A DNA stretch of 64,000 nucleotides from an uncultured Lachnospiraceae bacterium (GCA_947652925.1 CANTEW010000009.1:206-64205); one strand, 5' to 3'; counted from the stretch's first letter, positions 1 to 64,000 are shown. Notes: generated by a model not told the origin, from the sequence alone. Made by a program: numbers and translations.

Positions 1-838
1 GTACAAGCAGCCTATCCCACGTTTTATCCAAACATTAGGGGTGGTCACGGCGCCCACCGGAGCGGCTGTACAGGACATCCGCAACATCGCATCCAGGAGG
101 AATCCGTATGTGCAGATCATCCTCTATCCGGCCCTGGTGCAGGGCGAAGGGGCGAAGGAGAGCATCGTCAGGGGCATCCATGCTCTGGAAGCTCTGGGCG
201 TGGATGTGATGATCGTAGGGCGGGGCGGCGGCTCTATCGAGGATCTGTGGGCTTTCAATGAAGAAGAGGTAGCCCGGGCAGTCTTCGACTGTTCAGTCCC
301 AGTCATCTCTGCTGTGGGCCATGAGACGGATACTACGATCATCGACTATGTGGCCGATCTCAGGGCGCCCACGCCGTCGGCCGCGGCAGAGCTGGCCGTA
401 TACGACTACCGGGCACTGCAGGAGAGCCTGGAGGGGTATCGGCAGATCCTCCAGGATAAGATGGGGGGCCGTCTGGAGCTTTACCTGGAAAAGATGGAGC
501 GGTATCAGATGCGCCTGCGCTATCTGAGCCCCCAGAGCCAGATACGGGAAAAACGTCAATATCTGGCAGATACAGAAGAAAAACTGCGCATAAATATGCA
601 GCGGCAGGCGGAACAGGCCAGGAACAGCCTGGGCCTGTATATAGAACGGTTGAAGGGCCTGTCTCCGCTCAACAAGCTGCAGCAGGGATTTTCTTACAGT
701 ATGGATAAGGAGGGCAAGACGTTGGTGAGTATCTCCCAGGTGGAAAAGGGGGATATGGTCACTCTACAGGTCAGCGACGGGACGATCGGGGCTCGAGTGA
801 CTGAGATCGCACCTGTTGACTGGGCGGATCGGGGATGA
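1..838 (+). CDS. xseA: Exodeoxyribonuclease VII large subunit, C-terminal part (5' end lies upstream of the window)
   Basis: The frame of ORF 41..838 stays open back to nt 2 (YKQPIPRFIQTLGVVTAPTGAAVQDI). This matches the conserved GVVTSxTGAAxxDI core of XseA. Its stop overlaps the next start (ATGA at 835-838). Confidence 0.9.
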   Translation, partial: YKQPIPRFIQTLGVVTAPTGAAVQDIRNIASRRNPYVQIILYPALVQGEGAKESIVRGIHALEALGVDVMIVGRGGGSIEDLWAFNEEEVARAVFDCSVPVISAVGHETDTTIIDYVADLRAPTPSAAAELAVYDYRALQESLEGYRQILQDKMGGRLELYLEKMERYQMRLRYLSPQSQIREKRQYLADTEEKLRINMQRQAEQARNSLGLYIERLKGLSPLNKLQQGFSYSMDKEGKTLVSISQVEKGDMVTLQVSDGTIGARVTEIAPVDWADRG

Positions 839-1098
839 AAGAGTGGGAAAAGGAGTTTTTTATGGTGCAAGAGCAGGAAAAGCAGGGATCCATATCCGAT
901 GATATGACTCTGGAGGAGGCGTTCCGGCAGCTGGACAAAGTGGTAGAGCGGCTGGAGAGCCGGGAGATCACGCTTGAAGAATCTTTCAAGGTCTATCAGT
1001 CTGGTATGGAACTCTTGAAGACATGCAATGAGAAGATCGACCGGGTTGAAAAGAAGATGCTGCAGATGGATGAGGATGGAGAGTTAAGTGGATTTTGA
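835..1098 (+). CDS. xseB: Exodeoxyribonuclease VII small subunit
   Basis: 87-aa helical protein (LEEAFRQLDKVVERLESREITLEESFKVYQSGMELLKTC) immediately after and overlapping xseA. Confidence 0.85.
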   Translation: MKEWEKEFFMVQEQEKQGSISDDMTLEEAFRQLDKVVERLESREITLEESFKVYQSGMELLKTCNEKIDRVEKKMLQMDEDGELSGF

Positions 1099-1984
1099 GA
1101 AAGTACTGAGAGAGAAGATAGAAAAGACGGAAAAGATCGTCTGCGGATACCTGCCCGGAGAAGAAGGCTTTGCAAAAGAGCTGGCCCAGGCTATGCGCTA
1201 TGCTATGCAGGCGGGGGGAAAACGGCTGCGTCCATTGATATTAGGAGCGTCTTATGAGATGTTCGGGGGAGAAGGGAGAGTGGCGGAGCCTTTTATGGCT
1301 GCTCTTGAGATGATCCACACCCATTCCCTGATCCATGACGATCTCCCCGCCCTTGATGACGACGGATACCGCCGGGGCAGGAAGGCTACCCATGTGGTGT
1401 TTGGGGAGGCGATGGGGATCCTGAGCGGAGACGCCCTGTTGAACTATGCCTATGAGGTAGCTCTCCACAGTTTTGATCTGACAGAAGACGGAGGGGAGAC
1501 CTCCAGAGTCATACTCTCTTTGCAGATCCTTGCGGCGAAGACCGGGCTGTATGGGATGCTGGGCGGGCAGAGTGTGGATGTGGGATGTGAGGGGCAGGCG
1601 ATAGATGGTGAGATCTTAGAGGGTATCTATCTGAGAAAGACAGCTGCATTACTGGAGGCGGCTTTTATGATCGGGGCTGTACTGGCAGGGGCTTCCGCCG
1701 GACAGGTGCGAGCCATGGAACAGGCGGGACGGAAGATCGGACTGGCTTTCCAGATCCAGGACGATATCCTTGATGTCACAGGTTCTATGGAAGAATTGGG
1801 AAAACCCATACACAGCGACGAGAGAAATGAAAAAACGACCTACGTCGCTCTGTATGGGATGGAAGAGGCGGTCAGCCAGGTAGAAAAGCTGTCTGGGGAA
1901 GCTCTGGAGATATTTAAGAGTATGGGGCAAGAAGAGGCGTTCCTCCCCCGGCTGGCCCAATGGCTGGTCACCCGCAAAAAATAG
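1088..1984 (+). CDS. ispA: Polyprenyl (farnesyl/geranylgeranyl) diphosphate synthase
   Basis: It has both Asp-rich motifs of trans-prenyltransferases (LIHDDLPALDDD and FQIQDDILD). A GTG start overlaps the xseB end, and the position before dxs is canonical. Confidence 0.85.
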   Translation: MDFEKVLREKIEKTEKIVCGYLPGEEGFAKELAQAMRYAMQAGGKRLRPLILGASYEMFGGEGRVAEPFMAALEMIHTHSLIHDDLPALDDDGYRRGRKATHVVFGEAMGILSGDALLNYAYEVALHSFDLTEDGGETSRVILSLQILAAKTGLYGMLGGQSVDVGCEGQAIDGEILEGIYLRKTAALLEAAFMIGAVLAGASAGQVRAMEQAGRKIGLAFQIQDDILDVTGSMEELGKPIHSDERNEKTTYVALYGMEEAVSQVEKLSGEALEIFKSMGQEEAFLPRLAQWLVTRKK

Positions 1985-1999
1985 TAAGGAAGCGATACT

Positions 2000-3862
2000 G
2001 TGATATTAGATAAGATCCAAAAGCCAAACGATATACAGAAAATACCTTTAGATGAATTTCCCAGGCTGGCCGGTGAGATACGTATGTTCCTCATCGACCA
2101 TATCAGCAGGACAGGGGGACATCTGGCGTCGAATCTGGGAGCCGTGGAACTGACCATGGCTCTGCACAATGTATTCCATCTGCCGGAAGATAAGATCATC
2201 TGGGATGTGGGTCATCAGGCCTATACCCATAAGATCCTCACCGGGCGTAAAGAGGGGTTTTCCACGCTCCGCCAGATGGATGGCCTGAGCGGTTTTCCAA
2301 AGCGGAGCGAGAGTCCCTGCGATCCTTTTGATACGGGGCACAGTTCCACCTCTATCTCTGCAGGACTGGGTTATGTGAGGGCCAGGGACCTTCTGAAAGA
2401 GGATCATTATGTGGTGTCTGTGATCGGGGACGGGGCGCTGACGGGGGGGATGGCATACGAGGCCATGAACAATGCGGCGGAGTTAAAAAAGAATTTTATC
2501 ATCGTCCTCAATGACAATAAAATGTCGATCTCACCCAATGTAGGAGGGATCTCCCGTTATCTGAGCAATCTGCGCACGGCAGAATCTTACTGCGGGCTGA
2601 AACTGAGTGTGCGCAAAAATCTCAAGAAAGTCCCCCGGGTGGGAGAGGCTATAGTGGAGGCCGTCCATAAGACAAAGACGGGCATCAAGCAGCTGGTGAT
2701 CCCAGGTATGCTCTTTGAAAATATGGGATTGACTTATCTGGGTCCTGTGAATGGGCATAATATGCGGCAGATGATGAAACTCTTCAATGAGGCAAAACGG
2801 GTAGAGGGCCCGGTCATCGTCCATGTCCTCACAGAGAAGGGGCGCGGCTATGAGCCAGCCATGCGGCATCCGGCCAGATTCCATGGGACGGCGCCGTTCG
2901 AGATCGCCACGGGCGTCCTGAAGAGCAGGCAGGAGAAGGCGACCTATACGGATGTATTTTCTTCGGCTTTGTGCAGACTGGGCAGCAAAGACCCCCGCAT
3001 CGCAGCTGTGACGGCGGCTATGCCTACAGGGACTGGCCTGAACCGGTTTGCCAGTCTCTTCCCGCGGCGTTTTTTTGACGTGGGGATCGCGGAAGCCCAT
3101 GCGGTGACTTTTGCCGCAGGGCTGGCTCTGGGCGGGCTGATCCCTGTGGTCGCTGTGTATTCATCTTTTCTGCAGCGGGCCTTCGACCAGGTACTCCACG
3201 ACGTGTGTATGCAGAACCTGCATGTAGTCTTTGCCATTGACCGGGCAGGCCTGGTGGGCAGCGACGGGGAGACCCATCACGGATGCTTCGATCTCAGTTA
3301 TCTCTCTTTGATGCCCAATATGACAGTGATGGCTCCTAAGAATAAATGGGAATTGACCGCGATGCTAAAGTTTGCCCTGGAGCATCCAGGTCCGGTGGCG
3401 CTGCGCTATCCCAGAGGGGGAGCGTTTGACGGTCTGGAGGCGTATAAAGAGCCTGTAGAGCTTGGAAAGAGCGAGTGGATGATCCATGGAGAAAGGATGG
3501 CGCTCCTTCCCATCGGCAGTATGGCGGCAGAAGGCGAGAAAGTACGGGACGCCTTGAAAGAGGAGGGATGGGATCCCAGCCTTGTGGATATGCGTTTTGT
3601 AAAACCGCTGGACACGGCGTGCCTGGACAGGCTGGCGGAGGATCATCAGATATTCGTCACAATGGAAGAAAATGTACTGTCGGGAGGGATGGGAGAAAAG
3701 GTGCGCGCCTATGTGGACGCCCATCATCCGCAGGTACAGGTGATCCCTATCGGTATCCCTGATCAGTTTGTGGGCCATGGGAGTGTGGATCAGTTAAAAA
3801 AGAAGTTGCATTTGGATGTGGAGGGGATCGTCTCCACGATCAGAGATAAGGTGGGCAGATGA
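2000..3862 (+). CDS. dxs: 1-deoxy-D-xylulose-5-phosphate synthase
   Basis: 620 aa with an N-terminus of Dxs type (PNDIQKIPLDEFPRLAGEIRMFLI) and the GGHLASNLG, GDGALTGGMAYEA and IAEAHAVTFAAG motifs. Confidence 0.95.
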   Translation: MILDKIQKPNDIQKIPLDEFPRLAGEIRMFLIDHISRTGGHLASNLGAVELTMALHNVFHLPEDKIIWDVGHQAYTHKILTGRKEGFSTLRQMDGLSGFPKRSESPCDPFDTGHSSTSISAGLGYVRARDLLKEDHYVVSVIGDGALTGGMAYEAMNNAAELKKNFIIVLNDNKMSISPNVGGISRYLSNLRTAESYCGLKLSVRKNLKKVPRVGEAIVEAVHKTKTGIKQLVIPGMLFENMGLTYLGPVNGHNMRQMMKLFNEAKRVEGPVIVHVLTEKGRGYEPAMRHPARFHGTAPFEIATGVLKSRQEKATYTDVFSSALCRLGSKDPRIAAVTAAMPTGTGLNRFASLFPRRFFDVGIAEAHAVTFAAGLALGGLIPVVAVYSSFLQRAFDQVLHDVCMQNLHVVFAIDRAGLVGSDGETHHGCFDLSYLSLMPNMTVMAPKNKWELTAMLKFALEHPGPVALRYPRGGAFDGLEAYKEPVELGKSEWMIHGERMALLPIGSMAAEGEKVRDALKEEGWDPSLVDMRFVKPLDTACLDRLAEDHQIFVTMEENVLSGGMGEKVRAYVDAHHPQVQVIPIGIPDQFVGHGSVDQLKKKLHLDVEGIVSTIRDKVGR

Positions 3863-4674
3863 AAGAGCGGTTAGATGTATTGCTGGTGCAGCAGGGGCTT
3901 GCCCCGTCCAGGGAAAAAGCGAAGGCAGTGATCATGTCTGGCAGTGTCTATGTAGACGGCCAGAAAGAAGATAAAGCGGGGTCCATGTTCCCGGATACAG
4001 CCGCCATTGAAGTAAAAGGGGATCCGCTCCCCTATGTGAGCCGGGGCGGTCTGAAACTGGAAAAGGCTCTGCGGTGTTTTCCCATCCGGCTGGAAGGGAA
4101 GATATGCATGGATGTGGGCGCATCCACAGGAGGATTTACAGATTGTATGCTGCAGAACGGGGCGGTGAAAGTCTATGCCATTGATGTGGGACGTGGACAG
4201 CTGGACTGGAAACTCCGCCAGGATCCCCGGGTGGTCTGTATGGAGAAGACGAATATCCGTTATGTGACGGAGGAGGATATTGGGGATGCCATCGAGTTCG
4301 TGTCGATCGACGTTTCTTTCATCTCCCTGGAAAAAGTCTTCGGCCCGGTGAAAGCCCTCCTCACAGAAAACGCGGAACTGGTCTGTCTGATCAAGCCCCA
4401 GTTTGAGGCGGGGCGGGAGCAGGTGGGAAAAAAAGGTGTGGTCCGCGACCCATCTATCCACCGGGAAGTGATCGGCAAAGTCTTGTCTTATGCGAGGGAC
4501 GCCGGATTTTATCCGAGCCATCTGGGGTATTCTCCGGTGAAAGGGCCGGAAGGTAACATCGAATATCTGCTCCATCTATATCATATGCAGCCCCCAGCAG
4601 AGTCTTCTTATGTGGAGGAACAGGTGGGAGAGATCGTACAGGCGGCGCATCGGGAACTGGATCGGACTGGATAA
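3859..4674 (+). CDS. tlyA: TlyA-family rRNA 2'-O-methyltransferase (S4 domain + FtsJ-like)
   Basis: RLDVLLVQQGLAPSREKAKAVIMSG (S4-like) followed by VSRGGLKLEKAL and DVGASTGGFTDCMLQNGA (SAM site). Confidence 0.85.
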   Translation: MKERLDVLLVQQGLAPSREKAKAVIMSGSVYVDGQKEDKAGSMFPDTAAIEVKGDPLPYVSRGGLKLEKALRCFPIRLEGKICMDVGASTGGFTDCMLQNGAVKVYAIDVGRGQLDWKLRQDPRVVCMEKTNIRYVTEEDIGDAIEFVSIDVSFISLEKVFGPVKALLTENAELVCLIKPQFEAGREQVGKKGVVRDPSIHREVIGKVLSYARDAGFYPSHLGYSPVKGPEGNIEYLLHLYHMQPPAESSYVEEQVGEIVQAAHRELDRTG

Positions 4675-4677
4675 AAA

Positions 4678-5538
4678 ATGGATAAGTTTTATATCATAAC
4701 CAACGGACAAAAAGATAAAGGGATGGAGGTCACCCGTCAGGTCGCTTCCTATCTCGAGGAGCGGGGATGCTACTGCGGTATCCAGAAGCTCTCTGAAGGG
4801 CGGATGGAAGGGCTCTACCGCTACACGGATCCTGGGCGGATCCCGGCGGATACCCAGTGCATTATCGTGCTGGGCGGGGACGGGACGCTCCTGCAGGCGG
4901 CCCGCGACGTGGTACATACAGGGATCCCGCTCTTTGGCATCAATATGGGGACGCTGGGCTATCTGGCGGAGGTAGACAGGACGGGGATACAGCCTGCCCT
5001 GGATAAACTCTTACAGGACGGATATGAAGTGGAAGAGCGTATGATGCTCAAAGGTACTGTATACCATGAGGGAAAGGTGATCGGCAGGGGCATCGCCCTC
5101 AATGATATTGTGATCGGGCGGGAGGGTCCCTTGCGTGTGATCTGTCTGCGCAATTATGTAAATGGCGAGTATCTCAATGTCTATAATGCCGACGGCATGA
5201 TCGTAGCCACGCCTACTGGGTCCACAGGTTACAGCCTGTCGGCGGGAGGGCCGATCGTTGCGCCGGAAGCCCGTATGACTGTGATCACGCCGCTGGCTCC
5301 CCATACTTTAAATTCCAGGAGCATCATCCTGCCGGCGAAAGATGTGATCACAGTGGAGATCGGGGAAGGACGTCATGAAGAGCAGGAGACAGCGATCGCG
5401 ACTTTCGACGGGGATACATGGACGCCTATGGTGACCGGGGACAGGATCGTTATCGAGAAGGCGCAGGTGAGTACCCGGATCATCAAACTGAGCAATCTCA
5501 GTTTTGTAGAAGTTGTGCGGCGTAAGATGAATGTATAG
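4678..5538 (+). CDS. nadK: NAD kinase
   Basis: 286 aa with GGDGTLL, NMGTLGYL and ATPTGSTGYSLSAGGPIV motifs. Confidence 0.9.
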   Translation: MDKFYIITNGQKDKGMEVTRQVASYLEERGCYCGIQKLSEGRMEGLYRYTDPGRIPADTQCIIVLGGDGTLLQAARDVVHTGIPLFGINMGTLGYLAEVDRTGIQPALDKLLQDGYEVEERMMLKGTVYHEGKVIGRGIALNDIVIGREGPLRVICLRNYVNGEYLNVYNADGMIVATPTGSTGYSLSAGGPIVAPEARMTVITPLAPHTLNSRSIILPAKDVITVEIGEGRHEEQETAIATFDGDTWTPMVTGDRIVIEKAQVSTRIIKLSNLSFVEVVRRKMNV

Positions 5539-5547
5539 GGTTGAGAG

Positions 5548-6021
5548 ATGAAGTTAAAGAGGCACAGGGAGATCATCGATCTGATCGGGCGATTTGAGAT
5601 AGAGACGCAGGAAGAGCTGGCCCGCAGGCTCCATGAAGCCGGATTTTCCGTTACCCAGGCCACCGTGTCCAGGGATATCCGGGAATTAAATCTGAGAAAA
5701 GAGACGAACAGACATGGGAAGTTTGTCTATGTGCCTGTGCAGGAGCAGGTACAGGACAGGAACGGAAGGTATGCGAGAGTCCTGCGGGATGCCTTCGTAT
5801 CTATGGATGCAGCCCAGAATATCCTGGTGATACGGACAGTTTCAGGCATGGCCATGGCAGCGGCAGCTGTCCTGGACGATCTGAACTGGGAGGAAGTCTT
5901 AGGCTGTATAGCGGGGGATGATACGGTCATGTGTGTGGTGAGGAGCGAGGAACAGAGCCGTCTCGTGATGGAGCGGCTGCGTGCGGTCTTGAAAGGAGAG
6001 GGGGCAGACACGGGATGTTAG
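5548..6021 (+). CDS. argR: Arginine repressor
   Basis: 157 aa with a winged-helix N-terminus (TQEELARRLHEAGFSVTQATVSRDIRELNL) and a C-terminal oligomerisation domain (GCIAGDDTVMCV). It sits before recN as in Bacillus and Clostridium. Confidence 0.85.
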   Translation: MKLKRHREIIDLIGRFEIETQEELARRLHEAGFSVTQATVSRDIRELNLRKETNRHGKFVYVPVQEQVQDRNGRYARVLRDAFVSMDAAQNILVIRTVSGMAMAAAAVLDDLNWEEVLGCIAGDDTVMCVVRSEEQSRLVMERLRAVLKGEGADTGC

Positions 6022-7706
6022 TGAATTTACATGTGAAAAACCTAGCCCTGATACGGGAGGAGGAAGTGGAGTTCGAGCCGGGGCTCAATATCCTTACCGG
6101 GGAGACTGGAGCCGGGAAATCCATCCTCCTTGGGTCTGTACAGCTGGCCCTGGGCGGAAAGATGTCCCGGGAGATGATCCGGGAGGATGCGGACTACGCC
6201 CTGGTGGAACTGACATTCCAGGTGGAGGATCCCAGGATATACAGAGAGCTGGAAGCCTTGGATGTCCATCCGGAAGAGGGGCAGGTGTGGCTGTCCAGGC
6301 GGCTGGCCGGGAAAAGGAGTACCAACCGGATCAACGGGGAGGCATGTACGCTGGCACAGATGAAAGCGGTAGGGGCGCTGCTTTTGGATATACACGGTCA
6401 GCATGAACATCAGTCTCTCCTGGATAGGAAACGGCAGCTGGATATCCTGGATGAGTATGGAAAAGAGAAGATCGCACCGGTGCAGCAGAATGTAAGGGCG
6501 GCCTATCTGGGATACCAGAAACTGTATAAGCAGCTGAACGGGGATCAGATGGATGAAGTGCAGCGCAAGCGTGAGATCTCTTTTCTGGAATTTGAACTCA
6601 AAGAATTGAAAGAGGCCAACCTGCAGCCGGGCGAGGACGAGGAACTGGAAAAGCAGTACCGTAAACTGAGCAATGGGAAGAGGATCCTGGAGACATTGGA
6701 TCAGGTGCATACATGCACAGGGTACGACGACCCGGGGGGCGCCGGAGAAAGACTGGGCCAGGCGCTGAGACTCCTGAACAGCGTCTCTGACCTGGATGAG
6801 GCACTGCTCCCAATGGAAGAGATGCTCACAGACCTGGACGGACTGCTCAACGATCTGAACCGGGAACTGACGGATTATCTCTCGGAGTGGGAATTCGACG
6901 AGGAAGAGTATTACAATATAGAGAAACGGCTGGATCTGATCAATCATTTAAAGGCAAAATATGGAAATTCAGTGGGAGAGATCCAGGAATACCAGAAAAA
7001 ACAAGAAGAAAGACTGCAAAGATTGCAGTCTTATGGAGAATATAAACAAGAACTGGAACAGAAACTCTTAGAACAGAAAAAAAGACTGGCGCAGCAATGC
7101 CAGCTCTTGACAAGATACCGGAAAGAATATGCCGGACAGCTGGAAAAACAGGTACAGGAACAGCTTACAGACCTGAATTTCCTCCATGTGGATTTTGCCA
7201 TAGAGTTTACCAGCCAGGGTTATACGTCAAACGGTGCGGATCAAGTGGTCTTTATGATCTCTACCAACCCCGGAGAGCCGCGAAAAGCTTTCGGCAAAGT
7301 CGTATCCGGCGGTGAACTGTCCAGGATCATGCTGGCGCTCAAGACGCTGCTGGCGGATAAAGACCAGATCGAGACTCTGATCTTCGACGAGATCGACACA
7401 GGGATCAGCGGACGGACAGCTCAGAAGGTCTCTGAAAAATTGGCGTACATCGGCAGGCAGCGGCAGGTGATCTGTATCACCCATCTGCCCCAGATCGCAT
7501 CCATGGCAGACGCCCACTATTCCATAGAAAAAAAACAACAGGGGACAGATACATTTACCTCTATCCGTCTGCTGGATGATGCGGATTCAGTGAAAGAACT
7601 GGCCAGGCTCTTAGGCGGTGCAGAGATCACAGAGAGAGTCCTGGAGAGTGCCAGAGAGATGAAAGATCTGGCAGGCCAGCAAAAAAATTCAAGATTGAAA
7701 TCATGA
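6015..7706 (+). CDS. recN: DNA repair protein RecN
   Basis: Start chosen at ATG 6015 (MLVNLHVKNLALI), which overlaps the argR stop. It has a Walker A (GETGAGKS), a long coiled-coil middle, the ABC signature-like GGELSRIMLALK and Walker B LIFDEIDTGISG. Confidence 0.9.
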   Translation: MLVNLHVKNLALIREEEVEFEPGLNILTGETGAGKSILLGSVQLALGGKMSREMIREDADYALVELTFQVEDPRIYRELEALDVHPEEGQVWLSRRLAGKRSTNRINGEACTLAQMKAVGALLLDIHGQHEHQSLLDRKRQLDILDEYGKEKIAPVQQNVRAAYLGYQKLYKQLNGDQMDEVQRKREISFLEFELKELKEANLQPGEDEELEKQYRKLSNGKRILETLDQVHTCTGYDDPGGAGERLGQALRLLNSVSDLDEALLPMEEMLTDLDGLLNDLNRELTDYLSEWEFDEEEYYNIEKRLDLINHLKAKYGNSVGEIQEYQKKQEERLQRLQSYGEYKQELEQKLLEQKKRLAQQCQLLTRYRKEYAGQLEKQVQEQLTDLNFLHVDFAIEFTSQGYTSNGADQVVFMISTNPGEPRKAFGKVVSGGELSRIMLALKTLLADKDQIETLIFDEIDTGISGRTAQKVSEKLAYIGRQRQVICITHLPQIASMADAHYSIEKKQQGTDTFTSIRLLDDADSVKELARLLGGAEITERVLESAREMKDLAGQQKNSRLKS

Positions 7707-7723
7707 TATTATCACATACTAAG

Positions 7724-7755
7724 AGAGTGTACACGAGGAGGTACGCTCTTTTTTT
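7724..7755 (+). terminator. Rho-independent terminator after recN
   Basis: AGAGTGTAC (7724-7732) pairs with GTACGCTCT (7741-7749): 9 bp with one G-U and an 8-nt loop. A run of T follows (7749-7755). Confidence 0.7.
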
Positions 7756-7774
7756 CAACTTCTGAAGAAGGGAT

Positions 7775-9007
7775 GTGTGTGATAAAGTGAGTCGAAAGAA
7801 CAAATATAGAAAGACTTTGTGGATGGTCGTATTAATAGGTCTCGTACTCTTTACCTGTATGGGATACTGGGAAGTACGCGATCGTCTGCCAGATCAGGTC
7901 AGTATCGTGGAGGGCAAAGAAGAAGACTTTCTGGAACAGTTCCAGAAGCCCTGGCTGACTTTAGACGACGCTATACCTGTGTCAGGCAGGGAGAGTTTTA
8001 CATTGGAATGCAGTCTGTTTGGGAAGATACCTCTCAAACAGATCAAAGTCCAGGTGGTGGAACCGACGGATATCTATGTCAGCGGCAACACGGTGGGCGT
8101 GTATATGGAGACCCAGGGTGTGCTGATCATCGACAGCGGGGAGATCATCGGAGAAAATGGGATATGCTGCGAACCTGCCAGGAATCTGGTGCAGCCGGGT
8201 GATTACATCGTGGCGATGGATCAGGAAGCAGTGGGGAACAAACGGGAATTGATCCACAAGATACAGACATGCGGGGGAGATACTGTGCAGTTGTCCCTCC
8301 TGCGCCGGGGTGAGGAGATCCAGATGGCGTTAGATCCGGTGATAGACGAGGAGGGGGATTACAAATTAGGTATCTGGGTACGGGATAACACACAGGGTAT
8401 CGGTACGCTCACCTATATGGACCAGGATGGGGATTTTGGCGCGCTGGGACATGGGATCAGCGATATAGATACAGGGGAGCTGATGCAGATCAGCGATGGG
8501 GATCTGTACAGGGCCCAGGTGATGGGCATCCATAAAGGGACGAAAGGGAGCCCGGGAGAGTTGTCCGGGTTGATCCGTTACGACAATTCCAATATCATTG
8601 GCACGATCACAAAAAACGGGGAAAATGGTATTTATGGGAGTCTGGATCCCAGGTACGCACAAGATCTCTCTTTCCAGCCTATGGAAGTGGGGTATAAACA
8701 GGAGATGCAGCTGGGTGAGGCGAGTATCCTGTGCAGCGTGGACGGCCAGGTGGAAGAGTATCAGGTGGAGATCACCAGCATCGATCTGAACCATCCCGAT
8801 ACGAATAAGAGCTTCGTGTTAAAGGTCACAGACCCAAGGCTCCTGGAGAAGACGGGAGGGATCGTCCAGGGGATGAGCGGGAGTCCTGTCCTGCAGAATG
8901 GCAAGGCTGTGGGGGCGGTCACACATGTATTTGTACAGGACTCGACGGGGGGATACGGGATTTTTATCGAGAATATGCTGAAAAATAATAAGGGCTATGC
9001 AAACTAA
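7775..9007 (+). CDS. spoIVB: Stage IV sporulation protein B (SpoIVB signalling serine peptidase, S55)
   Basis: N-terminal TM segment, a PDZ-like middle, GIGTLTYMD...FGALGHGI and the catalytic-Ser context GMSGSPV. Located directly upstream of spo0A. The exact start is uncertain (GTG 7775 or 7787). Confidence 0.85.
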   Translation: MCDKVSRKNKYRKTLWMVVLIGLVLFTCMGYWEVRDRLPDQVSIVEGKEEDFLEQFQKPWLTLDDAIPVSGRESFTLECSLFGKIPLKQIKVQVVEPTDIYVSGNTVGVYMETQGVLIIDSGEIIGENGICCEPARNLVQPGDYIVAMDQEAVGNKRELIHKIQTCGGDTVQLSLLRRGEEIQMALDPVIDEEGDYKLGIWVRDNTQGIGTLTYMDQDGDFGALGHGISDIDTGELMQISDGDLYRAQVMGIHKGTKGSPGELSGLIRYDNSNIIGTITKNGENGIYGSLDPRYAQDLSFQPMEVGYKQEMQLGEASILCSVDGQVEEYQVEITSIDLNHPDTNKSFVLKVTDPRLLEKTGGIVQGMSGSPVLQNGKAVGAVTHVFVQDSTGGYGIFIENMLKNNKGYAN

Positions 9008-9154
9008 TACGAATTAATTGTCGATTAATGTAATCAAAAATAATGTATTTTGGCTATTTTGTTGTTGATTGTCAGGATCAATTGTTTCATAATAGAGTAT
9101 AGGGATAGAAAGTCTCTGGTGAAGTTCAACACAAGCTTTAGGAGGAACAGCTTT

Positions 9155-9979
9155 ATGGATAAGTTAAACATTGCCATTGCCGATGATAACGAAAAAATGG
9201 TAGAAATACTTGAAAAAATGATCAATGAGGATAAAGACTTACGATTAGTCGGAAAAGCACATAATGGAGAAGATATCTGTACGATCATCCGGGAGAAGGA
9301 ACCGGATGTGGTCTTGTTGGATATCATCATGCCTAAGATAGATGGTCTGTCAGTGATGGAGAAAGTGATCCACGATAAAGAGGTGAAAAAGCGGCCGTCC
9401 TTCATCATCCTGTCTGCGGTGGGTCAGGAGAGGATCACGGAGGATGCCTTTAACCTGGGGGCGGATTATTACATGCTGAAGCCTTTTGACAGCGGGCTTC
9501 TGCTGGACCGTATCAAGTACGTCAGGCAGAGCGCCCAGCGCAGGAACAGAGAGGCACAGAAGATCAGCGCTTATGAGAGTTCCAGCCATTATATGGAGCG
9601 GAACCTGGAGAGCGATGTGACACATATCATCCATGAGATCGGAGTCCCCGCACATATCAAAGGATACCAGTATCTGCGGGATGCGATCATCTTATCTGTC
9701 AACGACCAGGAGATGCTCAATTCCATAACGAAGATCTTGTATCCTACTATCGCAAAACACCATCAGACAACACCCAGCCGGGTGGAACGGGCGATCCGCC
9801 ATGCCATTGAGGTGGCCTGGAGCAGAGGGAAGATGGATACGATCGATGAGTTGTTCGGCTATACAGTCAGCAACGGAAAAGGAAAACCTACAAATTCTGA
9901 ATTTATAGCCTTGATCGCGGATAAAATAAGATTGGAATATAAAAATCAGACTTTCCATAGTGTAGAAAGTAGGATATAA
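9155..9979 (+). CDS. spo0A: Stage 0 sporulation protein A (master sporulation response regulator)
   Basis: ATG 9155 is preceded by AGGAGG (9141-9146). It has a receiver domain (IADDN...[14 protein letters not shown]) and the Spo0A-specific DNA-binding helix ([21 protein letters not shown]). Confidence 0.92.
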
Positions 9980-10022
9980 TAGATCCAAGAAGATAATTTT
10001 GTTTCGCTAAGGAGGATATGGG

Positions 10023-11468
10023 ATGAAGAATATATTGTTTGCCACGTCAGAAGCAGTACCGTTCATCAAGACAGGAGGGCTGGCAGACGTAGCGGGTGCA
10101 TTGCCCAAGTGTTTCGACAAGCGTTATTTTGACATCCGGGTGATACTGCCAAAATATATGTGTATGTCTGAAGAGTGGAAGTCAAAGATGGAGTACATCA
10201 CCAATTTTTATATGGACTTAGGTTTCCGCAGCTGTTATGTGGGGATCTTCCGTATGGAGCATAATGGGATCACATTCTATTTTATTGACAATGAACATTA
10301 TTTCAGCGGGCCGAAACCTTATGATCAGGCGCCTTGGGATCTGGAGAAGTTTGCATTTTTTTCAAAGGCAGTCTTGTCGGTCCTGCCGGTGATCGATTTC
10401 CATCCCCATATCATCCACTGTCATGACTGGCAGACGGGGCTGATACCTGTCTATCTGCATGATTCATTCCAGGGAGGGGATTTTTTCCGCGGTATCAAGA
10501 CGATCATGACCATACATAATCTGAAATTTCAGGGAGTGTGGGATGTGTCTACAGTAAAGAGTATCACAGGTTTGCCGTCATACTATTTTACAGCGGATAA
10601 ATTAGAGGCTTATAAAGACGCTAATTATCTCAAAGGCGGGATCGTGTACGCCGATGCGATCACGACCGTGAGCAATACTTATGCAGAGGAGATCAAGACG
10701 TCCTTCTATGGAGAAGGTCTGGATGGGCTTTTGTGTGCCAGGACGAACAGCCTGCGGGGGATCGTCAACGGGATCGACTATGATGAATATAACCCGGAGA
10801 CAGACTGTCAGATCGAAAAAAATTATAACGCCAAGACATTCCGGAAAGAGAAAGTAAAAAACAAGATCGCGCTCCAGAAAGAACTGGGGCTGGAAGAAGA
10901 CCCCAGAAAGATGATGATCGGGATCGTCTCCCGTCTCACTGATCAGAAAGGTTTTGACCTGATCGCCTATATCATGGATGAATTGTGCCAGGATGCTATC
11001 CAGCTGGTGGTCCTGGGGACAGGGGAAGAGCGCTATGAAAATATGTTCAGGCATTTTGCCTGGAAATACAGAGGGAAAGTCTCCGCGAATATCTATTATT
11101 CAGAACCTATGTCCCATAAGACCTATGCCTCCTGCGACGCATTCCTGATGCCGTCGCTGTTCGAGCCCTGCGGCCTGAGCCAGTTGATGAGCCTGCGCTA
11201 TGGGACGGTACCCATCGTCAGGGAGACAGGCGGGCTCAAAGACACCGTACAGCCATATAACGAATACGAGAGTACAGGGACGGGTTTTAGTTTTACGAAT
11301 TACAATGCTCATGAGATGCTGGGTGTGATCCGCAATGCAGAGCGCATCTATTATGATAAAAAAAGAGAGTGGAATAAGATCGTGGACCGGGGGATGGCTA
11401 TGGATTTCTCCTGGAACAATTCGGCCAGGCAATATGAGGAAATGTATAATTGGCTGATCGGAGAATAA
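10023..11468 (+). CDS. glgA: Glycogen synthase (ADP-glucose type)
   Basis: 481 aa with SEAVPFIKTGGLADVAGALP at the N-terminus and the GT1 C-terminal motifs (PSLFEPCGLSQL). Confidence 0.9.
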   Translation: MKNILFATSEAVPFIKTGGLADVAGALPKCFDKRYFDIRVILPKYMCMSEEWKSKMEYITNFYMDLGFRSCYVGIFRMEHNGITFYFIDNEHYFSGPKPYDQAPWDLEKFAFFSKAVLSVLPVIDFHPHIIHCHDWQTGLIPVYLHDSFQGGDFFRGIKTIMTIHNLKFQGVWDVSTVKSITGLPSYYFTADKLEAYKDANYLKGGIVYADAITTVSNTYAEEIKTSFYGEGLDGLLCARTNSLRGIVNGIDYDEYNPETDCQIEKNYNAKTFRKEKVKNKIALQKELGLEEDPRKMMIGIVSRLTDQKGFDLIAYIMDELCQDAIQLVVLGTGEERYENMFRHFAWKYRGKVSANIYYSEPMSHKTYASCDAFLMPSLFEPCGLSQLMSLRYGTVPIVRETGGLKDTVQPYNEYESTGTGFSFTNYNAHEMLGVIRNAERIYYDKKREWNKIVDRGMAMDFSWNNSARQYEEMYNWLIGE

Positions 11469-11528
11469 GATCTGTCCGTCGTGGCATACTAAGAAGGTAA
11501 TAAAGCAAAAACCTTTAGGAGGTGTACC

Positions 11529-11714
11529 ATGACGAACATCACAGAATTAGATCTTCAGAATCTGCGCCATCTGATCGGCGGGTTTGAGGTCACCCACTGT
11601 AAAATGCAGGGCTATGCGGAACAGGCTCAAGATCCCCAGATCAAACAGTACTTCCAGAAGTCAGCCCAGTCAGCCATGCAGAGTAAGCAGCAGTTGATGC
11701 AGTTTTTACAGTAG
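11529..11714 (+). CDS. Small spore-coat-F-like protein
   Basis: 61-aa helical protein with a good RBS (AGGAGG upstream), paired with the following Coat-F-like gene. Confidence 0.5.
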   Translation: MTNITELDLQNLRHLIGGFEVTHCKMQGYAEQAQDPQIKQYFQKSAQSAMQSKQQLMQFLQ

Positions 11715-11726
11715 GAGGGAAGAGAT

Positions 11727-11987
11727 ATGTTAGATGAAAAGACCATGGTAGCAGACACGCTCACTGCAGTCAACGGCGAACTGCTGCGTTATTCAGAGAT
11801 GATCACCCAGACCGGCAACCCCCAGTTAAAACAGACGTTAAAGCAGATCCGCAACCAGTGTGAGATGTCCCAGGAGGAGATCTATAACATTGCCAGGGAA
11901 AAACACTATTATGTACCGGCTGCAGAGGCGAAAGCTGATGAGATCAGCCATGTAAGGTCTGTATTGACACAGCAGCCGATGATGTAA
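11727..11987 (+). CDS. Spore coat protein F (CotF) family protein
   Basis: 86 aa. DEKTMVADTLTAVNGELLRYSEMITQTGNPQLKQTLKQIRNQ resembles the Coat_F domain pattern (D..l..D.L...K......y..a..E..np.lr..l..i). Confidence 0.6.
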   Translation: MLDEKTMVADTLTAVNGELLRYSEMITQTGNPQLKQTLKQIRNQCEMSQEEIYNIAREKHYYVPAAEAKADEISHVRSVLTQQPMM

Positions 11988-12010
11988 AGAGCGATAAGGT
12001 AAAGGACATG

Positions 12011-12036
12011 ACCCGCCCTGAGAGATCAGGGCGGGT
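12011..12036 (+). terminator. GC-rich hairpin after the coat-protein pair (possible terminator, no U tract)
   Basis: ACCCGCCCTG (12011-12020) and CAGGGCGGGT (12027-12036) form a perfect 10-bp stem with a 6-nt loop. It is followed by AAAA rather than T. Confidence 0.3.
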
Positions 12037-12079
12037 AAAAGCATGATAGAGGATATACATAGAAAGGAAAAGATACATT

Positions 12080-12502
12080 ATGATCGATCAGATAGCAGTA
12101 GTCGTAAAGAATAGACCGGGGAGCCTTCGGCGTATCACCAGACTCTTGGCAGAGGAGGACATCAACTGTCTGTGTATCTCTACATATGATGCGCCTGATT
12201 TTGGTATCCTGCGGATGATCGTTGACGATCCTGATAAATGTTATAAACTTTTGGAAGATCATGGAGAGCTGGTCATGAAAGACCGGGTCATCGCAGTCCC
12301 CATGGAAGACCAGGCGGGCGCTATGGACGGCATCCTGGAAACCGTGGAAGAAGCGAATATCAATATTGACTGTATGTATTCTTATAGCAGCAGCCGATCA
12401 AGATCGGCCGTCCTGATCTTCCGGGCAGAGGATATCGAGGAGACGGAGAGCGTCCTGGCAAAAAAAGGCTATGAGGTGATACGGGATGTGAGAGGACTGT
12501 AG
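12080..12502 (+). CDS. ACT-domain protein (amino-acid-binding regulatory fold)
   Basis: 140 aa with two short beta-alpha-beta-beta-alpha-beta-like halves (IAVVVKNRPGSLRRITRLLAEEDINC ... AVPMEDQAGAMDGILETVEEANINID). Confidence 0.6.
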   Translation: MIDQIAVVVKNRPGSLRRITRLLAEEDINCLCISTYDAPDFGILRMIVDDPDKCYKLLEDHGELVMKDRVIAVPMEDQAGAMDGILETVEEANINIDCMYSYSSSRSRSAVLIFRAEDIEETESVLAKKGYEVIRDVRGL

Positions 12503-12513
12503 GATGCGTCCTC

Positions 12514-13917
12514 TCATCTCCAGCCTGCAGGATATTTATTTTTGAAGATCCCATTTACAAGCTTCCCCCAGCCGAGTGGAAAGCCATCAACACACAGCAC
12601 CGCCCAGCCGGATGATACGGTACATTCCGCCGGGGATACAGGTATAGTCTCTCCATGCAGATAATCGCCCACACGGGTATCCTGACAGGGAAGGTCAAGG
12701 CGGGCGTATGCTGTATCTGTCAGAGTGAGAGCCAGCGGCTGGCTGGGTTCAAAGCGGTTTTTCTTCAGTTCTCCAAGAAAAAGGCCATTTCTCAAAAATC
12801 TGAGTCCTTTGACCTGAGGCAGCCCTTCTGGCAGCAGATAGGCTTTTCCGGCACGGATCTCCACCCGTTCCCAGTCAAAGGGCATGATCATGGCCGGTAT
12901 GAGGGGAGTGAGGGACTCTTCAATGAGTTTTTGCTCGGCGCGGGGAGCCTTGGAGCTTTTTGTCCGTTTGTTTTTTTGCGGGCGTTCTTTTTCTCTCGAG
13001 CCGTTTTTGCTGAAAAGCGCCAGGAAATGCCCTTCGCCTTGGCAGCGGTGGGGCCAGAGGCGCAGGCAGCGTTCCAGACGGGGATCGCCGTTTCCCCATG
13101 CGGGATCACTGGGCGAAGATCCGTGTATCGCTGGGAGCCTGACCAAGTCCATCTCCGGAAGATGTTCCAGGATATAGGAGACGGATCCTTCATTCTCCAA
13201 GGGGGAGAAGGTGCAGGTGGAATACATGAGCAGGCCCCCAGGGGCGAGCATGTGGATGGCTTTTTCCAGGATCTCACGCTGTATCCTGGCGCAGAGATCC
13301 GTTTTCTCCAGGCTCCAGGTTTTTACTGCGGCCGGTTCTTTGCGGAACATACCTTCCCCAGAACAGGGGGCGTCCACCAGGATCTTATCAAAAAATCCTG
13401 GGAATGCTGCGGACAGCCGTTCGGGGGTCTCGTTGGTGACGAAGCAGTTGGGGATGCCGAACAATTCCAGATTCCGCAGCAGAGCTTTGGAACGTGTATT
13501 GCTGGCATCGTTGGCCACCAGCAGTCCCCGGCCCTGCAGACGCGCCCCCAGTCCAGTCGCTTTTCCTCCGGGAGCCGCACACAGATCCAGGACCCGGTCA
13601 CCGGGATGTACAGGCAGGAGAGGGGCGGGGGCCATGGCACTCGGTTCCTGGAGATAATACAGCCCGCAACGGTAAAAAGGATGCTGTGCCGGGTGATCCT
13701 CTTGTCCATAAAAAAAGCCGTTTTCTGTCCAGGGGACCTTTTCTAAAGAAAAGGGAAGGATCCGCTGAAGATCGTCGGGGGATATCTTCAGCGGATTGAC
13801 ACGCAGCCCGTTTCTGCGGGGCTTTTCGTAACTGGCCAGGAAAGCCGGGTAGTCGGATCCGAGCATGGCTTCCATACGTGTGAGGAGATCAGCGGGCAGA
13901 AGATGGGTAGGATGCAT
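12514..13917 (-). CDS. NOL1/NOP2/Sun-family RNA m5C methyltransferase (RsmF-like)
   Basis: 467 aa with DLCAAPGGKAT (SAM), DAPCSGEGMFRK and YSTCTFSPLENE catalytic Cys motifs, plus a C-terminal PUA-like extension. Confidence 0.85.
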   Translation of the reverse strand: MHPTHLLPADLLTRMEAMLGSDYPAFLASYEKPRRNGLRVNPLKISPDDLQRILPFSLEKVPWTENGFFYGQEDHPAQHPFYRCGLYYLQEPSAMAPAPLLPVHPGDRVLDLCAAPGGKATGLGARLQGRGLLVANDASNTRSKALLRNLELFGIPNCFVTNETPERLSAAFPGFFDKILVDAPCSGEGMFRKEPAAVKTWSLEKTDLCARIQREILEKAIHMLAPGGLLMYSTCTFSPLENEGSVSYILEHLPEMDLVRLPAIHGSSPSDPAWGNGDPRLERCLRLWPHRCQGEGHFLALFSKNGSREKERPQKNKRTKSSKAPRAEQKLIEESLTPLIPAMIMPFDWERVEIRAGKAYLLPEGLPQVKGLRFLRNGLFLGELKKNRFEPSQPLALTLTDTAYARLDLPCQDTRVGDYLHGETIPVSPAECTVSSGWAVLCVDGFPLGWGKLVNGIFKNKYPAGWR

Positions 13918-14011
13918 GTTTCATTACCTCCGTAAAAAATGATCAAAATGTTGAGATATAAGTATCATAATAGACAGAAAGAAAAATTTCAATCATTTCC
14001 ACAGAAAGGAT

Positions 14012-14611
14012 GTGAAAAAAATGGCGGCAGAAGATCTTGGTCTTTCGATGATCGTGTTGGCAGGCGGGCGCAGCAGCAGGATGGGGAAGGATAAATCAGA
14101 TCTGGTCTACAGGGATCAGACTTTTTTAGAGATACAGATCAAAAAGGGAGAGCAGCTGGGGATCGATGATATACTTGTGTCTGGTTACCGGGGATCTGGC
14201 TGTGATGGCCGGATCGTGATGGATCGTTTTGCAGGCAAAGGGCCTTTGGGCGGTCTGGAAGCGTGTCTCAGACAGGCAGTCCATGACCGATGCCTGGTCC
14301 TGAGCGTGGATACGCCCCTCGTTCCTGTCTCTGAACTGCAGGGGCTGATCCAGCAGGACAGGCAGGGCAGCGACCCGGCGACTATACTCCAGCACGGACA
14401 GGAGCAGGAGCCACTGATCGGGATCTACCGTACAAAGCTGGCAGATCCCATGGCGGAGGCACTGGAAAGGGGTCGGGGGTCGGTCTTTGGTTTTTTGAAA
14501 AAAGTCGGATATGGTGTATACCAGAGTAAGGGAGAGAGCGTCCAGTTTGGGAATATCAATGAAAAGACAGATTATGAGAGATTATTGAAGACTGACAGAG
14601 GGAATGGATAG
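14012..14611 (+). CDS. mobA: Molybdenum cofactor guanylyltransferase
   Basis: 199 aa with LAGGRSSRMGKDKSDL at the N-terminus and GPLGGL plus VLSVDTPLV motifs. The start is ambiguous (GTG 14012 or ATG 14021). Confidence 0.75.
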   Translation: MKKMAAEDLGLSMIVLAGGRSSRMGKDKSDLVYRDQTFLEIQIKKGEQLGIDDILVSGYRGSGCDGRIVMDRFAGKGPLGGLEACLRQAVHDRCLVLSVDTPLVPVSELQGLIQQDRQGSDPATILQHGQEQEPLIGIYRTKLADPMAEALERGRGSVFGFLKKVGYGVYQSKGESVQFGNINEKTDYERLLKTDRGNG

Positions 14612-14615
14612 ACGT

Positions 14616-15195
14616 ATGAGTGTTCTAACAGTCAGAGACGTAAAACTTGAAGATGCAGAACGTATATTTAGATATCTACGTTTATTATGTGAAAAATACG
14701 GCCATCACTTTCGAATATGAAGTCCCTGCACTCTCTGAGTTCCGGGAGCGTATCGTGGATATTGCAACACGCTATCCCTATCTTGTTATCGAGAGGGATC
14801 ATGTGATACAGGGCTATGCCTATGCGAAGGCGTTTGTGGGGCGGGCTGCCTACGCCTGGTCGTGTGAGCTGACTGTATATCTGGATCATATGGCGCGGGG
14901 GTGCGGTTTGGGACGGAAGATATATGGAGTGCTCGAAGACAGGCTGCAGAAGATGGGGATCTTGAACTTGTATGCCTGTATCGGCTATCCGGAAGTGGAA
15001 GATGAGTATCTCAACAGGAACAGTGCGGATTTTCATGGACATTTGGGATTTATAAAAGTAGGTGGATTCCATAAATGCGGGTATAAATTCGGACGCTGGT
15101 ATAATATGATCTGGATGGAAAAGATCATCGGGGAACATCAGCCGGAGCAGCGGCCTGTGATGTTGCCCGATGATACTGAGAGATATACGTTCTGA
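14616..15195 (+). pseudogene. GNAT N-acetyltransferase (phosphinothricin-acetyltransferase-like) with an apparent +1 frameshift near 14667-14669
   Basis: ATG 14616 opens MSVLTVRDVKLEDAERIF (the typical PAT N-terminus), but that frame stops at 14718-14720. The rest of the family sequence (LDIYVYYVKNTAITFEYEVP...) is in the +1 frame (ORF 14647..15195). Removing one T from the run at 14667-14669 restores ERILDIYVYYV. Confidence 0.5.
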
Positions 15196-15226
15196 TATCT
15201 TTTCCAATGCATGATCATAGATATAT

Positions 15227-15733
15227 TTATCCGATCACGAGTGAGATCACAGCCAGTATGACGCAGATCAGACACCAACCAGACCAGATATAGAGGTCGG
15301 AGTAGCTGCCTGCGCATGCAAAACCTACCAATGCCGCGATCCCGTATAGGATCATGATCGCGATATTTCCACTTATGGATCCTTTTCTGGAAACGATCGA
15401 CACGATCCCGCCAACAAGCAGCATGATAGCCACAATAAGACCTGCGGTCCCGCTTATCTCTCCATTGGAAGACAATGCATTCCCAAGTCCGGCAGCACAT
15501 GATTGCAGAGCAACAAAAATAAATAAAACAGTTGATAATATCCCGGACGCGAGCTTCCAGATCATCATACCAGTACCAGAGCTTTTTTCACTGCTTTTTA
15601 TTTCTGAGACTATGTGTGCATAGTTCCGGATCTCTGCAGCAGTGAAAAGGCTCCCACATTTGTTGCATTTAGCATAATTTTTACCATCCACATTGGTCAG
15701 TGAAAGTTCACCATCACATTTCAGACATTTCAT
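15227..15733 (-). CDS. Zinc-ribbon membrane protein (C4 ribbon + 4 predicted TM helices)
   Basis: The start at 15733 (MKCLKCDGEL...CNKCGS) is preceded by GGGAGG. The C-terminal ~110 aa is hydrophobic. The ribbon resembles that of the next gene upstream. Confidence 0.6.
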   Translation of the reverse strand: MKCLKCDGELSLTNVDGKNYAKCNKCGSLFTAAEIRNYAHIVSEIKSSEKSSGTGMMIWKLASGILSTVLFIFVALQSCAAGLGNALSSNGEISGTAGLIVAIMLLVGGIVSIVSRKGSISGNIAIMILYGIAALVGFACAGSYSDLYIWSGWCLICVILAVISLVIG

Positions 15734-15760
15734 GAATATTTTCCTCCCTTGTCCATACAT

Positions 15761-15799
15761 GATCCCAGCTCCATTTTTATTTTAAACGGAGCTGGGATC
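15761..15799 (-). other. Perfect 12-bp inverted repeat between the two zinc-ribbon genes
   Basis: GATCCCAGCTCC (15761-15772) and GGAGCTGGGATC (15788-15799) are separated by an AT-rich 15-nt spacer. Only the right arm is part of the duplicated segment. Confidence 0.5.
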
Positions 15800-16183
15800 A
15801 AAAAGGTCTGCTGGCAGCAGATAAATGTATCTATATCAGATTTCTATCAATAGACTACCAATGCAGAAGATCAAGAAACACAAAAAGATCCTGATGATCA
15901 GTCTCACGGGATCCGGGAGGTTTTTGAGAAAAGATATTTTTCTGTCAAAATAGCCGATATCCGCAGCGACGAGGGGTGTGAGCCATATGCATAAAAGGAG
16001 CGCTACTATGTCTCGTACAGGGGATCGCCATGTTGGAGCATATTCCTGTATGTAGCCTATACTGGATAAGACCATCAGACAGTATCCGAAAGATGCTACG
16101 ACGCATTTCCATGGGGTGCCAGTACGGAAACCAGGGACCCATGTGTGGATGTTTTTACCGTTATTTTTTATGTTGTCATCGTT
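15775..16183 (-). repeat. Tandem duplication, copy 1 (3' ~350 nt of gene 15836..16375 plus ~60 nt downstream)
   Basis: Aligns with 16415..16821 at an offset of 640 bp with high nucleotide identity (roughly four fifths by eye). For example, TTTTATTTTAAACGGAGCTGGGATCAAAA and CAAAATAGCCGATATC occur in both copies. Confidence 0.85.
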
Positions 16184-16375
16184 GAGCGTATAGATGGAGT
16201 ACTGCAGGCCGTATTTGTCTATATCTGAAAGATTTTTTAACAAATAACCCTGCAGGTCATCGCGGGAATACATTCGGTGACATCTGTCGCATTTAGCATA
16301 TCTGACGCCATTTTCAGTGATCAGTTGGAGTTCTCCACCACATCCCTCCGGACATTTACATTTAGGACATTCCAT
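15836..16375 (-). CDS. Zinc-ribbon protein fused to a ~115-aa 3-TM module shared with the adjacent kinase
   Basis: The N-terminus is MECPKCKCPEGCGGEL...AKCDRCHRMY. The C-terminal part (DDNIKNNGKNIHTWVPGFRTGTPWKCVVASFGYCLM...AADIGYFDRKISFLKNLPDPVRLIIRIFLC) is paralogous to residues ~247-360 of ORF 16475..17557. Confidence 0.7.
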   Translation of the reverse strand: MECPKCKCPEGCGGELQLITENGVRYAKCDRCHRMYSRDDLQGYLLKNLSDIDKYGLQYSIYTLNDDNIKNNGKNIHTWVPGFRTGTPWKCVVASFGYCLMVLSSIGYIQEYAPTWRSPVRDIVALLLCIWLTPLVAADIGYFDRKISFLKNLPDPVRLIIRIFLCFLIFCIGSLLIEI

Positions 16376-16414
16376 ATTTATCCCTCTTTTGATCGTATAT
16401 GATAATGTTTCCGT

Positions 16415-16821
16415 TTTATTTTAAACGGAGCTGGGATCAAAAGGGTCTGCTGACAGCAGACAGATGCATTTATTTTAGGATTCCAGCAATGCGCCTAGGT
16501 AAAAAACAGGGAGACACAAAAAGATCCGGATGGTGAGTCTCACGGGAGCTGGGAGATCTTTGAGAAAAGATACTTTTTGGTCAAAATAGCCGATATCTGC
16601 AGCGATAAGGGGCGCGAGCCATATGTATAAAAGGAGCGCTGCTATCTCTCGTATAAGGGACTGCCATGTCGAAGCGTATTTCTGTATATAGTCTATGCTG
16701 TATAGAGCCATCAGACAGTATCCCAAAGACGCTACGATGCATTTCCACAGAGTGCCGGTACGGAAACCGGGGATCCATGTGTGGATATCTTTGTTGTCAT
16801 TTTTTATGTTGTCATCGCTGG
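16415..16821 (-). repeat. Tandem duplication, copy 2 (3' end of the kinase gene plus downstream)
   Basis: See copy 1 (15775..16183). Confidence 0.85.
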
Positions 16822-17557
16822 GTATGTGGACAGGGCACCGTAGGTTGTATTTATCCATAGTCTGAAAGATCTCCTGTACATTATGATATCTTTGGCGATT
16901 ATCCATCTCTGTGCAGCGCTGTATGATCATACCCAAGGGTCCACAAGCATATCTTTGTTCAGAGGGAAGGTGTCCAGTCAGGAGTACATTCCATAATACA
17001 CCGATCGCATAAATATCTGTCCGTTCGTCTGTCTGCAAAAATCCATATTGTTCCGGCGCGGCATAGCCAACAGTCCCCAGTATGGATGTATCCGCTCCCT
17101 GTGCTTGTTTTTTCTGTCTCGCGATATTAAAATCTATCAGTTTTACGATCCCATCATTAGAGATGAGTATATTGTTCGGATTGATATCCCGATGTATGAT
17201 CCCTTGCATGTGGATTTTCTCCAGTACCAGCAGAAGATCTTCTATGATCGAGTTGGCTCCCTGCTGGGAGAAGATCCCTTTGTCTTCTATATATTCCTGG
17301 AGAGTCATACCACTGATATATTCTGTGATGATGATCCCTTTTTCATTATCTGCGGCATGGTCGTGGATCTTTTCTATATGATGGTCATGGATCTGTTGTA
17401 ATTTTTTATAGATCGGGATGAGTTTCTTGTCCACATATTTTTTTACGTAGATCTTTCCCGTCTGTTTATGACGGACAACATACACGTTTTCTTTTAATGT
17501 AGACAGATCTTCATACGTATCATCCAGATACTGTGCTTTTAGGTGATCTTGCTGCAT
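16475..17557 (-). CDS. Hanks-type Ser/Thr protein kinase fused to the 3-TM module
   Basis: It has the catalytic loop HRDINPNNIL, DFNIA in place of DFG, GTVGYAAPEQ and DIYAIGV. No clear GxGxxG loop is present (LSTLKENVYVV). The C-terminal module is DDNIKNDNKDIHTWIPGFRTGTLWKCIVASLGYCLM...AADIGYFDQKVSFLKDLPAPVRLTIRIFLC. Confidence 0.8.
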   Translation of the reverse strand: MQQDHLKAQYLDDTYEDLSTLKENVYVVRHKQTGKIYVKKYVDKKLIPIYKKLQQIHDHHIEKIHDHAADNEKGIIITEYISGMTLQEYIEDKGIFSQQGANSIIEDLLLVLEKIHMQGIIHRDINPNNILISNDGIVKLIDFNIARQKKQAQGADTSILGTVGYAAPEQYGFLQTDERTDIYAIGVLWNVLLTGHLPSEQRYACGPLGMIIQRCTEMDNRQRYHNVQEIFQTMDKYNLRCPVHIPSDDNIKNDNKDIHTWIPGFRTGTLWKCIVASLGYCLMALYSIDYIQKYASTWQSLIREIAALLLYIWLAPLIAADIGYFDQKVSFLKDLPAPVRLTIRIFLCLPVFYLGALLES

Positions 17558-17628
17558 AGTTGACTTTTCTCCAAGTATTCTTTATAATCTATCTGTCTAT
17601 CATTGTATCACAAAAGAAGAGGTTTTCA

Positions 17629-18057
17629 ATGAAAAAAAGTACAGTGGAGCTTTTGCAGCTGCTCGCAAAAACATCCAGTTTTAAAGAGTATGAGACGAAG
17701 GTGGAGGGAGAGTTTATAGAAAAACGTCCGTTGTCTTTCTATCTGGACCGTTTGCTCATAGAAAAGGGGATGGAGAAAAAAGATGTCATCCGTCGCTCCG
17801 GTCTGGAACGTAAATATGCATACGAGATCTTCAGAAGGTCGGATAAGAAGTTTTCCCGCGATAAGATCCTGGCACTTTGTTTTGCTATGGATCTGTCGGC
17901 AGATGAGACCCAGGGGCTGTTGAAAGCTACGGAGTATCCGCAGCTTTACGCCAGGATCAGGCGGGACAGTGCTGTTTTGTACGCCCTGGAACATCGTATG
18001 ACGCTGATCGACGTCAATGAACTTTTATATGAAATGGGGGAGGACTGTCTCGGATAA
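17629..18057 (+). CDS. XRE-like helix-turn-helix protein, divergent from the kinase gene
   Basis: Start at MKKSTVELL (17629). GMEKKDVIRRSGLERKYAYEIFRRSDKKFSRDKILALCFAMDLSADETQGLLKA matches the HTH plus 'P.RDkll.la.al.Ls..E...LL' pattern of XRE-family regulators. Confidence 0.5.
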   Translation: MKKSTVELLQLLAKTSSFKEYETKVEGEFIEKRPLSFYLDRLLIEKGMEKKDVIRRSGLERKYAYEIFRRSDKKFSRDKILALCFAMDLSADETQGLLKATEYPQLYARIRRDSAVLYALEHRMTLIDVNELLYEMGEDCLG

Positions 18058-18085
18058 GATCATCTGGGACAGTCCTTTGGCTTTT
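18041..18085 (+). terminator. Possible terminator between convergent genes
   Basis: AGGACTGTC (18041-18049) pairs with GACAGTCCT (18068-18076) and is followed by TTGGCTTTT. The 18-nt loop is large. Confidence 0.4.
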
Positions 18086-18090
18086 GGCGG

Positions 18091-19419
18091 TCAATAATGG
18101 TATTTGGCGCGTTTTCCGATCATGAATAAGATCGTCACCACTGCAGCCATCAGTTCTGCCGCCACGATCGACATCCAGATACCATCGATCCCCCAGATGA
18201 GCGGAAAGACCAAAACAGCAGTCACCTGGAAGACCAATGTACGCAAAAACGAGATCAGGGCAGAGACCAGCCCGTTTCCCAGAGCTGTGAAAAAGGAGGA
18301 GCCGAAAACGGCTATGCCAGCAAACAGGAACGAAAAAGAGTAGATCCGAAAACCCTGCCGGGTCAGCGCAAAGAGGGACGGATCGTACCCCACGAATATC
18401 ATTGAGAGCGGCTGTGCCAGCAGTTCGGCCAGGCACAGCATGGCCACGGAAAAGCAGGCGATGATCGTCAGGCTTTTTTTACGGAGGTTTCGTAATTCCA
18501 CATGGTCGGCCGCGCCGAAATGATATCCGATCACAGGCGCACAGCCCACGGAATATCCGATGAAAGCGGCCAGGAAGACAAGGTTCACATACATCAGGAC
18601 TCCGTAAGCGGCCACCCCATCTTCGCCTGCGTACCGGATGAGCTGTACATTGTATAACATGCTGACCAGGGACATGGATACATTGGACATCAATTCGGAT
18701 GAGCCGTTCGTACAGGCTTTCAGCAGAGCTTTTCCGTCAAATCTGGTCTTTGTCAGGCGTAAGATGCTGCTGTTGGGGCGGGCAAAATACAACAGGGGGA
18801 TGATGCCGCCCACTGCCTGGCTCAGCGCCGTCGCCGCAGCCGCACCCGTCAGCCCCCATCTGAACACGGCTACAAAGAGGGCGTCCAGGACCATATTTGT
18901 GACGCCGGCCGCTATGGTGACAGCAAGCCCTAATTGGGGTTTTTCCGCTGTGGCAAAATAGCTTTGGAACTCAAATTGCAGCATAAACGCGGGCAGCGCC
19001 AGCAGGACGATCCGTCCGTAAGACACACACTGGTCTAGCATGGCTCCTTCCGCCCCCAGAAGGGAGGCGATGGGACGGATAAAAACGATGCCAAATACGG
19101 CGATCAGGATACCGAGTACCCCCGATACATAAACAAACAGCGAGAATAGACGGTCTGCCCTCTCCCGGTCGCCGGTGCCGACGGTGAACGCGATGAGCGC
19201 ACTCCCGCCCGTACCGAACATAAAACCCACGGCGCCCAGGATCATCAGGAAGGGCATGATAAAATTCACGGCGGCAAAAGGCGTTTTACCCACGAAATTG
19301 GAAACAAAAAAACCATCAACAACGCCATAGATGGAAGTAAAGATCATCATGACGATGGAAGGCAGTGTGAAGCGCAGCAATTTTCTATAGTCAAAATGAT
19401 CGGATAATTGGATCTTCAT
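18091..19419 (-). CDS. MATE-family efflux transporter
   Basis: 442 aa with about 12 hydrophobic segments. The N-terminus (LLRFTLPSIVMMIFTSIYGVVDGFFVSNFVGKTPFAAVN) is typical of MATE/NorM-like proteins. Confidence 0.85.
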   Translation of the reverse strand: MKIQLSDHFDYRKLLRFTLPSIVMMIFTSIYGVVDGFFVSNFVGKTPFAAVNFIMPFLMILGAVGFMFGTGGSALIAFTVGTGDRERADRLFSLFVYVSGVLGILIAVFGIVFIRPIASLLGAEGAMLDQCVSYGRIVLLALPAFMLQFEFQSYFATAEKPQLGLAVTIAAGVTNMVLDALFVAVFRWGLTGAAAATALSQAVGGIIPLLYFARPNSSILRLTKTRFDGKALLKACTNGSSELMSNVSMSLVSMLYNVQLIRYAGEDGVAAYGVLMYVNLVFLAAFIGYSVGCAPVIGYHFGAADHVELRNLRKKSLTIIACFSVAMLCLAELLAQPLSMIFVGYDPSLFALTRQGFRIYSFSFLFAGIAVFGSSFFTALGNGLVSALISFLRTLVFQVTAVLVFPLIWGIDGIWMSIVAAELMAAVVTILFMIGKRAKYHY

Positions 19420-19460
19420 TTTTTTCTATCTCCTTTCTATGAGATCTCTCAGTCAGGCGA

Positions 19461-19901
19461 TCACCTGAGGTCTTTTATCTTTTCACGAAAATGATCCAGA
19501 TACTTTTGGGTCAGCTCCAGATACATCTCTCGTTCTTTTTTCGGCCAGGAAGAGAAGATATCATTCTCGATCCCTATCAGGCGGACAGCCGTGTGATCCG
19601 CCAGGTCCATGCCCTTCTCCGTGAGGCATACCCGTTTCTTTTTGCCGTCGAAAGTCTCAAGGAACACGACACCGTCTGCTTCCAATCTGCGCAGGGCAGA
19701 ATTGATCGTCTGCTTGCTGACGCCGGACAATCTGTTGATGTCGCTCAACAGACAGCTGCTGCCGAAGGTGCAGATCGTATAGAGGATCATCAGCGCGCTG
19801 TCAGACAGGCCCAGCCGTCGGGCAGCCTCGTGGTAGGCAGCGTCGATCTCCTTTGTCAGGTGATCAAAACGTTTTAAAGGTGTTGTCATCAGATCTTTCA
19901 T
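19461..19901 (-). CDS. MarR-family transcriptional regulator (operon with the MATE pump)
   Basis: 146 aa with a winged HTH (CLLSDINRLSGVSKQTINSALRRLEADGVVFLE...DGKKKRVCLTEKG). Confidence 0.8.
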   Translation of the reverse strand: MKDLMTTPLKRFDHLTKEIDAAYHEAARRLGLSDSALMILYTICTFGSSCLLSDINRLSGVSKQTINSALRRLEADGVVFLETFDGKKKRVCLTEKGMDLADHTAVRLIGIENDIFSSWPKKEREMYLELTQKYLDHFREKIKDLR

Positions 19902-20048
19902 ATTTATGGTACAGCTCCTTTACAAGATAGATCATATTATAGTATGATTTCGTACGAAAAGTCAACAAAAAATTCTATCAAAGTGCTATATCTTCCAAAG
20001 TAAGTGTGTTATAATATCCAAAGTAAAAGTACGAAGGAGGTGATCTTG

Positions 20049-21038
20049 ATGAAAGATTTTGGAGCGATCGTAGGACACGAACAGATCATCAACCATATGA
20101 AAAATTCCATCCAGCAGGATAAAGTCTCCCATGCCTATGTATTGGTAGGGGAGGCGGGCGCCGGAAAAAAGACGCTGGCCAATGTCTATGCCATGGCTCT
20201 CCAGTGTGAGCAAGGCGGCGCCGTTCCGTGCAAGATCTGTGATTCCTGTAAGAAAGCCAACAGTAAGAATCATCCGGATATCATATATGTTGAACACGAA
20301 AAGAGTGCATCCATCGGAGTGGATGAGGTCCGCGCGCAGGTCGTCGATGATGTGGCGATCCGACCATACAACGGGCGGTATAAGATCTACATCATCAGCG
20401 ATGCGGATAAGATGACCCCGCAGGCGCAGAATGCCATATTGAAGACCATAGAGGAACCGCCGGAGTACGCGGTGTTCTTACTGCTCACCACCAATGTGGA
20501 TGCGCTCCTGCCCACGATCCGTTCCCGGTGTGTGCGGCTGGATGTGCGGCCGGTGAGCGATGCTCTGGTGAAACAGTATCTGGTGGAGAATATGCATGTG
20601 CCTGAACATGAAGCAGGATTGGGGACGGCTTTTGCACAGGGGAATATCGGTAAAGCGGAAAAGGCGGCGGATACTTCTTATTTTGATGAGATGGCGCAGA
20701 AGGTCTTATATATATTGAAGTATGCGTCAAAGATGGAAGTCCATGAATGGTTGGAGGCCCTGAAGAATATATCGGAGGGGAAGCAGGACATCTATGACCA
20801 GCTGGATATCGTCCAGGTCTGGTTCAGGGATGTGCTGATGTTCAAGGCGACCCGTGAAGTGGACAACCTGGTATTTAAACGGGAAATTAATTCTATCAAA
20901 GAGCAGGCCAGCCAGCGTTCTTACGAAGGTATAGAGAATATCATCGACGCTGCAGACAAGGCGAAGGTCCGGCTGCAGGCAAATGTTAATTTTGACCTGG
21001 CCATGGAATTGCTGTTCTTGACGATCAGGGAGAAATAG
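20049..21038 (+). CDS. holB: DNA polymerase III delta' subunit
   Basis: ATG 20049 follows AGGAGG. It has HAYVLVGEAGAGKKTLA (a Walker-A-like motif), the Zn module CKICDSCKK, and PEYAVFLLLTTN...LPTIRSRC (SRC motif). Confidence 0.85.
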   Translation: MKDFGAIVGHEQIINHMKNSIQQDKVSHAYVLVGEAGAGKKTLANVYAMALQCEQGGAVPCKICDSCKKANSKNHPDIIYVEHEKSASIGVDEVRAQVVDDVAIRPYNGRYKIYIISDADKMTPQAQNAILKTIEEPPEYAVFLLLTTNVDALLPTIRSRCVRLDVRPVSDALVKQYLVENMHVPEHEAGLGTAFAQGNIGKAEKAADTSYFDEMAQKVLYILKYASKMEVHEWLEALKNISEGKQDIYDQLDIVQVWFRDVLMFKATREVDNLVFKREINSIKEQASQRSYEGIENIIDAADKAKVRLQANVNFDLAMELLFLTIREK

Positions 21039-21039
21039 G

Positions 21040-21942
21040 ATGGTAGAAGTGATCGGAGTGAGATTCCGGAATGTGGGCAAGATCTATTATTTTGGCCCCA
21101 AAGATTATGAGATCCACGTGGGAGACCATGTGATCGTGGAGACAGCCAGGGGCGTGGAGTATGGATATGTTGTCCTGGCACCTCGGGAAGTGGAGGACAA
21201 GACCGTCGTGCAGCCGTTAAAAGATGTGCTGCGCATCGCTTCCCAGGAAGATGAAGAGCGGGAGCTCAAGAACCGGGAAAAAGAGAAAGAAGCGTTCCAG
21301 ATATGCCTGGAGAAGATCAAAGAACACAAACTGGAGATGAAACTGATCGATGTGGAGTACACTTTTGACAACAACAAAGTACTGTTTTATTTCACAGCAG
21401 ACGGGCGGGTGGATTTCAGGGCGTTGGTGAAAGACTTGGCAGCAGTGTTCAGGACACGGATCGAACTCAGGCAGATCGGCGTGCGGGATGAGACGAAGAT
21501 CTTGGGCGGCATCGGGATCTGCGGGCGGCCTCTCTGTTGCCATACCTATCTTACAGAATTTGCCCCGGTATCCATCAAGATGGCCAAGGAGCAGAATCTA
21601 TCCCTGAACCAGACAAAGATATCAGGCGCGTGCGGGCGGCTGATGTGCTGCCTGAAGAACGAGCAGGAGACTTATGAAGAGCTGAACAAAAAACTCCCGG
21701 GCATCGGGGATACGGTGACTACGAAAGAAGGGCTCCAGGGAAAAGTCCACAGTGTCAGCGTCCTGCGCCAATATGTGCGCGTGCTGGTGGAAGTGAACGA
21801 TGAAAAAGAGATGCGGGATTATAAGGCGGAAGAATTGAGATTCCGTCCCAGGAAGAAAAGGATGAAATTGTCGGAAGAAGAATTCCGGGAACTGAAGGCG
21901 TTGGAAGACAAAGGAGGGCAGTCCAGTTTTGACAAAGAGTAG
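21040..21942 (+). CDS. ricT: PSP1-domain protein RicT/YaaT (stage 0 sporulation / RNase Y regulator)
   Basis: The N-terminus is VIGVRFRNVGKIYYF...GDHVIVETARGVEYG. It has the Cys cluster CGRPLCCHTYL...GACGRLMCCL and sits after holB as in Bacillus. Confidence 0.85.
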   Translation: MVEVIGVRFRNVGKIYYFGPKDYEIHVGDHVIVETARGVEYGYVVLAPREVEDKTVVQPLKDVLRIASQEDEERELKNREKEKEAFQICLEKIKEHKLEMKLIDVEYTFDNNKVLFYFTADGRVDFRALVKDLAAVFRTRIELRQIGVRDETKILGGIGICGRPLCCHTYLTEFAPVSIKMAKEQNLSLNQTKISGACGRLMCCLKNEQETYEELNKKLPGIGDTVTTKEGLQGKVHSVSVLRQYVRVLVEVNDEKEMRDYKAEELRFRPRKKRMKLSEEEFRELKALEDKGGQSSFDKE

Positions 21943-22702
21943 CCTACTGCCAAATGAACGGCTGGATGACCTGCAGAACGGCTATGAGATCATCCAGGAT
22001 CCGGATAAATTCTGTTTTGGCGCGGATGCTGTGCTCCTGTCCTGGTATACCCGGGCGCAGACCCACGAGAGGATCTTGGACATGGGCTGCGGGACAGGGA
22101 TCATCCCGATACTTTTGCGGGCGAGGAAAAAAGGGAGTCATGTGGTGGGGCTGGAGATCCAGGAGGATTGCGCGCAGCTGGCCAGGAGGAGCGTTATCCA
22201 CAACCAGCTGGAAGAAGAGATCACGATCGTGACAGGTGATATCAAAGAAGCTTCTGCCATATTTGGAGGGGCTTCTTTTGACGTTGTCACCTGTAACCCT
22301 CCATACATGATCGATCAGCATGGGCTGAAGAATGCCCGCGCTGAGAAAGCCATCGCCCGCCATGAGATCCTGTGCAGCCTTCAGGATGTGGTCAGCCAGG
22401 CGGCCAGCCTGTTGAGACCCAGAGGGCGGTTCTATATGATCCACCGTCCTTTTAGACTGGGAGAGATCCTGCCCCGGATGGTAGGTGTGGGTCTGGAACC
22501 AAAGAGGATGCGCCTGGTCTATCCATATGTGGATAAAGAGCCCAATATGGTGCTTCTGGAAGGTATCCTGGGAGGCAGGCCCAGGATGACAGTGGAAAGA
22601 CCGCTCATACTCTATAAAGAGCCAGGCATATATACGCAGGAAGCGTTGGACATCTATTACGGTGAAGATCCCGGCAAGAGGCAGCATGATGGGCAGGCTT
22701 GA
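21929..22702 (+). CDS. SAM-dependent N6-adenine methyltransferase (tRNA1-Val m6A37 TrmN6/YfiC-like)
   Basis: ILDMGCGTGIIP (SAM motif I) and VTCNPPYM (NPPY motif IV). The TTG start overlaps the ricT end. Confidence 0.75.
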   Translation: MTKSSLLPNERLDDLQNGYEIIQDPDKFCFGADAVLLSWYTRAQTHERILDMGCGTGIIPILLRARKKGSHVVGLEIQEDCAQLARRSVIHNQLEEEITIVTGDIKEASAIFGGASFDVVTCNPPYMIDQHGLKNARAEKAIARHEILCSLQDVVSQAASLLRPRGRFYMIHRPFRLGEILPRMVGVGLEPKRMRLVYPYVDKEPNMVLLEGILGGRPRMTVERPLILYKEPGIYTQEALDIYYGEDPGKRQHDGQA

Positions 22703-22706
22703 CTGC

Positions 22707-23594
22707 ATGGAGAGAGATGGATCTGTAGAAAAGGGGGAGTCGATCTTGGGGACTTTATATCTGTGTGCTACACCTATCGGTAATCTGGAAGATATCACAC
22801 TGCGTGTCCTGCGCATCTTAAAAGAGGTGGATCTGATCGCGGCGGAGGACACTCGGAACAGTATCAAACTCTTGGACCGCTATGATATCCATACGCCCAT
22901 GACCAGTTACCATGAACATAATAAGATAAAAAAAGGACATATATTGGTGGAAAAACTGCAGCAGGGACTGGATGTGGCGCTGATTACGGACGCAGGTACG
23001 CCGGGTATCTCCGATCCTGGAGAAGAATTGGTCAATATGTGTCATGAGAAGGGGATAGAGGTGACAGCCCTGCCCGGTGCGGCGGCCTGTATCATGGGCC
23101 TGACTCTGTCGGGACTGCCCACCCGTAACTTTGTATTCGAAGGTTTTCTGCCCATGGAGACAAAAAAAAGGAGAGAGGTGCTGGAGGGGCTCACTCGGGA
23201 GACAAGGACGATCCTCCTCTATGAAGCGCCCCATCGTCTGGTCCGGACCCTGGAGGAACTGGTGCAGTCGCTAGGCGGGAAAAGGAAAGCCGTGTTGTGC
23301 CGTGAACTGACCAAACGGCATGAGTCCGTCCTACGTCTGGATCTGGAGGGACTGCTGGCACGGGCAAGAGAGCAGGAGCCAAGGGGAGAATGTGTGCTGG
23401 TGATCCAGGGCAGGGACAGGCGGGAATTGAGAGCGGAGGAACAGGCCCAGTGGGAGGCGTTGAGTCTGAAAGAACATATGGAGCGTTATGAGGGACAAGG
23501 CTGTACCAGAAAAGATGCCATGAAACAAGTGGCCAGGGACAGAGGACTGGGGAAACGGGAAGTATACCGTCTGCTTTTAGAAGGAGAGGAGTGA
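22707..23594 (+). CDS. rsmI: 16S rRNA (cytidine1402-2'-O)-methyltransferase
   Basis: GTLYLCATPIGNLEDITLRVLRILKEVDLIAAEDTR and the tetrapyrrole-methylase fold motifs (DAGTPGISDPG). The start could be 22686-22707. Confidence 0.85.
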   Translation: MERDGSVEKGESILGTLYLCATPIGNLEDITLRVLRILKEVDLIAAEDTRNSIKLLDRYDIHTPMTSYHEHNKIKKGHILVEKLQQGLDVALITDAGTPGISDPGEELVNMCHEKGIEVTALPGAAACIMGLTLSGLPTRNFVFEGFLPMETKKRREVLEGLTRETRTILLYEAPHRLVRTLEELVQSLGGKRKAVLCRELTKRHESVLRLDLEGLLARAREQEPRGECVLVIQGRDRRELRAEEQAQWEALSLKEHMERYEGQGCTRKDAMKQVARDRGLGKREVYRLLLEGEE

Positions 23595-24748
23595 TGTGGA
23601 TGGAACTTAGTAAAGAAACGATCCGAAAACTGCGGCGGCTGATCGTGTTCACGGCTTTAGTCGTGGTGGCCTTTATCAATTACAGACTGATCTTCCAGGT
23701 ATTGGTCTTTTGCTGGAATATCATCGTTCCTTTTGTACTGGGAGGGGCGATGGCGTTTATCATCAATGCGCCCATGCAGTTTTTTGAGCGCAATCTCTTT
23801 CTGGAGAGGAAATACAGCGGGAAACCTTTGGCGGTAAAGGCGGCAAGGCCATGCAGCCTGCTCCTTTCTCTGGCCGCGGTGGTGGGGATCTTGCTCATCG
23901 TGGTCTTCGTCGTTGCACCAGAACTGGCAAACACCTTTGTCTCTCTGGGAAAGAGCATCCAGGTCTTCATCCCCCAGTTGCAGGAATGGGCGGAGCGGAT
24001 GTTCCAGGATAACCCGGATATCGTAGGATGGATCAGCGAGCTGGATTTTGACTGGGACAAGATGATCCAGACAGGGGTGGAATTCCTGCGCAATGGCGCG
24101 GGGAATGTGCTGAATTCTACCTTTGTAGTTGCAAAGACTGTGGTCAGCGCTCTGGCAAATTTCTTTATCGGGTTTGTTTTTGCCTGCTATATCCTTTTGC
24201 AGAAAGAGAAACTCTCTGCGCAGGTGGTAAAAGTCTTTTACGCCTTTTTGCCGGAAAAAACAGTGGAGACTATCCTGGCTGTGTGTACATTGACAAATAG
24301 AGTGTTCAAAAACTTTCTGACCGGGCAGTGTCTGGAGGCGGTCATATTGGGGACGATGTTTTTTGTTGCTATGTGGCTGTTCAAGTTCCCCTATGCATTG
24401 TTGGTGGGGATACTGATCGCGTTTACAGCGTTGATCCCCATATTCGGGGCTTTTATCGGATGTGTGATCGGTACTTTTCTGATCTTGATGGTCAGTCCGG
24501 TGAAAGCGCTGTTGTTCGTGGTCTTGTTCCTTATCCTGCAGCAGGTGGAGGGGAACCTGATCTATCCCCATGTAGTGGGCGGCTCGGTGGGGCTCCCTTC
24601 CATTTGGGTGCTGATGGCCGTGACTGTGGGCGGCAGTCTGATGGGCGTGGTGGGGATGCTGGTCTTTATCCCGATCACATCTGTCCTCTATACATTGTTC
24701 CGAGGGGCTGTGTACGACCGTTTAAAGAAGAAACGGATCCGGATCTGA
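23594..24748 (+). CDS. AI-2E family transporter (PerM/UPF0118-like permease)
   Basis: About 384 aa with 7-8 TM segments and the conserved C-terminal part (LILQQVEGNLIYPHVVGGSVGLPSIWVL). Confidence 0.8.
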   Translation: MWMELSKETIRKLRRLIVFTALVVVAFINYRLIFQVLVFCWNIIVPFVLGGAMAFIINAPMQFFERNLFLERKYSGKPLAVKAARPCSLLLSLAAVVGILLIVVFVVAPELANTFVSLGKSIQVFIPQLQEWAERMFQDNPDIVGWISELDFDWDKMIQTGVEFLRNGAGNVLNSTFVVAKTVVSALANFFIGFVFACYILLQKEKLSAQVVKVFYAFLPEKTVETILAVCTLTNRVFKNFLTGQCLEAVILGTMFFVAMWLFKFPYALLVGILIAFTALIPIFGAFIGCVIGTFLILMVSPVKALLFVVLFLILQQVEGNLIYPHVVGGSVGLPSIWVLMAVTVGGSLMGVVGMLVFIPITSVLYTLFRGAVYDRLKKKRIRI

Positions 24749-24833
24749 CATGGACAATGGATATTTCTCTCTGAAATGGGTATCTTATTATGGAAAAAAA
24801 GCTTTCACATTAGTATGATACACAGGAGGAGAT

Positions 24834-25745
24834 ATGATGCAGATGGATTATAGGATCCGGACAGACCTGGCCCTGGAGACAAAAGAGCGTTTTGAAGAAG
24901 ATAACGTGGAAGTGAGCGGAGTGGTGATCGAAGGATCGTATGATGAAGAGCGGGATATCCGTACCACCCTGGTGAAGATCGAGACGGAAAAAGGCGCGAA
25001 GGCGATGGGGAAGCCCCAGGGCACGTATATCACCATGGAAGCGCCGAATATGTCTGTGCCGGATCAGGACTACCATCGGGAGATCTCAAAGGAACTGGCC
25101 AAACATCTGCGCAAACTGGCCTCACTTGACAAAGAAAAGTCTGTGCTTGTGGTGGGTCTTGGGAACAGGGAGGTGACGCCCGATGCACTGGGTCCCAATG
25201 TGATCGAAAATCTCCACATCACCCGCCATGTCCTGCGGGAATATGGGACCCTGGGTATGGGTGAGGACCGCGCCCATGCGGTCAGCGGCATCGTGCCGGG
25301 GGTCATGGCCCAGACTGGGATGGAGACGCTGGAGATCATCCAGGGGGTCGTGGATGAGACGAGACCGGATGTGGTGATCGCCGTGGACGCACTGGCTGCC
25401 CGGAGTACCAAGCGTCTGAGCCGCACGATCCAGATCACAGATACAGGGATCGATCCGGGTTCCGGTGTGGGGAATCATCGGGATGGATTGAATGCGGAGA
25501 CACTGGGTGTCCCGGTGATCGGTATCGGTATCCCTACTGTGGTGGATGCGGCGACGATCGTCCATGACGCAATGGCGCATCTTCTGGATGCTCTGGAAGA
25601 GCAGGAGAGGAAAGAATTTCTGGAAGAGATGATCTCGCCCCATCTGCACACGATGTTTGTCACCCCGAAAGATGTGGATGAGACGGTCAAACGGCTCGGG
25701 TTTACGATCTCGGAAGGATTGAATATCGCTTTGGAATATGTGTAG
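24834..25745 (+). CDS. gpr: Germination protease (GPR endopeptidase)
   Basis: The N-terminus has IRTDLALE. VLVVGLGNREVTPDALGP and ITDTGIDPGSGVGN are motifs typical of GPR. It is followed by spoIIP as in Bacillus. Confidence 0.9.
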   Translation: MMQMDYRIRTDLALETKERFEEDNVEVSGVVIEGSYDEERDIRTTLVKIETEKGAKAMGKPQGTYITMEAPNMSVPDQDYHREISKELAKHLRKLASLDKEKSVLVVGLGNREVTPDALGPNVIENLHITRHVLREYGTLGMGEDRAHAVSGIVPGVMAQTGMETLEIIQGVVDETRPDVVIAVDALAARSTKRLSRTIQITDTGIDPGSGVGNHRDGLNAETLGVPVIGIGIPTVVDAATIVHDAMAHLLDALEEQERKEFLEEMISPHLHTMFVTPKDVDETVKRLGFTISEGLNIALEYV

Positions 25746-25778
25746 GGTCTTGAGAAAGTAGATAAGGTACGCCGCAGG

Positions 25779-25822
25779 AGAGGGGGATATCAGTAAACGG
25801 GGATATCCTCCTCTTTCTGTCC
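25779..25822 (+). terminator. Rho-independent terminator after gpr
   Basis: 25779-25791 pairs with 25802-25814 (13 bp including one G-U, 10-nt loop), followed by T-rich TTCTGTCCTTCCTTT. Confidence 0.6.
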
Positions 25823-25830
25823 TTCCTTTG

Positions 25831-25890
25831 GGGCGTGTTTGAAAAACGCTTTAGGACTTTCATAGTATATTCCCCGGAGTTGCCTCATAT
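25831..25890 (+). repeat. Truncated copy (left ~60 bp) of the MITE-like element defined at 42641..42803
   Basis: GGGCGTGTTTGAAAAACGCTTTAGG...CCGGAGTTGCCTCATAT aligns with GAGTGTGTTTGAAAAATGCTTTATG...GGGAGATTTGCCTCGAAT of the full copy. Confidence 0.55.
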
Positions 25891-25910
25891 AACAACTATG
25901 GGGTGATCAG

Positions 25911-27119
25911 TTGACTAATTGGCAGAAATTTGTTTGTATATTGCTGTGTCTATGCATGATCGGCATGCTTTTTATATATATTCCTGGATTTTACCCCAGG
26001 GGATCTTTCTTTAAGGGATCATATCCTGCCGCGGAACAGGAGCCTGGAATGGTGGATAAGCTATTCCACCAATTCCCTGTCTACGGTTATATGAAAAATC
26101 AGGCGATATATGAGCCGACTATTGAAGATGAGTATACATATGACAAGATCATAGAGGCCAACGCAAAATATCTCCAGGAACAGGTGGAGGGTGAAAACCA
26201 GCTGGCCCAGGAAAAAGAAGACGGCACGGGAGAAGAGAAAGAGAAGGCAAGATCCAAGGGAGAAAAAGACCAGGGGTCAGAAAAAGCGGATACAGTCTCC
26301 GGGGATGAGAAGAGCGCTCCGGCCGCGGCTGAGCCCCAGGTGGAGATCACACGGGAGCAGCTGGAAGACTATGACTATCTTCTGGGGAATTTTTTTATCG
26401 TGGACAGTACGACAGCGGTGGACCAGACGCGTATCAACGCACCGGGACTCCTGGATCTGGATATGACTCTGGAAAAAGATCCAAGCGTACCGCAGATACT
26501 GATCTATCATACCCATTCCCAGGAAGGGTTTGCCGACTCAAGAGAGGGCGTCCAGGAGGATACAGTGGTGGGAGTGGGCGACTACCTGACAGAGATCTTA
26601 CAGGATCGATATGGATACAATGTGATCCACGACACAGGTACATATGACGTGGTGGATGGGCAGATAGACAGGAACAGCGCTTATGACTATTCTATGGCGG
26701 CAGTGGAACAGATCTTGTCAGAAGATCCTTCCATCGAGGTCGTCATCGACCTGCACCGGGACGGGGTGGCTGAAGACCGCCGGCTGGTGACGGAGATCGA
26801 TGGGAAGCCAACGGCAAATTTTATGTTTTTCAACGGCCTGAGCTATAGTGCCCTCAACGGGGACGTGGCGTATCTGCCCAATCCTTATATACAGGAGAAT
26901 CTGGCGTTTTCCTTTCAGCTCAATCTGCAGGCGGCACAGTTCTATCCGGGATTGAGCCGGAATATCTACCTGTCCAGCCTGCGGTATAACCTCCATCTGC
27001 GTCCACGGGCGCTCCTGTTGGAAGTAGGCGCGCAGACAAACACCATTCAGGAAGTAAAAAACGCTATGGATCCTTTTGCGCAGATCCTGGATCAGGTCTT
27101 ACAGGGGGCGGTCGGATGA
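25911..27119 (+). CDS. spoIIP: Stage II sporulation protein P
   Basis: N-terminal TM segment, an acidic/Lys-rich linker, then the SpoIIP amidase-like core (ILIYHTHSQEGF ... VVIDLHRDG). Confidence 0.85.
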   Translation: MTNWQKFVCILLCLCMIGMLFIYIPGFYPRGSFFKGSYPAAEQEPGMVDKLFHQFPVYGYMKNQAIYEPTIEDEYTYDKIIEANAKYLQEQVEGENQLAQEKEDGTGEEKEKARSKGEKDQGSEKADTVSGDEKSAPAAAEPQVEITREQLEDYDYLLGNFFIVDSTTAVDQTRINAPGLLDLDMTLEKDPSVPQILIYHTHSQEGFADSREGVQEDTVVGVGDYLTEILQDRYGYNVIHDTGTYDVVDGQIDRNSAYDYSMAAVEQILSEDPSIEVVIDLHRDGVAEDRRLVTEIDGKPTANFMFFNGLSYSALNGDVAYLPNPYIQENLAFSFQLNLQAAQFYPGLSRNIYLSSLRYNLHLRPRALLLEVGAQTNTIQEVKNAMDPFAQILDQVLQGAVG

Positions 27120-27228
27120 GAACGTCCCTTATTAAGAAAATCTTAATAAAATCCCAACCATGTTTTTAAAGAACAGGTGTTATCCTGTTAAGCAAGTCAA
27201 GAGTTTATAAAAGAAAGGGGGGAGTCTT

Positions 27229-27924
27229 ATGGCGGGGATCCTGGTATGTGATGACGATCAGGAGATCGTGGAGGCCATCGAGATCTATCTCAGACAGGAA
27301 GGATATGAAGTATATCAGGCCCATGACGGCATGGAAGCGCTGAAGATCATCAAGGAGCAGGAGGTGCAGTTGATCATCATGGACATCATGATGCCAAAAC
27401 TGGACGGTATAAGGGCCACGCTGAAGATCCGTGAGCAGAATACAGTCCCGATCATCATCCTGTCTGCTAAGTCGGAAGATGCGGACAAGATCTTAGGATT
27501 AAATATCGGGGCGGATGATTATCTAACGAAACCCTTCAACCCGCTGGAATTGGTAGCGAGGGTAAGATCCCAGATCCGCCGGTATACCAAGCTGGGCGGC
27601 AGCCCGGACTTATCCAGGGCGGGCATCTATGGGACAGGCGGTCTGTTGATAGATGATGACAGAAAAGAGGTGACTGTGGACGGGCAGCCGATCCGTCTGA
27701 CACCGATCGAGTATCAGATCCTCCTGCTGCTCATGAAGAATAAAGGGAGGGTCTTTTCTACCAGCCAGATCTATGAATATATCTGGAAAGAGGATGCCAT
27801 CGGCGCAGAAAATACAGTGGCCGTACATATCAGGCATATACGCGAGAAGATCGAGATTGACCCCAAGGAGCCGCGGTATCTGAAAGTGGTCTGGGGTGTG
27901 GGCTACAAAGTGGAAGTTTTATGA
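27229..27924 (+). CDS. OmpR-family response regulator
   Basis: A receiver domain (ILVCDDDQ...LIIMDIMMPKLDG...LSAKSE) plus a winged-helix output (LTPIEYQILLLLMKNKGRVFS...VWGVGYKV). Confidence 0.9.
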   Translation: MAGILVCDDDQEIVEAIEIYLRQEGYEVYQAHDGMEALKIIKEQEVQLIIMDIMMPKLDGIRATLKIREQNTVPIIILSAKSEDADKILGLNIGADDYLTKPFNPLELVARVRSQIRRYTKLGGSPDLSRAGIYGTGGLLIDDDRKEVTVDGQPIRLTPIEYQILLLLMKNKGRVFSTSQIYEYIWKEDAIGAENTVAVHIRHIREKIEIDPKEPRYLKVVWGVGYKVEVL

Positions 27925-27940
27925 GAAGAGGATGTTATTT

Positions 27941-30559
27941 ATGAAAGAATGGTTGGGATCTAAGATAGGAAAAGGTGTGGGTATAGGAGTCTCCTGTCTG
28001 GCTGCGGCCGGGCTGGTGGTCAGCCTGCTGTGGATGGCGGCAGTCTCTTTCGTAGAGCCGGCAGACTTACTGCTGGATAAAGGGGACAGGAGTTTTTTTG
28101 TGAGCGGTACATTCCGTGGTCTACTGCGGCAGCATATCCGTCAGGAACTGGAGTTTTATGGCGAGATGTGGGTATTGAGCCCGTCCGGAGAGATCGATCA
28201 GGATATACTGGTGGACGTCCTTGATCTTGACGAACAGTCCAAGATCACCGGGAAAAATGTGAACGGACTGGCTTATACGCTGGGGGATCTGCTGGATTGG
28301 GGCAGAGAACGGGTCCAAACGAGCGGCTTGTCTGCGGAGAGGATCCTGGTCTGTGAGACGCCTTATGGAGACATACAATATCACTACATGAAAGACCTGC
28401 TCAAACAGGTTGAGAGAGGAGAGCTGATCTTCCAATGGGATAATGGACAGGCGGTGGAGCAGAGTACAGCACAGACAAGCGACCAGGATCTTATGGACAG
28501 ATGGGAGAGTACAGTGACTCAGGAGTATTATTATGGGGATGTGGTCTATGGAGAGGAGGCGTCGGTCTATCCGGACCGGGTGACCGACAAACAGGGGAAT
28601 ACTGTCTATACACACCTCTCCCTCTATACCGGCTATCAGATTAAAGAGACATACTTTCCCCAGGGAGCGGACAGCCTGCTGGATGTAGTCAACCAGATGG
28701 GATGGGATCTGAGCTATATATCCGAATGTGTGTCGCGGACTGTTGAGGAGGCAGCCCGGCGGGTAGAGACTTTTGAGGCGGAAAAAAATGAACGTCCGCA
28801 GGATTCTAATGTGCAGTATCTCTATGTGGATCTGGATGGGAAACGTGCATTTTCCAATAAAAGGGAACTGGAGGATTTTAAAGGATGGAAAGAGACTCTG
28901 GACAGATTCCGCCAGATAGGTGACTACACGATATTGACAAAAGGGACACAAGGCACAGCATGTGACAGCAATATGTCCGGCAGTGAAGAGACCTGGCGGC
29001 ATTGGGTGGAGACGGATCTGGCAGATACGCCTCTTGGGATGGATGATTATGTATTTGCCGTGGCCATAGATCCCGGCCTGCCTGTCCAGGACTGGCTGTA
29101 TACAGAGAAGACTGCTTTCCACAGGAATGTGAGCGTCCTGAAGCAGGCCATCGGCGTAGGGATCGCCAGTGCGGTCCTGTTCCTGGCATCCCTCATATGG
29201 CTCACTCTGTCTGCAGGGCGCAGTGAAAAAAGGGGACAAGTGGCCTTAAATTTCTTTGACATGTGGAAAACAGAAGTCTCTGCGCTTTTGGTAGTGATCG
29301 TCTGGGGATGTCTGCTGGCGTTTTATACGGAGACAGGTATCCTTGGAGCTGGCGTTTTTTCAGAATATCTGAGGTCGGGTCCTGTCTCGGACGTGCAGAT
29401 CCAGTTTTATATATGTTTGGTCGGGGCGTTGGTCGTGGTCACAGATCTGTTCTTCCTGTGGGGGTATCTGAGCCTGGTGCGCAGGTGTAAGGCACGGACA
29501 TTGTGGAAAAACAGTATCCTGCGCGTGCTGCTGTGCCAGGGAAAGAGGACGTTCCTCGCATTGAAAGATATCCCCAGGAAAGCGGCGGCGTTGGGTGTGT
29601 TCTTGGCTATCCAGGCATTCTTTGTCTTATTGGTGGTAAGCGGGGGCGGCGGCTTTGCATTCTTCTGCTTGTTCTTGACCCAGGCGGCAGGCGTTGGATG
29701 GATCGTGAAAGTGGCGCTGGAGTACCAGAAGATCAAAAAAGGTGTGGAGAAGATCGCGGGAGGGGATATGTCCTGGCAGATCCCCGAACAGGGGCTGACC
29801 TTTGACAGGAAGACCCTGGCGCAGGATATCAACCGTATCGGTGAAGGACTTGATAAAGCGGTGGAGGAGAGTCTGCGCAGCGAGAGGCTGAAGACGGAAT
29901 TGATCACCAATGTCTCCCATGATATCAAGACGCCGCTCACATCCATCATCAACTATGTGGACCTTTTGCAGAGAGAACAGTTTTCGGATGAAAAGATACA
30001 GGGTTACCTAGATATCCTGGAGAAAAAATCCCAGCAGTTAAAGACATTGACAGAGGATGTGGTAGAAGCTTCGAAAGCCAGCACCGGGAATCTGAGATTA
30101 GACTATGAAGATCTTGATCTGGTGGAGATGATCCTCCAGGTAAACGGTGAATTTCAGGAAAAATTCAGCCAGCAGGAACTGGAACTGATCCAGCATCTCC
30201 CCGATGATCCGGTGGTGATCCGGGCAGACGGGCGGCGCGTGTGGCGTATATTGGAGAATATCTATCAGAATGTATACAAATATGCCATGCCGCACACAAG
30301 GGTATACGTGGGATTGGAGACAGGCGGGCTCAAAGCTGTCTTTACTATGAAAAACATATCCCAACAGCCTTTGGATATCTCGGCGGATGAACTGACAGAG
30401 CGTTTTATCCGGGGGGACAGCGCCCGGAACAGCCAGGGCAGCGGTCTGGGCCTGTCCATAGCGAAAAGCCTGACAGAGCTGCAGTCCGGGGAATTTAAAC
30501 TTTATCTGGACGGCGATCTGTTCAAAGTATGGATCTCCTTCTCTTTAAACAGACCTTGA
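27941..30559 (+). CDS. Sensor histidine kinase with a ~390-aa extracytoplasmic N-terminal domain and several extra TM helices
   Basis: It has the H box (VSHDIKTPLTSI), N box (NIYQNVYKYA) and G box (GSGLGLSIAKSL). One TM lies near the N-terminus and the next at about residue 430. The start is 27932 or 27941. Confidence 0.85.
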   Translation: MKEWLGSKIGKGVGIGVSCLAAAGLVVSLLWMAAVSFVEPADLLLDKGDRSFFVSGTFRGLLRQHIRQELEFYGEMWVLSPSGEIDQDILVDVLDLDEQSKITGKNVNGLAYTLGDLLDWGRERVQTSGLSAERILVCETPYGDIQYHYMKDLLKQVERGELIFQWDNGQAVEQSTAQTSDQDLMDRWESTVTQEYYYGDVVYGEEASVYPDRVTDKQGNTVYTHLSLYTGYQIKETYFPQGADSLLDVVNQMGWDLSYISECVSRTVEEAARRVETFEAEKNERPQDSNVQYLYVDLDGKRAFSNKRELEDFKGWKETLDRFRQIGDYTILTKGTQGTACDSNMSGSEETWRHWVETDLADTPLGMDDYVFAVAIDPGLPVQDWLYTEKTAFHRNVSVLKQAIGVGIASAVLFLASLIWLTLSAGRSEKRGQVALNFFDMWKTEVSALLVVIVWGCLLAFYTETGILGAGVFSEYLRSGPVSDVQIQFYICLVGALVVVTDLFFLWGYLSLVRRCKARTLWKNSILRVLLCQGKRTFLALKDIPRKAAALGVFLAIQAFFVLLVVSGGGGFAFFCLFLTQAAGVGWIVKVALEYQKIKKGVEKIAGGDMSWQIPEQGLTFDRKTLAQDINRIGEGLDKAVEESLRSERLKTELITNVSHDIKTPLTSIINYVDLLQREQFSDEKIQGYLDILEKKSQQLKTLTEDVVEASKASTGNLRLDYEDLDLVEMILQVNGEFQEKFSQQELELIQHLPDDPVVIRADGRRVWRILENIYQNVYKYAMPHTRVYVGLETGGLKAVFTMKNISQQPLDISADELTERFIRGDSARNSQGSGLGLSIAKSLTELQSGEFKLYLDGDLFKVWISFSLNRP

Positions 30560-30574
30560 TATATATCTTCGCCT

Positions 30575-30595
30575 GGAGGGTGTTTGAAAACCCTC
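30575..30595 (+). repeat. Solo end-like motif of the MITE family, here self-pairing (GAGGG-TGTTTGAAAA-CCCTC)
   Basis: GGAGGGTGTTTGAAAACCCTC lies 16 nt after the kinase stop and shares GTGTTTGAAAA with the element ends. The same variant in reverse orientation is at 42991..43013. Confidence 0.4.
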
Positions 30596-30766
30596 TGGAT
30601 CCTGTAGATAATACGAACATTTGGTACGATCCACGGTCGCTCAGGCACCCCAACAACGCACTTCTATAAGGGATAATGGAAATTTCGGAATGATCCCTGT
30701 TGAAATTAGTACTAAATAGGACTATAATACGCTATATATAATACTTCAATAAAAAGGGGGTGCAGT

Positions 30767-31183
30767 ATGGATCGCAAAGATCCTGTTTTTGATCTTTATT
30801 CAGTTTGGGCGCAAGGAACAGCCTTGTATGGGAAATGGGCATCATCACATGGGATAAGTTATACGGAATTATCTATCCTCTACGCATTGTCGCACATGGG
30901 GGCTGTAACGCAAAAGACAATATGCGAGTTGTATGGTCTCCCAAAACAAACTGTCCATAACAGCGTGAGCGATCTGGAAAAGAGGGGCTATATTAGATCC
31001 GAGATAAATGAAAGTGATAAGAGAGAGAAGATGCTCTCTTTTACTGGACCGGGGGACAGATATTGCCAGTCCACGTTATCTCCTCTTTTTGAGATTGAGG
31101 AATATATCTGCAGAAATATCGACCAAGATAGATTGTTTAATACTCTGTTTGAAAAGGAAATGGAAAGGAGCCAAAAAGAATGA
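30767..31183 (+). CDS. MarR-family transcriptional regulator
   Basis: 138 aa with ELSILYALSHMGAVTQKTICELYGLPKQTVHNSVSDLEKRGYI...DKREKMLSFTGPG. Confidence 0.75.
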   Translation: MDRKDPVFDLYSVWAQGTALYGKWASSHGISYTELSILYALSHMGAVTQKTICELYGLPKQTVHNSVSDLEKRGYIRSEINESDKREKMLSFTGPGDRYCQSTLSPLFEIEEYICRNIDQDRLFNTLFEKEMERSQKE

Positions 31184-31419
31184 AAGGAGAAACTCCAAAG
31201 CATTTTTGCAGCTGTCCTGTCACACAATGTCCCCGACATCCGCTTAACCATGATGAGGGATGTGATCTGTGTATAAAGGACAATCTTGAAAAAGGGAAAA
31301 TGCCGGCCTGTATGTTCAAGGCTGTCAGTGAGGACGTGAGCGATGCCAAAGACTGGACCATAAAAGGGTTTGTAGATTTTTACTTAGAACATGACAAAGA
31401 GGATGATCTTGCAGAATGA
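31180..31419 (+). CDS. Small cysteine-rich protein (possibly DUF6485-like), translationally coupled to the MarR gene
   Basis: ATGA overlap at 31180-31183. The 79-aa protein has CSCPVTQCPRH...GCDLC...MPAC (6 Cys + His). Confidence 0.5.
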   Translation: MKGETPKHFCSCPVTQCPRHPLNHDEGCDLCIKDNLEKGKMPACMFKAVSEDVSDAKDWTIKGFVDFYLEHDKEDDLAE

Positions 31420-31526
31420 AAGACTGACCACGTGTATCCGCACGAAGATGACGGTGCCAGCCCCCGCCACGGCTGCGCTCTTATGAACGCGGGCTGACCG
31501 GCGGGGCTGTGCCCTTGCTGAGAGAT

Positions 31527-32444
31527 CTAACTTGCGGGATTCACATGTATCATCACATGCTTTACTTTTGGAAAATCCCGCTCGATCTTTTCATGTATTT
31601 TTTCTGCGACTTCATGTGCTTTCTCCAAGGTATATGTCGCATCCACTGCGATCTCCAGATCCACATAGATCTTATTGCCAAAAATACGGCTCTGGAGCAG
31701 GTCGATCCCAAGCACATCTTCATGTCCTATGACACAGTCATAGATCGCTCTTTCTGTATCTTCGTCTCCGGAATGGTCTACCATCTTATCCAGGGCGTCC
31801 TTAAAAATGTCAAAAGCGGCTTTCATGATAAATGCAAAAATGGCCAGGCTCGCCACTGCGTCCATGACAGGGAAACCCATCCTTGAGCCGGCGATACCGA
31901 TAAGCGCGCCAATGGAAGAAAAAGCATCCGAACGGTGATGCCATGCATCCGCCATCAATGCGGATGAATCGATCTGTTTTGCATAATGCCGTGTATACCA
32001 GTACATCCCTTCTTTTGCGGCGATGGATACCACAGCCGCGATAAGCGCCAGTATCCCAGGTGTTTCCAGGCTCTCATAATTTTTTTCCAGGATGTCCTGC
32101 AGCGCTTGGATCCCGATCCCTGCCCCTGTGATGAACAGTACTGCGGACAAAAGGATAGCCGCTACGCATTCCATACGTTCATGACCGTATGGATGTTCCT
32201 TGTCTGCTTCCTGGACAGAGAATCCTATGCCTATCATGACGACGATCGTGCTGAACACATCCGAAGCGGAATGGATCGCATCGCTGATCATTGCATTGGA
32301 ATTGGCGATGATCCCTGCCAACAGCTTGAAACCGGACAATAATGCATTCAAGATGATCGAGACTGCAGATACTTTGTTTGCGGTTTTTTTTGAATGATCG
32401 TCTACCGCTCGGTCTTTTCTTTCTGTGTTCCTGTTTTTTTTCAT
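31527..32444 (-). CDS. Cation diffusion facilitator (CzcD/FieF-like) metal efflux transporter
   Basis: 305 aa with the TM2/TM5 metal-site motifs (SDAIHSASD and ADAWHHRSD) and a cytoplasmic C-terminal domain. RBS AGGAGG is upstream. Confidence 0.9.
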   Translation of the reverse strand: MKKNRNTERKDRAVDDHSKKTANKVSAVSIILNALLSGFKLLAGIIANSNAMISDAIHSASDVFSTIVVMIGIGFSVQEADKEHPYGHERMECVAAILLSAVLFITGAGIGIQALQDILEKNYESLETPGILALIAAVVSIAAKEGMYWYTRHYAKQIDSSALMADAWHHRSDAFSSIGALIGIAGSRMGFPVMDAVASLAIFAFIMKAAFDIFKDALDKMVDHSGDEDTERAIYDCVIGHEDVLGIDLLQSRIFGNKIYVDLEIAVDATYTLEKAHEVAEKIHEKIERDFPKVKHVMIHVNPAS

Positions 32445-32535
32445 ATCAGTTACCTCCTAAGGTTAAAATATTAAAGATAACTCGATGACACTCACAGGTC
32501 CATAGTATTTTATGTAAAAAAATAAAAATGAAGAT

Positions 32536-32675
32536 AAAAAAACACGGACCAGTATTATTAGTAACTACTGTCCCGTGGATGAAAGACCCACTGCCGTTCT
32601 CATGGCCCGACTCCATAGCAAGATGCCATTGGTCTGCTCAGTTTGTACTGTAGATTGATATGCAGTGCAAAGAGT
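32536..32675 (-). promoter_or_regulatory. Structured 5' leader with an intrinsic terminator; candidate NiCo (czcD-motif) metal riboswitch
   Basis: On the minus strand, ~100 nt carry repeated junction-like strings (CUACAGUAC, CUGAGCAGACC, ACGGCAGUGGGUCU, CACGGGACAGUAG) and local helices (AUGGCA/UGCUAU, AGACC/GGUCU). A terminator follows: GGACAGTA...TACTGGTCC then GTGTTTTTTT (32536-32574). Its 5' arm overlaps the GGGACAG string. The context is upstream of a CDF exporter in a Clostridia genome. Confidence 0.45.
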
Positions 32676-32682
32676 TGGGCTT

Positions 32683-32711
32683 ATGCTATCATACATACGG
32701 CGTGTTGTCAA
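32683..32711 (-). promoter_or_regulatory. Sigma-A-type promoter for the leader and CDF gene
   Basis: Minus strand: TTGACA (32711-32706), a 17-nt spacer, then TAGCAT (32688-32683) preceded by TGA (extended -10 like). Confidence 0.45.
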
Positions 32712-32725
32712 TGGATTTTTTTGAT

Positions 32726-33403
32726 CTATATCACAGATCTTATCACAAACCATAGGATGGGTACGAAAAGGCTTGGGAGCATGTTCAGTGCCTTACAGTC
32801 TTTGATCCCTAAGATAGAAAGACCGGAGCTGAAGATCAGGACGCCGCCCACGATAGATATCTCAGTCATCAGTTCCGGAGAGATGAATCCGGAGAGCAGC
32901 CCTGCAGACAAGTAGATGCTCCCCTGCCACAGGAATAAGACCACGGCCGCCAGTGCCATCCCGATCCCGTATGTGGAGGCCAGTACCATGGAGGTGACAA
33001 GATCCAGGGTTGCGTTGGTGAAGAGGTATGTATGGTCGTTGTTTAACGCGCTCTGGATGGGACCCAGGATGGACAGGGTGCCGATACAGTAGAGTAAGAT
33101 CCCTGTGGAAAGCCCCTGTCCCAGATCTGAATGAGAAAACCTCCCCACAAAAGAATGGAATCTCCCGTCCAGATCCGCCATAGTCCCCAGGAGACTCCCA
33201 AGTGCCAGGCTCAGGATAAAAAGGACGGGATACTTGCTGTCCGGCATGTTCCCCACCACGGCGTTGATCCCCAATACAGATGCCGCTAGTCCCATGGCAT
33301 TGTAAAGGGCGCCCTGGTATCTTTCTTTGATCCCTTTTCTGATCAAACTCCCTATCAGACTCCCTGCGAGAATAGTGCCAGTATTGACGATCGTCCCTAT
33401 CAT
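32726..33403 (-). CDS. DUF554-family membrane protein (YqgA-like)
   Basis: Start at 33403 (MIGTIVNTGTILAGSLIGS) after AGGAGG. About 225 aa, very hydrophobic. Confidence 0.7.
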   Translation of the reverse strand: MIGTIVNTGTILAGSLIGSLIRKGIKERYQGALYNAMGLAASVLGINAVVGNMPDSKYPVLFILSLALGSLLGTMADLDGRFHSFVGRFSHSDLGQGLSTGILLYCIGTLSILGPIQSALNNDHTYLFTNATLDLVTSMVLASTYGIGMALAAVVLFLWQGSIYLSAGLLSGFISPELMTEISIVGGVLIFSSGLSILGIKDCKALNMLPSLFVPILWFVIRSVI

Positions 33404-33731
33404 ATGGATGCCTCCTTGATCTTTTATGTTCATTTCATAGTCTCTTTACATTCTATTCTCTGCGGAGGTTTTTTTCAAGTTTGGATGATAGTTTTTTTAG
33501 ATACTGTCCTCATTCTTTATGGATATACATCCTTACCATAGCAGATCCCCCGTCAGCAGATCCCCCATCTTCTCGGATCATGTAGAGAGATCTCCGACAG
33601 GGCGCCGGCTATGCCGTTGCACCGCGCAGACATTAGGCGCGAGGTCTTTTCTATCTGTTGATCGGACTATTTCATGATCTATTTAGTCCGTATCTCCTTT
33701 CTGATCCTGCTGCGTATCATATATCCCGATC

Positions 33732-33953
33732 CTATAAAGCGGACTCCACATCTGCAACTGTGATCAATGCGTTACGCTGTAAATACTGCATTGCTTTCAG
33801 TGCATAGTCATGTGCTTCTGTACTGGAACCGCAGCAAGCGTCCGTTACCACCTTAAAATGGTGATCGTGCTGGTGTTTATCCTCCGTCATCTCTTTAAGA
33901 TCTTCCTGTTGGATGTCGATGACAAGTAATGCACTTCTTTTTTTGATTTTCAT
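33732..33953 (-). pseudogene. Isochorismatase/cysteine-hydrolase-family relic with an internal in-frame deletion
   Basis: The 73-aa ORF joins a family N-terminus (KRSALLVIDIQQ) directly to a family C-terminus (KVVTDACCGSSTEAHDYALKAMQ...ITVADV). The ~100 central residues of normal ~180-aa members are missing. Its 5' end overlaps the 3' end of the MATE gene. Confidence 0.5.
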
Positions 33954-35274
33954 GAGCGTTTGTTCCTTTCTCTTTGTATTTATTTTTATATATCACATAT
34001 CCGGATAATGAGACTATAGATTCTGTTATCGGATAAGTAAGCCAGACGCCTGTCATTTTCCACAGAGCAGACAGCAGAAATGCCATAGGGACGATCAAGA
34101 CCAGCCCTCTTAGTACCGAAAGGATATGGGCTGGCAGCGCCTTTTCTATCGAAGTAAAAAAGGTTGCTAAAATGATATTATATCCAACAAACGGGTTAGA
34201 TATAAAATATGATCTTAATCCCATTACAGAGATCTGTTGCAGCTCCATATTGTGCTCACTATTGAAAACAGCGGTGATCGGCTCTGCGAAGGCAAAAATG
34301 GATAAATAAATGATGCCGGACAAGGATAGCATCGTTACTAAAGCGTATTGGAGTATCGTCCTTGCCTGTCTGTTATCCCCGACACCATAAAGACCACTGA
34401 TCAATGGTTGGATGCCCTGTGCGATACCCGTATAGATGGCAACGATCACAAGAGAGATATTCGCGACTACTCCATAAGCGGCAACTCCTGTATTCCCCGC
34501 CACTTTTAATATGATCGTATTAAAAGTGATCATCGTGATCCCAGAAGAAAGCTGAGCGATCAGGGACGGAAAACCTAATGATAGCTCCTGCTTTATGATA
34601 TATATCCTTATCTTTGTTTTTACAAAATGGAACGTATTTTTATTTCTCATCCAGTGAGGGAGCATCATAAGGATACTGATGATCGATGATGATCCCGTAG
34701 CAAAAATGGCCCCGAAGATCCCCATCCTCAATGGAAAGATAAAGATATGATCTAATATGATATTGGAAAAACTCCCAAACAACATAGCGATCATGGAAAG
34801 CTGCGGACTGCCGTCGTTTCTTACAAAACAAAGCAGTACATCGTTCAGGATAAAAGCAGGTGAAAAAAGCAGCAGCCAATACAGATAAGTATCGGTCATT
34901 TCCAATATGTGCATATCTGCGCCTAAGAGCATTGCCAGCTGATCGGAAAAGAAGAGACCTATCAAGACAAATGCTGCTGAAAAGATCACAGCGAGATATA
35001 TTGTATTTGTATAGACCCGGTCAACTTCCGCATCCCTTTCCTGACTCTTACAGACTGAAAATCTTGTTGCACCGCCCATACCCAGCATAAGACCTGTTCC
35101 ATGGATAAAATTATATACAGGAACAGCAAGATTTAAAGCGGTAAGACCATTTGTTCCCAATCCTTTTGATACAAAAAATGTATCGGCTAATATGTAGCAG
35201 GATACCCCCAATGTCCCTAAAACACTTAAGGTCGTATAATGGGCAAAATCCCGCATACAAGACTTTTGTTCCAT
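33895..35274 (-). CDS. MATE-family efflux transporter
   Basis: Start at 35274 (MEQKSCMRDFAHYTTLSVLGTLGVSCYILADTFFVSKGLGTNGLTALN) after GGAAGGAG. About 12 TM segments. Confidence 0.85.
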   Translation of the reverse strand: MEQKSCMRDFAHYTTLSVLGTLGVSCYILADTFFVSKGLGTNGLTALNLAVPVYNFIHGTGLMLGMGGATRFSVCKSQERDAEVDRVYTNTIYLAVIFSAAFVLIGLFFSDQLAMLLGADMHILEMTDTYLYWLLLFSPAFILNDVLLCFVRNDGSPQLSMIAMLFGSFSNIILDHIFIFPLRMGIFGAIFATGSSSIISILMMLPHWMRNKNTFHFVKTKIRIYIIKQELSLGFPSLIAQLSSGITMITFNTIILKVAGNTGVAAYGVVANISLVIVAIYTGIAQGIQPLISGLYGVGDNRQARTILQYALVTMLSLSGIIYLSIFAFAEPITAVFNSEHNMELQQISVMGLRSYFISNPFVGYNIILATFFTSIEKALPAHILSVLRGLVLIVPMAFLLSALWKMTGVWLTYPITESIVSLSGYVIYKNKYKEKGTNAHENQKKKCITCHRHPTGRS

Positions 35275-35558
35275 ATATCCGCTCCTTCCTAAGATCAAAA
35301 AAATAGCGTCAGAGCTTTCTATCTCCAAAGGCCTAACGATAGAAAGTCTGACGCTGGATCCCTTACCCGGCGGCAAGAAATGTCAATTGATATTTTCATG
35401 TATTATACAATGGAAAAGTGAAAAAATCAATAACAAGATCCTATTTATTTTTACGCTCGATACTCTCTTACGGGATGTTTTTCCTCCAGGGGTGCTTTTT
35501 TTCCTATCATTGTGGACAAGAGGGTGCATTTTCTGCTATGATGGATAACAGTGATCTC

Positions 35559-35698
35559 CACGTCAACTGTACGCCCCACTTTGCGGTATATCTGCCCCCT
35601 TATCCAGTTGCCGTAGCCCGCTACGCCACCTTCATTCGAGGCAGATCTCCCACAGATTGTGACGCACGGTTGACATAAAGCATTTTTAAGACACATTC
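35559..35698 (-). mobile_element. MITE-like element copy (reverse orientation, one end decayed)
   Basis: 35571-35698 is close to the reverse complement of 42655-42770 (e.g. CCCCACTTTGCGGTATATCTGCCCC...GTTGCCGTAGCCCGCTACGCC...CGGTTGACATAAAGCATTTTT). The end is degenerate (AAGACACATTC versus CAAACACACTC) and the other end is not recognisable. Confidence 0.7.
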
Positions 35699-35723
35699 TA
35701 GATGAGAACGGAGGGGATAGAGA

Positions 35724-36041
35724 ATGGCAACGACAAAAGGATTCCACGACCATGTTTTGGAACATCTCCAAAAAGTTGGCGATGTCACCACAAAGAGGAT
35801 GATGGGAGAGTACTGTGTCTATTACAATGGGAGGCTTGTCGGGAATATCTGTGATGATACATTGTTCTTCAAGCCCACAAGAGCGGCGTTGCGTGCATTG
35901 CCGGATGCAGAACGGGGCTATCCCTATGAAGGGTCGAAAAGCCTGATGATCATTGTGGATGATATAGAGGATACGGAGCTGATGGGTAAAGTGCTGGAGG
36001 AGATGTATGACGAACTGCCAATGCCAAAGAAGAGAAAATAA
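35724..36041 (+). CDS. TfoX/Sxy N-terminal-domain protein
   Basis: 105 aa. VTTKRMMGEYCVYYNGRLVGNICDDTLFFKPT matches the TfoX_N pattern. Confidence 0.65.
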   Translation: MATTKGFHDHVLEHLQKVGDVTTKRMMGEYCVYYNGRLVGNICDDTLFFKPTRAALRALPDAERGYPYEGSKSLMIIVDDIEDTELMGKVLEEMYDELPMPKKRK

Positions 36042-36144
36042 GGATTTTATAGTAAGATCAAAATATCTGATAATATGATTGACATATATGATGAAAAAAG
36101 GTACAGTTAAACAGGAGAATGAAAGCAGGTCATAAGGGGAAAAT

Positions 36145-37038
36145 ATGGATTTTAAACAACTCCGATCGTATATCGCGGTGGTAAAATATAAGAGTTTCAC
36201 AATAGCGGCTGAGAAACTGGGGATCTCGCAGCCAACGATCAGTACTCATATCCGGATCCTGGAAGGGGAGCTGGATTCCCAGTTAGTCACCCGCACATCC
36301 AAGAATTTTGAGATCACGCCCAGGGGCTGGGAATTATATGAATGCGCCCAGAGCATCTTGAAACTGCGGGATGATATGGTGGACCGATGGAATGGAAAAG
36401 AGCCGAAGGTGATCCGTCTCGGCGCTTCCACGATCCCATCGGCCTATATCTTGCCGGAAGTCCTGCCAGCCTATGAAAAACAGCATAAAGACGTATGTTT
36501 TGTGATCGAGCAGGGCGATAGCTGCGGTATCATCGAGGCTGTACATAAAGGCAGTTTTGATATCGGGCTGGTAGGCATGCGGACGGATGATGATGCGTTG
36601 GAGTTCCAGCAGTTCTACCAGGACCGCATGGTCCTCATCACACCCGCTACAGAGCGTTATCTGGCTATGCAGGAGCGCGATCCGGTCCCGTTGGAGGAAC
36701 TGTTGGCTGAACCCATGATCTTGCGGGAGCAGGGCAGCGGGACAGGAAAGAGCGCGGAGAGGCTCCTGGAGAAGCTGGGCATCGCAGGGGACAGTCTGTC
36801 AGTAACGGCCAGGATCAACGACCCGGAATCGATCTAGAATCTGGTCGCGGGAGGGCTGGGTGTGTCGATCATATCGGAAAAGGCCGTACAGGGTTATCTG
36901 GAACCCCGGCGTCTCTTGAAATTTGCACTCCCTAGCGATCTGTCGGAGAGACAGTTCTATATGATCTACCAGAAAGGTTGTATATTAAAGGATTATGTAG
37001 AAAGATTTTCCGATCATCTTATGAAGTTTTATCAATAA
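36145..37038 (+). pseudogene. LysR-family transcriptional regulator interrupted by a single in-frame TAG (36835-36837)
   Basis: It has the HTH FTIAAEKLGISQPTISTHIRILE. ORF 36145..36837 ends ...INDPESI*. The same frame continues NLVAGGLGVSIISEKAV... to TAA 37036-37038, giving a normal 297-codon LysR length. Confidence 0.6.
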
Positions 37039-37051
37039 GGAGAAAACAGGC

Positions 37052-37825
37052 ATGGTTTCTGAAAAGAAATACTATGTAGGGATCGATATCGGTTCTACAG
37101 CGTCAAAAACTGTGGTACTGGAGGAGAGTAAAGTGGTGGATCACTTTGTGCTGCCTACGGGTTGGAACGGACGGGAGACTGCACAGTGTATCCATCAGAA
37201 ACTGGAAGAAGACGGATACGCCGCCGCTATGTGCTGTGTGGCGACCGGTTACGGCAGGGTCTGTGTGGATTATGCCGATAAGATCATAACGGAGATCACC
37301 TGTCATGGAAAAGGCGGATGGGCGTTGTTTGAAAAAGACGCGACGATCATCGATGTGGGCGGGCAGGATACGAAGATCATCAAAGTGGCGCAGGGACAGG
37401 TGATCGATTTTCTCATGAATGATAAATGCGCCGCGGGGACAGGTAAATTCATCGAGGTCATGGCTAACCGCCTGGGAGTTTCCCTGGAAGGATTGTATCA
37501 GCTCGCTGAAAACGGCGAACCCCTCTCGATCAGCGCTATGTGTACAGTCTTTGCGGAATCAGAGGTGATCAGCCATATCGGTATGGGAGAGCGAAGGGAA
37601 GATATCGCCGCCGGGGTGGTCCATTCTGTCGCTTCCCGCGTATCGAGCCTTGCTTCCCGTTTCGGCATCAGCGGGGAGCTGGCTCTCACAGGAGGGCTGT
37701 GCGACAGCCCCTATTTCATCCGGGTCCTTTCGGAAAGATTAGAGCAGCCTGTCCAGACCCATCCTTTTGCCCGGTACGCCGGTGCGCTTGGGGCGGCTCT
37801 GGCGGCGGAAGGGAGGAGAACATGA
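37052..37825 (+). CDS. BcrAD/BadFG/HgdC-type ATPase (activator of 2-hydroxyacyl-CoA-dehydratase-family enzymes)
   Basis: 257 aa with YYVGIDIGSTASKTVVL (ASKHA phosphate-1), DVGGQDTK and NDKCAAGTGKFIEVMA (cluster-bridging Cys region). Confidence 0.85.
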   Translation: MVSEKKYYVGIDIGSTASKTVVLEESKVVDHFVLPTGWNGRETAQCIHQKLEEDGYAAAMCCVATGYGRVCVDYADKIITEITCHGKGGWALFEKDATIIDVGGQDTKIIKVAQGQVIDFLMNDKCAAGTGKFIEVMANRLGVSLEGLYQLAENGEPLSISAMCTVFAESEVISHIGMGERREDIAAGVVHSVASRVSSLASRFGISGELALTGGLCDSPYFIRVLSERLEQPVQTHPFARYAGALGAALAAEGRRT

Positions 37826-38958
37826 TCTATCTGGATTCTTCAGCGACTTCTTTTTTGAAACCGCCGCAGGTGGCGCATGCGGTCTGTCAGGCGTTCCAGA
37901 ACATGGGGAATGCCGGGCGGGGTGCGCATGCGGCGACTCTGGGGGCTTCCCGCATGCTCTACGATACCAGGGAAAAACTGGCCGGGCTTTTTAATATCGC
38001 GGATCCGGCGCGCATCTGTTTTACATGCAATGCCACAGAGTCTTTGAATATCGCCGTCCATGGGCTGATCTGCGGAGGCGACCATGTGATCACAACGGTC
38101 TGTGAACACAATTCTGTCCTGCGGCCGCTGTATGCAAAGGAACAGGAGGGAGCGTCCCTGTCGATCCTGCCTGCGGATGAGAAAGGCAGGATCATCTATG
38201 AGAGACTGGAAGATCTTCGCAGAGAGGATACAAAAGCCGTGGTGATCACCCATGCCTCGAACCTTACGGGGAATGTGACAGACCTTCTTAAGATATCTGC
38301 TCTTACCCGCAGATACGGTCTGCTCCTGATCGTGGATGCCTCCCAGACCGCTGGCTCTATCCCCATAGATGTGGAGGAGATGGGCATTGACGTCCTCTGT
38401 TTTACAGGACATAAGGGGCTGATGGGTCCCCAGGGCACAGGGGGTATCTATGTGCGGAAAGGGTTGTCGCCCAGACCGTTAAAAGTGGGCGGCAGTGGTG
38501 TACACAGTTTCGATAAGATGCATCCGGTGGACATGCCCACAGCGTTGGAGGCCGGGACTTTGAACGGCCATGGGATAGCAGGATTAAATGCGGCTATTGA
38601 TTTTATCAATGAGACGGGGGTAGGGGCCATCCATGAGAAAGAAGATGCATTGGCCAGGCGATTTATAAAAGGTATGGCAGATATCCCGCAGGTGATCCTC
38701 TACGGCGACCTGGAGGCAGATCTGCGGGCGCCTATCGTATCTCTGAATATCGGGGATGTGGATTCCGCCTTTGTCAGCGATATCTTATGGGAAGACTATG
38801 AGATCTGTGTCCGCGCCGGCGCCCACTGCGCGCCTTTGATGCACCATGCTCTGGGGACGGTGGGGCAGGGGGCGGTGCGGTTCAGTTTTTCTTATTTTAA
38901 TACGGAGGACGAAGTGGATACCGCTATAAGAGCGATACGGGAGATCGCGGAGGAGTAA
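37822..38958 (+). CDS. Class V aminotransferase, cysteine desulfurase / selenocysteine-lyase-like (short N-terminus type)
   Basis: ATG 37822 overlaps the preceding stop (ATGA). It has MIYLDSSATSF, HASNLTG, and FTGHKGLMGPQGTGG (PLP-Lys context), with Cys in RAGAHCAP. Confidence 0.8.
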   Translation: MIYLDSSATSFLKPPQVAHAVCQAFQNMGNAGRGAHAATLGASRMLYDTREKLAGLFNIADPARICFTCNATESLNIAVHGLICGGDHVITTVCEHNSVLRPLYAKEQEGASLSILPADEKGRIIYERLEDLRREDTKAVVITHASNLTGNVTDLLKISALTRRYGLLLIVDASQTAGSIPIDVEEMGIDVLCFTGHKGLMGPQGTGGIYVRKGLSPRPLKVGGSGVHSFDKMHPVDMPTALEAGTLNGHGIAGLNAAIDFINETGVGAIHEKEDALARRFIKGMADIPQVILYGDLEADLRAPIVSLNIGDVDSAFVSDILWEDYEICVRAGAHCAPLMHHALGTVGQGAVRFSFSYFNTEDEVDTAIRAIREIAEE

Positions 38959-38966
38959 GAGCCATC

Positions 38967-39203
38967 ATGAGAGAGAAGAAGAAATATATGGTCTTATCAT
39001 TTCATTCCACCACCGAGGCCATATCCTTTGAAAAACAATGCATCCAAGATCAGATCCCCGGACGGCTGATCCCCATCCCCCGGGAGATCACTGCCGGATG
39101 CGGATTGGCCTGGCGCATCCCGGCAGATGAGTATCCCTCTTGCCGGCAGATGATCCAGGACCGGCAGATGAAATACCAGGATATAACAGAACTATCATTA
39201 TAG
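38967..39203 (+). CDS. DUF3343-like small protein (putative Se/S carrier family)
   Basis: 78 aa. VLSFHSTTEAISFEKQC...GRLIPIPREITAGCGLAWRI fits the DUF3343 pattern (F.st..A...E......g.l.P.P..i...CG.a.r). Confidence 0.6.
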   Translation: MREKKKYMVLSFHSTTEAISFEKQCIQDQIPGRLIPIPREITAGCGLAWRIPADEYPSCRQMIQDRQMKYQDITELSL

Positions 39204-39222
39204 AAAGAGGAGGAAAGATATT

Positions 39223-40365
39223 ATGGAACTGCGAAAAGAGCTGCCTGAGATCTTTGAAGATTTTGCCGAGGGGAGGAGGAATGCGTTTCTTAACGTAAAG
39301 AAGATCAAAGACCAGGATAAACCGGTCATCGGGATCTTCTGTACATATTTCCCCCAGGAGCTGGCTGTAGCCATGGGCGCCGCCGTCGTTTCTCTGTGCG
39401 CCACATCCGACGAGACGATCCCGGCGGCGGAAGCAGACTTGCCGAAAAACCTCTGCCCGCTGATCAAATCCAGCTACGGATTTGGAAAGACTGACAAATG
39501 TCCGTTTTTCTTTTTCTCAGATCTGGTGGTGGGAGAGACAACCTGTGACGGGAAAAAGAAAATGTATGAGTACATGGCGGATTTCAAACCGGTACACATC
39601 ATGGAGCTGCCAAACTGCCCCACAGAGATGGGCGTGGAGATGTATAGGAAAGAGATCATCCGCATGAAAGAAAAGCTGGAAGAAGTCTTCGGCGTGACGA
39701 TCACAGAAGATGATATCCGCCGGGGTATCCAGGTCAAAAATGCGGAGAGGGCCGCGCTGAAGAGATTGTATTCGGTCATGAAGGCAGACCCGGCTCCGAT
39801 CACCGGCACAGACCTGATGAACACCCTTGTGGCCACGACCTTTAACTTCGAGCGCGAGAAGATCCCGGCACAGATGGACGCCTTAGTGGAGAAGATCAAG
39901 AAAGAGAGCAAGGCTACGGAGAAGAGACCAAGGATCTTGATCACAGGATGTCCCATGGGCGGCGCCACCATGAAAGTTGTGGAGGCTGTAGAAGAGAACG
40001 GTGCGGCTGTCGTCGCTTTTGAGAACTGTTCAGGAGCGAAATCTGTGGAAGAAAATGTAGACGAGTCGATCTCTGACGTATACGAAGCTCTTGCCAGGAA
40101 ATATATCAATATCGGATGTTCCTGTATGACTCCCAACGACAATAGGATCAAATTATTAAATAGTATGATCGACGAATATAATGTGGACGGCGTGATCGAT
40201 ATGGAACTGCAGGCCTGCCATACATATGCGGTGGAAGCGCTTCGGATCAAACGTTTTGTCAACGATGAGAAGAAGATACCGTATATGAACCTGGAGACAG
40301 ATTACTCCCAGTCAGATGTGGGACAGTTGAAGACGAGGATCGCCGCGTTCATTGAGATGCTGTAA
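39223..40365 (+). CDS. 2-hydroxyacyl-CoA dehydratase / benzoyl-CoA reductase-family protein, single-subunit Cys-rich type (double-cubane-cluster-protein-like)
   Basis: 380 aa with 11 Cys, including NLCPLIKSSYG, ETTCDGKKK, ITGCPMGG and ENCSGAKS. It is co-operonic with an HgdC-type ATPase. Confidence 0.7.
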   Translation: MELRKELPEIFEDFAEGRRNAFLNVKKIKDQDKPVIGIFCTYFPQELAVAMGAAVVSLCATSDETIPAAEADLPKNLCPLIKSSYGFGKTDKCPFFFFSDLVVGETTCDGKKKMYEYMADFKPVHIMELPNCPTEMGVEMYRKEIIRMKEKLEEVFGVTITEDDIRRGIQVKNAERAALKRLYSVMKADPAPITGTDLMNTLVATTFNFEREKIPAQMDALVEKIKKESKATEKRPRILITGCPMGGATMKVVEAVEENGAAVVAFENCSGAKSVEENVDESISDVYEALARKYINIGCSCMTPNDNRIKLLNSMIDEYNVDGVIDMELQACHTYAVEALRIKRFVNDEKKIPYMNLETDYSQSDVGQLKTRIAAFIEML

Positions 40366-40396
40366 AAGATATAGGAGAAGATCAGGAGGGATCAAG

Positions 40397-41014
40397 ATGA
40401 TACAGGTAAATGCTATGGGCGACGCATGCCCGATACCAGTTGTCAAGACAAAAAACGCGATCAGGGAGCTGTCAGGCCCCGGCATTGTGGAGACCCTGGT
40501 GGACAATGAGATCGCCGTACAGAACCTTACAAAGATGGCAAACCAGAAAGGGTACGGGGTCAAGTCAGAAAAACTGGGCGCGGATCAGTATAAAGTGACC
40601 ATGACAGTGGGAGAGGGCGCCGAGATGCCCCAGGAAGGCGAGGAGGAAGTCTGCCTTGTGGAACCCGGCCAGCAGAAAAAGAAGATCGTGGCGGTCATCT
40701 CTTCACCGAATATGGGTGACGGAGACGAGGGATTAGGCAGGACTCTCATGAAAGGGTTCATCTATGCGCTGAGCCAGCAGGACGTCCTGCCGGAGACGAT
40801 CCTCTTCTATAACGGCGGGGCGGCACTGAGCTGCGAGGGTTCCCCGGCACTGGAAGATTTAAAGAGCCTGGAAGCCCAGGGCGTGGAGATCCTCACCTGC
40901 GGGACCTGCCTGGATTTCTATGGTTTAAAAGACAAACTGCAGGTGGGCGATGTGACAAATATGTATGTGATCGTTGAAAAAATGGTGGGCGCCCACTTGA
41001 TCGTAAAACCATAA
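40397..41014 (+). CDS. yedF: YedF-like selenium-metabolism protein (TusA/SirA-like N-domain + DsrE-like C-domain)
   Basis: ATG 40397 follows AGGAGG. It has VNAMGDACPIPVVKTK (CPxP motif), and the C-terminal half with TCGTCLDFYG resembles DsrE-fold proteins. Confidence 0.65.
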   Translation: MIQVNAMGDACPIPVVKTKNAIRELSGPGIVETLVDNEIAVQNLTKMANQKGYGVKSEKLGADQYKVTMTVGEGAEMPQEGEEEVCLVEPGQQKKKIVAVISSPNMGDGDEGLGRTLMKGFIYALSQQDVLPETILFYNGGAALSCEGSPALEDLKSLEAQGVEILTCGTCLDFYGLKDKLQVGDVTNMYVIVEKMVGAHLIVKP

Positions 41015-41025
41015 GGAGACAGATC

Positions 41026-42144
41026 ATGGATCACGCAGAATTGATAAAACGCATGAGTGAGCAGAAAAACGAGATGACTGCGGCAGAGAGGATCAAAGCC
41101 TATAATGCAGGGGAAGAGGTGGACTATCAGCCTTATACCCTGCAGGCGCCGGATCCGGCCATGGCAGACATCTTCGGCTTTACTACCACGCAGTTCGCAA
41201 AAGACTTTGAGGTAAAAAGTGAAGTAATCCGAAGGCGCAGGGAAGAATTTGGTCTGGACAGCTTTAATGTGGGATTGGGGCTGAAGACGATCGGTGGGGC
41301 ACTTGGCTCCACCCTTGCCGCGCCGGAACATGGCATCGATTATGTGGCGGATCATATCTTAAAAGATTATAAAGACTTTGACGCTCTGGAAGTGACAGAC
41401 CCGTATAAAAACCCAAAACTCGCGCCTATCCTGGAGAGTGCGAAAAGACTGAAAGATCGTTTTCCGGATGTGAGCATGACCACCAGCGTGGCAGGTCCGA
41501 TCTCCACAGCCATTGCTGTGAGGCCGGTGGAGATGGTCCTGCGGGACACGGTGAAAAATCCTGCGATGCTGCACAGACTGCTGGATCTTACGGTGGAGTG
41601 TTCCCTGCGATGGTTTGAAGCCTTCTATCATGAGTTCGGACCTGTGGGGACGAATTTCTCCGATCCGGTGACTTGTATGGATGTGATCAGCAAGAAACAA
41701 TTCGACGAGTTCTCGCTCCCCTACATCAAGAGATTGATCGACGGGACAGAAAAGATCATGGGGTCCCGTCCGGGCGCGCATATCTGCGGAAAGACAAACC
41801 CTATCTGGAGCGACCTTGCAGACGCCGGGCTGTTCTCCTTCAGTATCGACAACTGTGAAGATCTGGAAGTGGCAAAAAACGCCGTGGGAGACAGGATGCG
41901 GATCGCGGGGAATGTCCCGCCCATAGAGGTGATGAAAGAGGGGACGATCGACGATGTGATCGCTTCCTGTAGAGAATGTATGAGAAAATGTGCGGATAAT
42001 CCGTCGGGCTTCATATTAAATACAGGATGTCAACTCCCCATCGGGACGCCGAAAGAGAATGTGGAGGCGTTCATCTATGCGGCGCGGAAATATGGACGCG
42101 GCGCAAGGCTGGGATGCGTACCGAAAGGGTTAGAAGAAGAGTAA
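41026..42144 (+). CDS. URO-D-superfamily protein of the MtaA/CmuA (corrinoid:thiol methyltransferase) type
   Basis: 372 aa with the (beta/alpha)8 URO-D pattern. Candidate Zn ligands are AHICG (HxC) and NTGCQLP. Confidence 0.65.
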   Translation: MDHAELIKRMSEQKNEMTAAERIKAYNAGEEVDYQPYTLQAPDPAMADIFGFTTTQFAKDFEVKSEVIRRRREEFGLDSFNVGLGLKTIGGALGSTLAAPEHGIDYVADHILKDYKDFDALEVTDPYKNPKLAPILESAKRLKDRFPDVSMTTSVAGPISTAIAVRPVEMVLRDTVKNPAMLHRLLDLTVECSLRWFEAFYHEFGPVGTNFSDPVTCMDVISKKQFDEFSLPYIKRLIDGTEKIMGSRPGAHICGKTNPIWSDLADAGLFSFSIDNCEDLEVAKNAVGDRMRIAGNVPPIEVMKEGTIDDVIASCRECMRKCADNPSGFILNTGCQLPIGTPKENVEAFIYAARKYGRGARLGCVPKGLEEE

Positions 42145-42229
42145 AGTATATGCCGCCTGGAGATAAATGTCATCTATGGGCGGCATGTTCATCGATCTGA
42201 CCGTGTGATCTTATGCTGGGAGAAAGATC

Positions 42230-42592
42230 TTACTTTTTCCCATATCTTTCGACGTATCTTTTGGCTTCCTCGCTGGAGATAGGATATCTCACCTGTATCC
42301 GGGATATGGTATCCTGCTCACTCTCGCCAAATTCCTGGCAGGTCTCTATCAATATCTTGATGCCGTCTTCTCGTTCTTCTTGTCTGCCCTCTTTTCTCCC
42401 CTCTTCTTTTTCGATCTCGATATTTTCCAGATCGCGCATATATAGAGTCATATATTCCCGCCTCCATTTCCGGTCCATTTTTGCCTTTTTCACTGCTTTG
42501 TCCAGTCTGATGATATAAGGATCGTCTATAGGCTCTTTTCCGACCATATAATCCAGGAAAGCTTTGAGCCCGTCGCTGACGTCATCCATCAC
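42230..42592 (-). pseudogene. C-terminal fragment of an Rpn/YhgA-like recombination-promoting nuclease / putative transposase
   Basis: The 120-aa ORF has a GTG start. KAVKKAKMDRKWRREYMTLYMRDLENIEIEKEEGRKEGRQEEREDG is the characteristic tail of that family, and the PD-(D/E)XK N-terminal domain is absent. The MITE-like element begins 49 nt upstream. Confidence 0.55.
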
Positions 42593-42640
42593 GTCCGTAT
42601 TTTTTGGTTGTTCCTTTCCATCCGGATCCTCCTCTGCTCT

Positions 42641-42803
42641 GGAGTGTGTTTGAAAAATGCTTTATGTCAACCGTAAGTCACAATTTGTGGGAGATTTGCC
42701 TCGAATGAAGGCGGCGTAGCGGGCTACGGCAACTGAATAAGGGGCAGATATACCGCAAAGTGGGGCGTACGGATGGCGTGAATGATTTTTCAAACACGCT
42801 CTA
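42641..42803 (+). mobile_element. Intact MITE-like element (~160 bp) with terminal inverted repeats
   Basis: GAGTGTGTTTGAAAAAT (42642-42658) versus ATTTTTCAAACACGCTC (42785-42801) gives a 16/17 inverted match. The core palindrome is CGTAGC-GG-GCTACG (42715-42728). There is no ORF, and related copies lie elsewhere in the window. Confidence 0.7.
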
Positions 42804-42990
42804 GAACGTGTCTATTATATACAGAGATTTCTGAAAAAACAATGGCTTTTACATGATCTAAAATGGTTCGGTGATGGTCTGAGGATAATATTTGATAGAA
42901 AAGTGGAGATAAGGGCGGATATATATTGATATGGCAGATCCTTCCAGATCGTATCAGATATTTGTAAGATCCAAGCTATTTACAGGATTT

Positions 42991-43013
42991 AGAGGGCTTT
43001 CAAACACGTAGAG
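42991..43013 (-). repeat. Solo end-like motif of the MITE family (hairpin variant)
   Basis: AGAGGGCTTTCAAACACGTAGAG. Its reverse complement CTCTACGTGTTTGAAAGCCCTCT matches the motif at 30575..30595. Confidence 0.4.
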
Positions 43014-43139
43014 TACTTTGTTATCTGCTCTGATATCATGTGGAGATCAGATAAAAATTAGATACTGATCAGAGATTATTTAGAGATACCTATGATAGGA
43101 TCTATAGCAAAGAATAGATGACGATCAAAGGAGGTACAG

Positions 43140-45422
43140 ATGAGAGTGAGAAAGATCATGAGCATCGTCCTGGCGGCGGTCTTATCCCTGGGGATCCTGG
43201 CGGGATGCGGGCAGGCCGGGGGCGGAAACGAGGATGAAAAAGGAAGCGGGGATACCGATACTGCAAAGGGCAGGTATCTGGAAACGGATATCCAGCTTCT
43301 GGAAAATACATCTGTCTATAGTATGGTAAAACTGGAAGATGGGACTATACGGATCGCCTCCAGAGACCAAGAGGGGCGGCAATCCGTATGGGATCTTAAA
43401 GAAGACGGGAGTACATGGGAGAAGGTCTATGATATGCCCGGGGAATGGAAGCAGACAGATACTTTTTTTGTGACCCATGTGAGTCTGTCGCCCAAGGGGG
43501 ACGCCTTTGCCGTCACCAGCCAGCCTGCGGGCCAGAGCCAGGAGGCGGATGGAGATATGCTGGAGGCGCCGCAGATGGAGGATCATTACTATCATCTGGA
43601 CGGGAAGGGAAAAGCCACGGAAGTACCTCTGCAGGTGAAAGAGTATCCATATTTTATGCAGTATACAAAAGACGGGGAACTTGTGGCACAGTTCCAGAAT
43701 ACCCCGGTCAGCGTCGTTGATATGGAGACGGGAGAGCTGACAGACAAAGTTTCCGGCGCGGAGGATACAGTGTATTTTGGGATAGCTGGAGATACGATCT
43801 ATACGGTGGACCATGACGGGCAGATCCTTCCTTTTGACCTGCACACAGGCGAGCCTCTGGCTAAGGATGAGAATCTCTCGGATACGATCACCCAGAGCGG
43901 GGTGGGATTGGATCTTCACACTCTGCAGACTATGCCATTGCTCTTCGCAGGAGGAAAAGAAGAGCAGGAGGTCTTCTACTGCACCAGCAAAGGTCTGTAC
44001 CGCCATATCAAGGACGGGGATGTGACGGAACTTGTGATCGATGGTTCCTTGAATTCATTGGGAAACCCGGATACGGGGCTGATCAGTCTGGAGGCAACGG
44101 ACAATGATGAGTTTTATATATTGGGTGTGGATTCCCAGTCAAGTAAGCTCCTGCACTATACTTACTCTAAAGATACGGCCACTGTGCCGGAGACAGAGCT
44201 GAAAGCCTGGGCTTTGTATGATAACAGCGAGTTGATACAGAACATATCCCAATACCAGAAAGAAAACACAGACGTCTATGTGGATCTGGAGGTGGGTGTG
44301 ACAGAGGAAAACGGAGTGACCGCATCAGATGCCCTGAAAAATCTGGGTACGGAGATCATGGCGGGAAATGGCCCGGATGTGCTGGTCCTGGACGGTCTGC
44401 CTGTGGATCACTATGTGGAAAAGGGACTCTTGGAAGATCTGAGCAATGTGGCCCAGGATGCGGAAGATCTCTTTACTAATCTGGTATCCGCCATGGAAAG
44501 AGACGGCAAGATCTACGGGATACCCCTGCGCTTCTCCATCCCGCTCGTGGAAGCAGATGTCCAGTCCCTGGAAAAGATCCAGGATCTTAGATCTCTGGCA
44601 GATACGGCGGAAGGATTGAAAGCTTCAGACCCGGACAAGTATGTTTGCGATCCTTATTATGACGGCACCATGGTAGCAGCCCAGCTCTACGATGCATGTT
44701 CGGCGGCATGGGTGAAGGAAGATGGGAGTATCGATACGGAGTCCCTGCAAGGATTTTATACACAGTTGGCCAGGATCTACGATCCTGAAGGGTTTGTCGA
44801 TGTAGATGTTTATGCGTTTGGGGAAGGTTATCAGAAATATACGAGTTCTATCGGCGGCGACCTTCTGCAGATGTACTGTGACAGATCTGCATTAAATTTT
44901 GGGAATATCTGGTCGGATGCAGAGCTTGCTCAGCTCGCCACTACGCTGGCGGATAAAGGAGGGATCGGCTATAAGCCTTTGACCGGGCAGGCGGCCCATA
45001 CTTTTTTGCCGAAGCTGATGACAGGGGTCAGCAGTAAGAGCAAGGCCAAGGAGGAGGCCAAAGAGTTCGTACGATTCCTCCTTACTGAAAAGGCGCAGAC
45101 AGCAAACCAGGGAGGAGGCCTCCCTGTGAATGAGAGGGCTCTCCAGTCCCAGATGGACCGTATACAGGAAGGCACCACGATTGGGAGCGGCATGTCTAAC
45201 GATCCGGACAGTTATGTGGAGATGACGATCAAAAAACCCAGCCCGGAGGCGGTGGGACAGTTTATCTCTTACGTCAAAGAGGCAGATACCCCGGCGCTGA
45301 CTGATGAGATCATCCGGGATGCAGTCCTCTCCCAGGCCGGGGACTGTCTGGACGGGAAGATCACACCAGAGGAGGCGGCGCAGGCGGTGAGGGATAAAGT
45401 GGACCTGTACCTGGCGGAATGA
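43140..45422 (+). CDS. Lipoprotein: family-1 extracellular solute-binding protein with a ~330-aa extra N-terminal domain
   Basis: It has a signal peptide with a lipobox (LGILAGC). Residues ~350-760 look like an ABC sugar-type SBP (GPDVLVLDGLP...). The N-terminal third is unassigned. Confidence 0.75.
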   Translation: MRVRKIMSIVLAAVLSLGILAGCGQAGGGNEDEKGSGDTDTAKGRYLETDIQLLENTSVYSMVKLEDGTIRIASRDQEGRQSVWDLKEDGSTWEKVYDMPGEWKQTDTFFVTHVSLSPKGDAFAVTSQPAGQSQEADGDMLEAPQMEDHYYHLDGKGKATEVPLQVKEYPYFMQYTKDGELVAQFQNTPVSVVDMETGELTDKVSGAEDTVYFGIAGDTIYTVDHDGQILPFDLHTGEPLAKDENLSDTITQSGVGLDLHTLQTMPLLFAGGKEEQEVFYCTSKGLYRHIKDGDVTELVIDGSLNSLGNPDTGLISLEATDNDEFYILGVDSQSSKLLHYTYSKDTATVPETELKAWALYDNSELIQNISQYQKENTDVYVDLEVGVTEENGVTASDALKNLGTEIMAGNGPDVLVLDGLPVDHYVEKGLLEDLSNVAQDAEDLFTNLVSAMERDGKIYGIPLRFSIPLVEADVQSLEKIQDLRSLADTAEGLKASDPDKYVCDPYYDGTMVAAQLYDACSAAWVKEDGSIDTESLQGFYTQLARIYDPEGFVDVDVYAFGEGYQKYTSSIGGDLLQMYCDRSALNFGNIWSDAELAQLATTLADKGGIGYKPLTGQAAHTFLPKLMTGVSSKSKAKEEAKEFVRFLLTEKAQTANQGGGLPVNERALQSQMDRIQEGTTIGSGMSNDPDSYVEMTIKKPSPEAVGQFISYVKEADTPALTDEIIRDAVLSQAGDCLDGKITPEEAAQAVRDKVDLYLAE

Positions 45423-46267
45423 TCGAGAGAAAGAAGATCCCCAGGGGGCAGACAGGATTCCTCTTCGTCCTGCCCAGTCTTGTGGGTGTTACACTGTTTA
45501 TCCTGATCCCGTTTGTAGATGTGGTGCGCCGCTCCTTTGTAGGAGCGGCCAGCGGGATCTGGGTGGGGCTGGCTAATTACCAGACAGTTTTTTCAAATAG
45601 GGCATTTAGACTGGCGGCGGGGAACACGCTGCGATTTGAGGGGGTCTGTATCCCTTTGCTCCTGGTCTTGTCCCTGGCGGCGGCTCTGCTCCTGGACTCA
45701 TTGAAGGATCATGTACAGTTCTTTAAGGGATGTTTTCTGATCCCGATGGCGATCCCCGTGGCTTCGGCGGTATTATTGTGGAAGGTCTTATTCCATGAGC
45801 GGGGGCTGCTCAGCGGACTTATGCATATGCTGCACCTGCCGGAGGCAGACTGGATGGGTACGTCCTGGGCGTTCTGGATACTGGTCGTCAGTTATATATG
45901 GAAAAATCTGGGGTATGATATGGTCTTGTGGCTGGCGGGGCTTTCCGGTATCTCACCCAGTCTCTATGAAGCGGCACAGGTGGACGGGGCCGGGAGAGGA
46001 CAGTGTTTTATCTACATCACGCTGCCCGGGCTCCTCCCTTCCCTGTTCACGATCTCAGTATTATCTGTCTTAAACTCTTTTAAAGTGTTCCGGGAGGCTT
46101 ATCTGGTGGCGGGGGATTATCCCCATGAGAGTATGTATCTGCTCCAGCATCTGTTCAATAATTGGTACAGGGATCTGTCCATGGATAAGATGGCGGCCGG
46201 AGCAGTGGTCCATGCGGGGGCGATCTTTCTGCTGGTGTTGTTTTTACAGCGTAAATGGGAGGGATGA
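45419..46267 (+). CDS. ABC importer permease (MalF/UgpA-like)
   Basis: 282 aa with 6 TM segments and the EAA loop YEAAQVDGAGRGQCFIYITLPGL. Confidence 0.85.
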   Translation: MIERKKIPRGQTGFLFVLPSLVGVTLFILIPFVDVVRRSFVGAASGIWVGLANYQTVFSNRAFRLAAGNTLRFEGVCIPLLLVLSLAAALLLDSLKDHVQFFKGCFLIPMAIPVASAVLLWKVLFHERGLLSGLMHMLHLPEADWMGTSWAFWILVVSYIWKNLGYDMVLWLAGLSGISPSLYEAAQVDGAGRGQCFIYITLPGLLPSLFTISVLSVLNSFKVFREAYLVAGDYPHESMYLLQHLFNNWYRDLSMDKMAAGAVVHAGAIFLLVLFLQRKWEG

Positions 46268-46270
46268 GTA

Positions 46271-47113
46271 GTGATATGGAAGAAGATGGTCATGTTCCCG
46301 TTGGCTCTGCTGGCTTTTGCGGCAGTCTATCCCATCTGTTTTCTGCTGGCAGGCTCGCTGATGGGGAGCGGGGAGATCAAGGAGAGCCTGGGGGCGGCTC
46401 TGGGCGGCTCAGCCGGGTATGTGCAGATCCCCTGGCTGCCCCGGTATCCAACGCTTGTGTCTTATGTGGAGCTCCTCTTGGATTCCCCGGAGTTTTTTGT
46501 GATGTTCTGGAATTCGGTGAAGCTCGTGGCGGGGATCTTGCTGGGGCAGTTGGCGTTCGGCGTCCCGGCCGCCTGGGGATTTGCCAAAGGGACATTTCCC
46601 TTTCGGAAAGCGCTGTTCACTGTCTATATCCTGTTGATGATGATGCCTTTTCAGGTCCTGATGCTGTCGGATCACCTGCTCCTGGACAGGCTGCATCTGC
46701 TGGACACGCATATGGGACTGATACTATTGTCGGTGTTTTCTACGTTTCCTGTGTTTATCATGTACCGTTTTTTTGACGGCGTACCGGATGCTCTGGTGGA
46801 AGCGGCCAGGCTGGACGGAGCCTCCCAGTGGCAGATATTTTTCTATGTGGGTCTCCCTCTGGGATCGCCGGGGGTGATCTCTGCCATGGTGCTGGGTTTT
46901 CTGGAATATTGGAACTTGATGGAACCGCCGATGACATTTTTGAAAAGTAAAGAGCTGTGGCCCCTATCTCTGTATCTGCCTGCTATCGGGCTGGACAGGG
47001 CGAAAGTGGCGTTCGCCGCGTCTGTGCTGGCTCTGATACCGGCCATCTTCGTATTTTTGGCGGGACAGGACCATCTGGAAAAAGGGATCGCGGCGGCAGC
47101 GGTAAAGGAGTAG
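46271..47113 (+). CDS. ABC importer permease (MalG/UgpE-like)
   Basis: 280 aa with the EAA loop VEAARLDGASQWQIFFYVGLPLG. Confidence 0.85.
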   Translation: MIWKKMVMFPLALLAFAAVYPICFLLAGSLMGSGEIKESLGAALGGSAGYVQIPWLPRYPTLVSYVELLLDSPEFFVMFWNSVKLVAGILLGQLAFGVPAAWGFAKGTFPFRKALFTVYILLMMMPFQVLMLSDHLLLDRLHLLDTHMGLILLSVFSTFPVFIMYRFFDGVPDALVEAARLDGASQWQIFFYVGLPLGSPGVISAMVLGFLEYWNLMEPPMTFLKSKELWPLSLYLPAIGLDRAKVAFAASVLALIPAIFVFLAGQDHLEKGIAAAAVKE

Positions 47114-47115
47114 AT

Positions 47116-48444
47116 ATGAAAGGGAAAAAGATGCTGCGGTCACTTGCCATCTTCCTGGTATTTATGCTGGTCTGTACCATGCTCTCACGGGCATCCAGTA
47201 CATTGACCACAGCCCTGGTGCAGACGGTGTCGCCGGGGAAGATGGTGATCGTCCACAAAGTCACGGCCGTGGGAAAGATACAGGAGGAGCGGGAACTGGC
47301 CGTGTCTGCACAAGCCGGGCAGAAGATCGCGCAGATATCCGTCAGGGAGGGGGAGCGGGTCGCCCCCGGGGATCTGCTCCTGCAGATAGATATGGATATG
47401 TTGAGAGAACAGATCGCGTCCAGAAGGCAGGAATTGAAAAAGATAGGGTTGGAGAGGGCGGGACTGGCGGCATCGATGGGGATAGAAGACCAAAAGAAGG
47501 GGCTGGCGATCCGCCGCGCCCAGGAGGACTGCGCCCAGGCCGCAGCTCAAGGCGACCGGGCTGTGGCGCGGGCGGCTGAGGAGTGGGACCGGGCTGTGGC
47601 AGAACTCAATGGATACCGTCAGACGGCGGAGATCCTGGATGAGCAGGAGGATGTTCTGGCAGGAGCAGTGGATACAGCGCAGAAAGCTTATGAAGACGCT
47701 CTTGCTGCCAGAGAAGAAGGCATCCGGAGCGCGGACAGGGCTCTGGAAGATGCTCTTTTGGAAGGAACGCCGGATTCCACGATCCAGTTAAAAGAAATAG
47801 AAGCTAAGAGCATCCGCAGGCAGTTAGACAAGCTGAAGAAGATCCAGCGGACAGGAGGGGAGATATGTGCGCCCATTAAAGGGACAGTGACTCGGATACA
47901 AGTATCCGTGGGGGAACTGACGGCAGAGACCCCGCTCCTTTTCCTGGCGGATCTGGATGCAGGCTGCAGGTTCACAGCCCAGGTGGAAAAGAGCCAGGAA
48001 GAGTATCTGGTGCAAGGTACGCCGGTGACACTGACCAACGGACAGAAGAAACAGACGGTCAGGGATCTGAAGATCGATCTGGTCAGAGTAAATGGGGAAG
48101 ACCCTGCGCTCCTGGATGTGTGCGTCCGTCTCCCGGCGGATGTCCTGGAGATCGGGGACAGCGCGGAAATGACCGTGGAACAAAGATCGGGCACTTATGA
48201 TACATGTATCCCTATCCAGGCGCTCCACCAAGCAAACGGGATGTATTTTGTCTATGTGATCCAGAAAGAGGAGACGATCCTGGGGGAACAGCTCACGGCA
48301 AGGAGGGTGGATGTGACTGTACAAGAGCAGAATGAGATTTATGCGGCCCTGGACGACGGATGTCTGTCTAACAGTCAGAAAGTGATCCGGGATGCCAGCA
48401 AGACCATCGACGAGGGCAGCCCGGTGCGGCTGGAAGAGCCATGA
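47116..48444 (+). CDS. HlyD/MFP-like periplasmic adaptor protein
   Basis: ATG 47116 lies 2 nt after the permease stop. It has an N-terminal TM segment, a lipoyl-like segment (GQKIAQISVREGERVAPGDLLLQID), a long Ala/Glu/Arg coiled coil and a C-terminal beta domain. Confidence 0.65.
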   Translation: MKGKKMLRSLAIFLVFMLVCTMLSRASSTLTTALVQTVSPGKMVIVHKVTAVGKIQEERELAVSAQAGQKIAQISVREGERVAPGDLLLQIDMDMLREQIASRRQELKKIGLERAGLAASMGIEDQKKGLAIRRAQEDCAQAAAQGDRAVARAAEEWDRAVAELNGYRQTAEILDEQEDVLAGAVDTAQKAYEDALAAREEGIRSADRALEDALLEGTPDSTIQLKEIEAKSIRRQLDKLKKIQRTGGEICAPIKGTVTRIQVSVGELTAETPLLFLADLDAGCRFTAQVEKSQEEYLVQGTPVTLTNGQKKQTVRDLKIDLVRVNGEDPALLDVCVRLPADVLEIGDSAEMTVEQRSGTYDTCIPIQALHQANGMYFVYVIQKEETILGEQLTARRVDVTVQEQNEIYAALDDGCLSNSQKVIRDASKTIDEGSPVRLEEP

Positions 48445-49424
48445 GCCGGCGCAAGATACGCAGGCTCCTTAAACCGGCTTTGCTGCTGATCGGGATCCTT
48501 TTTTATCATATCGCGCTATATCAATATTGTACCTTGCGTCAATATCCGGCTGTATATCAGGTAGTCTGTGAAGGAGAACATGCGGCCCTGACCCGGGAGG
48601 ACTATGGACAGATCTGTGAGACGCAGGAGAAAGAGGAGTCTGCGCTCTGCTATGCCTTTTGGGGAAAAACAGAGGGCGCGGATGTGGAGGAGGTCCAGTG
48701 GGGACGCCGTTCTCGCGTGCGTGTGTACAGAGTGCGGGGAAGGATGGATATGCTCTTCCATGGATATGTGGATCTGCAGGATACAGATCTGCAGGGATGT
48801 TATCTGGATGCTGAGACGGCCCGGGAACTCTTCGGCAGTACAGAGGTGATCGGCAGTGAGATCTCCTGCGCGGGGCGGCAGTTTACCATACGGGGGATCC
48901 TGGAAGGTGAAAAAAGTCTGCTGGCCATCCGTCCGGAGGAGGGAGAGACGACGGACCGGATCGCTTTAGGGAAGGATGGTAAGGAGCAGATAACGGGAGC
49001 CGAGGTGGATGCTTTCCTGCTGCGCTATGGTATCTCAGGGACAGCAGTACACGCCCTGTTCCTCAGGGATATCCTGCAGATCTTCTTGCTGCTGTTCCCG
49101 GTGGGTCTGAGTATCAGTCTTTTTGGGGACCTGAGAGGGTGGAGTCCGGAGGGCATCCGTTGGGCTGTGCTTATCTTGATGTTCTGGATGCTCCTGCGGC
49201 AGATAGAGATCCCGGAAAGGATGATCCCGGATAAATGGTCGGATCTTCAATTTTGGAGAGACCAGTGGGAGTCTGCCAGGGATAACATTGCGGCATTTGT
49301 GAGACAGGAGAAGACAGGAAAAGAACTGGATCAGCTCATCTGTTTTCTGAAGGGAGCTGTGTGCGCAGTGATCTCTGTTACAGTCTGGCAGATACCGATG
49401 GGAGGGAGGTCCGTACATAAATGA
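48441..49424 (+). CDS. Membrane protein with FtsX/MacB-like topology (TM - ~190-aa outside domain - 3 TM), divergent
   Basis: The outside domain has GCYLDAETARELFGSTEVIGSEISCAGRQFTIRGIL, which resembles MacB periplasmic-core-domain sequences. There are three C-terminal hydrophobic segments. The family assignment is tentative. Confidence 0.4.
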   Translation: MSRRKIRRLLKPALLLIGILFYHIALYQYCTLRQYPAVYQVVCEGEHAALTREDYGQICETQEKEESALCYAFWGKTEGADVEEVQWGRRSRVRVYRVRGRMDMLFHGYVDLQDTDLQGCYLDAETARELFGSTEVIGSEISCAGRQFTIRGILEGEKSLLAIRPEEGETTDRIALGKDGKEQITGAEVDAFLLRYGISGTAVHALFLRDILQIFLLLFPVGLSISLFGDLRGWSPEGIRWAVLILMFWMLLRQIEIPERMIPDKWSDLQFWRDQWESARDNIAAFVRQEKTGKELDQLICFLKGAVCAVISVTVWQIPMGGRSVHK

Positions 49425-49588
49425 TCCGGTATACCAGACGAAAACGCCGTAAGATATGGATATTTTTATGTTGTTTTTTATGATGCTGCCGTTTGTTCTT
49501 GGATCTGTATCATATGTATTGGATGATACAGGGCATCATAGGGCCAGCGAAAAAATGGGTGGGAACTCATCCTCGTGGACCGTGATGA

Positions 49589-49755
49589 CTAGTGTAGCGA
49601 CAAGTTGACTTCTGTAATAAAGCGTGCCGGATATTTTGTCACTCTGCAAGGCGGAGGAATGAGGCGTAGCGGTGGCTACGGCGATTGACGACAACGCAGC
49701 AGATGGCAAAATAGGCGGTGGGATTGATATAGAAGTCAGCTTGTTGATACACTAG
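49589..49755 (+). mobile_element. Second MITE-like element (167 bp) with different 25-bp inverted ends but the same core palindrome
   Basis: CTAGTGTAGCGACAAGTTGACTTCT (49589-49613) versus AGAAGTCAGCTTGTTGATACACTAG (49731-49755) gives a 22/25 inverted match. The core GAATGAGGCGTAGCGGTGGCTACGGCGATTGA resembles GAATGAAGGCGGCGTAGCGGGCTACGGCAACTGA of 42641..42803. Confidence 0.65.
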
Positions 49756-49885
49756 TCCGACGCAGCCCGGGCGGAGGGCCAGGAGCTGTTTGTGGCGGCG
49801 GGAGAAATATACAGACATGTGATCTGTCTGGAGGAATATATTGATCTGATATTCGATCAAAAAAGAAAGGAAGAAGGATAGGAAA

Positions 49886-50512
49886 ATGATCTTGATGGCC
49901 TTGGTCCCGATCGGTCTGACGACCGTACCGGTGATGATATATCAAGTACGATCGGCAATGTGCAGGAGAAGATCCTCACTGGTACATTATATATGGACAT
50001 ACGTGATGATGATCTATATCTGGCTTGTCTTTTCAGTGGCAGGTATAGGTTCCGTATGGGATATCTTTTCAAGAGGGGGACTGATCGGTATGTTGCAACA
50101 GGCGGATATCAATCTTCTCCCTTTTCAGTCAGAGGGGATATTTACTTATTGTATGAATGTGATCATGTTCATGCCTTTGGGATCTTTACTGCCGTTTATT
50201 TGGAAAGAGTACAGGGAGCTTTGGAAAATAGTTTTGGCAGGAGCCATATTTTCTCTGTTCATCGAACTCGCACAATTGCCCACGAACCGTCTGGCGGATG
50301 TTGACGACTTATTGATGAACACGTTGGGGGCGGTTTTGGGCTTTGCGGTCTGGAAGCTCGTTGGCAGGTATTTTTTCAGGAAGAGAGAGGGGGAGCGCAC
50401 CAGGTCTTTAGGGAGGTTTGAAGCGGTGATCTATCTGTTTTTGGCTTGCGCATGTAATTTTTTATTGTATGATCAGACTTGGTTTTGGAATGTACTCATC
50501 TGTTATCTGTAA
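49886..50512 (+). CDS. VanZ-family membrane protein
   Basis: 208 aa. FIELAQLPTNRLADVDDLLMNTLGAVLGF matches the VanZ-like signature. Confidence 0.7.
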   Translation: MILMALVPIGLTTVPVMIYQVRSAMCRRRSSLVHYIWTYVMMIYIWLVFSVAGIGSVWDIFSRGGLIGMLQQADINLLPFQSEGIFTYCMNVIMFMPLGSLLPFIWKEYRELWKIVLAGAIFSLFIELAQLPTNRLADVDDLLMNTLGAVLGFAVWKLVGRYFFRKREGERTRSLGRFEAVIYLFLACACNFLLYDQTWFWNVLICYL

Positions 50513-50576
50513 ATCCCTTGTACTGGTCTGCTTTTCCAAAAATTAGTGGATCAGGCTTGTGAGAGTTGTACACCTA

Positions 50577-50605
50577 TTGACAAAACAGAATGATCATAAT
50601 ATATT
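50577..50605 (+). promoter_or_regulatory. Sigma-A-type promoter upstream of the LRR surface-protein gene
   Basis: TTGACA (50577-50582), a 17-nt spacer, then TATATT (50600-50605). Confidence 0.45.
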
Positions 50606-50666
50606 ATGAAGATAGGTTATGTCAATATAAAGTTTTTTCTGATCAAAAATTAGGAGGTCACAAGTA

Positions 50667-53270
50667 TTGAGACAACGAATTCTTTCAGTTACTTTAGCAT
50701 TCTGCCTATGTGTCGCTACCCAGTCAGTAGCACATGCATGGCAGAAAGACCCTTTGCCGCAAGAGGATGTCCTTGCAGACGGATCCACAGACGGATCGGA
50801 TACCAGTGACGATGTGATCACTGTCTCACAGGAAGGCTCTTCGCCGCAAGAGGATAGCCCTATGGAGAGATCTGCGGCCGGACTGGTCACCCGTGATAAT
50901 ATCATCCCCACCCCGACGGAAGTTTATGAAGCCATGATCGCACTCAAGGATCAGGAGGGGTATAAAGAAGGAACGACCTGGACCAACTATGAGCCTTATC
51001 CGGATACAAATGGAGATTACAAGTGGAAGGGCGGGCCTCTCAATGGGAGCAATATCAGTGCCGTGGGCTGTGTAGCTTTTGCTTTTATATTGAGCGATGC
51101 GGCATTTGGCGAACTGCCAGCCAGGATGTATGCAGCGGGTGAGTTTACATACGAGGATATAAAAGTCGGGGATATCCTGCGGGTGAGCAATGACGCCCAT
51201 ACTGTGATCGTCCTCGAGGTGAGCGATGCAGGTGTGGTCATCGCTGAAGGGAACAACAACAGTAAGGTCCATTGGGGACGGGCGATATCGAAGGAAGATG
51301 TGTTGAAGAACACTGATCATTATATCACCCGTTACCCGGAAGGTTATATCTCGCCGAACGATCCGGAGGCCAATGAATCGATCGGGAGCGGGACCCTTGA
51401 GGGAGGGCTTGCCTGGAATCTGACGAAAGCAGGTACGCTGACCATTTCTGGAAGTGGAGCCATGCCGGATCTTAGCAGTGCCACAGATCAGGAGTGGAGC
51501 CAGAACAGTGGAAAGATCCGGAAGGTCGTTATCGGGGAGGGCGTTACCAATATCGGTTCCTGTTCTTTTTGGGATTGTGGGGTCCTTAGTGTAGAGATCC
51601 CATCCAGTGTGACAACGATCGGAAATAGTGCTTTCCGCGGTTCTTCGATCATTGCAGTGTCCGTTCCATCCAGTGTGGAGACCATTGGCGACAACGCTTT
51701 TTACGGATGTCCAAATCTTAGTTCGGTGATCGTTTCTGAAGGAGTAAGAACGATCGAGCAAAATGCTTTCCGCGCATGCACAAGTCTTACCTCGATAGCT
51801 TTGCCTTCCAGCATTGAAAAGGTGGGCGCCGCCGCATTTTTCCAGTGTGGGGAGATGATGAGTGCGACATTTGCGCCGGGGAACAACCAGGTGGAGTTAG
51901 GCGACAATTTATTTACTCAATGTTATAAGTTGATGCGTGTAACATTGCCCTCGAGGATAAACTGTATTGGCGAAGGTATGTTCCAAAATTGTCTGATGCT
52001 CACCGATGTAGAGATCTCGCAGGGGGCACAGAGCATCGGCGGATCTGCATTCGCATCCTCTGCCTTGACCACTGTTGTGATCCCAGACAGTGTAACGACA
52101 ATAGGGATAGCAGCGTTCTCATCCTGTCCTCTGACTGATATATACTTTACTGGTTCTGAAGCACAGTGGAAGAGTGTAAGGAAAATAGGTGATACAGAAT
52201 CAGCAGTGTTAAAGGTGACTATGCATTATGATCATATCCCTACTCCAAGTCCCGAGCCGAGTCCAAGTGTGAGCCCGAGTCCCAGCCCAAGCCCAGGTGT
52301 GAGTCCGAGTCCCAGCCCAAGCCCGGATGTGACTACGAGTCCCAGTCCAAGCCCAAGTGTGAGTCCGAGTCCCAGCCCGAACCCAGGTGTGACTACGAGT
52401 CCCAGCCCCAAACCTGATGGTGATGGCGGCAACAACGACAGTACCAGCGATAACAATACGGACGACAGTACCAGTGATAACAATACGGACGGCAGTACCA
52501 GTGATAACGATACTGACGGCAGCAACGGTGATAACAACACCGACGGCAGTGAGAATGATGATAACGACAATGATAGTGACACCGACGATAACGATGATGA
52601 TACAGACGACGAGAGCCGGGTGCCGATCGCAAGAGGTAAAACCTTTACGACTAGTAAGATCACTTATAAAGTAACAAAAGTCGGTAAAGAAGTGGAACTG
52701 ACGACATCAAGTTCTGCTGCAGCGAAGGTTACGGTCAATACTGTCACGGGTCCAGACGGTGTGGTGTATAAAGTGACCTCCATTAAGTCAAAGGCCCTGC
52801 AGGGTAATAAGAAGATGACCCGTCTGACCATTGGAGCGAATGTAAAGACGATAAAAGCAAGCGCGTTTTCCGGATGTACGAAGCTGACGACAGTTGTTTT
52901 CGGTAAAAATGTGGCCACGATCGGGGCGAGCGCGTTCAAGGGATGTACCGCTCTAAGGAAGACCCTCACTCTCCCGGACAGCGTAAAAACAATCGGGGAA
53001 AGTGCATTTTCAGGTTGTGATAAGATCACGGCGGTCACCATCGGTAAGACATCGAGAGCAAGTCTGACGACGATCGGAAAGAGCGCACTAAAAGGGTGCA
53101 AGAGACTCAACAAAGTAACGATCAGATCAAAGAAGCTTGCTTCCGTAGGGAAACAGACATTTAAGGGTACAGGGTCCAAACTAAAGGTAAAAGTACCGTC
53201 CAGACAATTGACAAAGTATAGGAGGATCCTTAAAAAAGCGGGATTAAAGACAAAACAGATAACAAAATGA
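50667..53270 (+). CDS. Secreted multidomain protein: Cys/His papain-like (NlpC/P60- or CHAP-like) region, BspA-type leucine-rich repeats, Pro/Ser and acidic repeat linkers, second LRR block
   Basis: TTG start after AGGAGG and a signal peptide (...ATQSVAHA). It has GCVAFAFILSDAAFG ... GDILRVSNDAHTVIVLEV and many LRR_5-like units (IPSSVTTIGNSAFRG..., LPDSVKTIGESAFSGC...). I saw no LPXTG motif. Confidence 0.8.
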   Translation: MRQRILSVTLAFCLCVATQSVAHAWQKDPLPQEDVLADGSTDGSDTSDDVITVSQEGSSPQEDSPMERSAAGLVTRDNIIPTPTEVYEAMIALKDQEGYKEGTTWTNYEPYPDTNGDYKWKGGPLNGSNISAVGCVAFAFILSDAAFGELPARMYAAGEFTYEDIKVGDILRVSNDAHTVIVLEVSDAGVVIAEGNNNSKVHWGRAISKEDVLKNTDHYITRYPEGYISPNDPEANESIGSGTLEGGLAWNLTKAGTLTISGSGAMPDLSSATDQEWSQNSGKIRKVVIGEGVTNIGSCSFWDCGVLSVEIPSSVTTIGNSAFRGSSIIAVSVPSSVETIGDNAFYGCPNLSSVIVSEGVRTIEQNAFRACTSLTSIALPSSIEKVGAAAFFQCGEMMSATFAPGNNQVELGDNLFTQCYKLMRVTLPSRINCIGEGMFQNCLMLTDVEISQGAQSIGGSAFASSALTTVVIPDSVTTIGIAAFSSCPLTDIYFTGSEAQWKSVRKIGDTESAVLKVTMHYDHIPTPSPEPSPSVSPSPSPSPGVSPSPSPSPDVTTSPSPSPSVSPSPSPNPGVTTSPSPKPDGDGGNNDSTSDNNTDDSTSDNNTDGSTSDNDTDGSNGDNNTDGSENDDNDNDSDTDDNDDDTDDESRVPIARGKTFTTSKITYKVTKVGKEVELTTSSSAAAKVTVNTVTGPDGVVYKVTSIKSKALQGNKKMTRLTIGANVKTIKASAFSGCTKLTTVVFGKNVATIGASAFKGCTALRKTLTLPDSVKTIGESAFSGCDKITAVTIGKTSRASLTTIGKSALKGCKRLNKVTIRSKKLASVGKQTFKGTGSKLKVKVPSRQLTKYRRILKKAGLKTKQITK
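52269..52418 (+). repeat. Five tandem 30-nt coding repeats (V[ST][PT]SPSP[SNK]P[GDS])
   Basis: GTGAGYCCGAGTCCCAGCCCAAGCCCRGRT-type units read directly from the sequence. Confidence 0.9.
52437..52544 (+). repeat. Four tandem 27-nt coding repeats ([DG]STSDNNTD), continuing as degenerate Asp/Asn-rich sequence to ~52612
   Basis: GACAGTACCAGYGATAACAATACGGAC units read directly from the sequence. Confidence 0.9.
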
Positions 53271-53363
53271 TCCTTTGCGGTCGATCTGCCCCGCTTTCAG
53301 TTGGCGTAGCCCGCTATGCCCTCATTTGGATCAGATCCCAAAAAAATTTCAAACACACTCTGG
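53271..53363 (-). mobile_element. Truncated, internally deleted copy of the MITE-like element, abutting the stop codon of the LRR gene
   Basis: The reverse complement reads CCAGAGTGTGTTTGAAATTTTTTTGGGATCTGATCCAAATGAGGGCATAGCGGGCTACGCCAACTGAAAGCGGGGCAGATCGACCGCAAAGG. It aligns with 42641-42760 minus ~30 nt, and the right end is missing. Confidence 0.65.
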
Positions 53364-53512
53364 AAGATCTGGCGGAACGACAGATGATCAAAGAGTTAGG
53401 TACATAGATGCAGAGCCGATCGACTGGTGAGAGATCACAGTTTATCGGCTCGCTCTATCTCAAGAAATAAGTCGTCGGGTATCGATCTGACTGCTTTCTG
53501 TCCCTTCCATGC

Positions 53513-53541
53513 TTGAGTTATCAGGGAGTGTATGGTAGAAT
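53513..53541 (+). promoter_or_regulatory. Sigma-A-type promoter (extended -10) for degV-argS-larC
   Basis: TTGAGT (53513-53518), a 17-nt spacer, then TGGTAGAAT (53533-53541). Confidence 0.5.
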
Positions 53542-53574
53542 AGTCACATCTTGTATTTGGAAAGGGATCATTAT

Positions 53575-54450
53575 ATGAAGAAAATTGCCATTGTGACAGA
53601 CAGCAATAGCGGGATCACACAGGAGGAAGGGAAGGAGATGGGTATACATGTCCTTCCCATGCCTTTTTATATTGATGGGGAGATCTACTATGAAGATATC
53701 ACTTTGAGTCAGGAACAGTTTTACCAAAAGCTGTTGGAGGATGCGGATATCTCCACTTCACAGCCTTCTCCGGGAGAAGTGATCGATCTGTGGGAGAAGC
53801 TGTTGAAAGAATATGAGCAGATCGTGCATATCCCTATGTCCAGCGGGCTGAGCGCTTCCTGTGAGACGGCGGTCGCCCTGGCGCAGGATCATGGAGGACG
53901 GGTGCAGGTGGTCAACAATCAACGGATATCTGTGACACAGAAGCAGTCGGTGCTGGACGCGCTGGCGCTTGTTAAAGAGGGAGCAGACGCCGTTCAGATC
54001 CGGGAGATCCTGGAGCGGGAGAAGATGGAATCCAGCATCTATATCACACTGGAGACTCTGAGATATCTGAAGAAAGGCGGACGTATCACTCCAGCAGCAG
54101 CGGCGATAGGCACTGTATTGAAGTTAAAGCCAGTGCTGCAGATCCAGGGGGAGAAGCTGGATGCTTACGCAAAATGCCGTGGTAAGAAACAGGCCAGGAA
54201 GACCATGCTGGAGGCTATGAAAAAGGATATGGAGACTCGTTTTGCCTCTTATGTCCGGGAGGGTAGTTATGCACTGATGGTGGCTTATACGGGAAATGAA
54301 GAGGAGGCGCAGGATTGGAAGAAAGAAGTGGAAGGGTATTTTCCAGGTTATCCGCTCATCGTGGATCCTCTTTCCTTGAGTGTCGCCTGTCATATCGGTC
54401 ATGGTGCATTAGCCCTGGCCGGTGCGAAGTTAGTGGACGCGCGTGTCTGA
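53575..54450 (+). CDS. DegV-family fatty-acid-binding protein
   Basis: MKKIAIVTDSNSGI...STSQPSPGE...HIPMSSGLSASCETA are typical DegV motifs. Confidence 0.85.
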   Translation: MKKIAIVTDSNSGITQEEGKEMGIHVLPMPFYIDGEIYYEDITLSQEQFYQKLLEDADISTSQPSPGEVIDLWEKLLKEYEQIVHIPMSSGLSASCETAVALAQDHGGRVQVVNNQRISVTQKQSVLDALALVKEGADAVQIREILEREKMESSIYITLETLRYLKKGGRITPAAAAIGTVLKLKPVLQIQGEKLDAYAKCRGKKQARKTMLEAMKKDMETRFASYVREGSYALMVAYTGNEEEAQDWKKEVEGYFPGYPLIVDPLSLSVACHIGHGALALAGAKLVDARV

Positions 54451-54479
54451 AAAAGAGATAGAGATTGGAGTGTTTGAAG

Positions 54480-56246
54480 ATGGAGAAATGGATGGAACGG
54501 CTGACAGAGAAGCTGTCAGATGCGTTTGAGAAGGCAGGATATGACAGGAGTTATGGAAAAGTAGCCCTCTCCAACCGTCCGGATCTGTGTGAATACCAGT
54601 GCAACGGAGCTATGGCGGGAGCGAAAACGTATAAAAAGGCTCCCATACAGATCGCGGGGGATGTGGTGGCAGGATTAAAAGACAGCCAAGTCTTTTCCAT
54701 GGCGGAGGCAGTAAACCCAGGGTTTATCAATCTGAAAGCAGATCCCGACTTCCTGGTCGGCTTTCTGAGAGAGATGGCAGAGGATGAGCATTTATCTGTG
54801 GAAAAAACGGATGCGCCCAGAACGATCATGATCGATTATGGCGGGCCGAACGTAGCGAAGCCTTTGCATGTGGGGCATCTGCGCTCTGCGATCATCGGCG
54901 AGAGCATGAAGCGTCTGGGACGGTTTCTGGGACATAAAGTGATCGGGGACGTGCATCTGGGGGACTGGGGTCTCCAGATGGGGCTGATCATCACAGAAAT
55001 GAAACACCGGAGTCCGGAGCTGATCTATTTTAAAGAAGACTATGAAGGCCCCTATCCCCAGGAAGCGCCTTTTACGATCGGGGAACTGGAGGAGATCTAT
55101 CCGGCGGCCAGTGCCAAGTCTAAGGAAAATGCAGCCTATAAAGAGGAGGCTATGGAAGCCACACACCTGCTCCAGCAGGGGAGGCCGGGTTACCACGCAC
55201 TGTGGGAGCATATCCTGCATGTGTCCATGGCCGATCTGAAGAAAAACTATGAACGGCTGCAGGTGACCTTTGATCTGTGGAAAAAAGAGTCGGATGCCCA
55301 GCCCTATATCCCGGAGATGGTCAGATATCTGAAAGAGGGAGGCTATGCCCATCTGGATCAGGGTGCGCTCGTAGTGGATGTGAAGGAAGAGGGGGATACC
55401 AAGGAGATACCGCCCTGCATGATTTTGAAATCTGACGGAGCCTCTCTTTATAATACAACGGATCTGGCTACGATCGTGGAACGTATGAAACTCTTCCATC
55501 CCGATGAGATCTTGTACGTGGTGGACAAGCGTCAGGAATTATATTTTACCCAGGTATTCCGCTGCGCCAGGAAAGCCCATCTGGTGGAGGAAGACACGAA
55601 GCTTTCTTTCCTTGGATTTGGGACTATGAACGGAAAAGATGGAAAACCTTTTAAGACCCGCCAGGGCGGTGTGATGCGTCTGGAAAACCTGATGGACGAT
55701 ATCAGTAAAGAGATGTATCAGAAGATCGTGGACAACCGCAGCGTAAAAGCGGAAAACGCCCGGGAGACGGCGCAGATCGTGGGACTTTCTGCCATAAAAT
55801 ACGGGGATCTGTCCAATCAGGCTACGAAAGACTATGTCTTCGATGTGGATCGTTTTACTTCTTTTGAAGGGGATACAGGTCCTTATCTGCTCTATACGAT
55901 CGTGCGGATCAAATCTATATTGAACCGTTATCAGGAAGAGGGGGGCAGCCTTTCACATGGAAGCCTGCGGACGCCCACATGCGAGAGTGAAAAAGCGCTG
56001 ATGCTGGAGCTGACTGGTTTCGCGCCTGCGGTGGAAGGGGCTTTTGCAGAGAAAGCGCCGCATAAGGTATGTTCTTATCTCTACGGGCTGGCGAATGCCT
56101 TCAATCGTTTTTACCATGAGACGAAGATACTGAGTGAAGAGGACCAGGCACAGAAAGGCTCCTGGATAGGTCTCCTTTCCCTGACCAGGCAGGTGCTGGA
56201 GACAAGCATCGATCTTTTGGGGTTCTCGGCGCCGGAAAGGATGTAG
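54480..56246 (+). CDS. argS: Arginine--tRNA ligase
   Basis: About 588 aa with the class I HIGH-type motif (PNVAKPLHVGHLRSAIIG), a KMSK-like region and a DALR anticodon-binding C-terminus. Confidence 0.9.
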   Translation: MEKWMERLTEKLSDAFEKAGYDRSYGKVALSNRPDLCEYQCNGAMAGAKTYKKAPIQIAGDVVAGLKDSQVFSMAEAVNPGFINLKADPDFLVGFLREMAEDEHLSVEKTDAPRTIMIDYGGPNVAKPLHVGHLRSAIIGESMKRLGRFLGHKVIGDVHLGDWGLQMGLIITEMKHRSPELIYFKEDYEGPYPQEAPFTIGELEEIYPAASAKSKENAAYKEEAMEATHLLQQGRPGYHALWEHILHVSMADLKKNYERLQVTFDLWKKESDAQPYIPEMVRYLKEGGYAHLDQGALVVDVKEEGDTKEIPPCMILKSDGASLYNTTDLATIVERMKLFHPDEILYVVDKRQELYFTQVFRCARKAHLVEEDTKLSFLGFGTMNGKDGKPFKTRQGGVMRLENLMDDISKEMYQKIVDNRSVKAENARETAQIVGLSAIKYGDLSNQATKDYVFDVDRFTSFEGDTGPYLLYTIVRIKSILNRYQEEGGSLSHGSLRTPTCESEKALMLELTGFAPAVEGAFAEKAPHKVCSYLYGLANAFNRFYHETKILSEEDQAQKGSWIGLLSLTRQVLETSIDLLGFSAPERM

Positions 56247-56249
56247 GGG

Positions 56250-57563
56250 ATGTTATATCTAGAATGTACATCCGGGATCAGCGGGGATATGATGGTGGCT
56301 GCCCTCCTGGATCTGGGTGCGGATGGACAAACACTTAAAAGAGCCCTCGCAAGCCTTCCGGTAGACGGATTCCAGATCCATATCTCCCGGGTCGTGAAGA
56401 GCGGACTGGATGCCTGTGATTTTCATGTCCTTCTGGACGAAGATCATGAGAACCATGACCATGACATGGATTATCTGCATGGAGGCGGTCACGGATCAGG
56501 CCATCACCACGCCCGCCATAGCCAGGGGGATGACCATGACAGCAGCCATACGCAGGGCAGAGGCCATGTCCACGGCGCGCATGCGCAGCATGTCCACAGA
56601 GGACTCCCGGAGATCCTGGAGATCATCCGCCAGGCAGATATGACTGAGCGGGCAAAAGGACTGGCGGAGAAGATCTTCCGCATACTGGCGCAGGCGGAGG
56701 CAAAAGCCCACGGTGTACCGGTGGAGCAGGTACATTTTCATGAGGTGGGAGCGGTAGACTCCATTGTAGATATCCTGGCGGTGGCAGTCTGCCTGGATGA
56801 TCTGGATATCACGGACGTCGTCATACCCAGATTATGTGAAGGGACAGGGACAGTCCGCTGTCAGCACGGTATCCTTCCGGTCCCCGTGCCCGCTGTACTG
56901 CATATCATACAGGAACACAGCCTGCCGCTCACGGTCACCCAGGTGGAAGGAGAGTTGGTGACCCCTACCGGAGCGGCTATCGCGGCTGCTATCCGGACAA
57001 CAGGGACACTGCCGGAGAGATTTTTTGTAAAAAAGACCGGGATAGGCGCAGGGAAACGGGCTTATGCCTGCCCGGGCATCTTGCGGGCCATGATCCTGGA
57101 AACGGGAGAGATAAAAGGAACGGGGACGGATACCGTATATAAACTGGAAGCCAACATCGACGATTGTCCAGGGGAGAGGCTTGGCTACGCCATGGAATGT
57201 CTGTTCCAGGCAGGCGTAAAGGACGTCCATTATACGCCTGTCTTTATGAAGAAGAACCGTCCGGCCTATCAGTTGAATGTGATCTGTGAAAAAAAAGACG
57301 TCCCGCGGGCAGAAGAGATCATCTTCCGTGAGACGACCACCATAGGGATCCGCAGGATGGAGATAGAGAGAGCGGTACTCCAAAGGGAAGTGAGAGAGGT
57401 GGAGACTTCCCTGGGCAGAGCGGCTGTGAAGATCTGTTCCAGCGGCACAGGCAGGTGGATCTATCCGGAGTATGAGAGTATATCCAGGCTGGCCAGACAA
57501 CACGGGCTGTCGTACGGGCAGGCAGAGCAGCGGGTGATGCGGGAAGTTTCAGACACGCTCTAA
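56250..57563 (+). CDS. larC: LarC-family nickel insertion protein (nickel-pincer cofactor biosynthesis, DUF111)
   Basis: It has MLYLECTSGISGDMMVAALLDLG at the N-terminus, a His-rich tract (HENHDHDMDYLHGGGHGSGHHHARH...HVHGAHAQHVH) and HFHEVGAVDSIVDI. The last codons coincide with a MITE end-like motif. Confidence 0.85.
   Translation: MLYLECTSGISGDMMVAALLDLGADGQTLKRALASLPVDGFQIHISRVVKSGLDACDFHVLLDEDHENHDHDMDYLHGGGHGSGHHHARHSQGDDHDSSHTQGRGHVHGAHAQHVHRGLPEILEIIRQADMTERAKGLAEKIFRILAQAEAKAHGVPVEQVHFHEVGAVDSIVDILAVAVCLDDLDITDVVIPRLCEGTGTVRCQHGILPVPVPAVLHIIQEHSLPLTVTQVEGELVTPTGAAIAAAIRTTGTLPERFFVKKTGIGAGKRAYACPGILRAMILETGEIKGTGTDTVYKLEANIDDCPGERLGYAMECLFQAGVKDVHYTPVFMKKNRPAYQLNVICEKKDVPRAEEIIFRETTTIGIRRMEIERAVLQREVREVETSLGRAAVKICSSGTGRWIYPEYESISRLARQHGLSYGQAEQRVMREVSDTL
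57547..57562 (+). repeat. MITE end-like motif embedded in the 3' end of larC
   Basis: TTTCAGACACGCTCTA matches TTTCAAACACGCTCTA (42788-42803) at 15 of 16 positions and supplies the last larC codons and the stop. Confidence 0.5.
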
Positions 57564-57668
57564 GAAAGGGAAAAGGACCGTGAGGACCAGGCGGAGATCT
57601 ATGATGAGAAGATCGGGATGGCGATAGAGGTAAAATATGTGCAGGATGGCGGTCTGGAGGCCGGGTGA
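57564..57668 (+). pseudogene. Possible scrap of a PD-(D/E)XK (AAA-ATPase-associated, PDDEXK_9-like) gene
   Basis: The frame continuing after the larC stop reads EREKDREDQAEIYDEKIGMAIEVKYVQDGGLEAG*. The IEVKYvxDGxLE string resembles the nuclease core of that family. It is only 34 codons with no start. Confidence 0.25.
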
Positions 57669-57700
57669 GATCCTCGATCCCCCGGCGCTTTTCGCGTTTC

Positions 57701-58291
57701 TCAGATATCTATCACATACCGCTCAAAGGCATTGACGATGGTCGTGCCGTCCAGGGTGCGGATCCGCTGGGCCTTCATCCCGTAATTTAAATGGACATGG
57801 CCATGGATCATGAGTTTTGGCTCATATTTTTCCAGCAGGCGGCGGAAGGCTTTAAAGCCAGTGTGGACAAGGTCGTCGTGATCGTTGATCTGCCAGGCGG
57901 GGGCGTGGGTCACCAGCACGTCAAAGCCCCGGCGGAATCTCAGCTTGAGCCAGAGTTTTCCCACACGGTAGTCCATCTTCCGCTGGGTGAACTGCCAGGG
58001 TCCGTCCTTATAACGCATGGATCCTCCCAGACCCAGGAAGCGGATGCCTTCATATTCGTAGATCTTGTCTTCAATGCAGATGCAGCCTTCCGGCGGCGTC
58101 TTTTCGTAACGGCCGTCATGGTTGCCGTGGACGTAGAGGACCGGGCCGTGGAAGAAAGTAGCCAGGAAGGACAGGTAATGGGGATCCAAGTCTCCGCAGG
58201 AGACGATGACATCGATCCCTTCCAGCCGCTCTGGGTCAAAGAAATCCCAGAGGGCTTTTGATTCCACATCAGAGATCGCGAGTATCTTCAT
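57701..58291 (-). CDS. Metallophosphoesterase (YfcE/MJ0936-like)
   Basis: 196 aa with MKILAISDVE, SCGDLDP, VHGNHD, and THAP...GHVH motifs. Confidence 0.8.
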   Translation of the reverse strand: MKILAISDVESKALWDFFDPERLEGIDVIVSCGDLDPHYLSFLATFFHGPVLYVHGNHDGRYEKTPPEGCICIEDKIYEYEGIRFLGLGGSMRYKDGPWQFTQRKMDYRVGKLWLKLRFRRGFDVLVTHAPAWQINDHDDLVHTGFKAFRRLLEKYEPKLMIHGHVHLNYGMKAQRIRTLDGTTIVNAFERYVIDI

Positions 58292-60309
58292 AAGAATACC
58301 TTTCCCGTATGTAATCCCTGTATCTCTACCATAGCCATGGCCTCCTCTGTCAGTCCTTCCATTTCCGGGATACCGCCTTCTACATTATCGGCGAGCCAAT
58401 CCATGCGGACGATATCGGCGGGAGAGAGCCCTTCTCTGTCCAGACACCGCAAAGATCCGCTCTGATCTTTCAGTTCCCCGGAAAAGATCTGGAAATCTTC
58501 TGAGACGATCTGCTGCTTTACGAGCTCTGCCAGCTGTCTGGTCTGGCGGGGCAGGGTCTTGGAATAGATGATATCGATCATGCCGGAGGAGATCCCCCAC
58601 CAGTAATTGATCGAATCCCCCAGCCGTTCCGGTGCCGTGTGGTCCCATCTCCCGTTGAGGATGGTCTGTACGATCCGCTGGTAGAATTTTCCCCAGTGCC
58701 AGATGGACGCGGCCAGGAGTAACGGTCTGCCCTCTTTTAACTCATACAGGCCGTAGGGCTCCCCGGATGTACGGGGCGAGATCGTGTCCCGTCCGGAAAC
58801 ATGGCTGGTATGGAGATCTTTGAAATATCGTTCCAACAGGGCGAAGGACTGTTCCGGTGTTTCGGCGCTCCAGCGTTTTTCCATGGACCAGACCAGATGG
58901 ATGCGGGCCTTGGGGTTGACCATCTTTACTCCCAGGGCAAAGGCATTGATCGCGGCGGGAGCGCCGAAGATAGGCGCATCGGCCACGTAACCGATCTGTC
59001 CGGTGTCCGTCAGGATCCCTGCCAGCATACCCACCAGGAATTTGGCCTCATAGAGCCGCCCGTAATAGGTGCGCAGATGTCCGCTGTAGGCATTGACGGA
59101 GCAGTTTAAGATCTTAAGTTTGGGATAGCGTACGGCGGCTTTGATGCTGGCTCCCAAAAATCGGGGCGAGGTGGTGAAGAGTACCTGGCAGCCCTCATTG
59201 ACAGCCTTCTCAATGAGGAGCAGGGCATCCTCGTCATTGACAGCGCCATCGTAGACAAGGGTCTCCACCCGGCTGCCCAGACTGTTTTCCAGATGCATGC
59301 GGCCCAAGTCATGGCTGTTGGTCCAGCCGGAAGTCTCTGCCGTCCTGTAATAGAGAAAACCGATCTTTAACCGGGATCCGGAGGGGAACAGTTTCTGCAG
59401 GAGTGCAGAAGACGCGCTCTGCAGGACAGCCGATGCATTCTGTATAGAGACAGAAGGTCCCGAAAGGGTCTCGGCCTTCGTTCCCCTGGCAGTCCGGGGC
59501 TTTAATACCAGATCCACCTGTCGGTCCACCTGCAGGGCTTCCAGCTCCATCCAGAGTTTGGCGACCTCTTCTTTCAATTCAGAGGACGATCTTAGCAGCA
59601 TGTCTTTGTAGCCATAGATATTCAGATAGGTGAGGAAGGCGTCGCCCACAGGGATGGGCAGTTTTCCCCCGCCTTTTTTTCGGAACGCTTCTTCAAAACG
59701 CAGCAGGCAGGAGCTGAAGATACTCCGCTCATCTTCATCCCAGGGGGTGGAAAAGTCTTTCCCCATAAGCGTACAGAGGCGTTTAAAATTTCCCTCCCGG
59801 CTGAAATAAATGGTATTGACGCCGCTTATCCGGTAGAAATCTGTAAATTCCTTGTAGATCCGGTATTCTTCTGTGTCGGCAGGGGCGGGCAGGACCCTGG
59901 TCACGTATCCGGAGACACTGACCGCGCCCGAGTATTTGAGGACGCTCACCCGTTTATTTCCCTCTATGATATAATAAGAATTCATAAATTCGCAGGCGAT
60001 CACCGGCTCCCGGATGCCTTCTTCCAGATGTGAGCGGTACAGAGAACACCACTTGGAGGCGAATTCTGTGTTCTCATCCAGGAGAGGCATGAAATTGGAG
60101 GCGAAAGCTTTGGTGCGTCCGGCAGTCTTTGTACCCCGGATCAGTCCTGCGGGGATATCGATGAGCCCCAGATCTGTCTCCCCGGCTGTGTCGGTGAAAG
60201 AGAGGAGTTCATCCAGGACCGGGAGATAGGGGTAGCTGTGGCGTCCCAGGTCCTGCCGATAGGCTTTGACGGCGGCTTTATGTGCTTTGATGTATTCAGA
60301 TATTGGCAT
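58288..60309 (-). CDS. Cytoplasmic fusion protein: ParB/sulfiredoxin-like N-domain + BMP (PnrA-like) nucleoside-binding-type domain
   Basis: 673 aa with no signal peptide. The N-terminal part has YYIIEGNKRVSVLKY. Residues ~310-560 look like BMP-family proteins (KIGFLYY...GWTNSH...EAKFLVGMLAGILTDTGQIGYVADAPIFGAPAAINAFALGVKMVNPKARI). Confidence 0.55.
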   Translation of the reverse strand: MPISEYIKAHKAAVKAYRQDLGRHSYPYLPVLDELLSFTDTAGETDLGLIDIPAGLIRGTKTAGRTKAFASNFMPLLDENTEFASKWCSLYRSHLEEGIREPVIACEFMNSYYIIEGNKRVSVLKYSGAVSVSGYVTRVLPAPADTEEYRIYKEFTDFYRISGVNTIYFSREGNFKRLCTLMGKDFSTPWDEDERSIFSSCLLRFEEAFRKKGGGKLPIPVGDAFLTYLNIYGYKDMLLRSSSELKEEVAKLWMELEALQVDRQVDLVLKPRTARGTKAETLSGPSVSIQNASAVLQSASSALLQKLFPSGSRLKIGFLYYRTAETSGWTNSHDLGRMHLENSLGSRVETLVYDGAVNDEDALLLIEKAVNEGCQVLFTTSPRFLGASIKAAVRYPKLKILNCSVNAYSGHLRTYYGRLYEAKFLVGMLAGILTDTGQIGYVADAPIFGAPAAINAFALGVKMVNPKARIHLVWSMEKRWSAETPEQSFALLERYFKDLHTSHVSGRDTISPRTSGEPYGLYELKEGRPLLLAASIWHWGKFYQRIVQTILNGRWDHTAPERLGDSINYWWGISSGMIDIIYSKTLPRQTRQLAELVKQQIVSEDFQIFSGELKDQSGSLRCLDREGLSPADIVRMDWLADNVEGGIPEMEGLTEEAMAMVEIQGLHTGKVFL

Positions 60310-60336
60310 AGATCAGGGTCCTTTCTAATAAACGGT

Positions 60337-61017
60337 CTAATAATCTTGTCCCACTAAGATCCCTTTGAGCGTCAGCCCGGATCTTCTGATCAGCCGGGCG
60401 GCCAGTTCAGAAGCGAGGCAGACCACAGTCTCTTCGTGGATGAAGTCGGTGATGTCGGCATCGAACAGGATATTGGCCTGTGCGTCAAATTCATCATCTC
60501 CGTCCCAGAAGAGGACTGTCAGAGGGATGCAGTCAAAAGCGTTGATGACAGAACCCACGTCCCCTTGGCGGACAGGCTGTCCATCCAGTTCCCTGCATGC
60601 CTGTTCCAGAAGGTCCGGATGGCCGGAGAAGGTCTCGGCTAAAGGTTTCAGGACAGTCCTCTGGAAAGCCGGGTCGAAAGGTGATGCGTTCTTTACCTGG
60701 CGGAATGGGACGAATGTACCGTTTATCTCTGCGCCCGGTCTGGAGTAGTGGAAGAGATGGTAGATACACATCAGCGTGTTAAATCTCAGACGTTCCTCCG
60801 GGTCATCGGTACTCGTGACCATACCGGTGCGCCGGTCTAGACGGTAACGTTCACAAAAGAAAGTGATATAAAGGGCATCTTCATCCGTCTCCAGATGAAA
60901 ACGCCGCACCAGGTCTTCCATATCCATTGCAAGGAAGATCTTCCGCCATTTCTCGCAGACCATGGCATAATTGTCCGTCCGTTCCCTGGCGTCTGTGTCC
61001 AGATAGCTCTCTCTCAT
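60337..61017 (-). CDS. DUF3786-family protein
   Basis: 226 aa. LYITFFCERYRLDRRTGMV and IPLTVLFWDGDDEFDAQANILFDADITDFIHEE fit the DUF3786 pattern. Confidence 0.55.
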   Translation of the reverse strand: MRESYLDTDARERTDNYAMVCEKWRKIFLAMDMEDLVRRFHLETDEDALYITFFCERYRLDRRTGMVTSTDDPEERLRFNTLMCIYHLFHYSRPGAEINGTFVPFRQVKNASPFDPAFQRTVLKPLAETFSGHPDLLEQACRELDGQPVRQGDVGSVINAFDCIPLTVLFWDGDDEFDAQANILFDADITDFIHEETVVCLASELAARLIRRSGLTLKGILVGQDY

Positions 61018-61153
61018 ATATCTTATTCCCCTTTTATCTTTATAATATTGATATATCGGTCTTGTATCATTTTAACAAATGGCCTATTATGTGTAAAGTC
61101 AAAAGTAGGGAAGATAGGGGTGAAATACGGTGGGTATGTGATATAATAGGGGC

Positions 61154-62032
61154 ATGACAACGATCTTATTAGGTCTTATTATAAGAAGGTCGGTAAGAAG
61201 AAGGGAGGTCTTAGGAGATTTGGTGGTAAAAGAGATCTTTGACTTTGATCTGGGCCAGATCAGCCGTTCCGGCCAGTGTTTCCGGATGCGGCAGATCTCT
61301 GAGGATACATATGCGCTGGTCGCATTCGGGAGGTATCTGGAAGTGGGGCAGCAGGGCACGCAGATCAGTTTTTCCTGTACAGAGAGTGGATTTGAGGATA
61401 TCTGGCGGGATTATTTTGATCTGGATACAGATTATAGGAGTATCAAGCAGGCGATCGATCCTGAGGATGCATATCTGCAGGCGGCGGCGCAGGCAGGGGG
61501 AGGGATACGCATCCTGCGGCAGGAGCTGTGGGAGACGATCGTGACCTTTATCATCTCCCAGAGGAACAACATCCCGCGGATACGAAAATGCGTGGATGCG
61601 CTGTGCCGGGAGTTCGGCGGGAAAGAGAGGGACTTTCGGGGCGATGCATACGATCTGTTCCCCACGCCCCAGGCTCTGGCGGATGCGACGGAAGAGTCCC
61701 TGCGGGGCTGCGGTCTGGGATACCGGGCGCCTTATATCAAGAAGACAGCGCATATGGTCACCAGCGGTGCGGTGGATCTGGACGGGTTCGCCGCCTTGGA
61801 GTATGGAGAGGCCAGGGAAAAGCTGCTCCAGTTGTGCGGGGTGGGGGAGAAAGTGGCGGACTGTATCAGTCTGTTCGCTCTCCATCATATAGATGCTTTT
61901 CCGGTGGATACCCATATCCAGGATATGCTGGTGCGCTATCCGGAAGGATTTCCTTTTGAGCGTTATAAAGGATCTGCAGGGATCCTGCAGCAATATGCAT
62001 TTTATTATGAACTATTTGGAACGGAGGGATAA
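61154..62032 (+). CDS. ogg: 8-oxoguanine DNA glycosylase / HhH-GPD base-excision enzyme
   Basis: It has the HhH-GPD motif LCGVGEKVADCISLFALHHIDAFPVDTHI, and the N-terminal part (FDFDLGQISRSGQCFRMRQ) is Ogg-like. The true start may be TTG 61220 or GTG 61223 after AGGAG. Confidence 0.75.
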   Translation: MTTILLGLIIRRSVRRREVLGDLVVKEIFDFDLGQISRSGQCFRMRQISEDTYALVAFGRYLEVGQQGTQISFSCTESGFEDIWRDYFDLDTDYRSIKQAIDPEDAYLQAAAQAGGGIRILRQELWETIVTFIISQRNNIPRIRKCVDALCREFGGKERDFRGDAYDLFPTPQALADATEESLRGCGLGYRAPYIKKTAHMVTSGAVDLDGFAALEYGEAREKLLQLCGVGEKVADCISLFALHHIDAFPVDTHIQDMLVRYPEGFPFERYKGSAGILQQYAFYYELFGTEG

Positions 62033-62037
62033 AACAG

Positions 62038-62439
62038 ATGGCAGTGGCAAGAGAAATGGTCTTATATTATAGTCCGGAGAAAACAGATAAGATCCGCATC
62101 CTGAAAAGTGTGCTGGTGCGCATGGGGATACGGATCAGGAACATCGGGCCGGAGCAGGCAGGCCAGAAAGTGGGATATCTGGCGGGGATCGAGGGTTTTG
62201 CGGAGCAGCCCGGGGAGCCGGGAGAGGATCTCCCGGTCATCCCGGAGGAGATGCTGGTGCTGCATGGGTTCAGCAGCAGCCGCTTGGACGAGCTGCTCAG
62301 ACAGCTCCGCAGAGCCGGGGCATCCGTGGCGTTAAAGGCGGTCCTCACAGAGAGTAACTGTGCGTGGAGTTTTCACCAGCTGTATGAGGAGATACGCGCC
62401 GAACATGAGATGATGACGGCGGGAAAGACGAAACATTGA
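62038..62439 (+). CDS. DUF3783-like protein
   Basis: 133 aa. The family assignment is from recalled pattern only (MVLYYSPEKTDKIRILKSVLVRMGIRIRNI). Confidence 0.4.
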   Translation: MAVAREMVLYYSPEKTDKIRILKSVLVRMGIRIRNIGPEQAGQKVGYLAGIEGFAEQPGEPGEDLPVIPEEMLVLHGFSSSRLDELLRQLRRAGASVALKAVLTESNCAWSFHQLYEEIRAEHEMMTAGKTKH

Positions 62440-62442
62440 TAC

Positions 62443-63657
62443 TCAAGCATTGAACACATAACGGTCCAAACGGTGGAATGCTTCCTGCACCCGGCTGTGG
62501 GGCAGCGCCAGGTTCATGCGGATCGCGCAGGGACCGTGGAAGATCCGGCCGTCCTGCCAGGCCACGCCCACATCCCAGCCGGCTTTCAGCAGTCCGTCGA
62601 GGGTCTGGCCATGCGCCCGGCACCATCCGTCACAGTCCAAAAACAGCATATACGTACCTTCCGGCTCACTCACCTGTACGCCTGGGAAACGATCGGTGAT
62701 GTACTGGCAGGCGAAGGCGGCATTCTCACTCAATACCTGGCATAACTCGTCCACCCATTCATGGCCTTCCGGTCGGTAGGCGCCGATCAGTGCGTGCATG
62801 GAGAGGACATTCATATTGTTATAATGGGATTTACTGCCCTTGGCACGTACACGGTCGCGCAGATACGTATCGTAAATGATGTGATAACTGCCGATCAGTC
62901 CGGCAAGGTTGAAGGTCTTACTGGGGGCGTACAGAGCGACTGTGCGTTTTTTGGCATCTTCGTTGATGGACTGGGTGGGTATATGCTTATGTCCGTTTAA
63001 GAGGATGTCTGACCAGATCTCGTCAGAGATCACGATACAGTCATTGCGGCGGTAGATCTCCATGGCCTGTTCGATCTCAGTACGCTCCCATACCCTGCCG
63101 CAGGGATTATGGGGACTGCAGAAGATCGCTGTATGGATATGCCCTTCTCTTAACCTGGCGTCCATATCCGCGTAGTCCATCCGCCAGATGCCGTCTTTAT
63201 CTTTTTTCAGGGGGCTGTGGACGATCTCATAGCCGTTCTCCTTAAGGCTGGCTGTGAATCCGATGTAGGCGGGGCTGTGCAGCAGTACCTTATCCCCAGG
63301 CGAGGCAAATGCCGTGAGAGCGGAGATCAGGCCGCCCAGGACGCCGTTTTCATAGCCGATACAGTCGGCTGTCAGGTCTTTGACCCCATTTCTTGTCTCA
63401 TGCCATTGGATGATGGCGTGATAATATTCCTCAGCGGGCATATAATAGCCGAATGCCGGGTGCCCGGCTCTCTCTATGATGGCTTCCTGGATGGTGGGGA
63501 CGGTGGGGAAATTCATATCGGCCACCCACATGGGGATGGGGTCAAAACCTTCTTTCGGCAGATCCGGGGCGGAACCCATGCCGCTCCCCAGGCTGTCTAT
63601 GGCCAGGGCATCTCTGCCGCGGCGGTCTATGATCGAAGTGAAATCATATCTCATCAT
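62443..63657 (-). CDS. patB: PLP-dependent C-S lyase of the MalY/PatB type (class I/II aminotransferase fold)
   Basis: 404 aa with DFTSIIDRRG...ALAID, MWVADMNFPT, SPHNPCGRVW and APSKTFNLAGL (PLP-Lys). Confidence 0.8.
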   Translation of the reverse strand: MMRYDFTSIIDRRGRDALAIDSLGSGMGSAPDLPKEGFDPIPMWVADMNFPTVPTIQEAIIERAGHPAFGYYMPAEEYYHAIIQWHETRNGVKDLTADCIGYENGVLGGLISALTAFASPGDKVLLHSPAYIGFTASLKENGYEIVHSPLKKDKDGIWRMDYADMDARLREGHIHTAIFCSPHNPCGRVWERTEIEQAMEIYRRNDCIVISDEIWSDILLNGHKHIPTQSINEDAKKRTVALYAPSKTFNLAGLIGSYHIIYDTYLRDRVRAKGSKSHYNNMNVLSMHALIGAYRPEGHEWVDELCQVLSENAAFACQYITDRFPGVQVSEPEGTYMLFLDCDGWCRAHGQTLDGLLKAGWDVGVAWQDGRIFHGPCAIRMNLALPHSRVQEAFHRLDRYVFNA

Positions 63658-63830
63658 TCTCTATCCTTTCTTTATAATGTCATATATGATTTTAACGATC
63701 ATATGCCGGGATGTCAATGTGCGCGCATGGGCGGGGAAAATGATCGTTGACAGTCCATATATGGATAACGTATAATCTAGCTAATATTTTAACTTTAATA
63801 AAGGCAGGAAAAAAGAAAGGGTCAAAGGTG

Positions 63831-64000
63831 ATGAAACAGTTTTTTGGCATGAGCCAGAACGGAAATTTAAAAGAGGCGGCCCGCGGATTGCATGATCCCC
63901 AATTGATCATGCTGTTCTCCAACAGCGGACAATTTGAAACCCATGTAAAAGAGCTGGCTCAACTTTATCCGCAAGTCCCCAGTATCGGATGCATCGGCAT
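63831..64000 (+). CDS. FIST-domain protein, N-terminal fragment (continues beyond the window)
   Basis: MKQFFGMSQNGNLKEAARGLHDPQLIMLFSNSGQFETHVKELAQLYPQVPSIGCIG resembles the FIST_N start (...P.LillFs.......l....P.vp.iGc...G). Confidence 0.45.
   Translation, partial: MKQFFGMSQNGNLKEAARGLHDPQLIMLFSNSGQFETHVKELAQLYPQVPSIGCIG

Follow-up and report, generated by a model that had tools for sequence, protein, structure and literature searches.

A gut Lachnospiraceae bacterium carries, within the 64-kb stretch of DNA analysed here (the window), a real operon of seven ORFs, all on the + strand (36145-42144), for which we favour, at about an even chance and judging from sequence, a role in selenium mobilisation: organic selenium would be collected and passed in protein-bound form, as selenide, to a SelD encoded outside the window. 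The same-strand seven-gene layout put forward in the original prediction is confirmed in its coordinates, and profile searches match all seven of its family assignments. The features are as follows.

36079..36107, + strand: promoter-like site, candidate operon promoter (TTGACA-17-TACAGT), 5' of the LysR gene
36145..37038, + strand: selenium-type LysR regulator (LysR_Se/SelR/HrsM-like; HTH_1 and LysR_substrate; 297 codons)
36835..36837, + strand: in-frame TAG in the LysR gene (AAG to TAG, Lys231 to stop)
37052..37825, + strand: DCCP-R, archerase-type ATPase of the HgdC/BcrAD family (PF01869, 188.8 bits; TIGR00241)
37822..38958, + strand: EF2568/SclA-family NifS-like PLP lyase (Aminotran_5; TIGR01977)
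38967..39203, + strand: DUF3343 protein, putative Se/S carrier, 78 aa (PF11823, Se_S_carrier)
39223..40365, + strand: double-cubane-cluster protein (DCCP), short 380-aa form (HGD-D; NF040772)
40397..41014, + strand: YedF, a TusA domain fused to a DsrE-like domain (TIGR03527; PF01206 and PF02635)
41026..42144, + strand: MtaA-like protein of the Mlp2 clade, putative Zn(His-Cys-Cys) corrinoid methyltransferase (URO-D, 188.8 bits)
42217..42242, + strand: terminator-like hairpin (pattern scan), separating the operon from a convergent downstream ORF

Each gene is preceded by a GGAG-type ribosome-binding site, and the intergenic gaps are 13, -4, 8, 19, 31 and 11 nt. The range of -4 to 31 nt given earlier holds only when the LysR frame is continued past its TAG as far as the TAA at 37036-37038, and not for the gene as encoded. 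The probable start codon of YedF is the ATG at 40397, not the upstream TTG at 40352. In a consensus scan, the predicted promoter-like site matches the consensus at 10 of 12 positions. Blastn homology between the window and two other species (L007 and L008) covers exactly 36070-42144 at ~81% nucleotide identity, barely taking in the promoter-like site and stopping at the 3' end of the operon (42144), with unlike flanks on either side. Because this homology matches the block exactly while the flanks differ and all seven ORFs are intact in both species, the association of the genes is beyond chance. In every gene of the block, protein identity among the three exceeds nucleotide identity. The motifs quoted in the original prediction are likewise all present, i.e., DIGSTASK, NDKCAAGTGKF, GDACPIP, H252-x-C254 with C335, and the 11 cysteines of the HAD-like protein.

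The first gene carries an in-frame nonsense codon that had been overlooked. As encoded in the window, the LysR ORF is 230 aa long, the TAG costing 66 residues, and codon 231 is AAG (Lys) in four conspecific contigs (L001, L002, L004 and L005) as well as in the two sister species L007 and L008. The shortened ORF scores 233.2 bits against NF040786 (cutoff 250 bits), whereas the intact and otherwise identical L001 allele scores 290 bits. The gene is thus a member of the LysR_Se family whose product is truncated here.

By family criteria, the DCCP and the adjoining ATPase are a predicted double-cubane-cluster reductase pair. The DCCP scores 526.5 bits against the double_cubane equivalog NF040772 (cutoff 350) and aligns with 6ENO at an E value of 7e-78; since the alignment begins at residue 63 of 6ENO, the N-terminal extension is absent. 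Seven motif cysteines (C40, C59, C78, C108, C269, C299/301 and C332), corresponding to the six cluster ligands plus the Cys94-equivalent, align with 6ENO; in the C-terminal half, indels shift the cysteine spacing away from the published regular expression. The cognate archerase ATPase encoded beside the DCCP scores 251 bits against the BcrAD_BadFG family model TIGR00241 (cutoff 125). Its best solved structures are HgdC (1HUX, 1e-54) and DCCP-R (7YYL_E, 9e-43), and both cluster cysteines align with them, retaining C126 and C164 as the predicted bridging [4Fe-4S] ligands.

The lyase, the DUF3343 protein and YedF make up a putative selenium or sulfur relay. The lyase scores 427.6 bits against TIGR01977 (cutoff 377) and 346.6 bits against the SclA model NF040779, below its exception-level cutoff of 525. 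Comparison with SclA H99/H100/K202/C341 predicts a PLP lysine in GHKG and a catalytic Cys336 in AGAHCAP. Its best solved structures are SufS/CsdB, relative to which it has ~25-35 fewer N-terminal residues, in agreement with the short N-terminus described at the outset. SclA favours Sec over Cys, and selenium release from its selenosulfide requires a reductant. The DUF3343 protein, with Cys45 in a GCG motif, scores 78 bits against PF11823 (cutoff 25), a family that has no selenium-specific branch and is not selenium-specific. YedF scores 219.8 bits against the equivalog TIGR03527 (cutoff 110) and carries C11 in GDACPIP and C168-G-T-C171 (CGxC) in its DsrE-like domain. Alignments show every enzyme of the operon to have retained its catalytic residues, consistent with selenium mobilisation.

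The last gene encodes a protein that aligns with MtaA (4AY7; E 3e-23, 25% identity), with H252, C254 and C335 at the Zn ligands. It scores 152.6 bits against the MtaA/CmuA model TIGR01463 (subfamily cutoff 235.4), which places it as a relative of MtaA outside that family. We assigned it to the Mlp2 clade by tree position and elimination, ClMlp2 itself being outside the comparison; the position-2 Mlp of Zhenpiania falls in the same group of the tree. In Dorea, Faecalicatena, Extibacter and Bariatricus, an ortholog (85-94% identity) takes the final core-gene position of a corrinoid mlp cluster; the window protein is 86% identical to the cluster gene of Extibacter muris DSM 28560, a strain on the list of Kountz & Balskus. 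At 12 other Lachnospiraceae loci, the ortholog (85-91% identity) lies in a corrinoid mlp cluster or adjoins other URO-D genes, following RACo or sitting among cluster core genes in 11 of them, and at none does it stand beside an operon of the window type. Within the 64-kb window, tblastn with F. orotica queries found no corrinoid protein, RACo, CobW or other Mlp; the locus, with its single Mlp gene, falls outside the Type I mlp gene cluster as defined by Kountz & Balskus. The missing corrinoid partner, together with the occurrence of Mlp2 orthologs of other genera outside such an operon, was counted against the selenium-mobilisation reading. A methylating role had originally been suggested for the protein; the likely direction is instead demethylation of methyl-selenides, making it a candidate methyl-selenide demethylase.

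These neighbourhoods leave a small but real chance that the methyltransferase is a recent passenger, a stray mlp-cluster gene joined by rearrangement to a DCCP/selenium-relay operon with which it has no mechanistic coupling. The gene follows YedF only in the window species, L007 and L008, and both the settings of its orthologs and the missing corrinoid protein fit such an event. However, it is separated from YedF by only 11 nt, has its own ribosome-binding site with no promoter-like site in between, and shows the highest conservation in the block (94% amino-acid identity). Moreover, the DCCP-Mlp link recurs in varied arrangements, the DCCP heading or lying inside mlp clusters of Muricomes (L021, where it heads the cluster), Zhenpiania, and two further loci (L076 and L099).

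As originally stated, selD, selA and selB are not visible in the window: tblastn with Zhenpiania SelD and SelB found no selD or selB in the 64 kb, and none of ten mid-size ORFs encodes a SelA- or SelD-like product. No tRNA was found in the window either, and therefore no selC. This absence of selD, selB and selC was counted against selenium mobilisation, as were the lyase score below the SclA cutoff and the lack of selenium specificity of DUF3343. In the sister species L007, SelD (GGGCTAK motif) is encoded 1.7 kb downstream of the same seven-gene block and is followed by corrinoid-Mlp3-RACo-Mlp1, with an Fdh-like Mo enzyme upstream. Zhenpiania (L022) has the order SelA-SelB-LysR-NifS-TusA-DsrE-DUF3343-SelD-CobW-Mlp1-Mlp2-corrinoid-DCCP-Mlp3-RACo, two loci (L049 and L085) carry SelD-YedF-NifS-DUF3343-ATPase-DCCP sets, and L104 has a minimal LysR_Se-ATPase-DCCP cassette, its LysR_Se being 71% identical. 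The selenium reading is well supported because selD lies so near the block in L007 and DCCP orthologs occur near selD/selA/selB or in mlp clusters, and further because the intact LysR_Se allele and YedF both pass selenium equivalogs. A labile selenium (or sulfur) species as the operon's object, as first proposed, fits all the comparative evidence.

In the metagenomic survey, most DCCP orthologs are not adjacent to selenium genes, an observation likewise counted against selenium mobilisation: a Se-relay or Mlp gene lies within 10 kb of the DCCP ortholog in only 9 of 39 dereplicated clusters, and close orthologs (84-88% identity) are found as DCCP and ATPase alone. By genome content, 955 of 970 DCCPs come from SelD-positive genomes (Haft & Gwadz 2022). 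An alternative that we consider improbable, on a par with the passenger gene, is that the substrate of the DCCP is free of selenium and belongs to a pathway in which selenoenzymes are needed upstream or downstream of the DCCP step, co-regulation by selenium status bringing the selenium genes into the neighbourhood. Haft & Gwadz rate this as no less likely than direct selenium chemistry; DCCP reduces acetylene, the short class-II-like form may accept a larger substrate, and a 77%-identical ortholog (L106) adjoins racemase/ABC genes. Yet the operon holds no candidate substrate genes, all of its non-redox genes being selenium/sulfur handlers, and the minimal cassette couples the DCCP directly to a selenium-type LysR.

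In the favoured selenium-mobilisation reading, LysR_Se would read the selenium status and govern the operon, albeit shortened by the nonsense codon in the present strain. The Mlp2-type zinc methyltransferase would move the methyl group from methylselenol or dimethylselenide to a Co(I) corrinoid protein whose gene lies elsewhere, in line with the methylcobalamin:selenide methyl transfer shown for ClMlp2, and the SclA-family PLP lyase would draw selenium off free selenocysteine to give an enzyme-bound selenosulfide. Selenium may then be relayed on the cysteines of DUF3343 and YedF (TusA-DsrE), avoiding free selenide. Finally, DCCP-R and ATP would charge the [8Fe-9S] cluster in the DCCP with low-potential electrons. 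The DCCP may then liberate HSe- from Se(0)/selenosulfide on a carrier or cut a methylated selenide at its C-Se or Se-Se bond, a demanding reductive step that can be likened to C-S reduction by the nitrogenase-like MarHDK of non-selenium mlp clusters. Thiols are able to free selenide from selenosulfides, which was counted against the reading because an ATP-driven reductase may then be needless for selenide release.

Two further readings appear rather less probable than those weighed above. The operon might be sulfur-directed, combining a persulfide relay with methyl-thiol demethylation (e.g., methionine/methylthio salvage) and a DCCP that reduces sulfur species. The TusA, DsrE, NifS-like and DUF3343 families all include sulfur-handling members, and the subthreshold SclA score and the undivided DUF3343 family point the same way; ClMlp2 shows a weak sulfide activity, and methyl-sulfur metabolism accounts for ~10% of mlp-cluster assignments. 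Against this, YedF and the intact LysR_Se allele pass selenium equivalogs, selD adjoins the block in the sister species and SelA/B/D are adjacent in Zhenpiania, the Mlp-ortholog carriers Extibacter and Dorea are listed as SelABCD-positive and outside the non-selenium clade, and non-selenium clusters contain MarHDK-like genes rather than DCCP. Equally doubtful is that the relay serves the DCCP itself, the lyase, DUF3343 and YedF supplying the bridging chalcogen of a selenium-bridged double cubane and the reductase acting on an unrelated small molecule. Haft & Gwadz name such a cluster as a formal possibility for the DCCP-SelD co-occurrence, in which DCCP depends on SelD-positive genomes and not vice versa; in the window, the DCCP gene is flanked by DUF3343 and YedF, and the ATPase and DCCP genes, neighbours in the minimal L104 cassette, are set apart by the SclA-DUF3343 pair. 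However, the bridge in the solved DCCP structure is sulfide, though the protein came from expression in E. coli, many close DCCP-ATPase pairs have no nearby lyase or carrier, and the recurrent linkage to corrinoid Mlp clusters is left unexplained. Least probable of all is the specific form in which the active DCCP cofactor contains selenium, e.g., a mu2-selenide between the cubanes, with the SclA-like lyase, DUF3343 and YedF as dedicated insertion machinery, although, if true, it would add a fourth class to the specific uses of selenium in biology and account for the near-absolute restriction of DCCP to SelD-positive genomes.

The gene combination, which the original prediction did not recognise as a described pathway, is already in the comparative-genomics literature, where the families have been linked to one another and to selenium (Lin 2015; Haft & Gwadz 2022; Kountz & Balskus 2023). 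Lin et al. 2015 (PMC5322559, Table 1) list the LysR, HGD subunit, activase, DUF3343, Sec-lyase family and YedF of Slackia with SelA/B/D, STRING tying the window-like families at Shel_25300-25470 of Slackia heliotrinireducens to SelA, SelB and SelD. Unlike the window, that locus is actinobacterial, has selABD inside and contains two HGD-family and two DUF3343 genes; an MtaA-like gene is not listed, and the reductase is not discussed in that paper. Similar to the window, Type I mlp clusters (Kountz & Balskus 2023; PMC10418091, Fig. 5) are drawn with His-Cys-Cys MtaA-like methyltransferases, Sec lyase, DCCP, DCCPR and selR (LysR_Se), in hosts that are SelABCD-positive anaerobic Firmicutes. In contrast, the window has one Mlp (Mlp2 clade), and Mlp3, a corrinoid protein and RACo are all absent from its 64 kb; its Mlp is added onto a DCCP/relay operon, the reverse of the arrangement in those clusters.

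At the level of single components, the Carboxydothermus hydrogenoformans pair (6ENO, 7YYL) offers a homodimeric-type HAD-family protein with the seven-Cys motif and a cognate archerase ATPase for ATP-driven low-potential reduction, an activity predicted from sequence for the window pair. The window DCCP (380 aa) lacks the channel-closing N-terminal extension of its C. hydrogenoformans counterpart and resembles the YjiM-like 'class II' form, the window ATPase is nearer HgdC than DCCP-R(Ch), and no selenium context is described for the C. hydrogenoformans pair. Enterococcus faecalis SclA (EF2568, selD operon) and the window lyase share the TIGR01977 family, keep the PLP lysine, the catalytic cysteine and the preceding histidine, and are alike encoded among selenium genes; the window lyase has Asn at SclA His100. 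The sdmABC locus of Methanococcus voltae/maripaludis also has an MtaA-like methyltransferase and obtains selenium from methylated selenide in a corrinoid-dependent manner. Dimethylselenide use in M. voltae is backed by sdm genetics, and the sdm-like locus is induced by selenium starvation, with HrsM as a selenium-responsive LysR-type regulator; these findings were counted in favour of selenium mobilisation. The system differs from the window in being archaeal and having its corrinoid protein in the locus, and DCCP, lyase and YedF are not reported there. Finally, the methylthio-alkane reductase MarHDK, an ATP-driven two-component low-potential C-S cleaver, adjoins non-selenium mlp clusters; although this nitrogenase-like enzyme is unrelated to DCCP/DCCP-R in fold and cofactor, we propose, by analogy, that it may be the functional counterpart of the DCCP/DCCP-R of selenium-type clusters.

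The operon at 36145-42144 comprises seven genes on the + strand, as established by ORF listing together with Pfam and NCBIfam assignment. Successive genes are separated by 13, -4, 8, 19, 31 and 11 nt, and a GGAG-type site lies 5' of each start.

Genes and signals of the operon
36079-36107: promoter-like site (sequence scan)
36145-37038, + strand: LysR regulator; best model NF040786, "selenium metabolism-associated LysR"
37052-37825, + strand: BcrAD_BadFG/TIGR00241 ATPase (DCCP-R); TIGR00241 251 bits (cutoff 125)
37822-38958, + strand: class V aminotransferase of the EF2568 family (lyase); TIGR01977 427.6 (cutoff 377), SclA model 346.6 (cutoff 525)
38967-39203, + strand: PF11823 Se_S_carrier (DUF3343) protein; 78 bits (cutoff 25)
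39223-40365, + strand: HGD-D protein, double-cubane reductase (DCCP); NF040772 526.5 (cutoff 350)
40397-41014, + strand: YedF, TusA plus DsrE; TIGR03527 219.8 (cutoff 110)
41026-42144, + strand: URO-D family protein; MtaA/CmuA model 152.6 (cutoff 235.4)
42217-42242: terminator-like hairpin (sequence scan)

The seven genes listed in the original prediction are thereby confirmed and all of its quoted motifs were found, including the 11 cysteines of the reductase, with one correction: it had missed an in-frame TAG in the LysR gene. A blastn comparison of the 26-52 kb region of the window with the two closest species (contigs L007 and L008) returned a single long match that spans exactly 36070-42144 (~81% identity), with all seven genes intact in both species and flanks unlike those of the window on one or both sides. 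For every gene of the block, protein identity exceeds nucleotide identity. Judged by these comparisons, the block is a conserved and evidently selected cassette. Convergent to the operon lies a conserved 120-aa Lys/Glu-rich ORF without a Pfam match (42230-42592, - strand), which is also present in conspecific contigs (119 aa).

In the LysR frame, the TAG at 36835-36837 replaces the AAG of Lys231 and is followed by 66 further in-frame codons up to the TAA at 37036-37038, costing the regulator its last 66 residues. The codon is AAG (Lys) in four metagenomic or MAG contigs encoding otherwise identical proteins and in the two sister species. Pyrrolysine insertion and programmed readthrough were rejected because these six relatives encode Lys and the difference is a single A to T change. 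The TAG would thus be either a nonsense allele, i.e., a natural regulator null, or a sequencing error. The intact allele scores 290 bits with NF040786, above the cutoff, and the truncated ORF of the window 233, below it. Lying 200 nt ahead of the next gene, the premature stop could also exert polarity on the operon. A regulator nonsense allele here, set against the intact allele of conspecific contigs, would constitute a natural control.

The DCCP matches the Carboxydothermus DCCP structure 6ENO over its full length (E 7e-78), with the motif cysteines all in place. Its alignment begins at 6ENO residue 63, and the N-terminal extension that seals the substrate channel is therefore absent; the YjiM-like class II form without this extension possibly takes larger substrates (Dobbek review). 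Haft's 7-Cys regular expression has no literal match in the protein, which we do not count as a failed test because the 6ENO alignment places every cysteine. Its ATPase retains both [4Fe-4S]-bridging cysteines and matches HgdC (1e-54) and DCCP-R (9e-43). In the lyase, PLP lysine, catalytic cysteine and adjacent histidine match those of SclA, the selenocysteine lyase of E. faecalis, but Asn stands at the position of SclA His100. YedF has the CPxP cysteine of TusA and a CGTC motif in its DsrE half; a PDB sequence search with it returned only TusA-domain structures, with no functional insight.

The URO-D family protein aligns to MtaA (4AY7, E 3e-23) and keeps the zinc ligands, His-x-Cys plus a distal Cys. 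A genome contig scan with this protein matched close Lachnospiraceae relatives only, with orthologs of 85-94% identity in Dorea, Faecalicatena, Extibacter, Bariatricus and other Lachnospiraceae. Among the ortholog loci, the gene follows YedF only in the window, L007 and L008; at 12 others it is part of a corrinoid cluster or adjoins one, after RACo or among the core genes in 11 of the 12. The usual order there is [CobW]-Mlp(289 aa)-corrinoid protein-Mlp(338 aa)-RACo-Mlp(373 aa), where Mlp denotes MtaA-like methyltransferases, sometimes with MetQNI-type transport genes after the last Mlp. The arrangement corresponds to what Kountz & Balskus call a "type I mlp gene cluster", and their list includes Extibacter muris DSM 28560 as SelABCD-positive (PMC10418091). 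E. muris also has a second DCCP paralog (47% identical) 6 kb from its mlp cluster, accompanied by a LysR gene (32% identity) in divergent orientation (contig L017, 16748-18984). Leaves of the published Mlp tree ("Mlp2 247" etc.) carry no accessions; our own neighbour-joining tree and elimination were used instead. In this tree, 289-292-aa proteins without the His and distal Cys form one group (Mlp1), 338-aa proteins join MtaA (Mlp3), and the window protein groups with the 373-aa proteins and the Mlp at position 2 of the Zhenpiania cluster (32% identity). By topology and elimination, with ClMlp2 itself outside the comparison, we infer that the window methyltransferase belongs to the Mlp2 clade. 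Methylcobalamin:selenide activity is known for ClMlp2, and the M. voltae sdmC genetics concerns the same clade (Kountz & Balskus, PMC10418091). No corrinoid protein, RACo, CobW or other Mlp was found anywhere in the 64-kb window. Within the block, the methyltransferase is the most conserved protein (94%; the lyase, at 80%, is the least), and that it is an incidental passenger appears unlikely to us.

SelD and SelB gave no tblastn match within the window, in agreement with the original prediction; ARAGORN found no tRNA there, hence no selC, and ten candidate window ORFs were only housekeeping genes by Pfam. Elsewhere in the window, the sole Rfam match is a NiCo (nickel/cobalt) riboswitch at 32566-32651 (- strand; 63.9 bits, gathering score 37), just upstream of a cation-efflux gene (Cation_efflux/ZT_dimer, 31527-32444, - strand), and a LarC-type nickel-insertion protein, unrelated to the operon, is encoded at 56250-57563 (+ strand; PF01969, 457 bits); the two point to nickel handling in this region. 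A 73-aa isochorismatase-like remnant (33732-33953, - strand), probably a gene fragment, overlaps the 3' end of a MatE efflux gene (33895-35376, - strand).

In the sister species of L007, the block is flanked by a molybdopterin oxidoreductase and NuoF-like subunit upstream, a formate-dehydrogenase-like pair, and by selD (features at 12788-13822 and 91-3311). The SelD encoded 1.7 kb past Mlp2 shares 45% identity with its Zhenpiania counterpart, shows the AIRS/AIRS_C domains and carries the motif GGGCTAK at its N-terminal end. Beyond it come a two-component system and, 6 kb downstream of the block, the remaining mlp genes in the order corrinoid-Mlp3-RACo-Mlp1. The region is in effect a selenium island, whose neighbours the window species would have either lost or moved.

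Beyond close relatives, DCCP contexts were drawn from metagenome contigs and exact-protein look-ups. In Muricomes, a DCCP (77% identity) heads an mlp cluster, and in Zhenpiania it lies between the corrinoid protein and Mlp3 (76% identity), in the run SelA-SelB-LysR-NifS-TusA-DsrE-DUF3343-SelD-CobW-Mlp1-Mlp2-corrinoid-DCCP-Mlp3-RACo. The annotated start of the Zhenpiania SelD gene (contig L022, 5154-6311) is an internal ATG; ahead of it, the frame reads ...TDHGG*AAKIG..., with TGA at the catalytic Sec/Cys position, and this SelD is probably a selenoprotein that the annotation cuts short. Two further loci (L049, L085) hold SelD, YedF, NifS, DUF3343, ATPase and DCCP in one place, and at two others (L076, L099) the DCCP adjoins mlp clusters. 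A minimal cassette (L104, 7236-10143) consists of the selenium-type LysR (71% identical to that of the window), ATPase (74%) and DCCP (88%); genes for a lyase, a carrier or an Mlp are absent. This arrangement suggests that the selenium-type LysR belongs first and foremost with the reductase and its ATPase, and that these three genes may be the core into which the window lineage inserted lyase and DUF3343 and to which it appended YedF and Mlp2. When 80 metagenomic DCCP loci were grouped at 90% identity into 39 clusters, the ATPase was found within 10 kb in 22 and any Se-relay or Mlp gene within 10 kb in 9; linkage of DCCP to Se-relay or Mlp genes is recurrent, not the rule. Stand-alone DCCP loci share no recurrent neighbour, the adjacent genes being unrelated (integrase and Rep, a DsbD-like protein, MatE). 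A selenium-free DCCP substrate is, in our judgement, improbable. One contig (L106, 1-2003) encodes a 717-aa fusion of an HGD-D domain (DCCP-like, 52% identical) with a PucR-type HTH_30 domain; a DCCP ortholog of the stand-alone kind lies 7 kb away, and the fusion may have arisen from a DCCP to serve in sensing or regulation.

The original prediction pointed in the right direction in reading the operon as concerned with selenium or sulfur; its claim of novelty did not stand, as three bioinformatic publications had already reported the combination. In Slackia, LysR_Se, an HGD subunit, activase, DUF3343, Sec-lyase family protein and YedF are STRING partners of SelA/B/D (Lin et al. 2015, PMC5322559). 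The study in which NF040772 was built located 955 of 970 DCCPs in SelD-positive genomes and proposed that DCCPs either process selenium compounds or, as a formal alternative, contain a cluster bridged by selenium (Haft & Gwadz 2022). Clusters of mlp genes with Sec lyase, DCCP, DCCPR and selR have been drawn, with no role given to DCCP (Kountz & Balskus 2023, PMC10418091). The operon is a new compact member of this described gene association. We regard it as very unlikely that the DCCP cofactor itself contains selenium matured by the lyase/carrier relay, and a function in sulfur rather than selenium metabolism seems highly improbable.

The best-supported reading, to which we give an even chance, is a selenium-mobilisation operon. 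It builds on established features, namely the protein families, their catalytic residues, conservation of the block as a unit and recurrent linkage to selD/selAB and mlp clusters. Under this reading, LysR_Se would set operon expression by selenium status; in Methanococcus, selenium starvation induces an sdm-like corrinoid methyltransferase locus, and regulation by selenium there acts through the LysR-type HrsM. Mlp2 would move methyl from methyl-selenides onto a corrinoid protein encoded elsewhere, and the lyase would draw selenium off selenocysteine as selenosulfide, from which, according to the SclA paper, selenium release requires a reductant. The selenium could then be ferried by DUF3343 and YedF, with DCCP-R/DCCP supplying ATP-boosted electrons for reductive selenide release or for C-Se or Se-Se cleavage. 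A literature search of 2022-2026 found no physiological DCCP substrate; selenide release or C-Se cleavage would give the family its first function and fill a gap in gut selenium cycling. Because 6 kb of gut Lachnospiraceae DNA bring together an ATP-driven reductase with its selenium-type regulator, an enzyme of the Sec-lyase family, two putative selenium carriers and a methyltransferase of the methyl-selenide type, the operon offers a compact, reconstitutable test system. Non-selenium mlp clusters are accompanied by the nitrogenase-like C-S reductases MarHDK, and we suggest by analogy that DCCP/DCCP-R may be their counterpart in the selenium clusters.
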